Made by a program: the position numbers and the translations under genes. A stretch of DNA of 64,000 bases from Alphaproteobacteria bacterium SS10 (GTDB taxonomy: Bacteria; Pseudomonadota; Alphaproteobacteria; TMED2), in contig JAHCML010000006.1 in NCBI GenBank assembly GCA_019192455.1, positions 25 to 64,024 on the forward strand. Direction: 5' to 3'. Positions 1 to 64,000 of this stretch are shown here, piece by piece (within the stretch, counting starts at the first letter, position 1; the number at the start of each line of letters is the position of its first letter). The notes beneath the pieces are model-generated. The model did no database searches. It had not been told where the DNA came from and saw only the letters and a list, made by a program, of their open reading frames with translations.

Positions 1-166
1 AAGAGCACCTATGGTGAGCCAGGTGCCACCTTGCGTCTCGACATTGATCGCACCACCCACCCAGCATGGGTCGGCGGTAGCCAGCGCGCACGGGAAGGTG
101 GCCAGCTGGCCAAGTTCCGCGATCGTTTTGCTGGTTTTGGTCTGGAAACCTAATAGGTTCCAGGGC

Positions 167-598
167 TTACGCCCGCATTTCTTGATCAAGCCGTGAAATG
201 CGCAGATAGAGCGCGCGGCTGCGATCCATCAAATTGGCCAGGCGGTCTGGGGTGAAGTCCCGGTCCGCCTGTTCTCTTTCCAGGGTATCGGCATCGCCGC
301 CGGGCATCGCCCCATCGGTGGGCAGGGCATATTCCTCACTCTGCAGCGCCTCGGCCGGGATTTCACCGGCGGCCACCGCCTTACTCGCCATTAGCCAGGC
401 CATTATCTGGGTCAACCGTGCCGTTACCTGCATAGTGTAATGGCTCAACCGCAGCCGCTGCTCTGGCTTAAGGTCACTACCCAACTCCCGATAACTCTTC
501 GCGAAGTCTTTCGCATCGAGAAGCATCTCCATCGCCTCATCATAGGCGCTGTCGAGGGGCAGCATGCTTGCCGCTGCTGGTTGATCTGTATCCGCCAT
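167..598 (-). CDS. DUF1465 family protein (RcdA-like, regulator of CtrA degradation family)
   Basis: 143-aa ORF with ATG at 596-598. The conserved 'QIMAWLMASKA' core is typical of alphaproteobacterial DUF1465 proteins. Family assignment is from memory. Confidence 0.6.
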   Translation of the reverse strand: MADTDQPAAASMLPLDSAYDEAMEMLLDAKDFAKSYRELGSDLKPEQRLRLSHYTMQVTARLTQIMAWLMASKAVAAGEIPAEALQSEEYALPTDGAMPGGDADTLEREQADRDFTPDRLANLMDRSRALYLRISRLDQEMRA

Positions 599-775
599 GA
601 AGGCTCCTTCCGCACAGCTTACCCGGGGCGTTGGTTGGGCCTGTTCTGATCACAAATGATCGGGCCAAAGATTGCGCCCAGCCTACGATGGCCAAACGGT
701 GATTGATAGCGTGGCAACGGTTAAGGATCCCGAAATTCAAGGCCGCAAAAGGCCAACCGGGTTTCATGGGCCCAC

Positions 776-808
776 CCTTGAAAAGCCAAAAATCCTCACT
801 TTATCTAG
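776..808 (+). promoter_or_regulatory. Candidate sigma-32 (RpoH)-type heat-shock promoter upstream of hsp20
   Basis: CTTGAAA at 777-783 and TTTATCT (YTATNT-like) at 800-806, about 19 nt apart. This would give a ~100-nt leader before hsp20. Match to the alphaproteobacterial sigma-32 consensus (CTTG-N17-18-CYTATNT) is imperfect. Confidence 0.3.
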
Positions 809-912
809 CGTGTAGGCGATGCCGCTTAGCGGGTCGTGACTACACACCAAATGACCGGTGCCGAATGGTCGGGCCGGCCTTAAAACTTTGCTTCTTATGA
901 AGGAGGTTACCC

Positions 913-1386
913 ATGCGTACCTACGATCTATCCCCCCTATTCCGTTCCACCGTTGGATTCGACCGGCTCAACCGCATGCTGGAAAGCGCGGCTGGCCTTG
1001 ATGAGGCCCCATCCTACCCCCCCTACAACATTGAGCGGCTGGGTGAGAATGATTACCGGATCACCATGGCGGTCGCTGGCTTTGGCCGCGACGACATCGA
1101 CATCACGGTGAAAGAGCATTCCCTGACTGTCACCGGCAAAGGGAAGAACACCGGCAATTCTGACGGCGTTACCTACCTACATCGCGGCATTGCGAACCGT
1201 TCGTTTGAGCGGCGGTTTGACCTCGCCGAGCATATTGAGGTGGTCGATGCCGACCTTACCGATGGCATGCTGAACATCACGCTTCAGCGTGTGGTGCCAG
1301 AGGCGCTGAAGCCTCGCACTATTGAGATCAAAACCGACACCCCACAAAAGGTGCTCGACAATGATGGCGGCAAAAAAGCTGCCTAA
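913..1386 (+). CDS. Small heat shock protein, Hsp20/alpha-crystallin family (IbpA-like)
   Basis: 157-aa ORF. Strong SD 'gaaggagg' sits 6 nt upstream of the ATG. Alpha-crystallin domain pattern is present (…YNIERLGENDYRITMAVAGF…DGMLNITLQR). Confidence 0.9.
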   Translation: MRTYDLSPLFRSTVGFDRLNRMLESAAGLDEAPSYPPYNIERLGENDYRITMAVAGFGRDDIDITVKEHSLTVTGKGKNTGNSDGVTYLHRGIANRSFERRFDLAEHIEVVDADLTDGMLNITLQRVVPEALKPRTIEIKTDTPQKVLDNDGGKKAA

Positions 1387-1407
1387 TCATCGATAAGCTA
1401 GAGACAG

Positions 1408-1438
1408 AAACGCCCGGGTCATGCCCGGGCGTTTTTCG
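1408..1438. terminator. Bidirectional rho-independent terminator between convergent hsp20 and the hydrolase gene
   Basis: Perfect 8-bp GC stem cgcccggg / cccgggcg with loop tcatg. Flanked by AAA upstream and TTTTT downstream, so it reads as a terminator on both strands. Confidence 0.7.
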
Positions 1439-1459
1439 TTGATCTCATGCCGTCGACTA

Positions 1460-2275
1460 TCAGGCCACGAGCCCATCGATCATGGCGTCCAGGGTGTCAT
1501 CTGGTGCCTCAATCATGACCATATGGCCGATACCTTGAAGCGTGGTGACCTTGGCCCCGCCAGGCACAGCTTCCATCGCTTTCGCCAGTTTCTGCCCTGC
1601 GCGGGCCGGGGTCATCTTGTCCTCAGTGCCTAGAACCAGGAAAGCGGGCTGGCTAACCGCCGCTGCCTTATCCATGCCACCTGAAAAATCGTTGCAGGCT
1701 TTGAGGTCGTGATAGAGCACCCCGGAAGAGGCACCGATAGTGTTCTGCATCAGACGCTGACCACCGCCCAGCATCCATAGGCCGGGACCACGATGGCCAC
1801 CGAACTGCCCCGGCGGGCCAAAGCCCCAACCGGTGACCATATCGATCGCCTCTTGCTTATCCTCAGCCGCCGCATCTAAGAGCGCCTGGTTCACCGGCAT
1901 ATCCGCTGCCGTACCAACCAACCCAATTGCCGATACATGCTCTGGTTTCCGGGCTGCCAAATCCAGTGCGATGAGAGAGCCCATGGAGTGCCCAATCATG
2001 GCGCCCTGATCGATGCCAAGGGCCGCCATGGCACTAACAATCCAATCGCCCATCGCCTCAATCGAGGTTAATGCGGGCCCCTCACTCTTGCCATGCCCGG
2101 GCAGGTCCAGCGCCAGCACGTTGCGACCACGATGGGCAAAGTAGCGGGTCTGCAGCGCCCAAACGGAATGGTCCATGCCAGCACCGTGAATGAACACCAC
2201 GGTTGGCTGCCCCTTCACAAGGTCACGACCGCCAGTGGCCGCGAAGGCCTGCTTGTTATCAACCTCAAACAACAT
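1460..2275 (-). CDS. Alpha/beta-fold hydrolase
   Basis: 271-aa ORF with nucleophile elbow GHSMG (…MIGHSMGSLIALDLAARKPEHV…). ATG confirmed at 2273-2275. Confidence 0.85.
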   Translation of the reverse strand: MLFEVDNKQAFAATGGRDLVKGQPTVVFIHGAGMDHSVWALQTRYFAHRGRNVLALDLPGHGKSEGPALTSIEAMGDWIVSAMAALGIDQGAMIGHSMGSLIALDLAARKPEHVSAIGLVGTAADMPVNQALLDAAAEDKQEAIDMVTGWGFGPPGQFGGHRGPGLWMLGGGQRLMQNTIGASSGVLYHDLKACNDFSGGMDKAAAVSQPAFLVLGTEDKMTPARAGQKLAKAMEAVPGGAKVTTLQGIGHMVMIEAPDDTLDAMIDGLVA

Positions 2276-2281
2276 GGCCGC

Positions 2282-3604
2282 TTACCCTTTCAACGCGGCG
2301 CGCAGGCCGTTCTTAAGGTCGGTGATGATGTCGTCTGCATCCTCAAGGCCCACGGATAGGCGGATCATCTCTTCACCGATACCGGCCTTCTGCAGCTGCT
2401 CTGGCCCCATCTGGCTATGGGTCGTGCTGGCCGGGTGAATGACCAGGGTCTTGGCATCGCCAACATTGGCCAGGTGGGAGACAAGCCGCAGCGCCTCAAT
2501 AAACCGGCGACCGGCAGCACGGGCATCGCCATCAGCACCGGCCTGGATGCCAAAGCTGACCACCGAGCCCGCACCTTTCGGCAGCAGCTCTTGCGCCAGT
2601 TTGTGATCCGGGTGGTCAGGCATGGTTGGGTGCCAGACCCAGGCCACACCCTTCTCATCCGCCATCGCCTTGCTCAAAAACTCGATCACCTTAGCGGTAT
2701 TGGATTGGTGGCGTTCCATTCGCACCGGCAAGGTCTCAATGCCTTGCAGCAGGGTGAAGGCCGCATGGGGGTTCAGCGCTGGGCCAATATCGCGGAGGCC
2801 CTCAGCACGGGCGCGCATGCAGAATGCCTGGGGTCCAAACTCTTCCCAGAAATTGAGGCCGTGATAGCCGGCGTAGGGCTCGGTCAGGGTTGGGAACTTA
2901 CCGCTCGCCCCCCAATCAAAGGTACCACCATCAACCAGCGCACCACCCATGGAGACGCCATGGCCACCCATCCATTTAGTCAGCGAGTGAACCACTAAAT
3001 CAGCCCCCAGCGAGATTGGTCGCTGCAGGTAAGGCGTCACAAAGGTTGCATCGACCATCAGCGGAAGGCCGGCATCATGGGCAACTTCTGACAGGGTCGG
3101 GATGTTACTAACCTCGAGCCCCGGGTTACCGATAGATTCCGTGTAGACTAATCGCGTCTCTGGCTTAATCGCCGCCTTAAAGCCCTCAATATCATGGGGG
3201 TGGACGAAGGTGGTCGTGATGCCAAAGCGGGGCAGCGTGTGGGTAAAGAGGTTATGCGTCCCACCGTAGAGCGCATGGGATGACACGATGTGCCCTCCCT
3301 GGCCCATCAGGGTCATGATGCCAAGGAACAGGGCGGCGTGACCCGTCGCAGTACAGACCGCACCAACACCGTGATCTAGGGCGGCAACACGTTCTTCCAA
3401 CACTGCAACGGTCGGGTTTGAGATGCGGGAATAGATGTGGCCAGCACGCTCAAGATTGAACAAGGCCGCGGCATGATCCGCATCCCGGAACACATAAGAG
3501 GCGGTCTCATAAATCGGGACGGCGCGTGCACCATGCACCGGGTCTGGGCGCTGGCCCGCATGCAGGCTCAGTGTCTCCATTTTGAGGAATTGGTTGGCGG
3601 TCAT
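2282..3604 (-). CDS. metY: O-acetylhomoserine aminocarboxypropyltransferase / sulfhydrylase (PLP-dependent, Cys/Met metabolism family)
   Basis: 440-aa ORF. The N-terminus (…ETLSLHAGQ…ETASYVF…) and overall pattern are typical of MetY. ATG at 3602-3604. Confidence 0.88.
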   Translation of the reverse strand: MTANQFLKMETLSLHAGQRPDPVHGARAVPIYETASYVFRDADHAAALFNLERAGHIYSRISNPTVAVLEERVAALDHGVGAVCTATGHAALFLGIMTLMGQGGHIVSSHALYGGTHNLFTHTLPRFGITTTFVHPHDIEGFKAAIKPETRLVYTESIGNPGLEVSNIPTLSEVAHDAGLPLMVDATFVTPYLQRPISLGADLVVHSLTKWMGGHGVSMGGALVDGGTFDWGASGKFPTLTEPYAGYHGLNFWEEFGPQAFCMRARAEGLRDIGPALNPHAAFTLLQGIETLPVRMERHQSNTAKVIEFLSKAMADEKGVAWVWHPTMPDHPDHKLAQELLPKGAGSVVSFGIQAGADGDARAAGRRFIEALRLVSHLANVGDAKTLVIHPASTTHSQMGPEQLQKAGIGEEMIRLSVGLEDADDIITDLKNGLRAALKG

Positions 3605-3892
3605 TGGAACCCCACTCTTGGCTTGTTCGATGTTGCCCGCACGCTAGGCGGCAGGGGGCAACAGCGTCAAGCACAGACCAGCGAAACCAACCTGGGGACC
3701 ATGCAGCGAACGTCAGAGGGGGTAGGACGACGCACCATGATCCTTGGGGGTGCAGGAGGGGGGATAATGCCAACCACGGCGCGTCGTCTGATCACAGGCT
3801 AAGACGCAACCCATTGATGATTGGTAAATCACCACACGAAAAAGGCCGGAATGTAAGGCTGGGGTACTCAGCGGGCCGTTTGAGTGCCTTGT

Positions 3893-4540
3893 CTAGGCAG
3901 CGCCGATCTGCTCATGCGGCGGACCAAAGGATTGGAAGCGGAGGCGTCGCTCATCCTCATTGTCTTCCGGTGGGTTGTCCCGCAGCTCTTCATACTCAGC
4001 CAGGGTGGTCTTATGACCCGACCATTGCTGGTCATCCAAGACGGGGAGGTCATCCGTTGCCACGGCCAGCTGAGGCGCCAAGGTGTTAAAGAGGCGGAAG
4101 ACAGCCGCATAGCAAAGTTTCGCCATATCATAGCGATCGGCACCGGCCGGTACCTCAAAACGCTCAACGCCGATAATCGGCCCTGCATCAACCAGCGCCT
4201 CAACCTTATGCGAGGTCGCACCAAACCACCGGGCCTTACGATAAACACCCCAAGCCTCTGGATAGCGGCCAGGGAAATTTGGTGGGCCGGGGTGGAAGTT
4301 GTAGGCGGTCTTCTTGAACTTATTCAGCAGGTCACGCTTGATAATCACACCGGTGGTGAAAGCAATCACCCGTGCCTCATAACCCGTCTGCTTAGAGAGA
4401 TGCTCAAGCTCTTCATGAGTCTCGGCATGGTGCAGCTTAACCTTTGGGTTCAGCTTGGCCAGATGGTTTGCCAGCGCTTTGTATTCGCGGCTGCCGGTGA
4501 GGAGGATGATATCGGTCAACATGATGCCGCTAGCAACCAT
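3893..4540 (-). CDS. Formyl transferase family protein (N-terminal Fmt/PurN-like domain)
   Basis: 215-aa ORF. The 'NFHPGPPNFPGRYPEAWGVY' region resembles the formyl transferase core (…HPSLLP…G). The overlapping 235-aa plus-strand ORF is low complexity and was rejected. Confidence 0.55.
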   Translation of the reverse strand: MVASGIMLTDIILLTGSREYKALANHLAKLNPKVKLHHAETHEELEHLSKQTGYEARVIAFTTGVIIKRDLLNKFKKTAYNFHPGPPNFPGRYPEAWGVYRKARWFGATSHKVEALVDAGPIIGVERFEVPAGADRYDMAKLCYAAVFRLFNTLAPQLAVATDDLPVLDDQQWSGHKTTLAEYEELRDNPPEDNEDERRLRFQSFGPPHEQIGAA

Positions 4541-4598
4541 ATCCGTATCCCGGGTTCAACCGAGAAACCGATAATGGTGTCGACTTTCTGATAACGGT

Positions 4599-5894
4599 TT
4601 ATGGAAGCGCGCGGCGTTGGACCGGTGCTTCTTCACCTGGGGCGACAGGCTCGGCCCCGTTCTCGCCCAACCGAACTGTGGGCAAACGTTTCGGCTGATC
4701 ACCCAGTGCTTCAGCAGCAGCGCCGCGCAGGCGGCCCCAACGATCATTATCGTTGCCGTTCTGATCAGGCTCGCCGCCCTCATTCGGGCCCATAACCAGC
4801 TTGGATCGGCCAAGATGCTCAATCGGGTTAGCCCAGTTGGCTTCCCAGGTGCTCTTCTTCCCGACCTGCGGCGCATCTTCCTGCAGCCAAGCATCAGCAG
4901 CGCGGCGGCCCAACATCTTGAGATCTTTTAAGAAGCTAGGGCCCGTATTGCTCTTCGCTGTACGGCTGTACCGGCGCATTTGTTCGGCATCAATGATGCG
5001 GTGCATGCGTTGTGGGCGCACATCTTTCGTGGGCTTCAACATGCCGGCATCAAACAAGTGATTCAGCTGCTCAATGGCGCGTAGCTCGGCAACCAGCGCC
5101 GAGTTGAACATCAGCCTGTTTGCCGTATTCGCAATATCGCTTTTGCTGGTTGGTTTATCATCCAACCGGAACGAATTGATCTGAACTAAGACAATATCGT
5201 CGGTGTCATCAAAACGGAGCGCTTCCAGGGGTGGGTTAACCATGTACCCGCCATCCCAGAAATACTCGCCGTTGATCTCAACGGGATGGAAAACGTCAGG
5301 CAAGGTTGCCGACGCCATAACCGCATCAACGGAAATTTCATCCCCGTGGAAAACCTTTGGCTTGCCCTTGGTGACATTGGTGGCACCAACGAAAAGCCGG
5401 TCGCTTCCCTCTTTGCTCAAAGCATCGCGAAGCACATCGAAATCGATCGTGTCTTCCAGCAAGTCGCGAAGCGGGTTTTGGTTCAGCGGGTTGAACTGTT
5501 GGGGTGACAGCACGCCCTGCCACATCTCAATCCATTGATGGACCGGGTTGTGATCCAGATCCGGGCTGCCCGTTAGTTGGGTTGAGATCTCATGCAGCGT
5601 GCTGAGAATGTTGCGCCGGGACACGCCCGTCCAGAAATCGTCGAGAAGCTTGCGCGTCCCCTCTGGGCCTAGAGTTTCAAGCCCGTAGACCAGAACCGCG
5701 GCGTTCATGGCGCCTGCGCTGGTGCCACTAACGGATTTGATATTGATCTCGCCGTTTATCTGCGCTTCCAGCAGGCGATCAATCACCCCCCAGGTGAAGG
5801 CACCATGGGAGCCACCGCCCTGCAGTGCGAGGTTTACGTCGCGCGCTGTGCTTGGCTTATCGGCGATCGCCTTGCGGACTGTCTTGCGCTTCAT
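4599..5894 (-). CDS. Patatin-like phospholipase family protein
   Basis: 431 aa. Glycine-rich oxyanion loop 'LALQGGGSHGAF' and serine lipase motif 'GTSAG' (VSGTSAGAMNA) are present. ATG at 5892-5894. Confidence 0.85.
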   Translation of the reverse strand: MKRKTVRKAIADKPSTARDVNLALQGGGSHGAFTWGVIDRLLEAQINGEINIKSVSGTSAGAMNAAVLVYGLETLGPEGTRKLLDDFWTGVSRRNILSTLHEISTQLTGSPDLDHNPVHQWIEMWQGVLSPQQFNPLNQNPLRDLLEDTIDFDVLRDALSKEGSDRLFVGATNVTKGKPKVFHGDEISVDAVMASATLPDVFHPVEINGEYFWDGGYMVNPPLEALRFDDTDDIVLVQINSFRLDDKPTSKSDIANTANRLMFNSALVAELRAIEQLNHLFDAGMLKPTKDVRPQRMHRIIDAEQMRRYSRTAKSNTGPSFLKDLKMLGRRAADAWLQEDAPQVGKKSTWEANWANPIEHLGRSKLVMGPNEGGEPDQNGNDNDRWGRLRGAAAEALGDQPKRLPTVRLGENGAEPVAPGEEAPVQRRALP

Positions 5895-6175
5895 GCGCGC
5901 ACCCCGCCTGTCGCGGGCTGGTTGATGCCGGATGGCTCAACTGAGATTCCTGGTGCGCCAATAGCCACTGGGTGGGCTTCCTTGCGGATCCGCGTTTCCT
6001 CCAACATCCAAATCAGCGCGAGATCGAACGCGATAAGGATGGTCTGCCAGGCCGGTTATTTTTTTGTGGGGGTAGGCCCGGGCCGACAGTCCCTACAACC
6101 TATCGGGCTAAGATGAAAGAGCGCATGATCAAGCCCAGCAATCACGCAAAAATGTGAACAAAGGCGAGGGCCAAA

Positions 6176-6361
6176 TCAGCTTTTGAAAAAGGCGTCGGCC
6201 GCTGATTTTTGCGAGCGTTTCTTGGTGATCTCTGCCTCCAGCCGCTCAATCTCAGCCTTGAACTCTTCAACCATCTCTTCCAACTCACCGACTGAGACGG
6301 TGTCTAACGGCATGCCAACGGTGAGGGTTGGCTTCGGCTTTGGCGGTTCATCCCAGCTCAT
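6176..6361 (-). CDS. DUF1192 family small protein
   Basis: The track ORF is 94 aa. The conserved part starts at internal ATG 6359-6361 (MSWDEPPKPK…LSVGELEEMVEEFKAEIERLEAEI…AADAFFK) and matches the ~60-aa alphaproteobacterial DUF1192 pattern. Confidence 0.6.
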   Translation of the reverse strand: MSWDEPPKPKPTLTVGMPLDTVSVGELEEMVEEFKAEIERLEAEITKKRSQKSAADAFFKS

Positions 6362-6530
6362 GGATCGCGAGTCCTGTTGTTCATATTGGTCATCTGACGT
6401 CGAGAAACTTGATCTTATCGTCGTAGATGTCGATAACAACCGCCATCCATGACAGCTCAACCAAGCGCTGTTTTAGCGTAAGCCGGTGGCACCCCCGCCG
6501 GCGGCCCTGGAATTTGAAGGAATGACAGCA

Positions 6531-7118
6531 ATGTCCAAACCACTTATGCCGAAAGCGACGGCCGTTTGGCTGGTCGACAATACGACCCTGACCTTTGATC
6601 AGGTTGCGGCATTCTGTGAGCTACACCCGCTGGAAGTGCAGGCCATCGCCGATGGTGATGTGGCCGGTGGCATTAACGGCGCCGACCCAATTGCCAATGG
6701 CACCCTGACCGCTGAAGAGATTAAGCGCTGTGAGGAAGATCGCGCGAACCGCCTGGTGATTGCCAAGCGTGACCTGCCCAAGCCATCCAGCCGACCAAAG
6801 GGTCCGAAATACACCCCGGTTGCCAAGCGCGGTGATAAGCCCGATGGCATTGCCTGGTTGGTGAAATTCCACCCTGAGCTGAAGGACAGCCAGATCGGCC
6901 GCCTGATTGGCACCACCAAGCCAACGATCACCGCCGTTCGTGAGCGGACCCACTGGAACAGCCAGAACATCAAGCCACGCAATCCGGTTCTCCTAGGCCT
7001 TTGCACCCAGGCAGACATGGATAAAGAGGTGATCAAATCCGGTGGCAAGACGGATGCTGAGCAGCCACCAGAAGATAAGATCGATAACTATGTTGAGGAT
7101 GTGCCGATCGATTACTAA
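6531..7118 (+). CDS. DUF1013 family protein
   Basis: The track ORF starts with GTG at 6486. ATG 6531 (MSKPLMPKATAVWLVDNTTLTFDQVAAFC…) has SD 'gaagga' 9 nt upstream. This N-terminus is typical of conserved alphaproteobacterial DUF1013 proteins. Confidence 0.65.
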   Translation: MSKPLMPKATAVWLVDNTTLTFDQVAAFCELHPLEVQAIADGDVAGGINGADPIANGTLTAEEIKRCEEDRANRLVIAKRDLPKPSSRPKGPKYTPVAKRGDKPDGIAWLVKFHPELKDSQIGRLIGTTKPTITAVRERTHWNSQNIKPRNPVLLGLCTQADMDKEVIKSGGKTDAEQPPEDKIDNYVEDVPIDY

Positions 7119-7164
7119 TCGGCACTTGGCCCCTAAACGGGCCTGAAAATTCGATCCAGAAAAG

Positions 7165-7192
7165 CAAATGGCCGGTCTCCGAACCGGCCATA
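7165..7192 (-). terminator. Rho-independent terminator downstream of the minus-strand DUF465 gene
   Basis: Hairpin ggccggt-ctccga-accggcc at 7170-7189. On the minus strand it is followed by the U-rich tract 'atttgcttttctgg'. Confidence 0.45.
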
Positions 7193-7225
7193 GGCTTATC
7201 TAAACCTAGTCTTGAGCGATGCCCG

Positions 7226-7393
7226 TCAATGGGTCCCTAGCCGCTCTATCTCATCTTTAATTCGGAGCTTTTCGCGTTTTAGTCGACGGACCGTCGTGCT
7301 GTTTGGCCATGGGCGCTGTACTTCCGAGGATAGTTCCTGATCCACCACAGAGTGCCGTGACCGCAGAGTCTCGATCCGTTGAGCAATCGACAT
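7226..7393 (-). CDS. DUF465 (YdcH-like) family small protein
   Basis: Start moved to internal ATG 7391-7393 (MSIAQRIETLRSRHSVVDQELSSE…LKREKLRIKDEIERL). This is the classic DUF465 signature. Confidence 0.6.
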   Translation of the reverse strand: MSIAQRIETLRSRHSVVDQELSSEVQRPWPNSTTVRRLKREKLRIKDEIERLGTH

Positions 7394-7694
7394 TACGCGC
7401 CTCCTTCTCGTTGTTGACGACAGTTTATTCTTGCTGGCGCGGACGCGCCTGGATGGCATTTGTTTCCCGCAAAGACCATCTTGCGAAATAGTATAGCTAC
7501 AGATTGGGTATCGACGCCATATTCACAATGGCGACTCGGCTTTTCGCACCCGCGAAGGATTGGGGATAAGCTGTGGATGGAATCCAGGCGCAAGCAGCTG
7601 GACCGCTGCCTTAACAGGCGCAGATGCCCATTGCTGCACCGCCCAATACGACCGGGATTACAGCAAGATATAGCAAAAAATTAGCGGGACTGAT

Positions 7695-8810
7695 TTAGCC
7701 AGTTTCGGCCAGTGGCTTTGATGGCGCCATATCACCCAGGCAGATACCAAGGCCACGGGCGGTCTGTACTAGGCCGCTTTCTGGGTCGACAGCTTGGTAA
7801 TGGGCGATGGCATCTTCGATGGCCACATCTATCACCTGACGGTTTTGCCAAGCGACCATGCGGTCCTCTTTACCCTCGGCGATAAGGTCGACGGCGCGGG
7901 TACCAAAGGCACTGGCAATCATCCGATCCTGCCAGCTTGGCTGGCTGCCACGTTGAACGTGGCCGAGGACGGTAACCCGGGTCTCTGCGCCAGTAGCGGC
8001 GGCAATCTTCTCACCCAGATAATCACCGATGCCGCCCAGGCGACGCTCACCGCCGGTGTACTCGACTTCCAGCTTCTCGCCCTCAACGGTTTCAATCGCC
8101 TCAGACACGACAACCAGTGAGAAGTTCCGGCCACGCTGGCGGACTTGCGCGATCTTCTCGGCAATATGCTCAAGCTTGTATGGGATCTCTGGGATAAGGA
8201 TCACATCTGCACCACCGGCGATACCGGCGGATAGGGCGATGTGACCGGCGTCACGGCCCATCACCTCAAGCACCATCACACGGTCGTGGCTGGCAGCGGT
8301 TGGCTGCAGACGGTCCATTGCTTCGGTCGCAACGGAAACTGCGGTATCGAAGCCAACGGAAACTTCCGTCAGGCCAAGATCGTTATCAATGGTCTTTGGA
8401 ATACCAATCAGCTTAATGCCACCTTGCTGGGCCAGCTGACGCAGGATGGCGAGGCTACCATCGCCACCGATGCCAATCAGGCTATCGAGGCCAAGCTCTT
8501 TAAAGCCCTCAATGATCTCACCAGAACGGTCCTTCTTGCTGCCATCAGGCATTGGGAAGGCAAAAGGGTTACCCTTGTTGGTGGTGCCGAGAATGGTCCC
8601 ACCGAGGCGCATAACATGGCCATCAAAGTCACGGATGTTCAGGTTCTCATGCCGCGTTGGGCGGTCGAGGAGGCCGGCGGTGCCGTTATGAAGGCCAATC
8701 ACATCCCAACCATAATGGTAGGCGCGATACACCACGGCGCGGATCACCGCGTTCAAACCGGCGCAATCGCCACCACTGGTCAAAATTCCGATGCGTTTCG
8801 GGGCCGACAT
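7695..8810 (-). CDS. pfk: 6-phosphofructokinase (PFK-A family; may be PPi- or ATP-dependent)
   Basis: 371 aa. N-terminus 'RIGILTSGGDCAGLNAVIRAVV' and the 'GGDGS' motif are present. ATG at 8808-8810. Confidence 0.9.
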   Translation of the reverse strand: MSAPKRIGILTSGGDCAGLNAVIRAVVYRAYHYGWDVIGLHNGTAGLLDRPTRHENLNIRDFDGHVMRLGGTILGTTNKGNPFAFPMPDGSKKDRSGEIIEGFKELGLDSLIGIGGDGSLAILRQLAQQGGIKLIGIPKTIDNDLGLTEVSVGFDTAVSVATEAMDRLQPTAASHDRVMVLEVMGRDAGHIALSAGIAGGADVILIPEIPYKLEHIAEKIAQVRQRGRNFSLVVVSEAIETVEGEKLEVEYTGGERRLGGIGDYLGEKIAAATGAETRVTVLGHVQRGSQPSWQDRMIASAFGTRAVDLIAEGKEDRMVAWQNRQVIDVAIEDAIAHYQAVDPESGLVQTARGLGICLGDMAPSKPLAETG

Positions 8811-9021
8811 CTTGTTGCTTTCCTCGATTAATATTAGGCAAGCGCATTGTTAAACACTGCCGCTTTAGACTGGGCAGAGGGCGCGCCGCTTGGCTTGTAA
8901 GAGGGCGAGCCGGATGGGTCAACTGCCGAATGGCTTGATGGCCCCAAGGTTTAGCAGAACTGTTTCTGGCGTTTCGGCCGATTTTTCACTATATACCGGG
9001 CACCCTTTTTTAGAGCGCATC

Positions 9022-9249
9022 ATGACCCACCTAACGCCAATCGACACCACGGACGAGCAGGACAAAGTCCATGCCCGCCTCGAGGAACTACGGTCTGAGC
9101 ACCGCGACCTCGATGATGTGATTGAGCAGCTGAGCGCGGAAGGGCCGTTCAACCAGCTACAAATCCAGCGGCTTAAGAAGCGCAAGCTGATGCTGCGTGA
9201 TCTGATCGCCCGCCTGGAAGATAGCCTCGTCCCGGACATTATTGCGTGA
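9022..9249 (+). CDS. DUF465 (YdcH-like) family small protein, second copy
   Basis: Internal ATG 9022 ([13 protein letters not shown]…[22 protein letters not shown]). The LKKRKL…D…I motif is present. Its stop overlaps the purE start (GTGA). Confidence 0.55.
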
Positions 9250-9773
9250 CATCCGACAATCTGAATCGCGATCCGGTGCCCTCCCCCGACGGCGCGCCGC
9301 AGATCGGTATTATTATGGGCAGCCAATCCGATTGGCCGACCATGCGTGCCGCCGCCCTCTCACTCGCTGAGCTGGGTGTGCCGTTTGAAACGCGGGTCGT
9401 GTCAGCCCACCGCACCCCTGACCGTATGTTCGACTACGCCAAAAGCGCGAAGGAACGCGGCCTGCAGGTGATCATTGCCGGTGCGGGTGGCGCCGCCCAC
9501 CTGCCAGGCATGGTGGCCAGCATGACTACCCTGCCCGTCTTTGGCGTGCCGGTGGAGAGCAAGGCTCTCAGCGGCCTCGACAGCCTGTTATCAATCGTTC
9601 AGATGCCCGGTGGCATTCCGGTTGGCACCCTGGCCATTGGTACAGCAGGCGCCAAGAATGCGGGCCTTTTGGCAGCATCAGTGGTCGCACTCAATGATGA
9701 GGCGGTCGCCGCCAAGCTTGAGCAGCATCGCGCCGCCCAGACCGCCAGCGTCGGCGACGATCCAGCGGGCTAA
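9246..9773 (+). CDS. purE: N5-carboxyaminoimidazole ribonucleotide mutase
   Basis: '[11 protein letters not shown]…VVSAHRTPD…[13 protein letters not shown]' is canonical PurE. GTG start at 9246 overlaps the upstream stop. The first ATG is at 9315. Confidence 0.9.
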
Positions 9774-9777
9774 ACCC

Positions 9778-10893
9778 ATGGCCAACACAATGGGGCACAA
9801 GCATCTAGCCCCCAATTCAACCATTGGCATTCTAGGCGGTGGCCAGCTGGGCCGTATGGCTGCCCTAGCCGCGGCCAATCTTGGTTACCGCTGCCATATC
9901 TTCACGCCTGAGGCTGATAGCCCAGCCGCCCAAGTCTCAGCCGCTGCGACGGTTGCCAGCTTCGATGACCACAATGCGCTAACCGCCTTTGCCCAGGCGG
10001 TCGACGTGGTGACACTTGAGTTTGAGAACGTGCCACCGGCAGCGGTTGAATTTCTGGCCCGCACAACACCGGTTCGCCCAGGCGCCGATATCCTCCGCCT
10101 AGCCCAGCATCGGGCGCTTGAGAAAACTGCGGCTGTTGAGCATGGCCTGACCCCCGTACCATGGAAGCCAGTCACAAGCCTGGCCGAGCTTGAAGCCGCA
10201 CTGACCGATATCGGTGCACCGGCGGTCCTAAAGACCTCCCGCCTCGGCTATGACGGTAAGGGACAGCGGATGATTGAGACCGCTGAACAGGCCGCTGACG
10301 CTTGGCAGGCACTCAACACCGATGATGCTGTGTTGGAGAAACGGATCGATCTTGCCGGTGAGATCTCTGTCATCACTGTCCGTGGCCTCGATGGGACGGT
10401 GCTCGCCTACCCGCCTGGTGAGAACATTCACAAAGACCATATCCTGGACACAACCCGGGTCCCGGCACAGATCCCAGATGCGCTGGTAAGCAAGGCAACT
10501 GAAGATGCCAAGGCCCTGGCTGATGCCCTCGGCTACATCGGCGTTTTGGGTGTTGAGTTCTTCATCGCCCAGGATGGGTCGCTATACTTCAACGAAATGG
10601 CGCCACGCCCTCATAACTCGGGCCACTGGACCATGGATGCCGCCATTACCAGCCAGTTTGAACAGCAGGTTCGCGCGGTCGCCGGACTGCCCTTAGGGCC
10701 GGTTGATCAGCGCTGCCCGGTGATCATGGAAAACCTGGTCGGTGACCCCACCGAGCGGGCCGAGGCAGCAACGGCAGACCCACGCGGTAAACTGCACCTC
10801 TATGGCAAAGCCGAGGCGCGGGCCGGACGTAAGATGGGGCACATCAATTGGCTCGATTGCCAAACCGTACCGGACACGCCAGGCACGGAATAA
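9778..10893 (+). CDS. purK: N5-carboxyaminoimidazole ribonucleotide synthase (ATP-grasp)
   Basis: ATG at 9778, 5 nt after the purE stop. 'IGILGGGQLGRM' N-terminus and ATP-grasp pattern are present. The track ORF (9541) is an in-frame upstream extension inside purE. Confidence 0.9.
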   Translation: MANTMGHKHLAPNSTIGILGGGQLGRMAALAAANLGYRCHIFTPEADSPAAQVSAAATVASFDDHNALTAFAQAVDVVTLEFENVPPAAVEFLARTTPVRPGADILRLAQHRALEKTAAVEHGLTPVPWKPVTSLAELEAALTDIGAPAVLKTSRLGYDGKGQRMIETAEQAADAWQALNTDDAVLEKRIDLAGEISVITVRGLDGTVLAYPPGENIHKDHILDTTRVPAQIPDALVSKATEDAKALADALGYIGVLGVEFFIAQDGSLYFNEMAPRPHNSGHWTMDAAITSQFEQQVRAVAGLPLGPVDQRCPVIMENLVGDPTERAEAATADPRGKLHLYGKAEARAGRKMGHINWLDCQTVPDTPGTE

Positions 10894-10949
10894 GCGCCAT
10901 GCGCACCGCCCGGCTGGGCAAGGGCGCAGGATTGCAATAAGATTTCGCA

Positions 10950-11783
10950 ATGCAGCACATGAATGCAAACACGTTGAGCGGCCAAGATCCGGCCATTGCC
11001 GCCGAGATTGGCGAGACCCGCTCCGTCTGGATTTCAGACCTTCACCTTGGCACCAAAGGCGCCAAGGCTGAGGCCGTGCTGCAATTCCTTAACAACCTAG
11101 ACGGGGTTGAGCGGCTTTATCTTGTCGGCGACATCGTTGATGGCTGGCAGTTGCGCAAGCGCTGGTATTGGCCAGAAAGCCATGAGGCCGTTATGGCGCG
11201 CATCCGCGATATGGCTACCGCCGGTACTGAGATTGTGTACCTGCCTGGCAATCACGACGATTACCTGCGTCGCTTCCAGCGTGACCCTAACGGGCTGTTG
11301 GTGGCCGATGAATACGTGCATGAGGCAGCCGATGGCCGCCGCTATCTGATCCTGCATGGTGATCAGTTCGACCTGATTGTCCGCTATGCCAAATGGCTCG
11401 CCCATCTTGGCGACCGCGCCTATGTCTTCCTGCTTTGGTTCAACCGTTGGTTTGAAACTGGGCGGCGACAGATGCAGGCCAGTGCCCGCTGGTCTCTCTC
11501 CGCTTATCTCAAAGGCCAGGTGAAATCAGCCGTTGAGTATGTCAGTCGCTACCGCAAGGCGTTGAAGCTGATTGCCAAAGACCGGCAGGTCGATGGCGTG
11601 ATCTGCGGCCACATCCACCGCCCTGAAATTCGCGATTTGGGCGGTGTCCTCTATTGCAATGACGGCGACTGGGTGGAAAGTTGCACCGCCCTGGTGGAAC
11701 GCCCAGACGGCCAAATGGATCTAATCCGTTGGCATGAGGTGCTAAAACAAGCGGCAAAGCGTTCAGAGCAGCTCGCCGCGTAA
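10950..11783 (+). CDS. UDP-2,3-diacylglucosamine diphosphatase-like calcineurin-type metallophosphoesterase (LpxH family)
   Basis: 277 aa. Metallophosphoesterase motifs 'ISDLHLG', 'GDIVDGW' and 'GNHD' are present. It sits at the head of a lipid A/Kdo gene block. Confidence 0.7.
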   Translation: MQHMNANTLSGQDPAIAAEIGETRSVWISDLHLGTKGAKAEAVLQFLNNLDGVERLYLVGDIVDGWQLRKRWYWPESHEAVMARIRDMATAGTEIVYLPGNHDDYLRRFQRDPNGLLVADEYVHEAADGRRYLILHGDQFDLIVRYAKWLAHLGDRAYVFLLWFNRWFETGRRQMQASARWSLSAYLKGQVKSAVEYVSRYRKALKLIAKDRQVDGVICGHIHRPEIRDLGGVLYCNDGDWVESCTALVERPDGQMDLIRWHEVLKQAAKRSEQLAA

Positions 11784-11840
11784 ACGCCGACCGGCAACAC
11801 ACTCGTTAGCACCAAGCATCTCTTAAAGGCCCCTGATCCC

Positions 11841-12869
11841 GTGCGTATCATCATCATCTCCGATGCCTGGCGACCGCAGGTCAATGGCGTGGTGCGCACG
11901 ATTGAGCGCACCATCGATGTGATCGAAGCTGAGAGGCATGAAGTGCAGGTCATTGGCCCCAGTCTGTTTAAGACAATGCCAATGCCAACCTATCCTGAGA
12001 TTAAGTTGGCGCTGTTCCCCTACCGCAAGCTTGCCCGCATGCTGCGCGACATGCCGCGCGCCTATACCAAGATCCATATCGCGACCGAGGGGCCGCTGGG
12101 CTGGGCGGCGCGCCGGTTCTGCCTGAAACACGGCGTGCCGTTCAGCACCGCCTATCACACCAAATTTCCTGAATATGTTGCCGCCCGCATTCCGGTGCCA
12201 CTCGCCTGGACCTATGCGCTGGTCCGGCATTTTCACCGCGCCTCGGTCAGTGTCATGGTGGCGACGGACACTCTTTGGCGCACGCTGGAATCCTATCGCT
12301 TTAAGAATCTTAAGCGCTGGACCCGCGGCGTTGATACCGAGATGTTTCGCCCGCTACCGCCGGTGGATGGGTTGGACCTACCCCGTCCGATTGCGACCTA
12401 TGTTGGCCGGGTGGCGGTTGAGAAGAATATCGAAGCCTTCCTCGATGCCGAGTTTGAGGGCAGCAAGCTCGTTGTGGGCGATGGCCCCGCGCTTGAAGAT
12501 CTTAAGCGCCGCTACCCGGACATCACCTTTGTTGGCGCCAAACATGGTGAGGAACTGGCGCGCTACTACTCCATGGGCGATGTGTTCGTCTTTCCGTCCC
12601 TGACCGATACATTTGGCCTTGTCATGCTTGAAGCTCTGGCCTGCGGTGTGCCGGTGGCTGCCTTCCCCGTCACTGGCCCGTTAGACATCTTGAAAGACAG
12701 TGATGTGGCCGTCCTCAACGACGATTTAGCCCTTGCGATGCGCGAAGCACTGCCACTGGACAAACAAGCCTGCCGCGACTTTGCCATGGGATACTCCTGG
12801 GAGGCGGCGACGGCACAATTCCTGAGCAACCTTCCACCCGCCCAACCGATTGGTGAAGGCAGTCCATGA
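11841..12869 (+). CDS. Glycosyltransferase family 4 (GT1-fold) protein
   Basis: 342 aa. C-terminal 'FVFPS…E.FG.V.LEA.A.G.PV' donor-binding motif is present. GTG start, with no in-frame ATG nearby. Confidence 0.8.
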   Translation: MRIIIISDAWRPQVNGVVRTIERTIDVIEAERHEVQVIGPSLFKTMPMPTYPEIKLALFPYRKLARMLRDMPRAYTKIHIATEGPLGWAARRFCLKHGVPFSTAYHTKFPEYVAARIPVPLAWTYALVRHFHRASVSVMVATDTLWRTLESYRFKNLKRWTRGVDTEMFRPLPPVDGLDLPRPIATYVGRVAVEKNIEAFLDAEFEGSKLVVGDGPALEDLKRRYPDITFVGAKHGEELARYYSMGDVFVFPSLTDTFGLVMLEALACGVPVAAFPVTGPLDILKDSDVAVLNDDLALAMREALPLDKQACRDFAMGYSWEAATAQFLSNLPPAQPIGEGSP

Positions 12870-14158
12870 CCGCACTTCTGTCCATCTATCGCGGTGCGAC
12901 CAGTGCCAGCGCGCCAGCGCTGAACTGGCTGCTACGCCGTCGGGTGGCGAAGGGAAAGGAAGTGCCGACCCGGCTGAACGAACGCCGGGGCATTAGCGAC
13001 AAGACAAGACCAGACGGCCCGCTACTCTGGTGTCATGGGGCCAGCGTTGGTGAGGCGTTATCGGCCCTACCCCTGCTGCACCGCCTTGCTGAGGCACACC
13101 CACAACTGACGCTATTGGTGACCACCACCACCGTGACATCAGCTCAACTGATGGCTGAACGGCTACCAACCAGCGCTATTCACCAGTTTGCCCCTTGGGA
13201 CCACCCGACTTGGGTCGCCCGCTTCATGGATCACTGGCAACCCGATGCCGTGTTGTGGCTGGAGTCAGAGCTCTGGCCAAACGCACTAGCCGCGATCAAG
13301 GCGCGGCAAACGCCGGCCATGCTGCTGAACGCGCGGATATCTGACCGCTCATTCTCCCGGTGGCAGTACCTATCGGGCACGGCATCAGAGATGTTGAGCA
13401 GCTTTAAGGAATGCCTGCCCCAGTCCGATGCAGATGGGCAGCGGCTAGAGGCGCTTGGGGCCCAATCAGTATCCAGCCTGGGCAACCTCAAATTCGGCGC
13501 CCCGCCATTGCCCGTTGATATGGCCGCACTGGACGCCATGCGCGGGGCGATTGGTGGGCGAACCATCTGGCTTGCGGCCTCAACCCACCCAGGGGAGGAA
13601 GAGGCGGTCATCGCCGCGCACAAACAGCTGGCGAAGAAGCATAGCGATATCCTGACAATCCTGGCCCCCAGACACCCACAACGTGGTGGTGAGATTGCCA
13701 ACCTTGTTCAACGCTCCGGTTTGACCGTTGCCCAACGCAGCACCGGCGCCCTCCCCCAACAAGACACTGGTATCTACCTCACCGATACGCTGGGCGAGAT
13801 GGGCACGCTGTTCACCCTATGCCCTGTCGTGTTTATGGGCGGGTCCCTGGTTCCCATTGGTGGCCACAACCCGATTGAGCCAGCGCTGTTTGGCTGCGCC
13901 GTTCTACACGGCCCGCATATGGAGAACTTCCGCGCAATCCGCGATGCAATGGCGAACGCCGATGCCGTGGAGGCCGTGGCCAACGACACCGCGCTTGGTA
14001 ACAGCCTGGCTGCCCTCCTAGACAATCCCCAGGCCGTCGCCGATCTCGGCAAGCGCGCCAAGTCGATGGCACAGGATGAGGCCACCGTACTTGACCGGGT
14101 TGAGGCCCGCGTCACCTCAATGCTTGCCCCATTGCTGCTGAAGACGGCGGCAGCATGA
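12866..14158 (+). CDS. waaA: 3-deoxy-D-manno-octulosonic acid (Kdo) transferase
   Basis: 430 aa. The 'WCHGASVGE' motif near the N-terminus is characteristic of KdtA/WaaA. Start overlaps the previous stop (ATGA). Confidence 0.9.
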   Translation: MTALLSIYRGATSASAPALNWLLRRRVAKGKEVPTRLNERRGISDKTRPDGPLLWCHGASVGEALSALPLLHRLAEAHPQLTLLVTTTTVTSAQLMAERLPTSAIHQFAPWDHPTWVARFMDHWQPDAVLWLESELWPNALAAIKARQTPAMLLNARISDRSFSRWQYLSGTASEMLSSFKECLPQSDADGQRLEALGAQSVSSLGNLKFGAPPLPVDMAALDAMRGAIGGRTIWLAASTHPGEEEAVIAAHKQLAKKHSDILTILAPRHPQRGGEIANLVQRSGLTVAQRSTGALPQQDTGIYLTDTLGEMGTLFTLCPVVFMGGSLVPIGGHNPIEPALFGCAVLHGPHMENFRAIRDAMANADAVEAVANDTALGNSLAALLDNPQAVADLGKRAKSMAQDEATVLDRVEARVTSMLAPLLLKTAAA

Positions 14159-15153
14159 GCCTGACCACCCCATCCTTCTGGTACGCACCACCTGGCCTGC
14201 TAAGCACCTGCCTGGCCCCTTTGGGTTGGATGTATGCCAGCGTGACCGCACATCGACTGAAGCGCCCAGCACAGCGCCTAAGCGTCCCGGTTATCTGCGT
14301 TGGTAACCTAACCGCCGGTGGCGGTGGGAAAACGCCCCTCGCACGTTTTGTGTATGGGCGGGCTAAGGCGTTGACGCCTGATGCGACGCCCCATTTCCTA
14401 AGCCGAGGCTATGGCGGCACCCTTCCCGGTCCAGTCCAGGTCAATACCGAGCGGCATACCGCCGATCAGGTGGGCGATGAACCACTACTGCTCGCAGAGA
14501 ACGGCCCTTGTTGGGTCGCAAAGGACCGTCATGCCGGCGCGCAAGCGGCAATTGACGCAGGTGCCTCACTGATCATTCAAGATGACGGCATGCAAAGCCC
14601 AGTGCCGCCAAAGGATCGCACCCTGCTGACCGTAAAAGGCCATCGTGGTTTTGGAAATGGCCAGGCCATCCCGGCGGGCCCGCTGCGTGAGAGTATGGCG
14701 AAGGGTATAGCCCGAGCCGATGCCTTAATCTCAGTTGGTGAGCCGGAGCATTCAAGCTTACTTGGTCTGCAGCTGATGGTTGGCCAGTATCAGGCCGATC
14801 CTGACGCCATCGCTCGACTTCAAGAGGGACGCTGGGTCAGCCTTGCTGGCATCGCTGACCCGGCGAGCTTTGCCAACCTACTTACGAGCCAAGGTGTCGA
14901 TATTGTTGATCGGATCGAATTGGCAGATCACGCGCCACTCTCCGATGCCGATATGACGGCCTATGCCAAGCGCGCTAGCGAACAAAATGCCAAGCTGGTG
15001 GTGACCGAGAAGGATTGGGTACGCCTAAGCCCCGAATGGCGGGCACAGGTTAAGCATCTACCAATCTCTTTGGTTTTTGATGATGAGGCCTGCCTCGATC
15101 ACCTGCTGAAGCCCCTACTATCTCCAGCGATGGAGGCTCAGCATGGCACGTGA
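14155..15153 (+). CDS. lpxK: Tetraacyldisaccharide 4'-kinase
   Basis: 332 aa. P-loop 'VGNLTAGGGGKTP' is present. Start overlaps the waaA stop. Confidence 0.9.
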   Translation: MSLTTPSFWYAPPGLLSTCLAPLGWMYASVTAHRLKRPAQRLSVPVICVGNLTAGGGGKTPLARFVYGRAKALTPDATPHFLSRGYGGTLPGPVQVNTERHTADQVGDEPLLLAENGPCWVAKDRHAGAQAAIDAGASLIIQDDGMQSPVPPKDRTLLTVKGHRGFGNGQAIPAGPLRESMAKGIARADALISVGEPEHSSLLGLQLMVGQYQADPDAIARLQEGRWVSLAGIADPASFANLLTSQGVDIVDRIELADHAPLSDADMTAYAKRASEQNAKLVVTEKDWVRLSPEWRAQVKHLPISLVFDDEACLDHLLKPLLSPAMEAQHGT

Positions 15154-16114
15154 TGGCAGACGCCCTGTAACACCAGTTGAGCGGTGGGTGACCTACCCCC
15201 TGCAGGCAATTCCTGTTTATCTGCTGTTCGGCTTTTTCTGGTTATTGCCGACCGATTGGGCGTCTGCCCTTGGCAGTTGGCTGGGACGAAAGATTGGACC
15301 ACGCCTGGGCGTCACCAAACGCGCACGTCGCAACCTGACACGCATGATGCCAGAGATTGAGGAGGCCGAGCGCGAGGCCATCATCCTCGGAATGTGGGAT
15401 AATCTAGGCCGCACGGTTGCCGAATACCCGCATCTGAAACGCATCTGGGATCAGGCTGAAAGGCGGATCGAGCGGGTTGGTTTTGAGCATCTGAACAAGA
15501 TTACTGAGAACGCAACCCAATGCGTCATGGTCTCTGGCCACCTAGCGAATTGGGAGGTGGCCCAGGTTGGGGCACGGCGCTACGGCATCGAACTCGGCTT
15601 CATCTATCGACGCCTCAACAACATCTACGTGAACCCGCTGCTACTGTGGCTACGTCGTCATGCCAGCCGCATCTTCTTCTTCAAAGGCGCAGAGGGCGGC
15701 AGGCAGGCCCTGGCCCATTTGAAGAAGGGCGGCAATCTCGCCCTGCTGATCGATCAGAAGCTGAATGAGGGCATCCCCGTACCCTTCTTTGGCGTGCCGG
15801 CGATGACCGCACCAGCGGTTGCCAGCTTCACCTTCAAGTTTGAGACCGCCCTGCTAATGATCCGGACTGAGCGGCTAGAGGGTTGCCGGTTTCGGGTAAC
15901 CGTCATGCCACCGATTGAGCCAGAGGTCACCGGTGACCGGCAACACGACACGCTGGTCCTGATGACCGAGCTGAACGCACAGCTGGAAGAGTGGATTAAG
16001 GAGCGGCCAGAACAGTGGCTGTGGCTTCACAACCGCTGGCCCGCCGAGGCGTTTACGGAGCCGAAGGCATCAGTCCTCGACGGTGACACCGAAAAGGTCA
16101 CAGAGGAAGCGTAG
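15143..16114 (+). CDS. Lipid A biosynthesis lauroyl/myristoyl acyltransferase family (LpxL/HtrB-like)
   Basis: 323 aa. The 'MVSGHLANWE' HX4D-type acyltransferase motif region is present. Membership of the lpxK operon also supports the call. Confidence 0.8.
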   Translation: MARDGRRPVTPVERWVTYPLQAIPVYLLFGFFWLLPTDWASALGSWLGRKIGPRLGVTKRARRNLTRMMPEIEEAEREAIILGMWDNLGRTVAEYPHLKRIWDQAERRIERVGFEHLNKITENATQCVMVSGHLANWEVAQVGARRYGIELGFIYRRLNNIYVNPLLLWLRRHASRIFFFKGAEGGRQALAHLKKGGNLALLIDQKLNEGIPVPFFGVPAMTAPAVASFTFKFETALLMIRTERLEGCRFRVTVMPPIEPEVTGDRQHDTLVLMTELNAQLEEWIKERPEQWLWLHNRWPAEAFTEPKASVLDGDTEKVTEEA

Positions 16115-16654
16115 CTCACCGCTAAAGCCGCGACCGAGGGCGCGGAAGGACCACTTATTCTCGCCGCTGCGCAGGATCTCTCCAAACACAAAGGCCGTCT
16201 CGGTGGATGACTCCTCACGCAGGTCATAGCGCGCGATTTCTTTGTTGGTCTGGGTGTTAACAAGGCGCACGAATGAGGCGCTGACCATCCCAAAATTCTG
16301 TTCCCGCTCTTCAGCCTCATAGATTGAGACCGCGATGGCGAGCTTTTGCACATCTTCCGGGATCATGGAGAGGTTCACGTTCAGGAACTCATCATCCCCA
16401 TCACCCACACCTGTCCGGTTATCCTGGGACAAGGTGATAGAACCGCATTCTGATTCCATCTGATTGTAGAAGATGATGTCGGCGCTGGAACGCACGCGGT
16501 TGCCCGGCCCAAGCATGAAGATTGAGGCATCGAGATCGATCTCTTGCCCCTTCTCATCACTCGCATCCCAACCGAGACCAACCAGCAGGTCATTCAGTTC
16601 GGGATCGGCATCTGCCAAATCAATTTGATCGCCGCGGCTTACCGAAACAACCAT
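16070..16654 (-). CDS. TerD domain protein (tellurium-resistance/Ca-binding TerD family)
   Basis: 194 aa. 'GDQIDL…LGWD…DLDASIF…GD…DDE…V.L' pattern is typical of TerD. The 3' end overlaps the lpxL-like gene convergently by 45 bp. Confidence 0.8.
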   Translation of the reverse strand: MVVSVSRGDQIDLADADPELNDLLVGLGWDASDEKGQEIDLDASIFMLGPGNRVRSSADIIFYNQMESECGSITLSQDNRTGVGDGDDEFLNVNLSMIPEDVQKLAIAVSIYEAEEREQNFGMVSASFVRLVNTQTNKEIARYDLREESSTETAFVFGEILRSGENKWSFRALGRGFSGELRFLCDLFGVTVED

Positions 16655-16705
16655 AGCTCACACTCTCAATACCGGCCCAAGATCGGCATCACTGCCCAAT
16701 CTCAC

Positions 16706-17296
16706 TTAAACAATGGTGGCGTGATCCACCAACTCCAACATCGGCAAATCATGGGGTTTATTGCCATAGCCCCAAATCTCATCAAAGGGGCCCTGTTTGG
16801 CAATCCATGCCTCAACCTGCCGCTTCTTTTCTTGGCGGACACAGTTACCACCATCAAGCCGCCCCGTCAGGTTGCCTTTACCATCAACGGCTAATTCCGT
16901 TCCAATCACGGTGATATCTGATCCAAAGCGATGGGCAACGAAGTGCTCGGCCGCCAAACGGGCGGCACCCGTTGCAACGAGGACGGTTACATCATCCTGC
17001 TTGTGCTTATTGAGCGCGTTCGGCGCCAGCTGCTTCCAGCGCAGCCTCGGCGCTACCCGTTGGGCCATCGAAACTGCGTAATCAACCGGTACGCCAGACA
17101 GGCAGGGGATTTGGAGCGCTTCTTTAAACACGGTTCGGCGATCGGCGCCCTTAGGGGCAGTAAAACGTGCCCAGCTTGCCTGGCGCAAAGCTCGCGCAAA
17201 ACGAAGGCGCCCGGCAATACCAACCAACCAGGGCACCAGCGTATCGCCCTTGGTTAGCGTGTTATCGAGATCAAAAACCGCCAATTGGCGCGCCAT
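16706..17296 (-). CDS. HAD-IB family hydrolase (SerB-like phosphatase fold)
   Basis: 196 aa. Motif I 'VFDLDNTL' is present, plus downstream K…GDG…D-type motifs. Confidence 0.8.
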   Translation of the reverse strand: MARQLAVFDLDNTLTKGDTLVPWLVGIAGRLRFARALRQASWARFTAPKGADRRTVFKEALQIPCLSGVPVDYAVSMAQRVAPRLRWKQLAPNALNKHKQDDVTVLVATGAARLAAEHFVAHRFGSDITVIGTELAVDGKGNLTGRLDGGNCVRQEKKRQVEAWIAKQGPFDEIWGYGNKPHDLPMLELVDHATIV

Positions 17297-17350
17297 GATG
17301 CCAATCCCTGGATGGCTGTGCCTTGTACTGTCTCTCTAGCCCAGACCCAA

Positions 17351-18352
17351 CTAACCACCAACCGCCGGTTGGACTGCGGTTGTGTAGTACTCAGCCCCGA
17401 TAAAGCTCAGATATCCGAGGAGCATCACGATGCCTAACAGGCGCGGTAGATGTTGGGTCACCAACACCCAGACCGAGAAGGCGACAGTGGTGCCGACCAT
17501 CACATAGAGGCTCAGACCGAGCAGGTGTGGATCAACGGCAATAGGCGCGACCAGCGAGGTAATGCCGATGATGGAGAGGACGTTGAAGACGTTGGAGCCA
17601 ACGATGTTGCCGAAAACCAGGTCCAGCTCTTTCTTACGGATCGCAACGATACAGGTCGCCAATTCCGGCAGGGACGTACCGAACGCGACGACGGTCAGGG
17701 CAACCACAGATTCAGGTACGCCAATCGCGTTTGCGGAGACAATGGTACCGCGCACCAGCATCTCGGAGCCCAGGCTGACCCCAACCAAACCGAGGAACAG
17801 CGCCATCATACAGGCGCGCATATTGGGGAAATCCGCCTCATCCACCTCTTCCGGTGGCGGCAGCTTATTCTTCTGGGCCTCAACATACTGATAGATCACA
17901 TAGCCGATCAGAGCGGCCAGCATCAGCCCGCCCTGCAGTCGGGTGATTAGGCCAGTAAACATCGCAATGACCAGCACCGCCGTTGCCAGCAGCATGACCA
18001 CGATGTCCCGTGTGACCTCACTCCGCTTAACGGTCAGGGGGGCCAAAACGGCGGTTACGCCCAGGATAAGCAAGATATTGGCGATGTTTGAGCCGACCAC
18101 ATTACCGATAGCAATGCCGCCAAACCCCTTCAAATTCGCGTTTACCGAGACCAGCAGTTCAGGCAGCGACGTCCCGAAGGCAACGATGGTGAAACCCACC
18201 ACCATCGGCGGAATGCCAAACTGCTTTGCGATGTAGATTGAGCCATCGACAACGGCACCACCGCCCTTAACCAACAGGTAGATCCCTAAACCAATCGCCC
18301 CTGCCGACAAGAACAACAGATCGGCAAAGCTGAGAGAGATACTATCGGGCAT
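17351..18352 (-). CDS. Ca2+:cation antiporter (CaCA/YrbG family sodium:calcium exchanger)
   Basis: 333 aa polytopic membrane protein. Two alpha-repeat 'GTSLPEL' motifs are present (FGTSLPELLVS and FGTSLPELATC). Confidence 0.85.
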   Translation of the reverse strand: MPDSISLSFADLLFLSAGAIGLGIYLLVKGGGAVVDGSIYIAKQFGIPPMVVGFTIVAFGTSLPELLVSVNANLKGFGGIAIGNVVGSNIANILLILGVTAVLAPLTVKRSEVTRDIVVMLLATAVLVIAMFTGLITRLQGGLMLAALIGYVIYQYVEAQKNKLPPPEEVDEADFPNMRACMMALFLGLVGVSLGSEMLVRGTIVSANAIGVPESVVALTVVAFGTSLPELATCIVAIRKKELDLVFGNIVGSNVFNVLSIIGITSLVAPIAVDPHLLGLSLYVMVGTTVAFSVWVLVTQHLPRLLGIVMLLGYLSFIGAEYYTTAVQPAVGG

Positions 18353-18470
18353 CTAGGGTCCTATCTCATCGCGCCGCTGCGACGGACATCCGTGGCAGGC
18401 TATGGGCTGGCGATGTGGTGTGTGGAAGAGTTCGTCGAGGAAACGACCGGCACAACATAATGTGGTGCCG

Positions 18471-19046
18471 TTAGTCCTTGCTGCCAATCTCCCAGCGGAG
18501 ACCGAATCCATAATGCTCATCCAGATCCTTATGGGTCCGGAAATACTGGTTCAGCTTCTTCACTTCGAACGCGTTGTTCTTGTTCTCAAGCATGGCGATG
18601 GCGCACATGCCCCGATCACTCCGCGCATTCTCAAGCTCAACCATGATCGGCTCTTGGCTAGGGACCAGAACTTGGGCCAGGCAGTCGATCAACGACCAGT
18701 TCGGCACGCCGTCATAAATATAGGCAAAGATGCAAACCCGCTTGATATCGGCCCAATGGTCGCCATTGATGCGGATCGTCTCACCAGCGGAGCCGCCGGT
18801 CCGATCATCCTTATCCAACTCGATATATGGCTCAGCACCGAAGGCGCCATACATGTCGCCAAGCGCCTGAATGCAACCCAAATAGCCATCATTCAGTTCG
18901 AACAAGCAGCCCAAATCCAGGTCGATGTCAGAGCCCTTGCCCTTATCGGCCTTATCACTCCACATGAGTTTGACTTGAATTTCGCCAAAGGCACCGGCGG
19001 CACCCGATACGCTTACGCTTTGCCCTTGATCCAGGGTCGTGGTCAT
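18471..19046 (-). CDS. TerD domain protein, second copy
   Basis: 191 aa. 'GSDIDLDLGC…DDRTGGSAGE…' pattern is typical of TerD. ATG at 19044-19046. Confidence 0.8.
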   Translation of the reverse strand: MTTTLDQGQSVSVSGAAGAFGEIQVKLMWSDKADKGKGSDIDLDLGCLFELNDGYLGCIQALGDMYGAFGAEPYIELDKDDRTGGSAGETIRINGDHWADIKRVCIFAYIYDGVPNWSLIDCLAQVLVPSQEPIMVELENARSDRGMCAIAMLENKNNAFEVKKLNQYFRTHKDLDEHYGFGLRWEIGSKD

Positions 19047-19233
19047 GGCGCGTCCATCGATTGTTAGAAAGCCGCCCGGGCGGATCGCCAGCGGTGCGGG
19101 ATAGGTAAGACCCTGAAAGTTCTAGCAGTCACCGATATGCTTGTCATGCCTTCCCGTGCTGCACCGCAAGCATCGAAATAGGACAGCCAGTCGCAGGCAA
19201 CGCAGCTAAGCCGTTTTGGTCATTGCCGTTTCC

Positions 19234-20550
19234 ATGAAAGCGGCGCAGTCTCCGGCCCGATCAGCCATCGTAGATGCATTGCCGCCCAAGATGCCCCAGG
19301 GCCTGAAAGCCTACCTTCACTTTATCGCCAGCCACCCATCCTTGCTGGTTTTTGGGATGGCGATGACCTTCTGCTCCAGCTTTGGACAAACCTTCTTCAT
19401 CAGCCTGTTCAATGAGCCCCTGCGCGAGGCGTTCAGTTTAAGCCATGGTGAGTTCGGCGCCATCTATCTCGCCGCCACCTGCCTAAGCGCCGCAACGATT
19501 ATCTGGGCCGGATTGAAGGTCGATGATGTTGAGCTGCGCCGCTACACGACCATTGTCCTGCTGGGCTACACCGTGGCGGCGGTTTTGATGGCGACAGCGA
19601 TCCATCCGATCATGCTGTTTATCGCCCTGTTCGGCCTTAGGCTGACTGGTCAGGGGCTGTTTGGGCATATCGCGACCGTGACCATGGCCCGTTATCTGGG
19701 CCCCAATCGCGGTAAGGGCCTCAGCGTTAGCGCCCTTGGCATGCCATTGGGGGAGGCATTTTGGCCGCCTGCCATCACGCTGCTACTGGTTAGTGCTGGC
19801 CTACATTGGCGTGCCAGCTGGTTGATGATCGCCGGATTTCTTGTGCTGATCATCCTGCCGGCAATCTGGCTGTTACTGCGGGGCCAGGGGCAACGTGATG
19901 CCGCCCTTGCCGCTGAACGCGCCGAGCAACCGAGTGAGGGCAAACGGATCAAGCAGAGCGAACTGATCCGTGATGGTCGGTTCATTGGCATCATGCCCTA
20001 TATCCTGGCGCCACCCTTTATCCTGACCGGCATCTTCTTTCACCAACAGGCCCTGGCCACCGATCGCGGCTGGCCTCTCGCTGAGATGGCGGCCTTCTTT
20101 TCCCTCTACGCTGTGGGCTCCCTCAGCGCCTCACTCACCATTGGACCGATTGTCGATAAGCTTTCAGCCACCAAACTGGTGCCGATCACCTGCATCCCCT
20201 TGGCCCTGGGCATGACCATCTTTGCCAGTACGGATGCGAAGCTGGGCGGTGCCCTACTCTTCCTTTTGGCGGGCATCTCAACCGGGACGGCGATCCCGAT
20301 CCTGAATGCCATGTGGGCAGAGGTTTACGGCCTTGCCGATTTGGGGGCCGTGCGGGCACTGGTCTCTGCCTTGATGGTGCTATCAACGGCAATTGCGCCG
20401 CCGATCTTTGGCATAGCTCTGGATTATGGCTATGGCGGCAGCGCGATTGTCGGCGGTGCCCTTGCCTATCTGGCCGGTGCTTACCTGCTAATGCTGACCC
20501 AATACCCAAGACTGAAGGCAGGTGCGGCCACCAGGGCTGCGAGTGCTTAA
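19234..20550 (+). CDS. MFS transporter
   Basis: About 12 predicted TM segments with MFS-like loop motifs. The track start 19216 is TTG. The first ATG is 19234. Confidence 0.8.
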   Translation: MKAAQSPARSAIVDALPPKMPQGLKAYLHFIASHPSLLVFGMAMTFCSSFGQTFFISLFNEPLREAFSLSHGEFGAIYLAATCLSAATIIWAGLKVDDVELRRYTTIVLLGYTVAAVLMATAIHPIMLFIALFGLRLTGQGLFGHIATVTMARYLGPNRGKGLSVSALGMPLGEAFWPPAITLLLVSAGLHWRASWLMIAGFLVLIILPAIWLLLRGQGQRDAALAAERAEQPSEGKRIKQSELIRDGRFIGIMPYILAPPFILTGIFFHQQALATDRGWPLAEMAAFFSLYAVGSLSASLTIGPIVDKLSATKLVPITCIPLALGMTIFASTDAKLGGALLFLLAGISTGTAIPILNAMWAEVYGLADLGAVRALVSALMVLSTAIAPPIFGIALDYGYGGSAIVGGALAYLAGAYLLMLTQYPRLKAGAATRAASA

Positions 20551-20685
20551 AGTAGCCAATACAGCAATCGATAAACCAAAGGCAAAAATCTATCTAATTT
20601 AGCCGCAAATATAGCACGCTTTACAAATGTTGCGCCGCGCCAATTACTAGGTCAAATAGATGATCTAGGCGTATTGGGGAGCGTT

Positions 20686-21294
20686 ATGGATAGATTTTTA
20701 TTTAATAGCCAAATATTTTGGCGCCTTGGCTTCTTGACCTTACTTCTACTGCTTGCTGGTCCCGTGCATGCACAATCGCTGCAGGACCCGTCCACGGGCG
20801 CAGAGCCCGCAAGCCTGGTCGCACCCACCGGCTTTGGCGATGATGACCTAACCGGCACCCGGTTACTGGAAGAAGAAGTAGAGGAAGAGCAGCCCGAGGT
20901 TATTCGGCGTATCCTTCGCCTCGGCCCCGCACAGGCCCGGATTGTTGAGCTACCCCGGCCAGCAGGTGCCGTGATCGTTGCCGCCCCTGACACGGTCAGT
21001 GCGGTGCTCGATAGCCCACAGCGGTTGCTGCTGATCCCACGCCAGCTCTCTGCGACCTCCCTCACCGTGCTTGATGACCTGGATCGCCCGATGCTCGAGG
21101 CACAGGTGATCATCTCTGGTCGGAATAACCGAAGCCTACGGGTCACCCGGGGCTGCCCAACCGGTAGCCGCTGCCCGGAATCCACCGTTGAGTTCTGTGC
21201 CGGTGATTGCATCACCCTGCCATTGCTGGCGACCGCGCCAGCCAACCCCAGCATCAACGGCACTGAACCCAACGCTGCCGCGAACAGCGAGTAA
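20686..21294 (+). CDS. Secreted protein with pilus-formation (CpaC/secretin N-terminal-like, PF13629-type) domain
   Basis: Signal peptide (…LGFLTLLLLLAGPVHA|QS). The region 'ARIVELPRPAGAVIVAAPDTVSAVLDSPQRLLLIPRQLSATSLTVLD' resembles the N-terminal domain of the CpaC in this window. The track start 20674 is TTG. The ATG is at 20686. Confidence 0.5.
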   Translation: MDRFLFNSQIFWRLGFLTLLLLLAGPVHAQSLQDPSTGAEPASLVAPTGFGDDDLTGTRLLEEEVEEEQPEVIRRILRLGPAQARIVELPRPAGAVIVAAPDTVSAVLDSPQRLLLIPRQLSATSLTVLDDLDRPMLEAQVIISGRNNRSLRVTRGCPTGSRCPESTVEFCAGDCITLPLLATAPANPSINGTEPNAAANSE

Positions 21295-21302
21295 GGGGAA
21301 GA

Positions 21303-22583
21303 ATGATGACCCATATCCAGCTGACACAGCCCCAAACCACTGGCCGGACCTGGCGCCGCAATGGTGCCGTGGCTCTGCTATTGCCATTGCTTGCCGCCTG
21401 TAATGCGGCGACCGCACCGGGTGAACGCTCTGGCCTCCACACCAACGGACCGGTCGGTGATTCCGACGGGATTTTCGCTGGCCCACCTGTGCCCGTGCCA
21501 GAGAGTAAAATCCTAGGCGATGCGTTCGAGCCGAGCGCCAACAGTGATTCTCTGCCGCCCTCTGAGGTGGCACAGGCCCTGCCCGGCGTGATTGAAGAGC
21601 AGGCCCGCAGCGCGGTCGCCCGCAGCGATTTCAGCGCAGCAGCCGCTTACTACGCGCTGCTCTACTACCGCGATCAACGGGATGAGCGGCTGGCCATCAA
21701 ATATGCGGAGGCCCTGCGTCGCTCAGGCTCTGCCGATCAAGCCTTGGCGGTTCTTAAACCATTTGCCGAGCCAGAATCCGCGACGCCGCAGGCGCTGATT
21801 GCCTATGCCAAGGCAAACCTAAAGGTGAAGCGTCTGGCCGCTGCGGTTCAATCCGCCCGCTGGGCCGTTGATGCCGACCCCACCCTGGCTGAAGCCTACC
21901 ATGTCCTGGCAACCACCCTGGACGCCATGACCAATCACCGGGAGGCCCAGGCGGCGTATCAGTCAGCCCTGGCCCATGGCATTGGCGATAGCCACCGAAC
22001 CCTAAATAACCTCGCCATGTCCTACGCCCAGAGTGGGGAGCTAGCGATGGCGCAATCTAGCCTTCGCCAAGCGCTGCAACTGGCCGGTGATGACCCCACG
22101 GTTCAGGCCAACCTGCAGCTGGTCAGCACCATGGCAAGCCAGCAACGGCTGAAGCCCATGCTTGCGCTCAGCCTGCCAACCAGGACTAGCGGTGAGCCCG
22201 CCGAACCAACCCGCCATCCACGCCGTGAATGGGCGGTGGATCGGGGCGCAGATCCGCGCAGCTTCCAAACCGGAACGTTTGAGAGCTTTGATCGCCTGGT
22301 CCTGCCACGCCTGGCACCCGGCGCGATCAGTGTCGAGAATGATGATGGATTGGTAACGGTCAAGCTGCCCGCCACCATCGTCGCCAACCTGCCAAAACTG
22401 ACCAAAGAGCTGGAGCGTTCGGTTGAGACGATCACCATGCAAGGTGACGCAAAGGGCATTGCCCTGTCCTTCCAGCTGAAGCCGGATGTGGCGATCTTTG
22501 AGCGGGCGGTGGAAGATCGGATGGCCATAGACTTCCTGATCGACCCTGCGGAAGCTAGCAGCAACCAGCAAGCATCCCGGTAG
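21303..22583 (+). CDS. TPR-repeat lipoprotein (TadD-like Flp pilus assembly protein candidate)
   Basis: Lipoprotein signal (LLLPLLAAC). Multiple TPR-like helical repeats are present (…AEAYHVLATTL…AQAAYQSALAH…NNLAMSYAQSGELAMAQ…). It lies adjacent to the tad locus. Confidence 0.6.
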   Translation: MMTHIQLTQPQTTGRTWRRNGAVALLLPLLAACNAATAPGERSGLHTNGPVGDSDGIFAGPPVPVPESKILGDAFEPSANSDSLPPSEVAQALPGVIEEQARSAVARSDFSAAAAYYALLYYRDQRDERLAIKYAEALRRSGSADQALAVLKPFAEPESATPQALIAYAKANLKVKRLAAAVQSARWAVDADPTLAEAYHVLATTLDAMTNHREAQAAYQSALAHGIGDSHRTLNNLAMSYAQSGELAMAQSSLRQALQLAGDDPTVQANLQLVSTMASQQRLKPMLALSLPTRTSGEPAEPTRHPRREWAVDRGADPRSFQTGTFESFDRLVLPRLAPGAISVENDDGLVTVKLPATIVANLPKLTKELERSVETITMQGDAKGIALSFQLKPDVAIFERAVEDRMAIDFLIDPAEASSNQQASR

Positions 22584-22670
22584 GCGCCGCTATCTGTCCG
22601 TGTTGGGCAATACCTAACTAGACGCTATGGTGCGGGGACCTCAATGACCGCCGCACCATGAGCTTGTTCA

Positions 22671-23270
22671 ATGGATCGCTTCACGATCTTTGGCGACCGC
22701 CGATCCGGCAACTGCCTTAAAGTTCTCTATACCGCCCGACATTTGGATCTCAGCTATGACTGGGAAGAGATCGATATCATGGCCGGTGAGAGCCGGGATG
22801 AGGCCTTCCTTGCCATAAACCCATGGGGTCAGATACCGGCGGTGCGGTTCAGCGATGGCCGCGTATTAACCCAATCTAACGCCATCACCCTGCATCTGGC
22901 TGAGGGTTCTGCGCTGATCCCAAGCGAGGCTTTCGCCCGCGCCCAGATACATGAGTGGATGTTTTGGGAACAATACAGCCACGAACCTGCCATCGCGGTC
23001 CGACGGTTCATGAAGATCTATGCCAACAAGGCTGATGATGAGATTGAGCCAAAACTTCTGGATCGGGGCTATGCCGCCCTCGACCATATGGAAGCGAGCT
23101 TGAGCAAACGTGATTGGCTGGTTGGCGGTTCAATCTCACTCGCTGATATCGCGCTGGTGGCCTACACCCAATATGCAGGCGATGGCGGGTTCGACCTTGG
23201 CCGTTATCCGGGCATCAGTCGTTGGATTGCGCGCACTGGCAGCGTGATTGATCTCAGCGCCACGCCTTAA
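22671..23270 (+). CDS. Glutathione S-transferase family protein
   Basis: 199 aa. The N-terminal thioredoxin-like GST domain (…SGNCLKV…INPWGQIPAV…) is present. Confidence 0.85.
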   Translation: MDRFTIFGDRRSGNCLKVLYTARHLDLSYDWEEIDIMAGESRDEAFLAINPWGQIPAVRFSDGRVLTQSNAITLHLAEGSALIPSEAFARAQIHEWMFWEQYSHEPAIAVRRFMKIYANKADDEIEPKLLDRGYAALDHMEASLSKRDWLVGGSISLADIALVAYTQYAGDGGFDLGRYPGISRWIARTGSVIDLSATP

Positions 23271-23273
23271 CCC

Positions 23274-24227
23274 CTAGAAGGTCTGCATCACCTTGATGAT
23301 GGCGGGGCCCAGGATGGTGACGAACAGGCCGGGCAGGAAGAACAGGATCATTGGTACGGTGAGCTTGGCGGGCAAGGCGGCAGCGATCCGCTCAGCCTTC
23401 GACATGCGCTGATCACGTAGGTCACCGGCGAGTGTCCGTAGCGCGCGGCCAAGCGATGTACCGTATTTCTCAGCCTGGATCAGGGTATTGGCGAAGGTGC
23501 GGGCCGAGGGTTCGCTGATCCTAGTGGCGAAGTTCTTAAACGCGCCAGAGCGATCCCCCAGCAGGGCAAGCTCAGCACTTAACAAGCCCAGCTCCTCCCC
23601 CAACACGGTGGATTGCTCCTCAATCTCATGGGCAACACGGTCGATGGCGGCCTCAACACTGAGCCCACCTTCAACACAGACCAGCATCAGATCGAGGGCG
23701 TCGGGGAAGTTGTTGGCGACCTCATCCTTCCGTTTCTGCGCGGCGTTAATCACGAACAGCAATGGCAGGAAGAAGCCGAATACAGCGGTAGCGACAATGA
23801 TCCCCATCCGCTCGGTGTTCGAGATGTCAAAGCCAGTGGTGTAGATGAAGGCCAGGACCGCCATGATTGCCGGGGCCGCCAACCGGGCCGTCATGTAAAT
23901 CAGCGCTGCACGCGGACTGCGATAACCAGCGGCGGCGAGCTTCTCTCGCGCGCTTGCAAGACCGGCATAGCGTTCGATCTGAAACAGCTCAGCCAGGCTC
24001 TGCGAGGCGTTGCGGCGGATCAGGGCGGCATTTGCCTCCATCTCCTGCCGCTGGGTGGCAGCAAGGTTGCGTCGCCGCTCAACCACCACGGCCTTTACCC
24101 GCTCGCGCTGATCAGCACGGTCCAGCAAGGGGAGGCCAGCATAGATAACCGAGATCATGGCCCCGGCAGCGGCGGCCCAGGTCCAGATCTCGCCGCTCTC
24201 AATGAACTCTGAAAAGAACTCAATCAT
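23274..24227 (-). CDS. tadC: Flp pilus assembly protein TadC (type II secretion system F-domain)
   Basis: 317-aa membrane protein with T2SS-F domain pattern. It is the last gene of the cpa/tad operon. Confidence 0.85.
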   Translation of the reverse strand: MIEFFSEFIESGEIWTWAAAAGAMISVIYAGLPLLDRADQRERVKAVVVERRRNLAATQRQEMEANAALIRRNASQSLAELFQIERYAGLASAREKLAAAGYRSPRAALIYMTARLAAPAIMAVLAFIYTTGFDISNTERMGIIVATAVFGFFLPLLFVINAAQKRKDEVANNFPDALDLMLVCVEGGLSVEAAIDRVAHEIEEQSTVLGEELGLLSAELALLGDRSGAFKNFATRISEPSARTFANTLIQAEKYGTSLGRALRTLAGDLRDQRMSKAERIAAALPAKLTVPMILFFLPGLFVTILGPAIIKVMQTF

Positions 24228-24233
24228 GGGCGC

Positions 24234-25244
24234 CTAAACCTTGAAATGGATCATCTTAGCCATGACCCCGATGCCAATGATCATCCAGAAGATGGCACCG
24301 GCGACCAGCAGGTTGCCGATTTTGGTGTCCCACATCGGGTTCATGTATTCCGGTGCCACGGTGATGATGGCACCGGATAGGAAGAATGGCAGCGAGCCGA
24401 TGATACCGGCCGAGGCCTTAGCCTCACTGGTCATTGCCTGGACCTTACGTTTCAACTTAAAACGCGCACGTATCACATCCGCCAAATTCTGTAGTGTTTC
24501 GGACAAGGAACCACCCGTTTGGGACTGGATCGCAAGCGCGATGGCCAGCATATGCATCTCTTGCAGCGGCATACGCTTGGCACACCGCTCCAACGCATCA
24601 GCAAGGGAGAAACCGGCCGCCTGTTCATCCGTCACGATTGCAAACTCGGTCGCAATGGGCCCCTTAAACTCGCGGCCAATCATGGCGAGCGCCTCGTTAA
24701 CTGGCAGACCCGCCTTCAAACCCCGAACCATCACATCAAGGGCATCAGGGAGAGAGGATAGGAACTGCCGCATCCGGCGCCGCCCCAGGATGGTCAACAC
24801 CATGAACGGCACGCCAAGACCCGCGGTAATAGACAGGGTTAGGGCAAGTTGAAGGTTCTGTTGCGCGGCATAGCCAACGGCCGCCGCTCCCAGTGCAAGG
24901 CCAGCCGCAATCTGCCAAAACTGTTTGACGTCAATCGGCAGACCAGCCTCGGCGATCCGGTCTTCAACCGACCGTGCCGCCTGTTCTTTCTCATCCTTCT
25001 TCTTCTCAGCGGAGCGCAGGCGCTTTTCGATGCTGGACAGGTCATTGGTGCGCGCCGCACCGACCTGGCGGCTTTGCCCGGCTGCCTTAACCACATTATT
25101 GATGCGATTGCGCAGATGCCAATAGCGGGCGAACCAGATGCCAGCACCGGTGCCACCGATGGCGATCAAGGCGGCGGATAAGGCAATGATTTCACGGTAC
25201 CGTTCAAAGAAGGCGGTGATCAGTTGCCATTGCTGTTCTGTCAT
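24234..25244 (-). CDS. tadB: Flp pilus assembly protein TadB (type II secretion system F-domain)
   Basis: T2SS-F-type membrane protein. The track start 25256 is GTG. The first ATG (MTEQQWQL…) is at 25244. Confidence 0.85.
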   Translation of the reverse strand: MTEQQWQLITAFFERYREIIALSAALIAIGGTGAGIWFARYWHLRNRINNVVKAAGQSRQVGAARTNDLSSIEKRLRSAEKKKDEKEQAARSVEDRIAEAGLPIDVKQFWQIAAGLALGAAAVGYAAQQNLQLALTLSITAGLGVPFMVLTILGRRRMRQFLSSLPDALDVMVRGLKAGLPVNEALAMIGREFKGPIATEFAIVTDEQAAGFSLADALERCAKRMPLQEMHMLAIALAIQSQTGGSLSETLQNLADVIRARFKLKRKVQAMTSEAKASAGIIGSLPFFLSGAIITVAPEYMNPMWDTKIGNLLVAGAIFWMIIGIGVMAKMIHFKV

Positions 25245-25293
25245 TGGCGCTAACACTTACTCTTGGCCGATTGGTGGTGCCAGGGCACCCGCA

Positions 25294-27099
25294 TTAATGG
25301 GCCGCTTCCAGTGCCTCCAGCAGTTCACCATGCAGGCCGTAATACCGGGCTTTCTCCCAGAACTTTGGCCGCAGGCCGGTTGCAACATGACGGCCGACGA
25401 GGTTGCCGTCCCGGTCCTCGCCGGTCACCTCAAACCGCACTAAATCCTGCAGGGTGACCACATCACCCTCCATGCCCGCGACCTCGGTGATGTGGGTGAC
25501 CCGGCGCGACCCGTCGCGCAGTCGCTGACACTGCACCACCACATTGATGGCGGCGGCAATCTGCTCACGAATGGCCGCAGGTGGGATAGAGATATTGCCC
25601 ATGGCAATCATGTTCTCGACCCGGCTCAACCCCTCCCGCGGGTTGTTGGCGTGAATTGTGCCCATTGAACCGTCATGGCCCGTATTCATCGCCTGAAGCA
25701 GGTCAAACGCCTCGGGTCCACGGACCTCACCCACGATGATCCGATCAGGCCGCATCCGTAGGCAGTTTTTAACGAGATCCCGCATCAAGACCTCGCCCTC
25801 GCCCTCAAGGTTCGGGGGCCGGGTCTCCAGGCGCACCACATGCGGCTGCTGTAGCTGAAGCTCGCAGGCATCCTCGCAGGTGATAACGCGCTCGCCATGG
25901 CTGATGTAGCCGGTCAGGCAGTTGAGCATCGTCGTCTTGCCCGAACCGGTACCGCCAGAGATTAGAATGTTGCACCGGCTGGCGGCGGCGACACGCAGTA
26001 CGGTGGCCGCTGCCTGGTCGACAGAGCCGTACTCCATCAACTTCTCAAGCGTCAGCTTCTCTTGCTTAAACTTACGAATGGTGAGGGTGGCGCCATCAAC
26101 GGCGAGCGGTGGGATGATCGCGTTAACCCGGCTGCCATCGGGTAAGCGGGCGTCACAGATCGGGCTGCTCTCATCAATCCGTCGACCAACGGCCGAGACG
26201 ATCTTCTGACAGATATTGATGAGGTGCTGGTTATCGCGAAACCGGATCGGCGCCTGGCTGATCTTACCCTCGGTCTCGATGTAGACCGTCTCAGGGCCGT
26301 TCACCATGATGTCCGCGATATCGTCACGGGCCAGCAACGGCTCAAGCGGGCCATAGCCGAGGATATCGTCACAGACTTCTCGGCTCAGGCTGAACTGCTC
26401 TGACGCTGTTAGGTCGAGGCGGCGGAAGTTGATGATGGTCTCAACCGCCGTCTCGATATCCTGGCGCGCCCGCTCACGATCCAAACGCACAAGGCTGGTG
26501 ACATCAACACCCTGCCGAATGTCCTCAAAGACGATGTCCCGGGCAGCAATGTAACGCTCAGACAGGTCCGGTGCCCGGCTTGGTTGGAAGTCGCCCGTCC
26601 CTTTTGAGGCTGGCGGGCGATCATTGGCCGGCTTCGGCGCCGTGGCGGTCGGGCGGGGTTGTGGTGCTTGGGTCGGCTGTGGCGCTGGTTGGCGCGCGAA
26701 CCCTGTTGGCTCTTCCCGTGCCTGCACGGCTGGCATTGCATCACCTGGTATCGGTGCATCAGCTGACTGTCCGGGCACACCGACCGCACCGGCTTGAAGG
26801 GCGGTGTTTAGATCCGGTGGCTCCTCACCGATGGGTGGGGTGCCAACCGTATCTTCGTTAGGCTCATCGACTGGATCGTCAAAAGGATTGGCGCTCGGGT
26901 AACTATCCGTTGCCGATGGCGTTTGCTGCGGTGACTGCGGTGGCGGGGCAATTGGCTCGGCGACCACGGGTGCAGAGCGCTCAACCGATGGTTCAAGCGG
27001 CGCAGGCTCGCTAAAGGAACGCCCAGCAGGTGGCGCGTCTGCCGGACGCATATCCTGCTTAAACGGATCCCTGACTGGGTCGGCGCGGCGGCCAAACAT
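25294..27099 (-). CDS. cpaF: CpaF/TadA secretion ATPase with long Pro-rich N-terminal extension
   Basis: The C-terminal 430 aa have Walker A 'GGTGSGKTT' and VirB11/CpaF-type motifs. The N-terminal ~170 aa are Pro/Ala/Gln-rich and low complexity. Confidence 0.9.
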
Positions 27100-27116
27100 A
27101 CGCTAACGCCCCCTAC

Positions 27117-28397
27117 CTACGCCCGGCCGGGCATTAGCCCGCCCAATAGCGCGCCCAGCTTGCCCGAGGCGGGCATCAGCGCGGCAGCACTGCGCGACAC
27201 CTGGTCATTGGCGATACGGCCAGCACTGGCGCTTTCTTTCTGGTAGATAGCGTCGATCAACGGGGCTAGATCGCGCAGCACCTTCTGGGTTGTTTTATCG
27301 TTGTCGAAATATTTCCCATTGGTCTCAGCGAGGGCGAACAGGTTTGGTGCGAAGGGCACGCTATGGACTGACTTCTGCTCCAGCGCGTCCTTGATCGCAT
27401 CGACGGGCAAATCAGCCCGGTCATGGGCGCCCTGTTTGTTGACTAGCACACTTGTTGGCGCGTCGCTGCCCCGCTTCTGCTTTAACTCATCAAGCAATAG
27501 CCGCGCATTGCGAAGCGAGGTCAGAAGTGGCGTGGTGACCAGCACAACGTGATCGGCCATCGCCGCCACATGACGGGTCAGCGGATGCAAACCAGCAGGC
27601 AAGTCGACGATGGTCACATCAGCCAGGGTGCGGGCCTCGGCAATCAGCATCTCAACCGCCTCAAATCCATATTGGTCTGGCGAGGCAACACCGCGGCCGC
27701 CCGGTAATAGTTGGATATGGTCACCAACCTGGCTGACCACGCGGCTCAACATTTCCGCATCAAACTTGCCGTCGGCGATACTCTCTAGAAGCTCATCGAG
27801 CGAGCGCTTGGCTTCACATCCGAAGGCAATGCCGCTGGTACCGCCAAGGCCCTGCATATCGGCAAGGAAACTTGTCGCCTGTCGCTTCTCCCCCGCCAGC
27901 CAGGCAATGGCCTGGGCCATGCTGGTGGTGCCGACACCACCCTTGGCGCCGACGACGGCGACTAGTTTGCCGCTGGCACCGCTAACGTTGGCCAGGCCCT
28001 TAGCGAAGGAACCGATCAACTCCTCAGGGCCATATGGACCAACCAGATAGTCACTAACGCCCATCTCGGTCAGGCGCCGATACAGGCGGACATCATTGGT
28101 ATGGCCGAGGACAATCGCACCGGTACCGGGACGACAATGGCCAGCCAGCTTATCAATCGCGCCCTCAACATCATTGGCGGCATTATCAAGCTCAACTGCG
28201 ACCAACTCCGGTGACGGGGCCTGGCGATAGTGTTCCATCGCCTTGGTTAGGCCGCCATCCATGGTGTTGATTGTGATCCGCGCCATCCGCCAATCTTCAA
28301 CGGTCGAGCGCAGCGCCTCCGCCGTTGCCGGATCGGTGAAGAATGCATCGATCGTCGCCCGTGGAAGTAGGGTCTGTTGGATCGCTGGATTACCCAT
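27117..28397 (-). CDS. cpaE: CpaE/TadZ pilus-assembly ATPase-like protein (receiver-like N-domain + MinD/ParA-type domain)
   Basis: 426 aa. Deviant Walker A 'VGAKGGVGTT' is present. Operon position between cpaD and cpaF also supports the call. Confidence 0.85.
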   Translation of the reverse strand: MGNPAIQQTLLPRATIDAFFTDPATAEALRSTVEDWRMARITINTMDGGLTKAMEHYRQAPSPELVAVELDNAANDVEGAIDKLAGHCRPGTGAIVLGHTNDVRLYRRLTEMGVSDYLVGPYGPEELIGSFAKGLANVSGASGKLVAVVGAKGGVGTTSMAQAIAWLAGEKRQATSFLADMQGLGGTSGIAFGCEAKRSLDELLESIADGKFDAEMLSRVVSQVGDHIQLLPGGRGVASPDQYGFEAVEMLIAEARTLADVTIVDLPAGLHPLTRHVAAMADHVVLVTTPLLTSLRNARLLLDELKQKRGSDAPTSVLVNKQGAHDRADLPVDAIKDALEQKSVHSVPFAPNLFALAETNGKYFDNDKTTQKVLRDLAPLIDAIYQKESASAGRIANDQVSRSAAALMPASGKLGALLGGLMPGRA

Positions 28398-28442
28398 AAA
28401 GTGCCTCCTATTCGGTCCTAAGCTGCGCCCGGTCTTGCGCGA

Positions 28443-29063
28443 TCAACGCGCCGCGTCAGTGGTTTGAAGAATGATGGATTGTGGCGGCGGCGGTGGATCA
28501 CCGGTACGCACGCGTTCAACGGCCAGCACACTCGGCTGGCTGCCAGATGTCGCCAGGCGGTCATTACCGGCCAGATCAGCAGGGCGGGCGGCCATCCGGC
28601 CAATCTGCTTATCCAGCGAACAACCAAGCGGTGAGCTCGCCTGCATTACATCTGGACAGTTGGGCAGCACCACATCCAAACGACGGAAGGTAGCGACAGC
28701 CCCATAGGGCTGGGCCGCGACGCCGGTGATGACAATGCGGTCACCGCTGATACCGGCATCCATGAATGCCATACGCAGCATGCGGGCATAGCGCTCTCGC
28801 TGATCACTGCTCTCGGTCGCCACAATCACATGGAGGCGGTTGCCGCCATGGCGATCATACTCATTGGCGATGGTCTTAACCGCCTGGAATAGGTCATCAC
28901 CGCCAGCCTCAAGCACCGGCTCAGGGATGGCCATCCGCTGGGCGCTTGGGGCCAGGTCCAGATACTGGTTTGGCGTGACGGTTTGATACTTCTCCTCAAC
29001 CCCAGCGCAGGCAACAATTACACCGCAGAAGAGTAAGGCGAGGCAGGCACGCAGATATTCCAT
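28443..29063 (-). CDS. cpaD: CpaD-type pilus assembly lipoprotein
   Basis: 206 aa. Lipobox 'IVACAG' is present. Operon position immediately downstream of the cpaC secretin supports the call. Confidence 0.7.
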   Translation of the reverse strand: MEYLRACLALLFCGVIVACAGVEEKYQTVTPNQYLDLAPSAQRMAIPEPVLEAGGDDLFQAVKTIANEYDRHGGNRLHVIVATESSDQRERYARMLRMAFMDAGISGDRIVITGVAAQPYGAVATFRRLDVVLPNCPDVMQASSPLGCSLDKQIGRMAARPADLAGNDRLATSGSQPSVLAVERVRTGDPPPPPQSIILQTTDAAR

Positions 29064-29077
29064 GGTCTGATCCTCCT

Positions 29078-30562
29078 TTAATCCAGCAGATAGCCAGGGG
29101 CATCGGTGGCGGCAGGGCCATCGAGACCGGTTAGTGCCTCATCGCCATAGACGGTCTTCAACCGGTCCATCATTCCAAGCTCAACGGAAGTGCTCCGTGG
29201 CGCGCTGGCGACCGGCTGCGCAATGCCATTGCGGTACGGCTTCACCAAGATCGGGGTGACCATGATCACCACCTCGGACTCATTGCGAGAGAACGCATCA
29301 GAGCGGGCAAGCTGGCCCAGCACCGGCACGTCTTTAATGCCCGGCAGACCACTCGCGTTCTTCACCCCCTCTGATTGGATCAGGCCAGCAATCATCAGGC
29401 TGCCACCGCTACCCATCTCAACCACCGTCTCAGCACGGTTTACGGTGAGTGAAGGAACTGTGGTGCCTGCCAGAACAATGGCGGCCTCATTACTAAGCGC
29501 TGATACCTCGGTGCCGAGGCGCAGTGAGATGCGGTCCTCGCTCAACACCGTCGGGGTGAAGGCAAGGGAGACACCAAAGGGCCGGAATTGAATGGTGACC
29601 CCGTCATCATCGGAATCAATCGGGATCGGGAACTCACCACCAACCAGGAACTGCGCCGTCTCGCCGGTGATCGCCGTCAGGTTTGGTTCTGCCAGCACCT
29701 GGATCAGGCCATCCTGCTCCAGGGCATTGATGATGAGGGATAGCGGGCCAAAGCCACCGGGTGAGAACAGCAACTGGCCAATACCAAACGGCGTGGCGGA
29801 CAGGCCGACCGCGGGCAGTGCGTTAAACAGGAAATCGACTGAGTTGTTTGGATCTAGGCCGTCACCAAAGTTCAGCTCAGTGCCCAACTCATAGATCGCC
29901 TCACGGCTCAACTCGACAATCCGGACCCGCAGCAGGACCTGCAGCTCACCAGCAACATCCATCATGTCGACGACATTCTCATCCGCCGTCACGAACCGGC
30001 GGGCAACCCGACGAACACGATCTGCAGCGGCGGGGGAGCTAACACTGCCCGCCAGGATCACATCGCCATTTACCGTACTAATCTCAAGCTCACGCTCTTG
30101 CGGCACGAGGCGTTGCATCGTGTTGTTGAGGGTAAGCTCATCAATCCGCACATGGATCTCAAGCCGGGTGATGATCTCCCCATCCGGGTCAAAGACGAAG
30201 ACGGTGGTGTTGCCCAGCTGACGACCCAACAGATAGATGCGACGAGGGGACGGCACACGGGCATCGGCGATGGCGCTGTCACCGACCAATATCTCGCCAG
30301 CATCGCGAGACAGCTGAATGACTTCGGCCTTGCCAAAGGTCAGCTCAATCGTTCGGAAATCGCGCGAGCCCTTGGCGAAATTGGCTGCGTGGCTATCACC
30401 AACCAGGGCGAAGAGTAGGAAGGCCAGCGCCAGAAACCCGACGGCATAGCCAAGGCCACGATGAACCCGGCGCCAGATTGTTGTGAGCGCATGATCATGC
30501 ATCAATGAAGGATCGATATGCAGGATCTCTAACCTGTTTCCCATCGCCTGTTGGTTCTGCAT
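29078..30562 (-). CDS. cpaC: CpaC secretin (type II/III secretion system secretin family)
   Basis: 494 aa with signal/TM N-terminus. A secretin C-domain pattern is present (…GGFGPLSLIINALEQDGLIQVLAEPNLTAI…VPVLGQL…). Confidence 0.9.
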   Translation of the reverse strand: MQNQQAMGNRLEILHIDPSLMHDHALTTIWRRVHRGLGYAVGFLALAFLLFALVGDSHAANFAKGSRDFRTIELTFGKAEVIQLSRDAGEILVGDSAIADARVPSPRRIYLLGRQLGNTTVFVFDPDGEIITRLEIHVRIDELTLNNTMQRLVPQERELEISTVNGDVILAGSVSSPAAADRVRRVARRFVTADENVVDMMDVAGELQVLLRVRIVELSREAIYELGTELNFGDGLDPNNSVDFLFNALPAVGLSATPFGIGQLLFSPGGFGPLSLIINALEQDGLIQVLAEPNLTAITGETAQFLVGGEFPIPIDSDDDGVTIQFRPFGVSLAFTPTVLSEDRISLRLGTEVSALSNEAAIVLAGTTVPSLTVNRAETVVEMGSGGSLMIAGLIQSEGVKNASGLPGIKDVPVLGQLARSDAFSRNESEVVIMVTPILVKPYRNGIAQPVASAPRSTSVELGMMDRLKTVYGDEALTGLDGPAATDAPGYLLD

Positions 30563-30610
30563 TAGCCGCCTTCCCTTCTTCCCCTAAAACTTACTACCGA
30601 TCAGTACCGC

Positions 30611-31504
30611 TCAATTGGTCAGCCGGACCCGCTGAACTGAGGATCCGTGATAGACCCGCACCGATGGCCCCGTGCCCGCAGACACGTAATCCTCACCGCC
30701 TGCCTCGGCTAAAGCGTTCAACCGCGCAGCCTGGGTTGCAGCTTGCAACGCTTTGGCAATACCGATGTCAGACGTGAACTTTTGACTATCTGGCCGACCG
30801 GCATCGAGGACCTGATCCGCGCTCAACGCCCGCAAGGACAGGCTTAGATCGCCCATCTGCTGTGCCAGGGTTAGCTTCTCCGCCTGCTCCTGGGTGACTG
30901 CAACGGTGACAGAGCGCGCTGGCGCTGCATCCCGGCTATCCGTCACCACCTGATCAACGGCGAGGATGCGAATGCGCTCCAGGACAGTTTCAGAGGCATG
31001 GCGGGCAACAACGGTCTGTGCGGCTTGACGATCTTCACGGTCACCTTCAATGCGCACACTGTAGGTCATCAGGACATCAACGAAGTCACCCGGGCGGACA
31101 AAACCACCGGCTGAGGTTGTAACGGAGACAGGGATGCTGATGGCACGCTGATTGGGCTCCAACGTAGCGGCCAGGAAACCAGCATCCTTATCCTTGGAGA
31201 CCAGCATGCTGGGGAAGATTGGCTCCCCCTCCAATACGGAACGGCGGAGGCGCATATTCTCAAGATTATCGACAATCTCATCACCCTTCCGGATTGCATG
31301 GCGTGGCACCAGCTCAGCCGGCCAATCCTCCCAGGTGAAATCTCCCGTGCCGAGGCCGGCGCCTGTACCCAGATTCTCATCGGCGATCATCACCGGGACC
31401 TTGGGCAGTTCAGCGGGGGCTTCCTCGCCGCTATTGCCGAGGGCCAGAACAATCATGCCAACACCGGTGCCAATTCCGATCAGTAGTGCCATGCCACGAC
31501 GCAT
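30611..31504 (-). CDS. cpaB: Flp pilus assembly protein CpaB
   Basis: 297 aa with an N-terminal TM segment. The SAF/RcpC-like pattern is present. Operon position supports the call. Confidence 0.85.
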   Translation of the reverse strand: MRRGMALLIGIGTGVGMIVLALGNSGEEAPAELPKVPVMIADENLGTGAGLGTGDFTWEDWPAELVPRHAIRKGDEIVDNLENMRLRRSVLEGEPIFPSMLVSKDKDAGFLAATLEPNQRAISIPVSVTTSAGGFVRPGDFVDVLMTYSVRIEGDREDRQAAQTVVARHASETVLERIRILAVDQVVTDSRDAAPARSVTVAVTQEQAEKLTLAQQMGDLSLSLRALSADQVLDAGRPDSQKFTSDIGIAKALQAATQAARLNALAEAGGEDYVSAGTGPSVRVYHGSSVQRVRLTN

Positions 31505-31517
31505 CGTTGCTCCTCCG

Positions 31518-32024
31518 TCAGCTCAATAGGGTCAAAATGTTTGGGATGGTCATGGCCAGCGCGCCAGCGGCGATCGCCACACCATAGGGAACGCGCCGCA
31601 TGCCAAAGCGGAAGCCGCCATCAATACCCACACCTTCCAGCCAAACCGGCAGCGGGCGGGTAGCGGATAGCAGAACAACAACTGAGAGAACGCCGCCGGC
31701 AATTGCCATCGCGATAACAAATGGCAGCGCCAAGGTTGGACCAAATAGCAGCATCAAGGCACTGATCAGCTTGCCGTCACCAGCACCCAGCCAGGTGCGT
31801 GTGAACATGAAAAAGCACACTAAGAAGGCTGCCGCCGCAACGCCGAGATGGCCGATCACCGCTCCCATTGGAATAACCCCGGTGATAACAGCCAGCGGAA
31901 ACAGGCCAGCGGTTAGCATCACCAAGCGGTTGGGAATTCGGAAGCCGCTAATGTCGTACCAGGCAGCCGCTACTACGGCAGCGCTGATCAGCAGGCTAAT
32001 GGCAATCGGAAACAATTCCGGCAT
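31518..32024 (-). CDS. cpaA: Prepilin peptidase CpaA/TadV (A24 family, short form)
   Basis: 169-aa polytopic membrane protein. The track start 32027 is TTG. The ATG is at 32022-32024. It lies immediately downstream of flp. Confidence 0.85.
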   Translation of the reverse strand: MPELFPIAISLLISAAVVAAAWYDISGFRIPNRLVMLTAGLFPLAVITGVIPMGAVIGHLGVAAAAFLVCFFMFTRTWLGAGDGKLISALMLLFGPTLALPFVIAMAIAGGVLSVVVLLSATRPLPVWLEGVGIDGGFRFGMRRVPYGVAIAAGALAMTIPNILTLLS

Positions 32025-32078
32025 CAATCAAGAACTCGCAAAGGTTGTTCGGTGGCTATTCGCAAATCTGGAAACTAG

Positions 32079-32110
32079 AAGCCCGGGCCCCTGAAGCAGG
32101 CGACCCGGGC
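32079..32110 (-). terminator. Hairpin (candidate attenuator/partial terminator) between flp pilin gene and cpaA
   Basis: gcccggg(c)cctg-aag-cagg(cga)cccgggc imperfect GC-rich hairpin. On the minus strand it is followed by the U-rich 'ttctagtttccagatttg'. Confidence 0.4.
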
Positions 32111-32146
32111 CAATAGTGTGGTCGTTAAACCGTTTGGGTGATGGGC

Positions 32147-32353
32147 TTAGGTGCCATCACCACCGCCGCCGCCACCGCCGCCAGCTTGGGCGCCTTGGAC
32201 TTCTTCAGCGATACCGGTGAATGTCTCTTCGAGGGCCGGGCCAAGTAGCTGCAAGCCGCCGAGAACGGCCAATGACACCAGCGCCACAATTAGTCCGTAT
32301 TCAATTGCTGTGGCACCATCTTCTTGTGCCAAAAACTGTCTTAATGACGTCAT
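32147..32353 (-). CDS. flp: Flp/Fap family type IVb pilin with C-terminal poly-Gly tail
   Basis: 68 aa. Flp motif 'G|ATAIEYGLIVALVSLAVL' is present. The C-terminus is '…AQAGGGGGGGGDGT', encoded by a (GGC/GGT)8 repeat at 32157-32183. Confidence 0.85.
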   Translation of the reverse strand: MTSLRQFLAQEDGATAIEYGLIVALVSLAVLGGLQLLGPALEETFTGIAEEVQGAQAGGGGGGGGDGT

Positions 32354-32560
32354 TTACTTTCTCCACACATGTCATGCAGGGGGCTCTGCTTCGAGGCTCT
32401 TATGCATTTGCTGCCGACCTCATGAACACAGGTAACCATTGTTTAATGGGATCGCCAAATATTTTTATTTTTTGAGTATTTACCGGTTTTTTTATATTTT
32501 TTATTTTGTGAATAATTTGAAATAAATCGATCTATAACCGTCATTATTTATCTAGCGCGC
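32354..32560 (-). promoter_or_regulatory. AT-rich promoter island upstream of flp containing a CtrA-like box
   Basis: This is the only strongly AT-rich stretch in the window (32455-32550, multiple T/A runs). On the gene strand, TTAA-acaatgg-TTACC (32446..32431) differs by one base from the CtrA consensus TTAA-N7-TTAAC. It lies ~80-95 nt upstream of the flp ATG. Confidence 0.4.
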
Positions 32561-32647
32561 ACAGAAAAGTGGCGGCGAAACCAAGGGCTTAGCCGGTGGA
32601 ACAAACAAGTTTATTGAAATTGGATGGAGTGCGGTGACGCCGCTGGC

Positions 32648-33361
32648 TCAGCGTTCGGTGTTACCGCTGGCATCACCAAGGCCACCAGCGCTCGGGTTCA
32701 TCCCGGCTTGTGGGGCTGGTGCCACTTGTGGCTGGGCACGCGACATGGCGGCCGCACTAACCCGTTGGAACGCGGCAACCCGCTTATCAATCGCGACCGA
32801 GGGACCGGCATCAAGTGCGGCCTCATATGGGACCTGCCGGATACCAGCTGACATCGCCTGCTTCATATCGCGGACAGCGGCGATGGTTTTGTTAAGCGCC
32901 TGCTCAAGGTGTTTACCTTGCTTCTCGCGCTTTTTAACTTCCTTACCAGCTTCACCGATCGCCTTCTTGACCTGTTTGGCGGCATTCTTGAAGCCATTGT
33001 CTTTTCGAAGGCTGTTCCAAATACCGAATAGCTGCTCTCGGCTGTTCCAAAGCGCCTCATCCTCGGCAGAGGCAGCGCCCTTCTTCTTCCGGCGTTTCTT
33101 CGGCTGGCCGGTTTCCAAATCCTCTGGCTTTGCCTCCCCATCCCGCACGCGGTCAAAGCGGTCTTCTGCTTCCTGGAGCTGACCCTCAGACCAAATCTTT
33201 GCCAAACGATGGGGATTGGACAGGCGGCGATCGGCACGGCGACCGACATAGCTTAACTGGTCTTGGTTCCTATCAGCCTCACGCTGAATCTCGCCAACCA
33301 GACGGGTGGCTTCCTCAACCACCTTATAAAGCTCGATATTCTTGCCTTGAGGTTTCGCCAT
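32648..33361 (-). CDS. Hypothetical highly charged protein (Lys/Arg/Glu-rich, KKRRKKKG patch)
   Basis: 237 aa with ATG at 33359-33361. No recognisable domain. It lies immediately upstream of the flp promoter and downstream of a radical SAM gene. Confidence 0.5.
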   Translation of the reverse strand: MAKPQGKNIELYKVVEEATRLVGEIQREADRNQDQLSYVGRRADRRLSNPHRLAKIWSEGQLQEAEDRFDRVRDGEAKPEDLETGQPKKRRKKKGAASAEDEALWNSREQLFGIWNSLRKDNGFKNAAKQVKKAIGEAGKEVKKREKQGKHLEQALNKTIAAVRDMKQAMSAGIRQVPYEAALDAGPSVAIDKRVAAFQRVSAAAMSRAQPQVAPAPQAGMNPSAGGLGDASGNTER

Positions 33362-33386
33362 AACCGGGCACCACGCCTAACTACCG

Positions 33387-34637
33387 TTAATAGAGAACGG
33401 GCGCCGCATCACCGGTAATGGCGCGAATGCGGGGCTGATTCTCTAGCACCCAGTTAACGTAACGGCTGGCGCCGAAACAATCATCATCGGCGCGATTATC
33501 CTTCCAAAACTCCATGATGCATTTGTCGCTGTGGTCGCACTCCATGCATTCAGGGTTCTGGTTACGCAGCACTTGCCGGCGCAGGTAACGACGGCGCGCT
33601 GGTGAGGTCAGGATCTCTTCAAAGTCCTGCTCAAAAATATTGCCAAACTCGCGCATGAACTCTTTCCAGCCATCGCGGTAGTCCGGCAGGACAAAGTCGC
33701 CATTGGGCAGCAGGAACAGCGTCTGGCCAGCGATATTGGCCAAATGCGGTGTCTCGGCCTGGTGGGCGATGAAGCGCATCTGCCCGATCTCTGGCGCCGG
33801 CACGCCATCCTTGCGCAGCTTCAGCCAGTACTCGGACAGCCCGATCATGAAGTCGCTGTATTCATTCATGCGCGGAGCAAAATCACCGTAAGCGCCCGTG
33901 GAGTTCTGATCATTCCACATGAAGGGAAGCCAACTGGTTTCCGCCACACCGATATCGGTGAGGTAATCCAGGGTTTCTTCCGGCCCCTGATCAATTAGCT
34001 CACGGTTAACAACGCTGATCGTTGAGAGGCGTAGACCGGAATTCACAACCGCGCGGGATCGTTCATCCCATTTGCGCATATAGCCCTTACCGCGCATAAG
34101 GCCGTCGTAAGAGCTTTGAACCTCGCCCTCACCATAACGGTCAAAGAGGGCAAACCAATCATCCTTCACCCCAACCAGGGCAGTCAGAACGGTATGCTTG
34201 GTCCGATATCCTTCAGCTTCTGAGAAGACGCCATTGATCGCGTCAGCCGCACTGGTGAAATAATCCTGGCCCATAGAGGTCGGCTCACCGCCATACCAAT
34301 AGCCCACCACGGTTTTCTGGGCGATCTGCTGGTCACGGTAGTATTTATCGACCTTCTCACAGGTCATCCGCAGGTTCTCGACCGTCATCACGGTCTTATC
34401 CTTGCGTTGCTCAAGGCTGAGGTAGCAATGCGGACAGCGGAGCTTACAAAACAAGCTCGGCATCAGCGTGAAGATGAAGTAACCCTGCTCAATACTCACC
34501 AATTGGCGTTGATCGCCGGTCCCGCTTAAGGGGGATGGCGCGACGCCAGGCATGGGCTGGGGCGTGTTTAAGCCAGTTTCAGCAAGGAAAGGGCTATTGC
34601 TTAGCTGTGGGGTTGGTCCACCAAACGACACTGTCAT
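33387..34637 (-). CDS. Radical SAM/SPASM domain protein (anSME/peptide-maturase-like), paralog 4
   Basis: 416 aa. 'CKLRCPHCY' = CX3CX2C at residue ~64. C-terminal Cys cluster 'NPECMECDHSDKC…DDDC' is consistent with SPASM/twitch auxiliary Fe-S clusters. Confidence 0.85.
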   Translation of the reverse strand: MTVSFGGPTPQLSNSPFLAETGLNTPQPMPGVAPSPLSGTGDQRQLVSIEQGYFIFTLMPSLFCKLRCPHCYLSLEQRKDKTVMTVENLRMTCEKVDKYYRDQQIAQKTVVGYWYGGEPTSMGQDYFTSAADAINGVFSEAEGYRTKHTVLTALVGVKDDWFALFDRYGEGEVQSSYDGLMRGKGYMRKWDERSRAVVNSGLRLSTISVVNRELIDQGPEETLDYLTDIGVAETSWLPFMWNDQNSTGAYGDFAPRMNEYSDFMIGLSEYWLKLRKDGVPAPEIGQMRFIAHQAETPHLANIAGQTLFLLPNGDFVLPDYRDGWKEFMREFGNIFEQDFEEILTSPARRRYLRRQVLRNQNPECMECDHSDKCIMEFWKDNRADDDCFGASRYVNWVLENQPRIRAITGDAAPVLY

Positions 34638-34654
34638 GTCAGACCGGTCACCCG

Positions 34655-35368
34655 TTAAGCAGGTTGCTGATCGGTTTCGCCACCGTCAGCGGGTCCACCA
34701 TTACCCGAGTACTGATCGACCAGATCTTTCGCACAGGTTTTGGTGAATTCGTGGATTTGAGCGGTCATACGGCGCGCAAACGCCTTGAACTCTGCCTCAC
34801 CACCGAAGATGGCATAGATGTCCGCACGCAAACGATCCTTAAACGCGATCGTAAAGTCGGCATCTGACAGCGCCGACAGCCGTTGCAGGATATACGGGTC
34901 ACTCACCTCAAACTCATGATCGTCGCCGAGCAAGGTTTCGACGAAGAGATACTCGATGAAGTTCGTAACCGGCGCGAGGAACTGGCCAAAGTTGCTTTGA
35001 CCAAAATAAACCTCAGCGAATGCTTTCAATCGTTCGAAATAGGCCTGGTCTGCCTCGTCGCTGCGTTCTACCGGCGGCAGTAGAGAGAGGGAAAAGCCGG
35101 CATTAGCGGCGACGGAGACCATGTATTTCGGATCGATATCTGACTGCTCTGCTGGGATTTCCAGCACAACCTCAACGCCTGCGAGACCATAAGAGATGAT
35201 GACATCCATCAAGGTTTCGTCGATATCCCCATCCTCACCTTTGAAGATCAGGGAGATATGCTTGAGGTCAGCCGGTGGCGAGAAACTATCAACGTCAACC
35301 TCAACACCGTAGTGGAAAGGCTGGGCCGACAACTCCGCGTTATCGACAATCTCACTGAGAGCAGTCAT
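34655..35368 (-). CDS. Hypothetical acidic protein (possible partner/chaperone of the radical SAM system)
   Basis: 237 aa, rich in Asp/Glu (pI clearly acidic). No recognisable motif. ATG at 35366-35368. It is sandwiched between the precursor candidate and radical SAM paralog 4. Confidence 0.55.
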   Translation of the reverse strand: MTALSEIVDNAELSAQPFHYGVEVDVDSFSPPADLKHISLIFKGEDGDIDETLMDVIISYGLAGVEVVLEIPAEQSDIDPKYMVSVAANAGFSLSLLPPVERSDEADQAYFERLKAFAEVYFGQSNFGQFLAPVTNFIEYLFVETLLGDDHEFEVSDPYILQRLSALSDADFTIAFKDRLRADIYAIFGGEAEFKAFARRMTAQIHEFTKTCAKDLVDQYSGNGGPADGGETDQQPA

Positions 35369-35405
35369 TCAGCAATCACCAAACAAATAGAATGATGGTT
35401 ACGCG

Positions 35406-35933
35406 TTAGCGCCAACCGCGAGAGCCGTGGCAAGCACCGTGGCACGCACTGTGGCAGTTGCTGTAGCAGCTAAAGCTGTTGATCGTGCCCGACTGGCTCA
35501 ATAGACCACCCGTCGCACCGCCGCCGCCGCCGAGGACCGCATCACCACCGCCAGTCACCTGGCCGCCGACACCACTCTCATTCTGCGCGACCTGCCACTC
35601 ACCAATCGACTTGCCGTCGAAATACTCGTCGGCGATGGACTTGCCGTCGAAGGTTAGGTTGCTGGTGAAGATGTCCAAGCTTTCGCTGACCGCTTCACGA
35701 ACGCTGCGCTTGCTGACAGCGCTAGCAATGGCACGGTCAAGCTCATCGGACACGCCCGTGTCCGTGCTGACTTCAACAGCCTCATAGCTGGCCGCATGCG
35801 CAATAGCGCTGGTGGCGATTAGGGCCAAAGAGGTCGAAACGGCGACCGGGCCAACCTTAATGGCTGACTTCTTGGCTGTGCTGCTATCACCCGAACCATT
35901 GGATGGGTTTGGCATCTGGATATCGTCTGGCAT
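35406..35933 (-). CDS. Candidate modified-peptide/protein precursor: signal-peptide-like N-region, duplicated FDGKSI(A/G)(D/E) motif, Gly-rich linker and C-terminal Cys/His-rich tail
   Basis: 175 aa. Strong SD 'agagggggg' sits 6 nt before the ATG at 35931-35933. Hydrophobic segment 'VGPVAVSTSLALIATSAIAHA|AS' is signal-peptide-like. 'LTFDGKSIADEYFDGKSIGEW' is a duplicated motif. The C-terminus is 'GGGGGATGGLLSQSGTINSFSCYSNCHSACHGACHGSRGWR'. An AT-rich intergenic region with promoter-like elements lies upstream. Confidence 0.6.
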   Translation of the reverse strand: MPDDIQMPNPSNGSGDSSTAKKSAIKVGPVAVSTSLALIATSAIAHAASYEAVEVSTDTGVSDELDRAIASAVSKRSVREAVSESLDIFTSNLTFDGKSIADEYFDGKSIGEWQVAQNESGVGGQVTGGGDAVLGGGGGATGGLLSQSGTINSFSCYSNCHSACHGACHGSRGWR

Positions 35934-36095
35934 TGTGCCCCCCCTCTAGAACTGCCTTACATCATCCGAACAGCAAAAAACGACCAAAATCCGGATGGAT
36001 TAAAACTAACTACCACCAACAATACACGATTTATAAATATCTCGCACGAAATTACCTGATCACAAATACGCGCTTTGAGGCATTTTGCGGCGGTT

Positions 36096-37211
36096 TTAGG
36101 CTACATCTTCGTGTGATGGCGCTGCGACCAAATCCCAGGTCTGCTGGAACAAACGCTGCCCACCTGAGCACTCACCGGACCCATCATCGTAAAGGCTCGC
36201 CAAACAGCCAGAGGAGCAAACCTTACGGAACTGGCAGGTTTGGCAGTCCCATTGGCGCTCTGCCCGCGCTTGCTCATAGTCACCAAAGGCAAGTATTTCG
36301 GTCGCGCGCTTATTATCGATCTCAGACGTAACGGCAGTACAACCGGCCTTGTAGCCATTAGCATCGATCGTGTGGAACTTAGTGTCGCAACTACCAGACC
36401 AACAGCCATAGCCCCCGGCTTCACCGGCCTGAAGACGATTAATGCTCTGAATCAGACCATCTAGCGGCGAGACATGTAGACGATCGCTCGCCTCCACTTG
36501 TTCGCGCGTCTCACAATAGCGCCAATAGGCCCGCATAAAGCGGTTCATCGCGGCGCTGTATTCAGCATTATTCAGGCCAACGCGGTCCCAGTTCTCTCGC
36601 GCGTAGCCGGTTTTGGTGACACGCTCGAGATGTACACGGCGTACACCTCGCTCTTCCATCATCTGGAAGAACCGATAAGGGTCGCGGAAATGCTCAACAA
36701 AGGTACGGGTAAAAGTCACGACCATATAGGGGTCGAGGCCATCAGCTAGCAGCCGCTCAAAATTATTCCAGAACCGAGATTCATAAACCTCGTTGGATTG
36801 CCGATCATTGGCGCGTAACAGCCGAATTTTGGGGTCCCAAGACACCCCAACCTCGCCGCCAAAGTACTTCTTGTAAACCGGGATCCAAGGATCGCCATAG
36901 GTCATCAGGTTGGTCTGGATACCGTGCTGCCATTGATAGTCGCCACCAGCGGCCTCAACCGTATCAATCGCTTCCGCAAGCCATTCAGCACCGAAGATTG
37001 TCGGCTCACCACCATGCCATTGCAGCAGGATATTCGAGCCCTTCGGTGCGAACTTGGTCAGCTGCTCTGGGATCGCGGCCAGATCATCCTTACCCATCTT
37101 CTTGGGGTTGGAAGGAATAAAGCAGTGCTCGCAATGAAGATTGCAGCCCTCAAAAACCCGAACGTAAACCAGGTGGTCAAAGGCTGGGGCGAAAGGCAAA
37201 CGTCCACTCAT
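36096..37211 (-). CDS. Radical SAM/SPASM domain protein, paralog 1
   Basis: 371 aa. 'CNLHCEHCF' = CX3CX2C at residue ~23. C-terminal 'GCWSGSCD…GYKAGC…CQTCQFRKVCSSGC' is SPASM-type. Confidence 0.85.
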   Translation of the reverse strand: MSGRLPFAPAFDHLVYVRVFEGCNLHCEHCFIPSNPKKMGKDDLAAIPEQLTKFAPKGSNILLQWHGGEPTIFGAEWLAEAIDTVEAAGGDYQWQHGIQTNLMTYGDPWIPVYKKYFGGEVGVSWDPKIRLLRANDRQSNEVYESRFWNNFERLLADGLDPYMVVTFTRTFVEHFRDPYRFFQMMEERGVRRVHLERVTKTGYARENWDRVGLNNAEYSAAMNRFMRAYWRYCETREQVEASDRLHVSPLDGLIQSINRLQAGEAGGYGCWSGSCDTKFHTIDANGYKAGCTAVTSEIDNKRATEILAFGDYEQARAERQWDCQTCQFRKVCSSGCLASLYDDGSGECSGGQRLFQQTWDLVAAPSHEDVA

Positions 37212-38419
37212 GCCGCTGCCCCTTCCTTGGTCTTATCGCCTGCCTTATCCGCGGCCGCTGCACCGTCGGTATCAAGCCCAGCCTGAGCGGCAGCATAGAT
37301 ATTGCTCGCGGCACTGAATTTCTCGCGAAGCGCTAAATCCAGATCCAAATAGGCAAGCAACGGTGCCTGCCCGCGATCCGTAATGAACTGCCGGATATGG
37401 GTCAGGAATGTTTTGTAGCCGGAGCACTCCACCTCACCATCTGGAACACCATTCGGTGTGATGGGGCAGCCAGAGTGGCACCAATTGCTGTTCTCACAAC
37501 CATGGCAATGGTCCCGCTTATGGCCATAGCTCTGCATGCGAAGCCATTTGCGCCGGAACGAATTCTTGGCAAAGCCTTGGAAGCCACCTTCCACATTGCC
37601 GTAATTCTCTTCCACCGTTGATTTATCCGGGCAATTATTGAGGGAGCCATCTGGCTCAACAACCACGAAGTCAGACTGGCAGGTGGTGCCCCAACGATCA
37701 CCAGGCGCCTGGAACAGCACGCCCATAATGCCGGCTTTCACAGCGCCGATGATTGGCGCCTTACCATCCCGCTCCATCCGCTCCATCACGGCATCAAAGA
37801 GGCCCATGAGGAAGTAGGAGTGCTCAAGGTTATTGGGACGATCATCAAAATACGTCTGATAGGAGTTGTAGCGGTCCAAATTGACCACCTCGAACTCGCG
37901 CTCAACAAACCAATCTACTAGCTCTTGCTCGCGGCCCAGCTCCTGCCGTGTCGGCACAACGCCAGGCACCACATTGATCCCATCACCGCGCACGCGCTCA
38001 ACCTTTTGCATCCAAAGCTTGTGGTAGTTCTCCACCGAGCCCTTGATCTGCCGTTGGCTGAAATCAATTGAGGAGCCAATCTCACGGCCACAACGCTCAA
38101 TCACCCAATCGCGATACTCATCACGCCATGGGATAAGGGATGTTTGGATCGCCTGGAAGTTATCGGGCAGGACCTTGTCCAACACCTCACCCGCTTCCCA
38201 GTACCATTCAACTGGAACCGTTAGCGGCTCACCACCATGCCAGAGGACGAGCGACGCATCCTTGCGCTGGGCCTTCTGCATATCGGCGATCAGGGTGCCT
38301 GCCTTGGCCAGCACGTCATGGCTCATCCGGAATTTATTGGCGCGCACGATCTCCGGCAGGTAGCAATGGGTGCATCCCACATTGCAGTAATTTGTCGGCT
38401 TCACATAAGCGACAATCAT
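37208..38419 (-). CDS. Radical SAM/SPASM domain protein, paralog 2
   Basis: 403 aa. 'CNVGCTHCY' is present, plus C-terminal 'CPDKS…CHGCENSNWCHSGC'. It overlaps paralog 1 (ATGA) and paralog 3 (ATGA), suggesting translational coupling. Confidence 0.85.
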   Translation of the reverse strand: MIVAYVKPTNYCNVGCTHCYLPEIVRANKFRMSHDVLAKAGTLIADMQKAQRKDASLVLWHGGEPLTVPVEWYWEAGEVLDKVLPDNFQAIQTSLIPWRDEYRDWVIERCGREIGSSIDFSQRQIKGSVENYHKLWMQKVERVRGDGINVVPGVVPTRQELGREQELVDWFVEREFEVVNLDRYNSYQTYFDDRPNNLEHSYFLMGLFDAVMERMERDGKAPIIGAVKAGIMGVLFQAPGDRWGTTCQSDFVVVEPDGSLNNCPDKSTVEENYGNVEGGFQGFAKNSFRRKWLRMQSYGHKRDHCHGCENSNWCHSGCPITPNGVPDGEVECSGYKTFLTHIRQFITDRGQAPLLAYLDLDLALREKFSAASNIYAAAQAGLDTDGAAAADKAGDKTKEGAAA

Positions 38420-39573
38420 GCGGCGATCTCGCGGTTCAGGTTGCGCTTGCGGCGCACCTCCTCGGGGTCCAGGCCGTATTTGCGGATGGCGCCATCCGCC
38501 TCACCATTGCGCACGGTCTCTTTGATGCGGTCAAAGACCATCATCCAAGCATGGCAGTAGTGGAACTTGCCGCCCAGCCCATGATTGTACAGCACAGCAT
38601 CGCGCATGCAGCCGCCCTCACACTCACCGAAGTGGCGGCAGCTTTGACAATCGAGCGGAAGGTCGACGCGACGACGGCGGATCATGGCGGCCGCCCGTGA
38701 TTTCATCAGCTCCGGAATGGTCATCTCATTGAGATTGCCAAACATGAACTCTGGATCGCCCAAATCCGCAAACTCTGAGCAGTTATAGGTATCGCCATTC
38801 GGCTCCAGGCCCAGGAAATGACCGCCGCAGGATCTGGTCCAGGGGCAGCGATTAACCTCAAGGGCAATCACCTTCTTCAGCATCTCATCGAGCGGGGTAA
38901 TGACGAAAACCGGCAGGTCTACGATCCAGCGCTCATAAAGCTCAAGCAGCATCGTGCCGTAATCATGGGGGCTAATCATTTCCCCATTACCCTCATCCCG
39001 CCCCGCCGGATACCGGTAGTTGAAGCGGAGATGCGGCGCCTTATCGCCATAGGCTAGGCTACGGTCATACATCTCATGCGCCATGGGCGCGGTTTCGGTG
39101 GTGTAGGTGCCAATGATCTTCGGATAGAAGCCATCGTCGAGCACCTCCTCTAGCCGCTTATAAAACAGGCGGGTGTAGAGGGCTGCCGAGCCCTTATAGA
39201 TGCGGTTGGTTTCATCCGGATCGAAGGATGTTGAGACCGAACCGTTGAAGATGTCTTTAAAGACGTCATACCAACGGTTGTGGTTATAGCTCAGCAGGTT
39301 CGTCTGGATTGAGAAGTTGATGTTGGGGTTCTGCGCCTTGGCATACTCCCAAGCCTGCTCATAGAAGTCAGGGCCAAGCAGCATGGGCTCACCGCCATGC
39401 CAGATAATGTAAGCCTGGTCGGTTAGATGCGGGCCAATCTTATCGAAATACCGCTTAAAATCGTCAATCGACCATTTCGGCACCCCGTCAGGGGGCGCAC
39501 TGCAATAGGTACAGGCCGCATTACAAACCTTCGTTGGTTTGGCGATTACGGTAGAGATCATGCCTAACCCCAT
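38416..39573 (-). CDS. Radical SAM/SPASM domain protein, paralog 3
   Basis: 385 aa. 'CNAACTYCS' is present, plus C-terminal 'CPWTRSCGG…CSEF…CQSCRHFGECEGGC'. Confidence 0.85.
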   Translation of the reverse strand: MGLGMISTVIAKPTKVCNAACTYCSAPPDGVPKWSIDDFKRYFDKIGPHLTDQAYIIWHGGEPMLLGPDFYEQAWEYAKAQNPNINFSIQTNLLSYNHNRWYDVFKDIFNGSVSTSFDPDETNRIYKGSAALYTRLFYKRLEEVLDDGFYPKIIGTYTTETAPMAHEMYDRSLAYGDKAPHLRFNYRYPAGRDEGNGEMISPHDYGTMLLELYERWIVDLPVFVITPLDEMLKKVIALEVNRCPWTRSCGGHFLGLEPNGDTYNCSEFADLGDPEFMFGNLNEMTIPELMKSRAAAMIRRRRVDLPLDCQSCRHFGECEGGCMRDAVLYNHGLGGKFHYCHAWMMVFDRIKETVRNGEADGAIRKYGLDPEEVRRKRNLNREIAA

Positions 39574-39671
39574 CCCTTCCCCAATATGACGCCCTCCATT
39601 TGAGCGTTGGTCCGACTGACCTCGGCAACCACCAAAACACTAGCGGTTGCTTAAAAATTTCCCCAATTTCA

Positions 39672-39723
39672 ACAGGATAAAAGAAATGAAAACGGGCGAC
39701 CAGCATTTTCGGCCTGGTCGCCC
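39672..39723 (-). terminator. Rho-independent terminator after the giant pilin-like gene
   Basis: Perfect 10-bp inverted repeat gggcgaccag / ctggtcgccc (39694-39703 and 39714-39723) with a 10-nt loop. On the minus strand it is followed by 'gttttcatttcttttatcc'. Confidence 0.6.
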
Positions 39724-39765
39724 GTCACATAAATGTTTGCTCGCCCTAACCCACGGGCAATCGCA

Positions 39766-42700
39766 TTACAGCTGGCAGTAAACCGTCACAACCGCAACGC
39801 CGTTTGTCATCTGACGCCATGGTGCCAGATCATTCTTCTGACGCGCTTCCATGACAAGGGTGCCACCGCCGGTCATATACACACGACCCTGGGTGTTGTT
39901 GTCATAGTCACCACCGGCAAGCTCAGTACCATCAGCTGGATTGATGTCGTCGATATCGGTAACGCGAATGACGTCATCCTGGGCCGTACCGGCACCATCA
40001 CCATCCTGAAGCTGCGTGATACGGGTCTGCGCAATCATGACCGGCGTCACCCACCATGCTGGGGTTGCAGCGTAGAAGATGGTGCCTGCGCCACCACCCG
40101 TTGGGGTCAGGCAGCGATTTCGAAGCGTTGCACTAACGGTTTGACCATCACTTAGGACCTCAACGCCAGAAACAATCAACTGCTCTGAGACGTTGGTGTC
40201 GCTCAACCAAACATCACGGCCGCGAAGATAGATATCATCAACGTCCAGGTAAGACTGATCAGCACCAAGTGGTGATGCACCGACCAGCGCACCAGCACCA
40301 AGCTTCAAGGCACCATCGGCCGCAGCTGATTCAGTAAAGAACCGCATCCGGTTTCCACCGGCAGCATTGTTCACAATGAGCGATGGCTGGGCGGCATCGC
40401 TCTCACCGCGCAAGACCACACGGTTGGTACCTGCCTGATCAAGGATCCGAACGACATTCCGGGTCGCATTTGAGACGATCTGCATCGTGTCGGTCGCTTG
40501 ACCATTATTGCGAATACCGAAGGTGTTGTTGCCATCGGAGTAAGCAATCCGACCGTCATAGTCCGCGCCGAGTGAACCGGTCCCCTTAAAATCAATGAAG
40601 GAGGTTTGGTTGTTACCGCTACCGATCTCAACACCGCCATCATTTGGATCAACGAGGAAATAGCCACCTGCGGTTGGCGTATTCGCATCAGCAGCGGACA
40701 GGCGGAACTGACCATTGTTGCTGTTCACGATTGCACGCTCGACACCATCAGCAGCACGCCAGTCCTGGACCCCGCTTGCGGTGTCAAATTGGCGCCGAAG
40801 GTTACCGGCAGCATCGTTCAACCGCTCTACACCTGCAGCGGCGTCGGTCTCGAATTCATAACGAACCGTTCCGGCAGTATCACGAACCCGAACAAACGCG
40901 CTGTTACCAGAACTCACAAACTGATTGCGGTTCCGGCCAGCTGAGTCAGACATAACCACATTGGTATCAGTGGCATTATAAATGGCAGCGAGACGATTAT
41001 TGGTACCGTCCGAGAACACCAGATTACCATCGGCACCAAAGTAGTCGGTACGGAACCGGTCATTAGCACCGTCATTCAACTCCAAGCGCCCCGAGCCCGC
41101 CCCATAGTTAGCGGCAAAGCGTGAGTTCGCGGCTGTATCGTTCCCAATGGCAATCTGACCCGTTGTTGCATCGTAATCAGCAAGAAGCCGGCGGGAACCG
41201 CCATCATTCATCGACAAGCGACCCGTGAGGGCAGTGTAGTTGGACACGAACCTAGGATCGACACCGGTTGTGTCATTACCAATAGCAATCTGACCTGTAC
41301 CCCCAGTGTAGTCGGCAAGCACGCGCTGGTTGCCACCGACATCGGCCAACTCGACACTACCGGTTGCAGCGTCATACTGGTTCATCACCCGTTGGGTCGC
41401 CCCATCATCACGCATGATGTTCTGACCAACATTCCCATCATACCGAGAGACAAAACGCTCTGCATCCGCAGCCTGGTTGACTTGATCGCGAACTCCAAAT
41501 CGACCAGCGGTTGGGCTGTCATATTGCTGAACAAAGCGCTCAACGCCGGTTTCGTCACCAACACGAACCAAACCACGAGCGTTGCTAGCGGCTGTACCAG
41601 CAGCATCGAGGCCAAACTCTGACCGCAGACGCTCGTTATTCGCATTGTCGCGCATAACGAAGGTGCCGGCCTCTGGAATGACGCCGTTACCGGCACGGTT
41701 CTGGCCATAATCGAACTGCACACGATCCCGGACACCACTGGCATCGGTCATGGTGAAGTTACCAGCATCAGGGAGAACGTTACCGGCACGGTCAAAGCCG
41801 TAATCCAGACGCATCCGCTCTTGCAGGCCGTCGTTGAAGAACGTCACGCCCCGGGCGTTACCACCTTCAGAGGTGTAAGACGTCTGGGCACGTGGGGCCG
41901 CAGCAACACCATCGCGAAGGGTAATGTTACCGGCAGTTGGCTCACGAGCGTTCAGCTCATCAAGCCCGTAATTCAGCTCAATCCGGCGGGTTGCCAGGGC
42001 GCCGGTATCGGTACCCGCGCTGATTTGGCCAGCTTGGCTGCCCGTATCGTCAAAGGTGAAGTTCCCACGCTCTATGTTGGCCGCATCATAAAGCTTAAAG
42101 CCTGGGTCGGTAGATCGAACACCAGCGGCTGGTGCCACCAGTGCGACTTCAACACCATCCACATCGAGGCCGGAATCCAGAATCGCACGCTGACCATTCG
42201 GTAGGGCACGATTTGCAGCCTCAACCCGCTGCTGGGCGCGGACACGCTCTTCAGCATCGACGAAGCCAAAGATTGCATCACCACCAACGATATTCACATT
42301 GCCGCGGGCGTAAGCAGCGTTGGCACCAGTCTGGTTGTCGTTACCAAATCGAATGACGTTCTCATTCGTTCCGGCCCCAACAGCTGGATCGAAGTTACTA
42401 TCCAGTTCACCATCAGCGTTCAAATCAACACGCGGCGCTGCAGCCGGGGCAAACACGGCAGGTGCCGGCAGTGGCACTGTATTTGTCTGGAGGCCGTTTT
42501 GCCCAACTTCCGGGTTGCCATCCTGGGCGAGCGCAGCACCATTCAGCGGCGCACCAATTTGGGCCACGTTGGCCAGGCCAAACTCACCCATATTGATGTT
42601 GGCATTCATCTGCTGGGCTTCTGGCTGCCCTGGAATGCTGTTCCGGTATAGGAAGTCGGCAACGACGCCACCTTCACCAAAGAACGCCATGGCGGCTAGG

Positions 42701-43338
42701 CCACCACGTTCTGGTGGAACACCGAGATCTGCGTTATCCAACTCCCAACCACCGAACGCACCATAGGTGGTGTTATCGGCATACACCCCAGAGACATCAG
42801 AGCCGAAACCAAGTTCGGTCGGGTCAGCAGCACGCCAACCGGCGTCGGCGCCAACGGCAGCCGCGATCTGGGCCGCAGTTGTCGGCTCAATATGTTCATA
42901 ACTGCCGGTGCCGTCATCCTCGGACACCACCTGCACCCGCAGACGCTCACCGCCAATGTTCAAAACATATATATTGAGGTCGTGGCCAAAGGCGTTCTTG
43001 CGGATATCCGCGCCATCAAAGAAACGGGGATCCAGATAACCATCAAGAGCATCATCATCCAACTGCTGGGCCGCACCGCCGGCAACCGGGTCACCGATAT
43101 CGGCATTACCGCCATCGATGATGTCGCCATAATTATCGATAACGTACGCGGCGGCGGCATCACGAACAGCGGCCAATTGCTGTGCCGTTTGTTCAGCCTT
43201 AACGCGCCGGAGGTTATCAACCTGCAGATTAGCAATCGCGCCAAGCCCAATACCAAGGGTTGCAACGCCCAGTATCGCTTCAGTCAAGCTGATACCGCGC
43301 TGCCCAAGAGGCTTTTGAGAGTTAATTTTTTTACTCAT
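39766..43338 (-). CDS. Giant type IV pilin-like protein with tandem degenerate ~22-aa repeats (putative pilus-associated adhesin/fibre)
   Basis: The track start 43353 is TTG. ATG at 43336-43338 with SD 'gaggga'. N-terminus is MSKKINSQKPLGQRG|ISLTEAILGVATLGIGLGAI: a 15-aa basic leader ending in Gly, Glu at +5 and a ~20-aa hydrophobic helix, i.e. a class III (prepilin) signal. There are ~1190 aa in total. The central ~450 aa are repeats of the form …R..(A/V).Y(D/G)..TG…..D(G/T)..N(R)… . Confidence 0.8.
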   Translation of the reverse strand: MSKKINSQKPLGQRGISLTEAILGVATLGIGLGAIANLQVDNLRRVKAEQTAQQLAAVRDAAAAYVIDNYGDIIDGGNADIGDPVAGGAAQQLDDDALDGYLDPRFFDGADIRKNAFGHDLNIYVLNIGGERLRVQVVSEDDGTGSYEHIEPTTAAQIAAAVGADAGWRAADPTELGFGSDVSGVYADNTTYGAFGGWELDNADLGVPPERGGLAAMAFFGEGGVVADFLYRNSIPGQPEAQQMNANINMGEFGLANVAQIGAPLNGAALAQDGNPEVGQNGLQTNTVPLPAPAVFAPAAAPRVDLNADGELDSNFDPAVGAGTNENVIRFGNDNQTGANAAYARGNVNIVGGDAIFGFVDAEERVRAQQRVEAANRALPNGQRAILDSGLDVDGVEVALVAPAAGVRSTDPGFKLYDAANIERGNFTFDDTGSQAGQISAGTDTGALATRRIELNYGLDELNAREPTAGNITLRDGVAAAPRAQTSYTSEGGNARGVTFFNDGLQERMRLDYGFDRAGNVLPDAGNFTMTDASGVRDRVQFDYGQNRAGNGVIPEAGTFVMRDNANNERLRSEFGLDAAGTAASNARGLVRVGDETGVERFVQQYDSPTAGRFGVRDQVNQAADAERFVSRYDGNVGQNIMRDDGATQRVMNQYDAATGSVELADVGGNQRVLADYTGGTGQIAIGNDTTGVDPRFVSNYTALTGRLSMNDGGSRRLLADYDATTGQIAIGNDTAANSRFAANYGAGSGRLELNDGANDRFRTDYFGADGNLVFSDGTNNRLAAIYNATDTNVVMSDSAGRNRNQFVSSGNSAFVRVRDTAGTVRYEFETDAAAGVERLNDAAGNLRRQFDTASGVQDWRAADGVERAIVNSNNGQFRLSAADANTPTAGGYFLVDPNDGGVEIGSGNNQTSFIDFKGTGSLGADYDGRIAYSDGNNTFGIRNNGQATDTMQIVSNATRNVVRILDQAGTNRVVLRGESDAAQPSLIVNNAAGGNRMRFFTESAAADGALKLGAGALVGASPLGADQSYLDVDDIYLRGRDVWLSDTNVSEQLIVSGVEVLSDGQTVSATLRNRCLTPTGGGAGTIFYAATPAWWVTPVMIAQTRITQLQDGDGAGTAQDDVIRVTDIDDINPADGTELAGGDYDNNTQGRVYMTGGGTLVMEARQKNDLAPWRQMTNGVAVVTVYCQL
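40600..42050 (-). repeat. Intragenic tandem degenerate repeats (~66-69 nt unit) in the giant pilin-like gene. Coordinates are approximate.
   Basis: Protein-level periodicity is present (…ADYTGGTGQIAIGNDTTGVDPRFVSNYTALTGRLSMNDGGSRRLLADYDATTGQIAIGNDTAANSRFAANYGAGSGRLELNDGANDRFRTDY…). Boundaries were estimated from residue positions, not computed. Confidence 0.5.
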
Positions 43339-43362
43339 TTCCAAATCCCTCAAACGAGAAGG

Positions 43363-44262
43363 TTAATCGCAGAAACCATCGTCAAATTCATCGCCGGTCC
43401 CCGGCAGCCCATCGGCACCAAGAACATCATCGGCTTTCTTACACACCACGTAAACCGGCACCCCATCAGGGATTAGGTTGTTCCCACCACGATCGACGAG
43501 CGGAATGTTCACGATCGCTGAAATCTCATTCGCATCCAGCGTACCGTGATCCATCGCATCATCTGGCGGATTTTGCAGATCAAAGGAACGGGCCAGCTGA
43601 ATGTGCTCAACCCCACGACGGGTTAATGTACCACCATCATTGATGCCGAAGTTAACCGTACCATTGAATGCCCGGCGAAACCCCTTAGCGAAATCATCAA
43701 CGCTGACCGTCTCCAGAAAGTTCTGCCCGCCAGGTGTGCGCGGCACGTTTTCGACAAAACCGATAATTGCCGCCACTTCACCAGTACCGGCGCCTAGGGC
43801 ATCAACCTGCTCAATAACAGCGACACGCCATGGGCCGTCCGCCGTATAGTTGGTTGGCAAAAACCGACGAACAGGATCCGCAGGCCCGAGAAAAGCCGGA
43901 TCAGTTACCGCAGCGTCTGCGTAGTCGGAATTGGTCAGGAACGTCTCGAAATCGGCGACATCCATTACCCAATAACCAGCACTTGGGTTACCGGGATCGG
44001 CAAGCTCAGCCGCAATCTCAGTCTGTGCAAGGGCAATTGGCGGACCGGGAATAGGCCAGGTGCGTTGATCAATCGCATAAGTTGAGAGGGCCGACTCAAC
44101 CGAAGCCACAAACCGGGCCATGTCACGGCCTAGACCGTGAGAGTAGGCATCATGCGGCTTCTCATAAACCAGGGGAGCATCACCTGGTGATTTCGCTTGG
44201 AATGGGTTGCTCAACGATAGGTAAAACGCGGCAACCACTAAGGCGATCAACAACGCATACAT
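43363..44262 (-). CDS. Hypothetical N-terminally membrane-anchored protein
   Basis: 299 aa. ATG at 44260-44262. N-terminus 'MYALLIALVVAAFYLSLS' is a TM segment. It ends 10 bp before the giant pilin-like gene. No known domain recognised. Confidence 0.55.
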   Translation of the reverse strand: MYALLIALVVAAFYLSLSNPFQAKSPGDAPLVYEKPHDAYSHGLGRDMARFVASVESALSTYAIDQRTWPIPGPPIALAQTEIAAELADPGNPSAGYWVMDVADFETFLTNSDYADAAVTDPAFLGPADPVRRFLPTNYTADGPWRVAVIEQVDALGAGTGEVAAIIGFVENVPRTPGGQNFLETVSVDDFAKGFRRAFNGTVNFGINDGGTLTRRGVEHIQLARSFDLQNPPDDAMDHGTLDANEISAIVNIPLVDRGGNNLIPDGVPVYVVCKKADDVLGADGLPGTGDEFDDGFCD

Positions 44263-44551
44263 ATCAGCACCTCCCGATCACAAATCGGTGGCTGAAATCG
44301 CTGGAAAAACCTGTGTTCACCCTGATCACTAACGGGACCCCCATCCCACAACTCGGACACACAACACTGCCACAAACCCCATGGGCAGCACTAAATCATC
44401 CGCTAAAGCACGGGGCACTGCAACTTAAAAGTTTGTTAAAATTGTATCGTTAACGCAATTTGCGGCAGGTTTGGCGCAGTCACCGGGAGCAAAGCAAAGG
44501 CTTTAATTTCTGCGGATTTTGGCAATCGCCGCCCCAAAAACGGGCATGGCG

Positions 44552-45181
44552 CTATCCCGCGCCGCAATATTCCTGCGACAGACAGATGACGATGGCGGGG
44601 GCGTTTTGGGTCGTTTGATCGAATGGCAGCCCGCGCAAACGCCCAAAACCACGCTCAACCCCAGGATGGGTAAAACTGTCGGTTAACAGGGAGCCTTGGC
44701 TAAGCAAACCAACCGTTACTTGGCCACCAGCGGTCAGTCGAAGGCCCCTCGCAATATCAACGGGCCGCATGGTTCGCGGCAGATTTGCCTGGTTCACATA
44801 GGCAACCACGGCGCCAATGCCTGGATCCGTTTCGGTGGCGGCAACCCCACTTCCCGCCTCCTTCACCGGCAGAAGATAGGCACGCCATGGCATTGTTGGG
44901 TTGTAAGAGGCTGGCAAAACCGGGGCATAGCGTGGGTTTTGATCCAGGGTCGCGACCGTAACGGCGTTCGGATAACGCGGCAAACTCTCCGGAAACTGGT
45001 TCAGCCGCGCCATTACAGCCTCGGCAAATACCGACAGGCTATGGGCGTGCACCTCCGCCTCCGCGGTTGATGCGGCCGCCGGTGGGTTCATAAAGGCAAG
45101 CTCGTCAAACGCCTCCCGGTCGGCTGGCAACATAAGCAGCACGAACAGCGAAAACATAAGAGAGATCATGACCGGATACAT
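44552..45181 (-). CDS. Hypothetical N-terminally membrane-anchored protein
   Basis: 209 aa. ATG at 45179-45181. N-terminus 'MYPVMISLMFSLFVLLML' is a TM segment. It is the first gene of the minus-strand block. Confidence 0.55.
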   Translation of the reverse strand: MYPVMISLMFSLFVLLMLPADREAFDELAFMNPPAAASTAEAEVHAHSLSVFAEAVMARLNQFPESLPRYPNAVTVATLDQNPRYAPVLPASYNPTMPWRAYLLPVKEAGSGVAATETDPGIGAVVAYVNQANLPRTMRPVDIARGLRLTAGGQVTVGLLSQGSLLTDSFTHPGVERGFGRLRGLPFDQTTQNAPAIVICLSQEYCGAG

Positions 45182-45378
45182 GGGGTGAGCTTATCCCAGT
45201 TTACGCCCCGACAAAATGGCGATTAGGCACGCTGTGAGGCGTCGGACTGACAGAAGTTTCATAGAACAGTCACAGAAACTTTCCGGCCTAGCGCGTAGTA
45301 CAAACGCGAAAGGTCGCGTATCTTAAAGACAGATAACGCAGCCTCAAGTGACTGACGAAACGACAAAACATCGATCAC

Positions 45379-46494
45379 ATGGCGATCCTAGGCCGCACAC
45401 AGCTTATCCCAATTTCGACCGGCAATCCCGGCGCGCACCAGCCGCTTGCGAGCGATTTTCCTGAGATGGTGGTGCTCTGCAAAAAGGATGAGGATGGGCA
45501 GTCCGTCTTTCCCAACCGGAAAGAGTTCTATGATGCCGGTAAAGAGGGGCGGATGGAGATGGCGACCGAGCCTGCCATGACCCTCGATGATCACCTAACC
45601 GCCTTCCTCGCCGATCAAACCCATGCGGATCAGAAGCTTAAACTGATGGCCGCAACGGTTATCTCACGGCTGACCGACCGTGGGGCCTTCGATGTCCCTG
45701 GCAAACCGGCGGTTGAGATTGTGGTGCCGCGTAAGGCCGCCACCGATGGCAATATCGCGGCCGTTGTTCTGGGTGAGCATGTCGCCGACCGCCTAACCAG
45801 GCTGGCCCCTCAGATTGAGTGGAGCGTGGCCTATGATGTGGTCCATCAGGCACCAGAGAACGTCACCAAACGCGAAGGCGCGCGGCGCGATCCAAGCTAC
45901 CGTAAGGGCAAGCTGTACATGGCGCCGGACAGCTTCTTTGCCGATGACCGGGCGAAGTATGTAGTCGCGGTTGATGATGCGACCCGGTATGGCGGGTCAT
46001 TCCGCGATCTAGACCTATTCGCCAAGCAAGGCGGTAAAGAGCTGTTGGCGGCCGCCGTCTTTGAGGCTTATGAGACCACCGATCTGCGCCCAACCGCGCA
46101 AAACATTGCAAAGCTGCGCAAAGCTTTTGGTCCGGAAGGTCTTGCCCAGCTAGACCAGAGCCTGCATGCGGTGAACCTAAATGTCAGCGTGCTGACCAAC
46201 GCAGAGGTTGAATTCTTTGCCGAGGGCCCAATCCCAGGGCTCGAGCAGGCCGGATCACGGGCAGAGGCGGCTATCACCTATCTTGCAGAGGAAGCGGCCA
46301 ACCGGCAGGAGCCCATGGTTCTCCGCACCTCCGACCCATTTGTGCAGTCTGTCGCGAATGGTGAAACCGCGCGCGTCTCGCGGCGCCCCGCGCTGGCTGG
46401 TGCCAAACCAGAAATCGCTGACAAATCAGCGCCTAAGGCAAGCCAAAGAGCTGAGGGCGGCCCTGCCTTCGGTGGCGGCCCGGTCCCCGCCTAA
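45379..46494 (+). CDS. Hypothetical protein
   Basis: 371-aa ORF with ATG at 45379. No recognisable motif. The C-terminus is Ala/Gly/Pro-rich. Confidence 0.5.
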   Translation: MAILGRTQLIPISTGNPGAHQPLASDFPEMVVLCKKDEDGQSVFPNRKEFYDAGKEGRMEMATEPAMTLDDHLTAFLADQTHADQKLKLMAATVISRLTDRGAFDVPGKPAVEIVVPRKAATDGNIAAVVLGEHVADRLTRLAPQIEWSVAYDVVHQAPENVTKREGARRDPSYRKGKLYMAPDSFFADDRAKYVVAVDDATRYGGSFRDLDLFAKQGGKELLAAAVFEAYETTDLRPTAQNIAKLRKAFGPEGLAQLDQSLHAVNLNVSVLTNAEVEFFAEGPIPGLEQAGSRAEAAITYLAEEAANRQEPMVLRTSDPFVQSVANGETARVSRRPALAGAKPEIADKSAPKASQRAEGGPAFGGGPVPA

Positions 46495-46497
46495 CCC

Positions 46498-46842
46498 TTA
46501 TTCAGCAGCGCCGATACGCAGGGTTTCTTGGCGGTCGTCCAGATCGATGACCAGGATTTCATCGCGCCCATCAGCACCGGTAAACCAAACAGCCAGATTA
46601 TCGCCGTCGAGTTCAATCTGACGGATGTCTGCGCCCGCTGGTAGTGCCACCTGACTCTTAGATTCGGACAGGTCAGAAGTTTCACCGGTCGGTTTTGCGG
46701 TTGCACCGATGGCATCGGCCGTCACATCGGCGGCGAAGTTTCCGGCCCGTTTGGCAACCTCAACGCCCAAGATGATCAAGCAAACCACGATGGCGATCCC
46801 CATCCCGACGATGGAACCAATGAGCAAACGTTGTTGGGCCAT
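46498..46842 (-). CDS. Small hypothetical membrane-anchored protein
   Basis: Start moved to ATG 46840-46842 (MAQQRLLIGSIVGMGIAIVVCLIILGV…). The longer track ORF begins with a non-ATG codon. Confidence 0.45.
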   Translation of the reverse strand: MAQQRLLIGSIVGMGIAIVVCLIILGVEVAKRAGNFAADVTADAIGATAKPTGETSDLSESKSQVALPAGADIRQIELDGDNLAVWFTGADGRDEILVIDLDDRQETLRIGAAE

Positions 46843-46983
46843 GTTGGACCTGTAATGAATGGGTGGCGGGCGTTCAAATCTGGCGGTGATCCATAACCAC
46901 AGTTTGGGTTGAGGCCAAGCCTCTAGCATCAGAAACCCAGTTCGACATTGACGTAGGCCAGCGGATTGGCCACCAAGCCAGGC

Positions 46984-48012
46984 ATGACTGACGAGCACCA
47001 AACAGATGAAGCGCTTACCGATGACCTCGCCGATGAGGATGCGTCAGCCATTTCGGTTGAAATCGGCGAGGATCAGATTGGCAATCGCCTCGATAAGGCG
47101 CTGGCCGGGACACTTGCAGATATCTCCAGGTCCCGCCTTCAGGCCATCATCAATGATGGCGGATTGGTGGATACCGATAGCGGCACAACAATCACCAACC
47201 CGGCGCAGAAGCTTACCCGGGCTCTTAAACTGCGTTTAACCCTACCTGAGGCCGTAGAGGCAACGCCTGAGCCCGAGGATATCCCCCTCAACATCGTCTT
47301 TGAGGATGAGCATCTTTTGGTGCTGGATAAGCCAGCCGGCATGGTAGTTCACCCAGCGGCGGGCCATGGCCGCGGGACCCTGGTGAATGCCCTTCTCCAC
47401 CATTGCGGCGATAGTCTTTCCGGCATTGGTGGGGTTCGTCGCCCCGGCATCGTGCATCGCCTCGATAAGGATACGAGCGGCCTGATGGTGGTCGCCAAGA
47501 GCGATCAAGCCCATCAAGGCCTGGCGGCCCAGTTTGCTGACCGATCCCTCTCCCGCCGTTATACCGCGCTGGCCTGGGGCACACCATCGCCGCGTGAGGG
47601 GCAGATTGACGCCGCAATTGGTCGTCATAACCAAGACCGCAAACGCATGACGGTGCTTGAGCATGGCGGCAAACCAGCCATTACCCATTACAAGGTGACG
47701 AAGGTTTTTGGCCTGCTTGCCGCCGCCGTGGAATGCCAATTAGAGACCGGTCGAACGCACCAGATCAGGGTGCATATGACATCAATCGGTCACCCAATTT
47801 TAGGAGACCCGCTTTACGGTGAAACAAGAGCCGCCCGAAAAGCCCTGAAACGGGCACCAGAAGCGGTTCGCAAGGCCATTCCAGAGGGGCGCCAAGCCCT
47901 TCACGCCCACGCGATTACTTTTCACCATCCGATCACGCAAACCCGCCATGATTACACATCGCCGTTACCCGACGATTTGCTCTTGCTAATGGACCAGCTG
48001 CTCACCATGTAG
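46984..48012 (+). CDS. rluD: RluA-family 23S rRNA pseudouridine synthase (RluD-like)
   Basis: S4-like N-domain is followed by the catalytic 'HRLDKDTSGLMVVAK' motif. The track start 46966 is TTG. The ATG is at 46984. Confidence 0.85.
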   Translation: MTDEHQTDEALTDDLADEDASAISVEIGEDQIGNRLDKALAGTLADISRSRLQAIINDGGLVDTDSGTTITNPAQKLTRALKLRLTLPEAVEATPEPEDIPLNIVFEDEHLLVLDKPAGMVVHPAAGHGRGTLVNALLHHCGDSLSGIGGVRRPGIVHRLDKDTSGLMVVAKSDQAHQGLAAQFADRSLSRRYTALAWGTPSPREGQIDAAIGRHNQDRKRMTVLEHGGKPAITHYKVTKVFGLLAAAVECQLETGRTHQIRVHMTSIGHPILGDPLYGETRAARKALKRAPEAVRKAIPEGRQALHAHAITFHHPITQTRHDYTSPLPDDLLLLMDQLLTM

Positions 48013-48113
48013 GAGGTAAGCGTTTGCCGAGGTGAGCCGCACGTTGTTGCGTCAGAGCGTCAGCGGTGATGATCCCGGCTAAACTGAACTGACCATTTGG
48101 GGGCACACCTGCC

Positions 48114-48998
48114 ATGAGCAATATCTCGGTTCCTGTTCTTACCGCTGAGAGCAATCTCTCTCGCTACCTCGCCGATATCCGTAAGTTTCCAATGCTCACT
48201 CCTGATGAGGAGTTCATGCTCGCTAAGCGCTGGCAGGAGCATGAGGATGTCAACGCAGCCCACAAGCTCGTCACCAGCCATTTGCGCCTCGTCGCCAAGA
48301 TCGCCATGGGCTATCGCGGCTATGGCCTACCGGTCGCTGAGCTGATCTCTGAGGGCAATGTCGGCATGATGCAGGCGGTTAAGCGGTTTGACCCGGATCG
48401 TGGCTTCCGCCTCGCCACCTATGCGATGTGGTGGATCCGCGCCTCTATTCAGGAATATATCCTGCACTCTTGGTCGCTCGTGAAGATGGGCACCACCGCT
48501 GCACAGAAGAAGCTGTTCTTCAATCTGCGTCGGCTTAAGGGACAGATGAAAGCCATTGAAGATGGCGACATGACGCCTGAGCAGGTCGAGGAAATCGCCA
48601 CCAAGCTCAACGTCTCAGAAGATGATGTGATCATGATGAACCGGCGCCTGTCTGGCCCGGACAACTCACTGAACGCACCGCTTCGCGCGGATAGCGAGGG
48701 TGAATGGCAGGATTGGCTGGTCGATGACCGCCAGGTTAGCCAAGAGACCGCCGTGGCTGAGGAGCAAGAGCTGACCCAGCGTCGGCAGATGCTGCAGCTG
48801 GCGATGCAGACACTCAACGACCGTGAGCGGCACATTCTCACCGAGCGTCGCCTGCGTGATGATCCGCTGACCTTGGAAGAGCTGAGCCAGCAGTACGACA
48901 TCAGCCGTGAGCGGGTTCGTCAGATCGAAGTGCGCGCGTTTGAGAAGCTGCAGAAATCCATGCGGAATGCCGCGGTTGATCAACGGATCAGCGCGTAA
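48114..48998 (+). CDS. rpoH: RNA polymerase sigma-32 factor
   Basis: 294 aa. The RpoH box 'QKKLFFNLRRLKG' and sigma-70 regions 2-4 are present. Confidence 0.9.
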   Translation: MSNISVPVLTAESNLSRYLADIRKFPMLTPDEEFMLAKRWQEHEDVNAAHKLVTSHLRLVAKIAMGYRGYGLPVAELISEGNVGMMQAVKRFDPDRGFRLATYAMWWIRASIQEYILHSWSLVKMGTTAAQKKLFFNLRRLKGQMKAIEDGDMTPEQVEEIATKLNVSEDDVIMMNRRLSGPDNSLNAPLRADSEGEWQDWLVDDRQVSQETAVAEEQELTQRRQMLQLAMQTLNDRERHILTERRLRDDPLTLEELSQQYDISRERVRQIEVRAFEKLQKSMRNAAVDQRISA

Positions 48999-49021
48999 GC
49001 AGCGAACATAATATTAAAAAA

Positions 49022-49052
49022 CAAAAGCCCCGGTCATCGCCGGGGCTTTTTG
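49022..49052. terminator. Bidirectional rho-independent terminator after rpoH
   Basis: agccccgg-tcatcg-ccggggct stem-loop (49026-49047). Flanked by an A-run upstream and TTTTT downstream. Confidence 0.7.
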
Positions 49053-49073
49053 CTTTGCGTTCCGTGGTTGGCT

Positions 49074-49655
49074 CTAAGCTGCCGCTGCCTCATTGGCCTG
49101 CTCACGGACCCGTTGCGCTTCTTTCAACGCCTCTCGAGTTTCTCGCCGCTCAACCTCAATACGGTTAAGGTCGGCCCCCCATTCTTTGAGAAGGTCAGCC
49201 CGATTACGGCGCAGCTGCTCTAGGCGCCGCTGAGCGGATGACACCGAGAGATACGAGTAAAGCGCAGGAATGCCATAGAAGATCAACCAGCCAACAGCTG
49301 CGGTTGAGTACATGATCAGCCAGTTAACTGGGTCGGTGATCAGGAATAGGGCCAAATCATAGCCATGGCCACGGATCCACAGATCCATAAGTACCGCAGA
49401 CACGCCGACCATGTTCATGCAGCCAACCGTGACGGCACCCAGTTTTTTGGATTCCGTATCACTGTAGAAGGCAACGATGGTTGGCAACATACCGGGGACC
49501 AGGATCATGGTGGTCGGGTAGAACGCCATGGCAGCGGCTATCGTGCTCAAGCCCAACATGATTTGGGTCGGCGTAAGTTTACGCTTCTTCCGGCCCTTCT
49601 TCTTGGGCTTCATGGCACCCATCTTGCCCTGATCGTTGGCGGCTAGATTGGTCAT
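49074..49655 (-). CDS. Hypothetical membrane protein, translationally coupled to the upstream kinase-like gene
   Basis: 193 aa. A basic N-terminus (KPKKKGRKKRK) is followed by ~4 TM segments and a charged coiled-coil-like tail. ATG at 49653-49655 overlaps the upstream stop (ATGA). Confidence 0.6.
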   Translation of the reverse strand: MTNLAANDQGKMGAMKPKKKGRKKRKLTPTQIMLGLSTIAAAMAFYPTTMILVPGMLPTIVAFYSDTESKKLGAVTVGCMNMVGVSAVLMDLWIRGHGYDLALFLITDPVNWLIMYSTAAVGWLIFYGIPALYSYLSVSSAQRRLEQLRRNRADLLKEWGADLNRIEVERRETREALKEAQRVREQANEAAAA

Positions 49656-51733
49656 CAGATGCCCCCAAACATATAGTAACCAATGACACCAAAGGTGCCG
49701 AGTGCGCCGAGCATGCCTGAAACAACCGCCGCTAGCTCACGTCCAAAGCCACGGGCCAGAAGGTCAGGATCGCTGATCTCTTCCTCAAGCTTGGCAATCT
49801 CATCAACGATTTTGGCGAACTTTGCCTGGGCCTTACCGTATTGAACCGCATCCTGGTTCATGGTCGTCGGGTCATCCAAGGCCTGGGCGATCGGCGTGAT
49901 CATCCCTTCCTCGGCAAGCTCTTCGACCTTTGCCTTAAGCTTCTTGCGAGCATCGTGGTTGTGGAGGCGGTCAATCGCCGGATCAGCCAAACCGACAATC
50001 CATTTCGACAGGCCAGGCAGCTTCTTATTGCCCAAACGCTCTTGCATCGAGCCTAGGATCTGGGCCATCGCAACGACCGAACGCCCGGGATCCAGCTGAT
50101 CATTCAGCGACTTAAGCAGCCAATCTTCCAGCTTTCGGAAGCGAACCATCAAGAAGGCCGCGATATGGGCATCGATCGGCATGCCATGGCGGCTTTTGAC
50201 CGGCGCCAGGCGCTCAAGCGCCCGTAAAAGATCATTAGGCGTCAGCACATAATGCTTATCCAGCATCGGGCTTTGGCATGGGATGCTGTCATCAAGCTCA
50301 TATAGCGCCCGCTCCAGCCCAAACCCGAACCCAGACCGCTCAAGCAAGTTACGCAGCTGCTCCAAATCCATCGGCTTGGAGGATGGCTCAATCTTGTGCT
50401 TCTTCTGAAGCATGCCCCAGTGGCCAGACATGCCAGCCAGGATCATCTGCACCGGCGCTGAGGGATCGCGCTTATTCACCACGGCCTCGGTTAGCAAGCC
50501 ACCAATGCCACTTGGGAAAGCAGCGCGGCCTCGCAGCCGGATTGGTCCATCCGGCGCCATCGCAATACCGCAACGGGAAACAACAACCTCAGGCTCACGC
50601 TGGTTGCGCGGCGCGTTGCCAGCGGCCTCTAACTCGGCCACAACAATCTCGGTGATATTCTTCTCACCCAGCGCCCGGCGCATCCAGGCCTCAACCTCGC
50701 CCTGCTCATAAAGCCGGTGGGCGGTCGCCGGATCGCGGCTCAGCACACGGGCTAAGCCACGGGCTTCCCAAGCCACATGGGCGCCAAACTCAAACGGGCG
50801 AACAGCCTTACGCGGCGGCTCAGGTGGGCGTGGACTGAGGCGTCGTCCACCTAGCCAACTCTCGATATCCTCAAGCGTCCAACGCTCAAATGGATCATCG
50901 TTCAGCAAACCACGCAGTGGCTCCAACATATTGGTTGGTACCCGGCTCTTCTGAACCAGCGCGTAGAAGCTGCCATAGACTAGCTTACGGTCGAGGATGT
51001 CTTCATCACTCATACCCGCCAGCGGCGGCTCACCCTGCAGCAGGGTGAGAATGGTCATACCGAGCGCATAGAGATCATCACTGGTTGCCCCAACGCCGCG
51101 ACCGGCAGGATCTGCCATGCCGCGCTGCAGGGTTTCATAGAGAACAGGTTGGTGATAACCGACCGGTTGGGTCACGCATTCGCCGAGTACGACGCCTTCC
51201 GCTAACCCCTTGGGCGCAAACATGTTCGATGGTCGAATGGCACCGTGGCAAATCTTCCGGGACTCAAGGTCACGCAGAACGGACACCATCGGGGCAATAA
51301 GCTTTTGGGTGACCTGATCGTGGGTCCAAATCTCCCCACGGCCATCCTCACCGGTCAGGCGGCTGCCAACCGGGCGTTGGAACAGCATCACGACCCGCTG
51401 CACCTGATCCGGTGGCCAAACCACGATGCCAGAATGGGCAAGCTTGATCAGATGGGCGTTGTCCAGGCCCACCATCGACTGCAGGATTGGTAGCCGAACC
51501 GGCATTGGCCCCTGACAAACCAGCGCGAAAAGCTGCTTCTTAGGGTCGGTTTTACTACGTGCCTCAAAGGCCTTTGTGCCCGGGCTTGAAAGTGCTGGAA
51601 GCGGCTTTTTCGGATCGACCTCGTAAGCGCCGCCGATGGCGACCACAGCGTTTGAGCCAGGCGCAGAGCCGCCCGGCGCCTTACCGGCACCGGCATTCTG
51701 ATCTGGCTTGGTTTCCGCCTTTGCCTCGCTCAT
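49655..51733 (-). CDS. Protein kinase-like domain protein (probable pseudokinase) with long C-terminal region
   Basis: 692 aa. The kinase-like core has 'ICHGAIRPSNMF' where HRDLKPxN is expected (catalytic Asp replaced by Ala) and 'VVLGECV' where DFG is expected. The APE-like 'SDDLYALGMTILTLL' is retained. Confidence 0.65.
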   Translation of the reverse strand: MSEAKAETKPDQNAGAGKAPGGSAPGSNAVVAIGGAYEVDPKKPLPALSSPGTKAFEARSKTDPKKQLFALVCQGPMPVRLPILQSMVGLDNAHLIKLAHSGIVVWPPDQVQRVVMLFQRPVGSRLTGEDGRGEIWTHDQVTQKLIAPMVSVLRDLESRKICHGAIRPSNMFAPKGLAEGVVLGECVTQPVGYHQPVLYETLQRGMADPAGRGVGATSDDLYALGMTILTLLQGEPPLAGMSDEDILDRKLVYGSFYALVQKSRVPTNMLEPLRGLLNDDPFERWTLEDIESWLGGRRLSPRPPEPPRKAVRPFEFGAHVAWEARGLARVLSRDPATAHRLYEQGEVEAWMRRALGEKNITEIVVAELEAAGNAPRNQREPEVVVSRCGIAMAPDGPIRLRGRAAFPSGIGGLLTEAVVNKRDPSAPVQMILAGMSGHWGMLQKKHKIEPSSKPMDLEQLRNLLERSGFGFGLERALYELDDSIPCQSPMLDKHYVLTPNDLLRALERLAPVKSRHGMPIDAHIAAFLMVRFRKLEDWLLKSLNDQLDPGRSVVAMAQILGSMQERLGNKKLPGLSKWIVGLADPAIDRLHNHDARKKLKAKVEELAEEGMITPIAQALDDPTTMNQDAVQYGKAQAKFAKIVDEIAKLEEEISDPDLLARGFGRELAAVVSGMLGALGTFGVIGYYMFGGI

Positions 51734-51941
51734 ACGCGCAGCTTGGTCCCGCTATGCGGCGCCCAGGAAAACAGGCCGCAAACAAGCGGCATAATTCACC
51801 GGCTCCGCGAATTACTTAAAATTCGATCCTTTAATCTAGCAAAAACCCTGCCGTCCCGCAGCACCGCGCAACGCTTTCACGCAAAAAGCCAAAGCGGTGG
51901 CAGAACTCCCTCAGAATTGGGCAATTTAAGGCTGATGGCCG

Positions 51942-53234
51942 TCAGACCGCGAAAGGATCGGTCATCAGGATGGTGTCATCCCGCTCTGGGCTAGTGGACA
52001 GCAACGACACTGGCGCCTCGATCAACTCTTCGATTCGCCGGATATATTTGATTGCTGTCGCCGGCAATTCAGCCCAGCTTCGCGCACCTTGCGTACTCTC
52101 AGACCAGCCCTCAAACGTCTCATAAATCGGCTCAACCGCCATTTGGAGCTTATGGGCCGCGGGCAGGTAATCGATCACCTCACCATTCAGCTTATAGCCC
52201 GTACAGACTTTGATCTCGTCCATGCCATCGAGCACATCAAGCTTGGTAAGCGCGATCCCGGTGATGCCGTTAATCTTCACAGCCTGGCGAACCATGACCG
52301 CATCAAACCAACCGCAACGACGCTTACGCCCGGTGACCGTACCGAACTCATGCCCTCGCTCACCGAGCAGCTGACCAACGTCATTGTCTTGTTCAGTTGG
52401 GAATGGTCCGGCGCCAACACGGGTCGTGTAGGCCTTGGTGATACCCAGCATGTAGTTGAGTGAGTTCGGCCCCATGCTGCCACCCGTTGCCGCCTGGGCC
52501 GCAACGGTGTTGGAGGAGGTGACAAACGGATAGGTGCCGTGATCAACGTCAAGCATGGCGCCCTGGGCACCCTCGAACAAGATCCGTTTACCCTCAGCGC
52601 GCAGTTGATCCAGGCGACGCCAGACCACATCGGCATAAGGCAGGATTTGATCGGCCAGCTCTGTCAGCTCACTGACCACCTGATCAACTTCGAAGGTGTC
52701 GGCGTCATGGGCCGACAGCACGGCGTTGTGGTGGGCCAGCAGCAGCTTCACCTTCTCTTCTAAAACCTCTCGATCAGACAGGTCACAAACCCGGATCGCC
52801 CGGCGGGCAATCTTATCCTCATAGGCCGGACCAATACCGCGACCGGTGGTGCCCAGCTTGTGTTCGCCGCGCAGACGCTCTTTGAGCGCGTCAATTGCGC
52901 TGTGGATCGGCAGGATAAGGCAAGCATTCTCAGCCACCTTTAGGCTGGTGGCATCGATCTTCAGCCCCTGCTCACGCAGCCGGTCAATCTCAGCCAGTAG
53001 CGCCCAAGGGTCGACCACCACACCATTGCCGATGATGGAGAGCTTGCCTGGGCGTACAATGCCTGAGGGCAGGAGGCTCAGCTTATAGACGGTGCCGTCA
53101 ATGACCAGGGTATGGCCGGCATTGTGCCCCCCTTGGAAGCGCACCACCACATCGGCCCGGCTGGACAGCCAGTCAACGATCTTGCCTTTACCTTCGTCGC
53201 CCCATTGGGAGCCGACAACCACCACATTTGCCAT
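51942..53234 (-). CDS. purA: Adenylosuccinate synthase
   Basis: 430 aa. '[14 protein letters not shown]' P-loop is present, with PurA motifs throughout. Confidence 0.95.
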
Positions 53235-53261
53235 CGCCGTATTCCTATCGCCTTGGCTTGA

Positions 53262-54476
53262 TTAATCTGTCTTCGTCACTGGCTTGGCCTCATTGCCTTG
53301 CCAAAAATGGGTGCAGCGTTGGGCCACTGCAAATGCCGCAAGTTCATCCGGTTGATCGCCCAGATCGCGGATCACAACCCAACCCTCAGCGGACAGCTTT
53401 TGCCGCTCTGCTAAGGTCAGGCTAGCCGGAACGGCAAGGCGCTTTTCTTGGTCAGCAGCAGGCAGCGCCCGCATAATTGAATCCATAAACAGGGTGAAGC
53501 CAACGGCAGGTTCACCGAGGGTTGCGAGACGATTGGCCGCCTCCCCCTCAACCCGTTTAACCGGTTCTGCCCCCATCACACCGGCGGAGCGGTAACGCCC
53601 GCCGCGCCCCAGCTCACCCCGGACATCGCGGGCAAACAGGGTGAAACTCAACCCCGTCTGATACTCAAAACCGCGCCGCTCCAGCGGGTCGACGGTAATG
53701 GTGAGATCGGGCAGATCGCGCTGAACCAACTCAACAACTGAGATCAGACGCTGTACATCGCCCTTAAGGCCCGATGGCATCTCAACGGCCTGCAGTGCCG
53801 GAAGAGCTGTTGATACGGGGCCTGACGCATTCAGCAAGTCGGCAAGCACTCGGCTAACTGGGCTCTCAACCGTCAAAACCGCCTCACGGTCACGGCGTCG
53901 GACGGCCTCTGCCAGATCCGCCAAATCGTCACCCGTCAGCCCGCTGCCACGTAGGAAATGTGGCTGCAGCGTGGGCAGGCATAGATCGATGGAGAGGCCC
54001 TCAATATCGAGCTGGCGGAGGGCGGCAACCGCCATGGTAATGATCTCAGCATCCGCACTGGCCTCAATGGCACCGATTAGCTCTGCGCCCACCTGACAAA
54101 ACTGCCGCTCTGGTCGCAAGTCAGTGCCATTGACCCGCACCACCTCACCGGCATAGGCGAGACGTAAGGGGCGGGCATGGGCCTGTAGGCGTGAGCCAGC
54201 GATGCGGGCAATCTGCGCGGTGATGTCAGCGCGCAGGCCCAGCATCTTGGACGACACCGGGTCCATCAATCGGAAGGTCTGGGGTGCTAAAGCGACACCG
54301 GGGCCAGACATAAGCCCGGCCTCAAACTCCATCAGAGGCGGCTTAACCAGCGCAAAGCCGAAGCCCATATAGGTGTCGATAAGCCGATTAACCGTTGACC
54401 ACTCAGCAGCGGCCATCGGCGGCACAAGATCGCTCAGCCCGTTGGGCAGCAGGGCGGGATGGGTGGTTGGTTCCAC
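53262..54476 (-). CDS. hisZ: ATP phosphoribosyltransferase regulatory subunit (HisRS-like)
   Basis: 404 aa. Class II aaRS-like core without an anticodon-binding domain. 'LPNGLSDLVPP' is the HisZ N-terminal motif. GTG start. Confidence 0.75.
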   Translation of the reverse strand: MEPTTHPALLPNGLSDLVPPMAAAEWSTVNRLIDTYMGFGFALVKPPLMEFEAGLMSGPGVALAPQTFRLMDPVSSKMLGLRADITAQIARIAGSRLQAHARPLRLAYAGEVVRVNGTDLRPERQFCQVGAELIGAIEASADAEIITMAVAALRQLDIEGLSIDLCLPTLQPHFLRGSGLTGDDLADLAEAVRRRDREAVLTVESPVSRVLADLLNASGPVSTALPALQAVEMPSGLKGDVQRLISVVELVQRDLPDLTITVDPLERRGFEYQTGLSFTLFARDVRGELGRGGRYRSAGVMGAEPVKRVEGEAANRLATLGEPAVGFTLFMDSIMRALPAADQEKRLAVPASLTLAERQKLSAEGWVVIRDLGDQPDELAAFAVAQRCTHFWQGNEAKPVTKTD

Positions 54477-54569
54477 GGGATTTGATGCAGGTAAGAGGTT
54501 GATCAGTAGGCCAGAACTATCGCAAGTCGGCGCACATCAGACGATGCAGTCCCCTCTTGCGGGAGTGTT

Positions 54570-55676
54570 CTACTGAATAAACACTGAAAGCGATAGTACC
54601 GAGTTGTCCTCGAGGCCCAAGGTCAACGCATCTTCAATCCACAGGATGTCAGTCTTGACCGGTGACGGTAGCTGTAACTGGCCGATTTCAACCAAATCCC
54701 GGCCATTCATGGTCATCACACGAAGGGCCCGGCGATCCAGGGCTGGAACGATCAAATCGGGTCGATTGTCACCGGTAATGTCGCGAATAATGTTCATCGC
54801 CGTTTGCGGTGAACCATGGGCGTGGTTTGAGAAGCCAGTCATCCGCGCCAACTCTTGAAACCGGCCATTGCGGAACTGGTGGACCGATAGGACCCCCTCA
54901 ATATGCGGCAGGTGAACGACCGCAATCTCGGGATACCCATCCTGGTTGAAGTCACCGACACCCACCGGGTTCAACCAACGGTTCTTGCGACCGGTACCCA
55001 GCCCCTCACCGATCATCTGGAGGCGGGTCACGCCATTACCAAGATCAACTGGCTTATAGATCTGCAGCACGCTGCCACGCTGGGCGTTTGAGTTGACCAC
55101 CAGCACCTCATCGGTGCCATCACCGTCAACATCACCGATTGTTGGCTGCAAACCTTCGAAGACGGATCCATCGCTCAACCGAAAGGCTGACACCGCACCA
55201 TTCTTCAAGATTACCCGCAGGGCGCCAGCTTCAATATTGTCGCCAAGGGCGCCATGGGGATAACGGCTAGTTGGCTGGATTAACCAAGCCTCCTCGATTG
55301 TGTTCTGCCCCTTACCGGCGCGGCCATCGGGGATCACATCACGGGCTGGCAGAATGATCTCAGACTGTTGGGTTAGTGGGCGGATCGCCATGCTGTTGAA
55401 CGTGCGCTCAAGCACGAACTCACGCCGGGTGTCAGCGACCACGCGCGGCTCACCGGCATCGGTGACATAGATTGACCGCAGGCCCGGGCGAATGATCACC
55501 GACCGACCGCGGGCGACCACCTTTGGCTCCATGTTCCGACCCGCGCGGTTTAATGGCTGCGGGTCGTTCATCTGTTCATTCTGGGTCGCCGGTATCTGCT
55601 CTGTTTGCGCCACGGCAGATGGGGCCAAGAACAGGGTGAAAGCGAACAGGCTGGGGATCAGAAGACGTGAGAGCAT
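54570..55676 (-). CDS. Secreted FG-GAP/VCBS repeat protein
   Basis: Start moved to ATG 55674-55676, giving signal peptide MLSRLLIPSLFAFTLFLAPSAVA|Q. Repeats of 'GD.DGDG..E' and 'GDFNQDGYPE' are present. Confidence 0.7.
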   Translation of the reverse strand: MLSRLLIPSLFAFTLFLAPSAVAQTEQIPATQNEQMNDPQPLNRAGRNMEPKVVARGRSVIIRPGLRSIYVTDAGEPRVVADTRREFVLERTFNSMAIRPLTQQSEIILPARDVIPDGRAGKGQNTIEEAWLIQPTSRYPHGALGDNIEAGALRVILKNGAVSAFRLSDGSVFEGLQPTIGDVDGDGTDEVLVVNSNAQRGSVLQIYKPVDLGNGVTRLQMIGEGLGTGRKNRWLNPVGVGDFNQDGYPEIAVVHLPHIEGVLSVHQFRNGRFQELARMTGFSNHAHGSPQTAMNIIRDITGDNRPDLIVPALDRRALRVMTMNGRDLVEIGQLQLPSPVKTDILWIEDALTLGLEDNSVLSLSVFIQ

Positions 55677-55774
55677 GATGGCAATCAGGCTTGAGAAATG
55701 GAAAACGGCCCAAGCGATACGCCCAGGCCGTTTCAAGTCTAGTGACGGTAGAAGGTGAGTCCAGATACCCCGGC

Positions 55775-57355
55775 TTAGAAGCTGAGGGTACGTGCCTGGA
55801 TCACATTCGGCAGTTTGGAGATGCGACCCAACAGACCTTCATCAATCCGTTGGTCCACGGCGACGATACAGATGGCCTCATCACCCTCTGCACGACGGCC
55901 GAGGTCGAAGCTGGCGATGTTGATATTGGCGTCACCCAGGGTACGGCCGAGATTGCCGATGAAGCCTGGCTTGTCGTCGTTGCGCACGAACAGCATGTTG
56001 GAAGTCACTGAGGTTTCGACGGAAACGCCTTCGATCTCGACAATGCGTGGGCGATCACCGGCCATGAGGGTGCCGGAAACACGGCGCTTACGACGGTCGG
56101 TTACCACCTCGATTGAGATCAGGGTTTGGTAATCCTCAACCTTCTCAGTCCGGCTTTCGGTGACCTTGATATCCCGCTCTTTTGCCAGCACGGGTGCGTT
56201 GACCATGTTCACACTCTCAAGCAATGGGCCGAGGAGTGACTTCAGAATAATTTGGGTCAGCGGTTTGATATTCACCTCAGCAGCAGCACCGGCATAGGTG
56301 ATTTCAACAGATTTGAGGCCGGATTCGGTGATCTGACCGGCGAAGCCACCCAGCTGCTCAGCGAGCGACATATAGGGCGCCAAGCGCTTTGCATCCTCGG
56401 CCGAGACCGATGGCATGTTGAGCGCGTTAACGATCGCACCGTCGAGCAGATAGTCAGACATCTGTTCGGCAACCTGCAGGGCCACATTCTCCTGCGCCTC
56501 ATTGGTTGAGGCACCGAGATGCGGTGTGCAGATCAGATTGTCATGGCCGAATAGCGCGTTTTCCTTGGCCGGTTCTTCAAGGAACACATCCAGTGCAGCG
56601 CCAGCAACATGACCGGCATCGAGGGCAGCCTTAAGCGCCACCTCATCGATCAAGCCACCACGGGCACAGTTCACGATGCGAACACCCGGCTTCATGATGT
56701 CGAGTGCCTTGGCATCGATGATGTTGCGGGTCTGATCGGTCAGCGGCACATGCAGGGTGATGAACTCTGAACGCTTGAACAGGTCTTCCAGTTCAACCTT
56801 CTCAACACCGAGGTCGAGGGCGCGCTCTTCCGACAGGAAGGGATCAAAGGCGATGACCTTCATCTTCAGGCCTTGGGCGCGGTCGGCGACAATTGCACCG
56901 ATATTGCCGCAACCAATGACGCCAAGGGTTTTGCCGGTTAGCTCAACACCCATGAACCGCTTCTTCTCCCACTTACCGGCATGGGTGGATTCATTTGCCT
57001 GGGGGATTTGACGGGCCAGGGCCATCATCATGGAGATGGCGTGCTCAGCCGTGGTGATTGAGTTACCGAACGGCGTGTTCATGACCACGATACCGCGTGC
57101 GGTCGCGGCAGGGATCTCGATGTTATCGACGCCGATACCAGCGCGCCCGATAACTTTGAGGTTATGGGCCGCTTCAAAGATGTCGGCATTTGGTTTGGTG
57201 GAAGAGCGGACTGCGAGGCCGTCATAGCTGCCGATGATTTCCTTCAGCTCTTCTGGCTTCAGGCCAGTTTTAACGTCGGCCTCAATGCCGCGCTGTTTAA
57301 AGATATCGACGGCCGCTGGGCTAAGCTCGTCAGCGATAAGGACTTTAGGTGCCAT
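55775..57355 (-). CDS. serA: D-3-phosphoglycerate dehydrogenase
   Basis: Start moved to ATG 57353-57355 ([13 protein letters not shown]…). '[13 protein letters not shown]' NAD-binding motif and a C-terminal ACT domain are present. Confidence 0.9.
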
Positions 57356-57447
57356 TGATTTGGTTTCCTTCAGGAATTTGGTCAGCCGCCCAGCCGCCAT
57401 GCCCACGCGTGAAGGGGCATGACGATCTGGTGGCGAAATGAGTTGGG

Positions 57448-58620
57448 TTACGCGGCGGCGCGGGTTTCGCGGATGGAGGCTAGCGCCCAATCCAGCCATG
57501 GCAGCAGGGCGGCCATGTCGGCTGGATCAACCGTTGCACCACCCCAAAGGCGTAGGCCTGGAGGCGCTGCGCGATAGCCAGCGATGTCGTGGGCGACACC
57601 CTCGGCATCCAGCGTGGTCGCAACCTGCTTCGCGACAGCGGCCTGATCATCCTCAGACAGCGAGGTGAACCAAGCATCCGTAATCTTCAGGCAGATTGAC
57701 GTGCACGACCGCGTCGCAGGATCAGCGGCGAGGAAATCAAAGCTATCGGATGCTTCAACCCACTCGGTCACAGCCTTCAAGCTGCTCTCAGCGCGCTCAA
57801 TCAGGGCTGATAGGCCACCGATTGATTTCGCCCAAGTTAGGGCGTCGATTTGATCTTCCACCGCCAGCATTGATGGGGTGTTGATCGTCTCGCCTTTGAA
57901 GATGCCTTCATTGATCTTACCGGCTTTGGTCATCCGGAAGATTTTCGGCATTGGCCATGGCGGGGTATAGGTCTCGAGCCGTTCAACAGCGCGCGGGCTT
58001 AACACCAGCATGCCATGCTGGGCCTCACCGCCCATCACCTTCTGCCAAGAGTAGGTGGTGACGTCGAGCTTGTCCCAGGACAGGTCCATCGCAAACGCCG
58101 CTGAAGTAGCATCACAGATGGTCAGGCCTTCGCGGTCATCGGCAATCCAATCGGCATTTGGCACGCGAACGCCAGAGGTGGTGCCATTCCAGACAAAGAC
58201 ACAGTCGTTTTTAGGATCAACCTGGGACAGGTCGGGTAAGTCGCCGTAATCGGCCTGAATGGTCCGGCAATTCTCCAGTTTCAGCTGTTTCACCACATCG
58301 GTGATCCAGTCATTGGAGAAGCTTTCCCAACCGAGCATATCGACACCACGGGCACCGAGCATGGACCACATGGCCATCTCGACAGCGCCGGTATCAGAGG
58401 CCGGCACGATGCCGATCCGATAGTCGTCAGGCACGCCAAGGATCTCGCGGGTCATGTCGATGACCTGCTTCAATTTTGCTTTGCCTGGTTTTGAACGGTG
58501 GGAGCGGGCGAGGCACGCGTCTTTCAAGACGTCAGTCGACCAACCTGGTCGCTTCGCACATGGACCCGAAGAAAAGAATGGAACGGCGGGTTTTACCGCC
58601 GGCGGGGTAGCCTGCTGCAT
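57448..58620 (-). CDS. serC: Phosphoserine aminotransferase
   Basis: Start at ATG 58618-58620. '[12 protein letters not shown]' N-terminus and an aminotransferase class V pattern are present. It lies upstream of serA in the same orientation. Confidence 0.9.
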
Positions 58621-58790
58621 TATGGCTATTCCTTCCAGAATAGTTGCATCCCGTTGGGGGGATGTGACCCGCCGCAAACGCTATTGATGCCGCAATGCAG
58701 CGTCAAGGCTTAATGCCAAGCGGCACCGCCCAGCAGCCGTGCGGGTTTTGCATCGCAAGTTCGGAGATAGGAAGACAGAGCGGGTTAGAG

Positions 58791-60599
58791 CTATTCGGCC
58801 CTAGCGGTCTGCCACTCCGTTTTAAGCTGGTAATCGGCCAGAAGACGCTCAAGCGCGTGGCTCGCCTGCTCACGCACCCGCTCACTTTTAAAGCTCGCCC
58901 AGAAGCTATTGAAGAATTCTGGGTTCTGGATCGCCTCGGCAAGTTGCGCGCGCACCAACTCTTGTGCGCCACCGGCGCTGATTGGTGCTGGCAACCAAAG
59001 CTTCAACAGCTCAATCAACGGTCGATGGTCGTCCGGCTCTCGTTGCTTGTCCATCTGACGCTCAACGATTTCAGAGATGACCTCATCAATCCCGCCAAGG
59101 ATCGCATCTTTAGATTCAGCGGCGAACTGGTAGCCACGCAGCCGCTGATGGAACTTAAGCAATGGCGGAACGGGCGCCATGAAGCGCTCTGGATCGGTGG
59201 TAAGCTCACGGGATATGTCGCGCATCGATACCAGCTGCGCCAGAATGCGGCCCAGTTGATCCCTATTCTCCAAGCTCCGCATCATCGGGAACAGTGAGCT
59301 GATTAAGCTCAAGCGTTCCGTCGGTTGGCGGTAACGGACCAGGACCCGCTGCATGTTCTCTGAGGTTAGAACGCGGCCAATGCGCTCCTGCCAAACGGCG
59401 GCGAGCTCGGTATCACCGATCAGCGATGGCGCGATCTGTTCGATCTGCGCACCAATGCGGTCAATCTCACTCAACTCGCTGATTAGGTCACCGCTGGTCG
59501 CGGAACCGCCATCGGCCTTTGCCTCTGCCACAATCCGGCGGCGGATCGCGGCCCGGCTACGCGGTAGATAGCCCGCATTCATCAACTCATTGATCGGGTC
59601 GAAATTGACGCCAATGCCCTTACCGCCATCGAACACGCCAACCATCATATTGGCGAGCAGCATCAGCTTCTGCACACCGGTACGACCGGCAGCCAGATCA
59701 TTCAGCATGCCGCGCACCTGGATCATGCTGGCAAACATCCGGTCGAGCGGTGCTGCCTGATCACGGGTAACCACGGCATTACAGAGGCCAGATAAGCGGC
59801 GCAACTTAACGGTGAAATTCGGGCCATCAGCCAGATGGGCGGCAATCGCGCGGCCGATTTCAAATGGGAAGCGCGCACCGGTTGTGCGCTGTAGCTGGGC
59901 AAAAACCTCGACATAGTTGTCGGAAGTCAGCTCAACCGGCGGCTCGGCCTTATCCCGGAGCGCCATGTCATCGAAGAGCTTTTGCATCAGCTCTGTCATC
60001 TCACGCACCCGGTCGGGGCCCGCGAGGTCCATCACCTGCGCCTGTTGCAAGGCAATTGGCTGTAAGCCTGCCTGCATAATCTGCCAGGACTGGGCCAACG
60101 CCGCTCCCGCCCGGGGATGATGCAGCATCTCTTCAACGCAGAGCGACTTGCTGGTTAGGAACGAGGCGAAGCCCTTGTTCAGCTGATAGGATGCCAGCTC
60201 GGTATACATGTCATCGGCGTCATGCCAGAGAATGTCGGCGGGCTTGGCAACCGCCGGCATGGTTAGATCCATCGCCTCTGGTTGGTCTGACCAATAATGG
60301 ACCACCACACCGTCGTGGAACTGGCTGCGGCCATCGACGGTGACACGAACGACCCTTAGGCACTCGCCATCATCATCGCCCTCAGCATTAAGTGGGGCGC
60401 CGTCGATCTGATCACCTTGACCATCGAGAACGTGGCCCAATTGGCGGCGGTCGAGACGCGCCTCCTCAATCAGCCAGATATCATTAATCAGCCGATGGGT
60501 TTGGTAATACACCTCATCAGACGGGCTAATGTGAGCAGCCGGACTTAACATGTTCGGTCCTAATCTTGTCCCATGCGCAAGGCAGCCGGATGACACCAT
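58791..60599 (-). CDS. Hypothetical protein
   Basis: About 600 aa with alternative ATGs at 60597 and 60551. Largely alpha-helical-looking. No recognisable motif. Confidence 0.5.
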   Translation of the reverse strand: MVSSGCLAHGTRLGPNMLSPAAHISPSDEVYYQTHRLINDIWLIEEARLDRRQLGHVLDGQGDQIDGAPLNAEGDDDGECLRVVRVTVDGRSQFHDGVVVHYWSDQPEAMDLTMPAVAKPADILWHDADDMYTELASYQLNKGFASFLTSKSLCVEEMLHHPRAGAALAQSWQIMQAGLQPIALQQAQVMDLAGPDRVREMTELMQKLFDDMALRDKAEPPVELTSDNYVEVFAQLQRTTGARFPFEIGRAIAAHLADGPNFTVKLRRLSGLCNAVVTRDQAAPLDRMFASMIQVRGMLNDLAAGRTGVQKLMLLANMMVGVFDGGKGIGVNFDPINELMNAGYLPRSRAAIRRRIVAEAKADGGSATSGDLISELSEIDRIGAQIEQIAPSLIGDTELAAVWQERIGRVLTSENMQRVLVRYRQPTERLSLISSLFPMMRSLENRDQLGRILAQLVSMRDISRELTTDPERFMAPVPPLLKFHQRLRGYQFAAESKDAILGGIDEVISEIVERQMDKQREPDDHRPLIELLKLWLPAPISAGGAQELVRAQLAEAIQNPEFFNSFWASFKSERVREQASHALERLLADYQLKTEWQTARAE

Positions 60600-60712
60600 T
60601 CACTGGCATTTTCCTTCGGCCCTTCTCGCCTCACACACTTAGCCAATGATACCACGCGTCGGTTTATGGTTCGACAGTTGGATACAGTAGATTTTCCAAA
60701 GCGAAAAAACGC

Positions 60713-61216
60713 TTAAACGACCAGGGTTTCCGGGGCTCTTCGCTTAATCAGATGATTGAAACCAACCGTCATGACCTCAATCCCCGTCTGGTTATGGGTC
60801 GAATAATTGAGCACCACGGTACCGCGTTCAGAGGATGATTTTGACGCCCGGACGGCAGCAACCTCTAGGATGACATGCAGCGTATCGCCTGGGCGAACTG
60901 GGTGCAGCCAACGCACCCCTTCCCCGCCGCCACTGCCAAGGCCCGTCCCCCGAAACAAGCCGGTGTCCCAGACCAAGCGAAATGAAAGTGATAGTGTCTG
61001 AAAGCCGCTGGCAATCAGCCCGCCAAACGGGGTTTCTTTGGCGGCTTCAACATCAATGTGGAATGGCTGCGGATCGTATTGCTGGGCGAAGTCGAGGATC
61101 ATGCTCTCGGTCAGCGTCGCACCCGCTGTTTTAAACCGCTGTCCGGGTTTGAACTCTTCAAAATAGCGGCCAGTGATGCCGGGGCCGGACAGATCGGTGA
61201 TCGGGGTCTCGGCCAT
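60713..61216 (-). CDS. MaoC-like (R-specific enoyl-CoA hydratase) hotdog-fold dehydratase
   Basis: 167 aa. '…FAQQYDPQPFHID…' hotdog motif is present. Confidence 0.8.
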   Translation of the reverse strand: MAETPITDLSGPGITGRYFEEFKPGQRFKTAGATLTESMILDFAQQYDPQPFHIDVEAAKETPFGGLIASGFQTLSLSFRLVWDTGLFRGTGLGSGGGEGVRWLHPVRPGDTLHVILEVAAVRASKSSSERGTVVLNYSTHNQTGIEVMTVGFNHLIKRRAPETLVV

Positions 61217-61228
61217 GGTGCCCTCTGG

Positions 61229-62605
61229 TTACTCTGCTGCCTGGGTGCTGCCGCCGGTAGCTTTCGCCGCCTCGATCGCATCCAAGATTCCGTCGACAGC
61301 TTGGTTCACCTGGTCGCTGTGATCACCTTCAGCCATTACGCGGATTTTTGGTTCTGTGCCCGACTTACGGACCAGCACGCGACCGCTATCGCCCAGCTGT
61401 GCTTCTGCGGCCCGGATGCTGTCCTGAACCTCAGCAGTTTCAAGCGGGTTGGCGCCCTCAAACCGGGTGTTCTTCAGCACCTGGGGCACAGGCTCAAACA
61501 CCTCAAGCAAAGTGGCGGCATCCTGATCCTTACCAACCATGAGGTCGAGCACTTGAAGGGCTGCCAACAGACCGTCACCGGTGGTGCTGTAGTCACTCAT
61601 CACCAAATGGCCCGACTGTTCACCGCCGAGATTGAAGCCCTGGGCCCGCATCATTTCAACGACGTAGCGGTCGCCGACCTGGCTGCGCGCCAGCGTTAAG
61701 CCAGCCGCCGCAAGACGACGCTCAAGGCCAAGATTGGACATCACCGTCGCAACCAGCCCGCCGCCCTTTAATCGATCCTGGGTAGCCCATTCGAGCGCCA
61801 GCAGGCCCATGACCTGATCGCCATCAATCACGCGGCCATGTTGATCAACCAGGATAATGCGGTCGGCATCGCCATCGAGGGCAATCCCAATATCCGCCCC
61901 CTCTTCAACCACCCGTTTTGATAGGGCATCAGGGGCCGTGGCACCCACATCTAGATTAATGTTGAAGCCGTCAGGCTCGGTGCCCAACTCAATCACCTCA
62001 GCGCCCAATTCCCACAGGATCTTAGGGGCCACGCGGTAGGCCGCACCGTTGGCACAATCTAAAACAACCTTCAGCCCATCCAGGCGGCGGCCATCGCTTA
62101 GGGTCTGTTTGACGTATTCCACATAACGACCCGCAGCATCTTCCAACCGGCTAGCCTTACCGAGGCTTGAGGCATCAGCGCGGTCATTGTCGAACCCCTC
62201 AGACAGCTTCCGCTCAATCTCCAACTCAACAGCGTCGGACAGCTTGTACCCATCGGCCCCAAACAGCTTAATCCCATTATCTTGGTAGGGGTTGTGGCTG
62301 GCAGAGATAACCACGCCCAGATCAGCGCGGAGCGAGCGGGTCAGCATGGCAACCGCCGGGGTAGGCATCGGCCCCACAAGGATGACATCCAAACCCATCG
62401 CGATGAACCCAGCGGTAAGGGCCGGTTCAATCAGATAACCAGAGAGCCGAGTATCCTTGCCAATAACCGCCCGGTGCCGGTGCTCACCGCGGTTGAGGAC
62501 AGCCCCGGTCGCCATGGCGACGCGCAGGGTGGTCTCGGGCGTCATGGGCTCGAGATTGGCAGTGCCGCGAATACCGTCGGTGCCGAAATACTGGCGGGTG
62601 GTCAT
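61229..62605 (-). CDS. glmM: Phosphoglucosamine mutase
   Basis: 458 aa. 'YFGTDGIRG' N-terminus and active-site 'SASHNP' are present. Confidence 0.92.
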
Positions 62606-62693
62606 GGGGTTGGTCGCTTACTCTTCGAATGCTCTTCAAGGGATCACGTTTTAGATTAGTGATCCGGCAACTTCATGGCACGGTTTAGGCAGA

Positions 62694-63575
62694 TCAAGCC
62701 ACCGCTTCTTTATCGGCCGTCGGATCATCCGCCGCCTCAATCGCTTGCCAGATCGTAACCGCTTGACGGGTCACCGCCACATCATGGACCCGCAGGATAT
62801 CCGCACCAGCTTGCACCCCAGCAAGTGCAGCCGCGATTGAGCCGCCTAGACGGTTATCGGCTGGGACATCATGATCCAGCTTGGCAATAAAACTCTTCCG
62901 TGAGACGCCCAACAGAATTGGCACATCAAGCCCGCGAAACCGGGCCAAATGCTTCAGCAATGAGAGGTTGTGTTCCAGGGTTTTGCCAAAGCCGATACCG
63001 GGGTCGACCACAATATGATCACGGCCAATACCAGCATCGAGGCAAGCCTGAATGCGTGCCGCCAGGTAATCGTAAACCTCGGATACAACGTCGGTATAGC
63101 TGGGGTTGTGCTGCATGCTTTGCGGCTCACCCTGCATATGCATCAGCATAACGGGGCGATTGAGACTAGCAGCGGTCGTTAGGCTGGCTGGGTCACCGGT
63201 CAAGGCTGTGACGTCATTGATGATATCCGCGCCGGCCTCAACCGCTGCCGCCATGGTGGCAGGGTGGCGCGTATCGATCGAGATTAGCGCGCCTGCCTCA
63301 TCGGCAAATGGCTTAAGCCCCTCAATGACCGGGACGACTCTCGCCTGCTCGTTATCCGGCGCAACAGGGGCCGCACCGGGCCGGGTAGATTCCCCACCAA
63401 TGTCCAAAATATGCGCACCCTGAGCCAACAACTCACAGCCATGGTCAACTGCCTGTTGTGGGTCGAGGAACTGCCCACCATCGGAGAAACTGTCCGGGGT
63501 CACATTAACCACCCCCATGATCCGGGGACGCGCCTGTCCTGTTTCAGAAACCATAAGCCCTGCTCGCCCTGCCAT
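62694..63575 (-). CDS. folP: Dihydropteroate synthase
   Basis: 'IMGVVNVTPDSFSDGG' signature is present. The true start may be an internal ATG downstream of 63575. Confidence 0.85.
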   Translation of the reverse strand: MAGRAGLMVSETGQARPRIMGVVNVTPDSFSDGGQFLDPQQAVDHGCELLAQGAHILDIGGESTRPGAAPVAPDNEQARVVPVIEGLKPFADEAGALISIDTRHPATMAAAVEAGADIINDVTALTGDPASLTTAASLNRPVMLMHMQGEPQSMQHNPSYTDVVSEVYDYLAARIQACLDAGIGRDHIVVDPGIGFGKTLEHNLSLLKHLARFRGLDVPILLGVSRKSFIAKLDHDVPADNRLGGSIAAALAGVQAGADILRVHDVAVTRQAVTIWQAIEAADDPTADKEAVA

Positions 63576-63579
63576 CTGG

Positions 63580-64000
63580 CTAAGCTGCGATATCGGCTAA
63601 AGACTCCGTCGTCCGGTCGAACAGGTCAACATCATTGAGGGAAACCGCCAGTAACATGGCGCCCTCTAGTAGCGCAAAAGCACGTGCAGCGTTTGTGGCG
63701 GCCGTTGCATCACCCCCCAAGTCAGCGCTCAAGCTCTCAATACCGGATGAAAAGAACTTCTGCGCCTGCTGGCCAACCCCTTGCGGCAGGCTTGCAAGTT
63801 CAAACCCCAACACCGCGCAAAGGCACATACCATCGCCAGAAGCCAGGGCATCGCGGAAGGCTTTACGCCAAGCGTCTAGGGGTGAGAGGCCATCGCTCTT
63901 ACTCACAGACACCGCAGCACTGAAACGTTCCAGATAACGGCCGGCCACGGCCTCACCCAACGCTGCTTTGGTCGGGAAGTGGTAGTGCACGCTCGCGCTC
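63580..64000 (-). CDS. TetR/AcrR family transcriptional regulator (5' end outside window)
   Basis: The 'HYHFPTKAAL' end of the HTH and the TetR C-terminal ligand domain are visible. The N-terminus lies beyond coordinate 64000. Confidence 0.7.
   Translation of the reverse strand, partial: SASVHYHFPTKAALGEAVAGRYLERFSAAVSVSKSDGLSPLDAWRKAFRDALASGDGMCLCAVLGFELASLPQGVGQQAQKFFSSGIESLSADLGGDATAATNAARAFALLEGAMLLAVSLNDVDLFDRTTESLADIAA

Follow-up and report, generated by a model that had tools for sequence, protein, structure and literature searches.

The gene at 39766..43338 (minus strand, stop codon included) encodes a protein of 1190 amino acids, which is probably (we would put the probability at about 0.6) a giant modular minor pilin of the PilV family, acting as a PilV-type tip adhesin. 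PilV is the minor pilin and tip adhesin of the R64/PAPI-1-type type IVb thin pili that accompany I-type (Dot/Icm-like) systems of secretion and conjugation; the choice of cells that such a conjugative or Dot/Icm-linked pilus can contact depends on the PilV adhesin. The stretch of DNA analysed here, 64 kb of a 457-kb contig, is called the window below.

The gene starts with an ATG at 43338, preceded by a Shine-Dalgarno box GAGGGA (43346..43351, minus strand) with a 7-nt spacer. The NCBI protein of the same MAG is identical to the product of this ORF (100% identity, 100% coverage). Since that protein also has 1190 residues, the ATG, and not the TTG at 43353, was accepted as the start. Both this start and the length of about 1190 residues had been proposed in the initial annotation, as had the view, which we share, that this is unusually large for a type IV prepilin-like protein.

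The N-terminus reads MSKKINSQKPLGQRG|ISLTEAILGVATLGIGLGAI. It consists of a basic leader (residues 1-15; 43294..43338, minus strand) with Gly at position -1, Glu at position +5 and a hydrophobic stretch, that is, all hallmarks of a class III prepilin signal recognised initially. The length of the leader fits type IVb pilins. Homologues lacking G-xxxx-E had been named as evidence against such a signal; Gly(-1) and Glu(+5) are retained in 8/8 full-length homologues. G15 and E20 are invariant, and the consensus is (Q/R)(R/A/S)G|I(S/T)(L/M)(T/V)EAILG. The mature pilin module (residues 16-262; 42553..43293, minus strand) consists of the alpha1 helix with Glu+5 and the globular PilV constant (Shufflon_N) domain, which closes with the motif FLYRN.(I/V)PGQPEAQQMNANI. 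AlphaFold (AF2) predicts a helix across residues 18-68 and strands within this module.

Sequence similarity shows residues 13-260 to be a homologue of the PilV constant region of IncI/PAPI-type type IVb conjugative pili. A 436-aa plasmid PilV was matched by BLASTP at 5e-24 with 31% identity over residues 13-281, the hhalign probability against PilV was 99.6% (columns 4-264), and tblastn matched annotated pilV genes on 94-97 plasmids. The homology extends from the leader through the YRN..G.PE..MN motif. The Pfam domain Shufflon_N (PF04917) passed marginally on the isolated N-terminal 300 residues (29.2 bits at a cut-off of 27.5, E = 8.3e-7) and was not reported in scans of the full-length protein. 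N_methyl (PF07963 / IPR012902) was not matched (E = 0.73, 10 bits at a cut-off of 21.2); type IVb pilins frequently score below this cut-off. Neither the sfx inverted repeats of a shufflon nor an Rci recombinase was found at the giant gene. PilV2 of the pA506/PAPI-type clusters likewise has no adjacent recombinase, and hence a shufflon is not universal among PilV proteins.

The modular architecture of the remaining ~930 residues can be read from the sequence; the fold of the stalk, fibre and head region is predicted with modest confidence. The full-length AlphaFold model is poor (mean pLDDT 51), and the stalk and head architecture given here is tentative. The pilin module is followed by a connector (residues 263-423; 42070..42552, minus strand) rich in Ala, Gly and Asn, which is conserved in the family, matches no known domain and is poorly modelled. 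Residues 424-860 (40759..42069, minus strand) form a candidate stalk of ~18-20 degenerate units of 20-31 residues, predicted to be beta-hairpins. The units follow the pattern R(F/V/L)xxxY(D/G/T)xx(T)Gxhxhx(D)xxGxx, each with a near-invariant Tyr/Phe. Residues 420-880 contain 19 anchors R-x4-[YFW], compared with 3.6 +/- 1.8 in shuffled sequences (maximum 10 in 1000), and the autocorrelation of the protein peaks at 21-22, 31 and 44 residues. Apart from P0010 and P0014, all scanned family members are matched by the repeat HMM, which matches none of the shuffled sequences. The repeats noted initially are thus real; however, instead of dozens of ~22-aa copies spread over the other ~1150 residues, there are ~18-20 within residues ~424-860, whereas residues 16-262 are the globular PilV pilin domain and ~885-1190 are non-repeat modules. 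The suggested beta-helical or fibrous rod was roughly right in spirit, but the model, again with modest confidence, indicates a ladder of beta-hairpins and not a beta-helix.

YD/RHS and MORN repeats were considered and rejected: there was no Pfam match to RHS_repeat or MORN, and for RHS none even at E <= 10 with the repeat region alone. The resemblance to YD/RHS, MORN and OspA-type beta-hairpin repeats stems from the modest-confidence model, and the register of the giant protein is different (R-x4-Y-x4-5-G).

The stalk is followed by a fibre module of ~70 aa (residues 885-960; 40459..40686, minus strand), which is common to fibre proteins and has the consensus GGY.xV.P.DGGxE(I/L)(G/A)SGN..S(F/Y)IDFKG.G.LGADY.GRI.Y.DG. 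The C-terminal domain (residues 1020-1190, LDVDDIYLRGRDVWLS ... VTVYCQL; 39769..40281, minus strand) is bracketed by C1076 and C1188, the sole two cysteines of the protein, and is a candidate receptor-binding head. None of the grafted modules matched a Pfam or NCBIfam family.

The family is very rare, with 39 matches among 1.84 billion representatives. Identity across homologues is 31-40% for the giant protein, compared with 62-89% for its radical SAM (rSAM) neighbours. Conservation of the giant protein is lowest in the repeats and the fibre module, and the N- and C-terminal domains are well kept. The low identity would fit a fast-evolving surface protein.

The giant gene belongs to an 11-gene module kept in relatives. 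Besides the giant pilin, this module includes the genes of four rSAM/SPASM maturases, of two PilM-like proteins with a pilin fold and of a Cys/His-tailed protein. All 11 genes are intact and syntenic in the window. The gene p299 (43363..44262, minus strand) lies upstream, 24 nt from the ATG of the giant gene; its product has an N-terminal transmembrane helix that begins at Met1 itself, and a pair of cysteines at the C-terminus. Its paralogue p209 (44552..45181, minus strand) has a predicted PilM-like pilin fold with a transmembrane helix, a long helix, a five-stranded sheet and a C-terminal Cys pair. The predicted fold of both proteins resembles the solved PilM, with an N-terminal transmembrane helix and no leader, and neither has a G/E prepilin processing site. 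In sequence and profile comparisons with two PilM proteins the hhalign probability was 0.2-1.7%, and Pfam gave no match; they are called PilM-like on the basis of the predicted fold. A further conserved member, p371 (45379..46494, plus strand), is transcribed divergently.

The conserved downstream block (32648..39573, all on the minus strand) starts with three rSAM/SPASM genes (38416-39573, 37208-38419, 36096-37211). They are followed by the gene of the small Cys/His-tailed protein (35406-35933, 175 aa), whose N-terminus is signal-like and whose tail reads CYSNCHSACHGACHGSRGWR, then by p237a (34655-35368), the fourth rSAM/SPASM gene (33387-34637) and p237b (32648-33361). The invariant tail in the family is CY.NC.G.CHGACHGSRGWR. 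The rSAM enzymes resemble peptide maturases acting on repeated aromatic motifs. In every locus long enough to tell, the giant gene is conserved together with the rSAM cluster, and in three loci the stop codon of the giant gene abuts the first rSAM start. In the window, the giant gene is followed by a terminator-like hairpin (39691..39726, minus strand) with a 13-bp stem, a 10-nt loop and a U-rich tract UUUUCAUUUCUUUU. A simple terminator scan overlooks it because of the 10-nt loop; none of the shuffled sequences folds equally well, and comparable hairpins occur 3' of the giant gene in loci L001 and L008. The terminator of the initial annotation is therefore real, but it would be misleading to regard the giant gene as uncoupled by it from the rSAM cluster, as the two form a conserved unit.

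In the sister-clade loci, the genes DotD-TraI/DotC-DotB-IcmT-TcpQ adjoin the module. One contig, L038, is readable further. Beyond the Dot/Icm genes it continues with a PilN-type secretin and PilO, then with an ATPase and a platform protein, and also encodes a PilS-type major pilin; in three other loci, only the Dot/Icm part is seen. The order in L038, ~7-11 kb downstream of the giant gene, is DotD-TraI-DotB-IcmT-x-TcpQ-secretin-PilO-x-ATPase-platform-PilS, the same as on a Pseudomonas MPF_I plasmid, where it ends in pilV. Judged by its genes, this set combines a type IVb pilus of the R64 type with a Dot/Icm type IV secretion system. The leaders of the two L038 pilins end alike, ..RQRQAG|LTLAE in PilS and ..RQIRQAG|ITLTE in the giant pilin.

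The initial annotation suggested a giant Tad-associated tip adhesin or pseudopilin. CpaA would then cleave the leader, the Tad machine would place the protein on Flp pili, and p209, p299 and the giant protein would replace the missing TadE, TadF and TadG. The gene order is as it described, with the rSAM genes downstream of the giant gene and a complete Tad (type IVc) locus (flp at 32147-32353, cpaA-F, tadB, tadC; 23274..32353, minus strand) beginning ~300 bp past the last module gene. CpaA is indeed the only A24 prepilin peptidase in the annotated part of the window, no further peptidase or pilus gene being found among the ORFs scanned with Pfam (nearly all ORFs of >= 150 aa); the 64 kb contain neither type IVb pilus nor Dot/Icm genes. 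The tad operon is not flanked by tadE/F/G-like genes, in form the G|xxxxE site would suit TadV-type peptidases, and no ORF of the module is disrupted in this part of the genome, which lacks type IVb pilus genes. However, the comparison of loci for tad co-occurrence, proposed initially as a check, found Tad beside the module in one of the six informative loci, the window itself, where it lies outside the conserved module. It is absent there in L001, L002/L003/L038, L006, L007 and L008, where Dot/Icm or TraX-like genes adjoin the module, in one case with a type IVb pilus cluster as well (L039 ends inside the rSAM genes and is uninformative on this point). Moreover, the giant protein shares with the Tad pseudopilins TadE, TadF and TadG the G|xxxxE-type site and the tad adjacency in the window, but its pilin module is homologous to PilV and has no Pfam or NCBIfam match to the TadE-like or TadG N-terminal domains. 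The leader end and alpha1 are nearly identical to those of relatives beside PilS-type pili and unlike those of the local Flp (QEDG|ATAIEYGLIV); p209 and p299, without a processing site, also fit the Tad scheme poorly, and the inventory of machines covers 64 kb of the contig. Association with Tad as the primary explanation is thus possible but rather unlikely. As Tad is the only machine seen in the 64 kb, either the genome encodes a type IVb pilus in another place or Tad has been co-opted; the Tad (type IVc) machine of this genome may even have received a transplanted tip module of the PilV type (type IVb). The window is a natural test of whether a Tad machine can serve a type IVb minor pilin.

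It is quite improbable that the giant protein is not a pilus subunit at all, its N-terminus anchoring or priming a short T2SS-like pseudopilus that exports an rSAM-matured Cys/His-tailed protein, or the giant protein itself being the rSAM/SPASM substrate. The co-conservation with the rSAM cluster, the abutting genes and the near-invariant Tyr/Phe in each repeat are consistent with this, and export of partner proteins through a minor pilin is known for type IVb pili (CofJ/CofB and TcpF/TcpB: PMC6048534, PMC9565799). On the other hand, the dedicated small protein with the invariant tail is a more obvious rSAM substrate, in the clade of the window terminator-like hairpins stand between the giant gene and the rSAM genes, and no evidence linking rSAM enzymes to pilins was found in the literature searched; besides, this explanation is compatible with the tip adhesin and does not exclude it. 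Decay of a lost conjugative or Dot/Icm island, leaving a remnant with no current function, would explain why the Dot/Icm and type IVb pilus neighbours of the relatives are missing from the window. However, the 1190-codon ORF is intact, with a good Shine-Dalgarno box and ATG, 11/11 module genes are in place, the terminal domains are well conserved, and the chromosomal position (purA ... rpoH-like sigma - rluD) is constant across lineages despite divergence of the giant protein to 31-40% identity; we consider decay highly improbable.

If the giant protein is a PilV-type tip adhesin, a prepilin peptidase would remove the 15-residue leader after Gly15. The alpha1 helix with Glu5 and the PilV globular domain would dock the protein in the pilus; the analogy to PilV, CofB and TcpB makes the tip the most likely place, and the two PilM-like proteins encoded just upstream probably assist priming or the tip complex. 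The ~18-20 beta-hairpin repeats would form a long stalk, followed by the tail-fibre-type module and the disulfide-bracketed C-terminal head, which may contact the target surface. In related genomes, the cognate machine would be the chromosomal type IVb pilus cluster beside the Dot/Icm genes, to judge from synteny on one contig. More speculatively, and with considerable doubt, the giant pilin and the four rSAM/SPASM maturases may be one functional unit, a pilus tip with a RiPP-like modified component: either the rSAM enzymes cross-link the Tyr/Phe repeats of the stalk, or they mature the Cys/His-tailed protein, which rides on the tip or is exported by it as CofJ and TcpF use CofB and TcpB. The literature searched describes no precedent for a conserved operon that joins a pilin to four radical-SAM peptide maturases; this link is a testable lead on post-translational chemistry at the pilus tip.

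The leader, alpha1 and globular constant region are homologous to those of PilV from the IncI1/IncI2 plasmids (R64, TP114) and of PilV2 from PAPI-1/pKLC102-type elements. As in PilV, the C-terminal part is the natural candidate for target recognition, and relatives of the giant gene are linked to traH-I-J-K/dotD-C-B-icmT and pilN-O-P-Q-R-S in a plasmid-like order. However, PilV has ~430-475 residues, and its variable tail is short (in TP114, 69-113 residues after a 345-aa constant part, PMC9045228), whereas the giant protein carries ~930 residues of stalk, fibre module and head. Unlike pilV, the giant gene is chromosomal, beside housekeeping genes, without shufflon or Rci, and its place is not the end of a pil operon but the head of a block that includes four rSAM genes; in the window, type IVb pilus genes are absent from its surroundings. 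CofB (ETEC CFA/III) and TcpB (V. cholerae TCP) are type IVb minor pilins of large size, which form trimers at the tip, prime pilus assembly and bind partner proteins that are secreted; the giant protein is more than twice as long, and a profile search of PDB sequences detected no relevant match or sequence relationship to them.

Grafting of functional modules onto a pilin module is known from the survey of modular type IV pilins (Raynaud et al. 2021, PMC8179133), which includes pilins fused to an intramolecular-chaperone (S74) domain. The giant protein exceeds the largest pilin of that survey (860 aa) and belongs to the type IVb PilV lineage; with this lineage and an N_methyl E-value of 0.73, it would be missed by an N_methyl-based survey. 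At almost three times the usual size of PilV, and with its repeat stalk of ~440 residues and its tail-fibre-type modules, the giant protein widens the known range of modular pilins; it also suggests that uncultured aquatic alphaproteobacteria recognise surfaces at long reach.

The ~70-aa module GGY..V.P.DGG.E..SGN..SYIDFKG...L..DY.GRI.Y.DG is shared with phage tail fibres and bacterial S74 fibre adhesins. Unlike these, the giant protein has no S74 domain and no PHROG match, and it ends in a different, Cys-bracketed domain. Several proteins with the fibre module have a C-terminal Peptidase_S74 chaperone domain, collagen repeats or pilin N-termini. A plasmid-borne member of the giant pilin family, P0010, itself carries a C-terminal tail-fibre chaperone domain (Peptidase_S74, 1.2e-15) with matches to tail-fibre PHROGs, similar to the S74 fusions among the modular pilins.

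The gene at 39766..43338 (minus strand) encodes a protein of 1190 residues, and exactly the same product is recorded at NCBI for this MAG (protein KI792_10285, on a 457-kb contig). The initial annotation had preferred the ATG at 43338 with its Shine-Dalgarno box to the listed TTG (43353). This start is supported by GAGGGA 7 nt upstream and by the 1190-residue NCBI product. The terminator-like hairpin reported 3' of the stop codon is also real: a 13-bp stem (39691-39726) precedes a U-rich tract, and no sequence among 200 shuffles folds equally well. The predicted prepilin-type N-terminus, MSKKINSQKPLGQRG|ISLTEAILGVATLGIGLGAI, has a basic leader of 15 residues with Gly at -1 and then a hydrophobic helix with Glu at +5; residues 18-68 are modelled as a helix by AlphaFold. 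The G-xxxx-E signature, on which the prepilin reading had been made to depend, is kept in all eight full-length homologues as (Q/R)(R/A/S)G|I(S/T)(L/M)(T/V)EAILG(V/I)ATLG.

Judging by sequence similarity, the N-terminal part of the protein is a pilin module of the PilV type, PilV being the minor pilin and tip adhesin of type IVb conjugative pili. The first 300-314 residues match 94-97 plasmid records (tblastn against 72,556 plasmids), and nearly all of the matches listed are annotated as pilV. Residues 13-281 align with the 436-aa PilV of a Pseudomonas MPF_I plasmid (BLASTP, 5e-24), and the family profile aligns with PilV (hhalign probability 99.6%) from the leader through the motif (Y/F)LYRN..G.PE..MN..I. 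The Pfam domain of the PilV constant region, Shufflon_N, is passed by the isolated N-terminus only (29.2 bits, cut-off 27.5) and is missed by whole-sequence scans of the full-length protein, for which no matches were observed in Pfam, NCBIfam or PHROG. The N_methyl motif, which is biased to type IVa pilins, stays below threshold in the Pfam scan. The leader length and the non-Phe residue at +1 agree with what is established for type IVb pilins. Since the pilin module is of the PilV type, we rejected a Tad pseudopilin. A shufflon was rejected as well, as there are neither sfx-like inverted repeats nor a recombinase.

The module is followed by a conserved connector (residues 263-423) that matches no known domain, and then by the repeats. 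These are real, but the initial description of dozens of units over 1150 residues is excessive: we find some 18-20 units, each 20-31 aa long, all within residues ~424-860. R-x4-[YFW] anchors occur 19 times within residues 420-880 (3.6 +/- 1.8 in shuffled sequences), and the autocorrelation of the protein peaks at 21-22, 31 and 44 residues. A repeat HMM derived from nine units matches all scanned family members except two, P0010 and P0014, and no shuffled controls. The repeat region has no profile match among the RHS/YD, MORN and beta-helix families; the protein is not an RHS protein.

When residues 300-1190 were compared exhaustively (phmmer) with 1.84 billion cluster representatives, only 39 proteins reached E <= 1e-3, nine of them E <= 1e-10; hence the family is very rare. 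The majority of the weak matches fall on residues 885-960, a fibre module of about 70 aa with the pattern GGY..V.P.DGG.E..SGN..S(Y/F)IDFKG...L..DY.GRI.Y.DG. Among ten scanned proteins sharing this motif, three end in the Peptidase_S74 intramolecular chaperone known from tail fibres, one has collagen repeats and one a pilin N_methyl motif; a further match, P0018, has a pilin-like N-terminus by eye. Chimeras of pilins and tail fibres exist elsewhere. P0010 (L004, 10001-13057), whose contig resembles a plasmid or ICE, carries both Shufflon_N and a genuine tail-fibre C-terminus of the S74 type, with tail-fibre PHROG matches, and P0018 and P0025 are pilin-headed fibre proteins with the ~70-aa SGN..SYIDFKG module.

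The last ~170 residues of the giant protein form a conserved domain bracketed by its only two cysteines. Conservation peaks in the alpha1 helix (67-80% identity) and in the pilin and C-terminal domains; the stalk and fibre module are the least conserved parts. The full-length AF2 model (pLDDT 51) is too weak to read residues 170-410, 635-790 and 970-1150, and a comparison of the family profile with PDB sequences produced only noise, e.g. LapB. Sequence comparison establishes the homology to PilV and the architecture, for which a modular minor pilin of the PilV family seems the best explanation. Modular pilins are already known, more than 1,200 of them in one survey. However, the largest of these has 860 aa (PMC8179133), and PilV of TP114 has 345 + 69-113 aa (PMC9045228); by its size, the 1190-aa protein would therefore be a new extreme variant.

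The gene belongs to a conserved unit of eleven genes: the divergent p371, p209, p299, the giant pilin, three radical-SAM/SPASM genes, a gene for a protein of ~150 aa (175 aa in the window), p237a, a fourth radical-SAM gene and p237b. The unit was found again in L001, L002/L003, L006 and L008. L007 begins within p299, so that p371 and p209 are off the contig, and L039 stops within the radical-SAM genes. Every module ORF is intact and syntenic, and a pseudogene was rejected on this ground. The unit keeps the same position, purA ... sigma factor - rluD, in every locus whose sequence reaches there (all but L007). Every carrier is an uncultured MAG or a metagenome contig. With the family alignment as query, a scan of GTDB genomes picked out 120 pattern stretches, none of them confirmed, and the first radical-SAM protein, which is highly conserved, led to a single 3.7-kb MAG contig; neither search revealed a cultured carrier.

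The tight conserved linkage of the pilin to four SPASM-type peptide maturases was unexpected. The radical-SAM block (32648-39573, minus strand), always 3' of the pilin gene, contains the four peptide-maturase-like genes, whose products are 62-89% identical between loci, whereas the giant proteins are 31-40% identical. In NCBIfam the four maturase-like proteins come closest to DynA, the anaerobic sulfatase maturase and cyclophane-forming enzymes, with every score far under the curated cut-off. The same block encodes two proteins of ~237 aa with no assigned function and a 175-aa protein (35406-35933, minus strand) with a signal-peptide-like N-terminus and the invariant C-terminal tail CY(S/Q)NC(H/Y)G.CHGACHGSRGWR. 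In three loci of the sister clade the stop codon of the giant gene abuts or overlaps the first radical-SAM start (L002, 9899; L006, 13144; L007, 4159-4160), whereas the window's clade has a gap of ~190-220 nt with a strong terminator-like hairpin (window, 39574-39765; L001, 13370-13588; L008, 8667-8852). This suggests that transcriptional coupling of the two may differ between the clades.

The upstream neighbours p209 and p299 are paralogues (hhalign 97.1%), each with a hydrophobic helix right from the start and a Cys pair at the end. The p209 family, with only ten proteins, is as rare as that of the giant protein. Comparison of p209 with the PilV domain, two PilM sequences, Pfam and PDB sequences was negative at the sequence level, and its likeness to PilM and pilins would be one of modelled fold only. 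In pA506, pilM2 immediately adjoins pilV2.

In the window a complete Tad locus (23274-32353, minus strand; flp, cpaA-F, tadB/C) begins ~300 bp past the last gene of the block, and the initial annotation had suggested a Tad-associated protein because cpaA/tadV is the only prepilin peptidase in the window. No tadE/F/G pseudopilin genes are recognisable beside it; the next gene encodes a GST, just past which lies a TPR protein, possibly TadD-like (21303-22583, plus strand). The association does not hold up in the other loci: Tad follows the module in the window only, its place being taken by TraX-like genes in L001 and L008 and by DotD-TraI/DotC-DotB-IcmT-TcpQ in the sister clade. Assembly by the adjacent Tad system in SS10 is rather unlikely, and we favour a type IVb pilus encoded outside the visible 64 kb.

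A complete type IVb cluster was seen in one sister-clade contig, L038, reached via an identical DotB. Further along this contig TcpQ is followed by a PilN-like secretin, PilO, a 368-aa protein, a PilQ-like ATPase, a PilR-like platform protein and a PilS/bundlin-type major pilin. The gene order is that of the Pseudomonas MPF_I plasmid (traH-I-J-K and pilL-S), where the cluster ends in pilV. Chromosomal alphaproteobacterial clusters with this order, from DotD to PilS, occur in L038 (8603-21159), L044 (8355-20748) and L040 together with L005. pilS is the last gene of the cluster in L044, where no pilV follows it. The cluster is present in an alphaproteobacterial MAG that is more distant and lacks the module, and it stops at pilS there. 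When metagenomes were scanned with DotB of L002, 28 loci came up, none with the giant gene or the radical-SAM module; the L002 contig itself was not among them. The PilS leader of L038, ..RQRQAG|LTLAE, resembles that of the giant pilin from the same genome, ..RQIRQAG|ITLTE, which suggests that one peptidase may process both.

In this lineage the giant pilin would serve a type IVb pilus linked with a system of the Dot/Icm type. The examples of PilV (PMC9045228, PMC5297154), CofB and TcpB (PMC6048534, PMC5207764) suggest that it would be cut after Gly15 by a processing enzyme and that its alpha1 helix and pilin domain would dock it at the pilus tip, probably jointly with the two PilM-like proteins p209 and p299. 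The long hairpin-repeat stalk and the C-terminal head would then be presented for surface recognition, in a putative adhesive role.

The window is part of a chromosome; one side has hisS, serA, purA, an rpoH-like sigma factor gene and rluD, and the other has lpxK and kdtA. The divergent p371 (45379-46494, plus strand) is kept in every locus reaching there (38-53% identity), and its domain scan gave nothing past a sub-threshold DUF6880 match. In the interval from purA to the sigma factor gene, a 692-aa protein with only a weak, partial protein-kinase match overlaps a 193-aa membrane protein (49074-51733, minus strand); this pair is kept in L001, L006 and L039.
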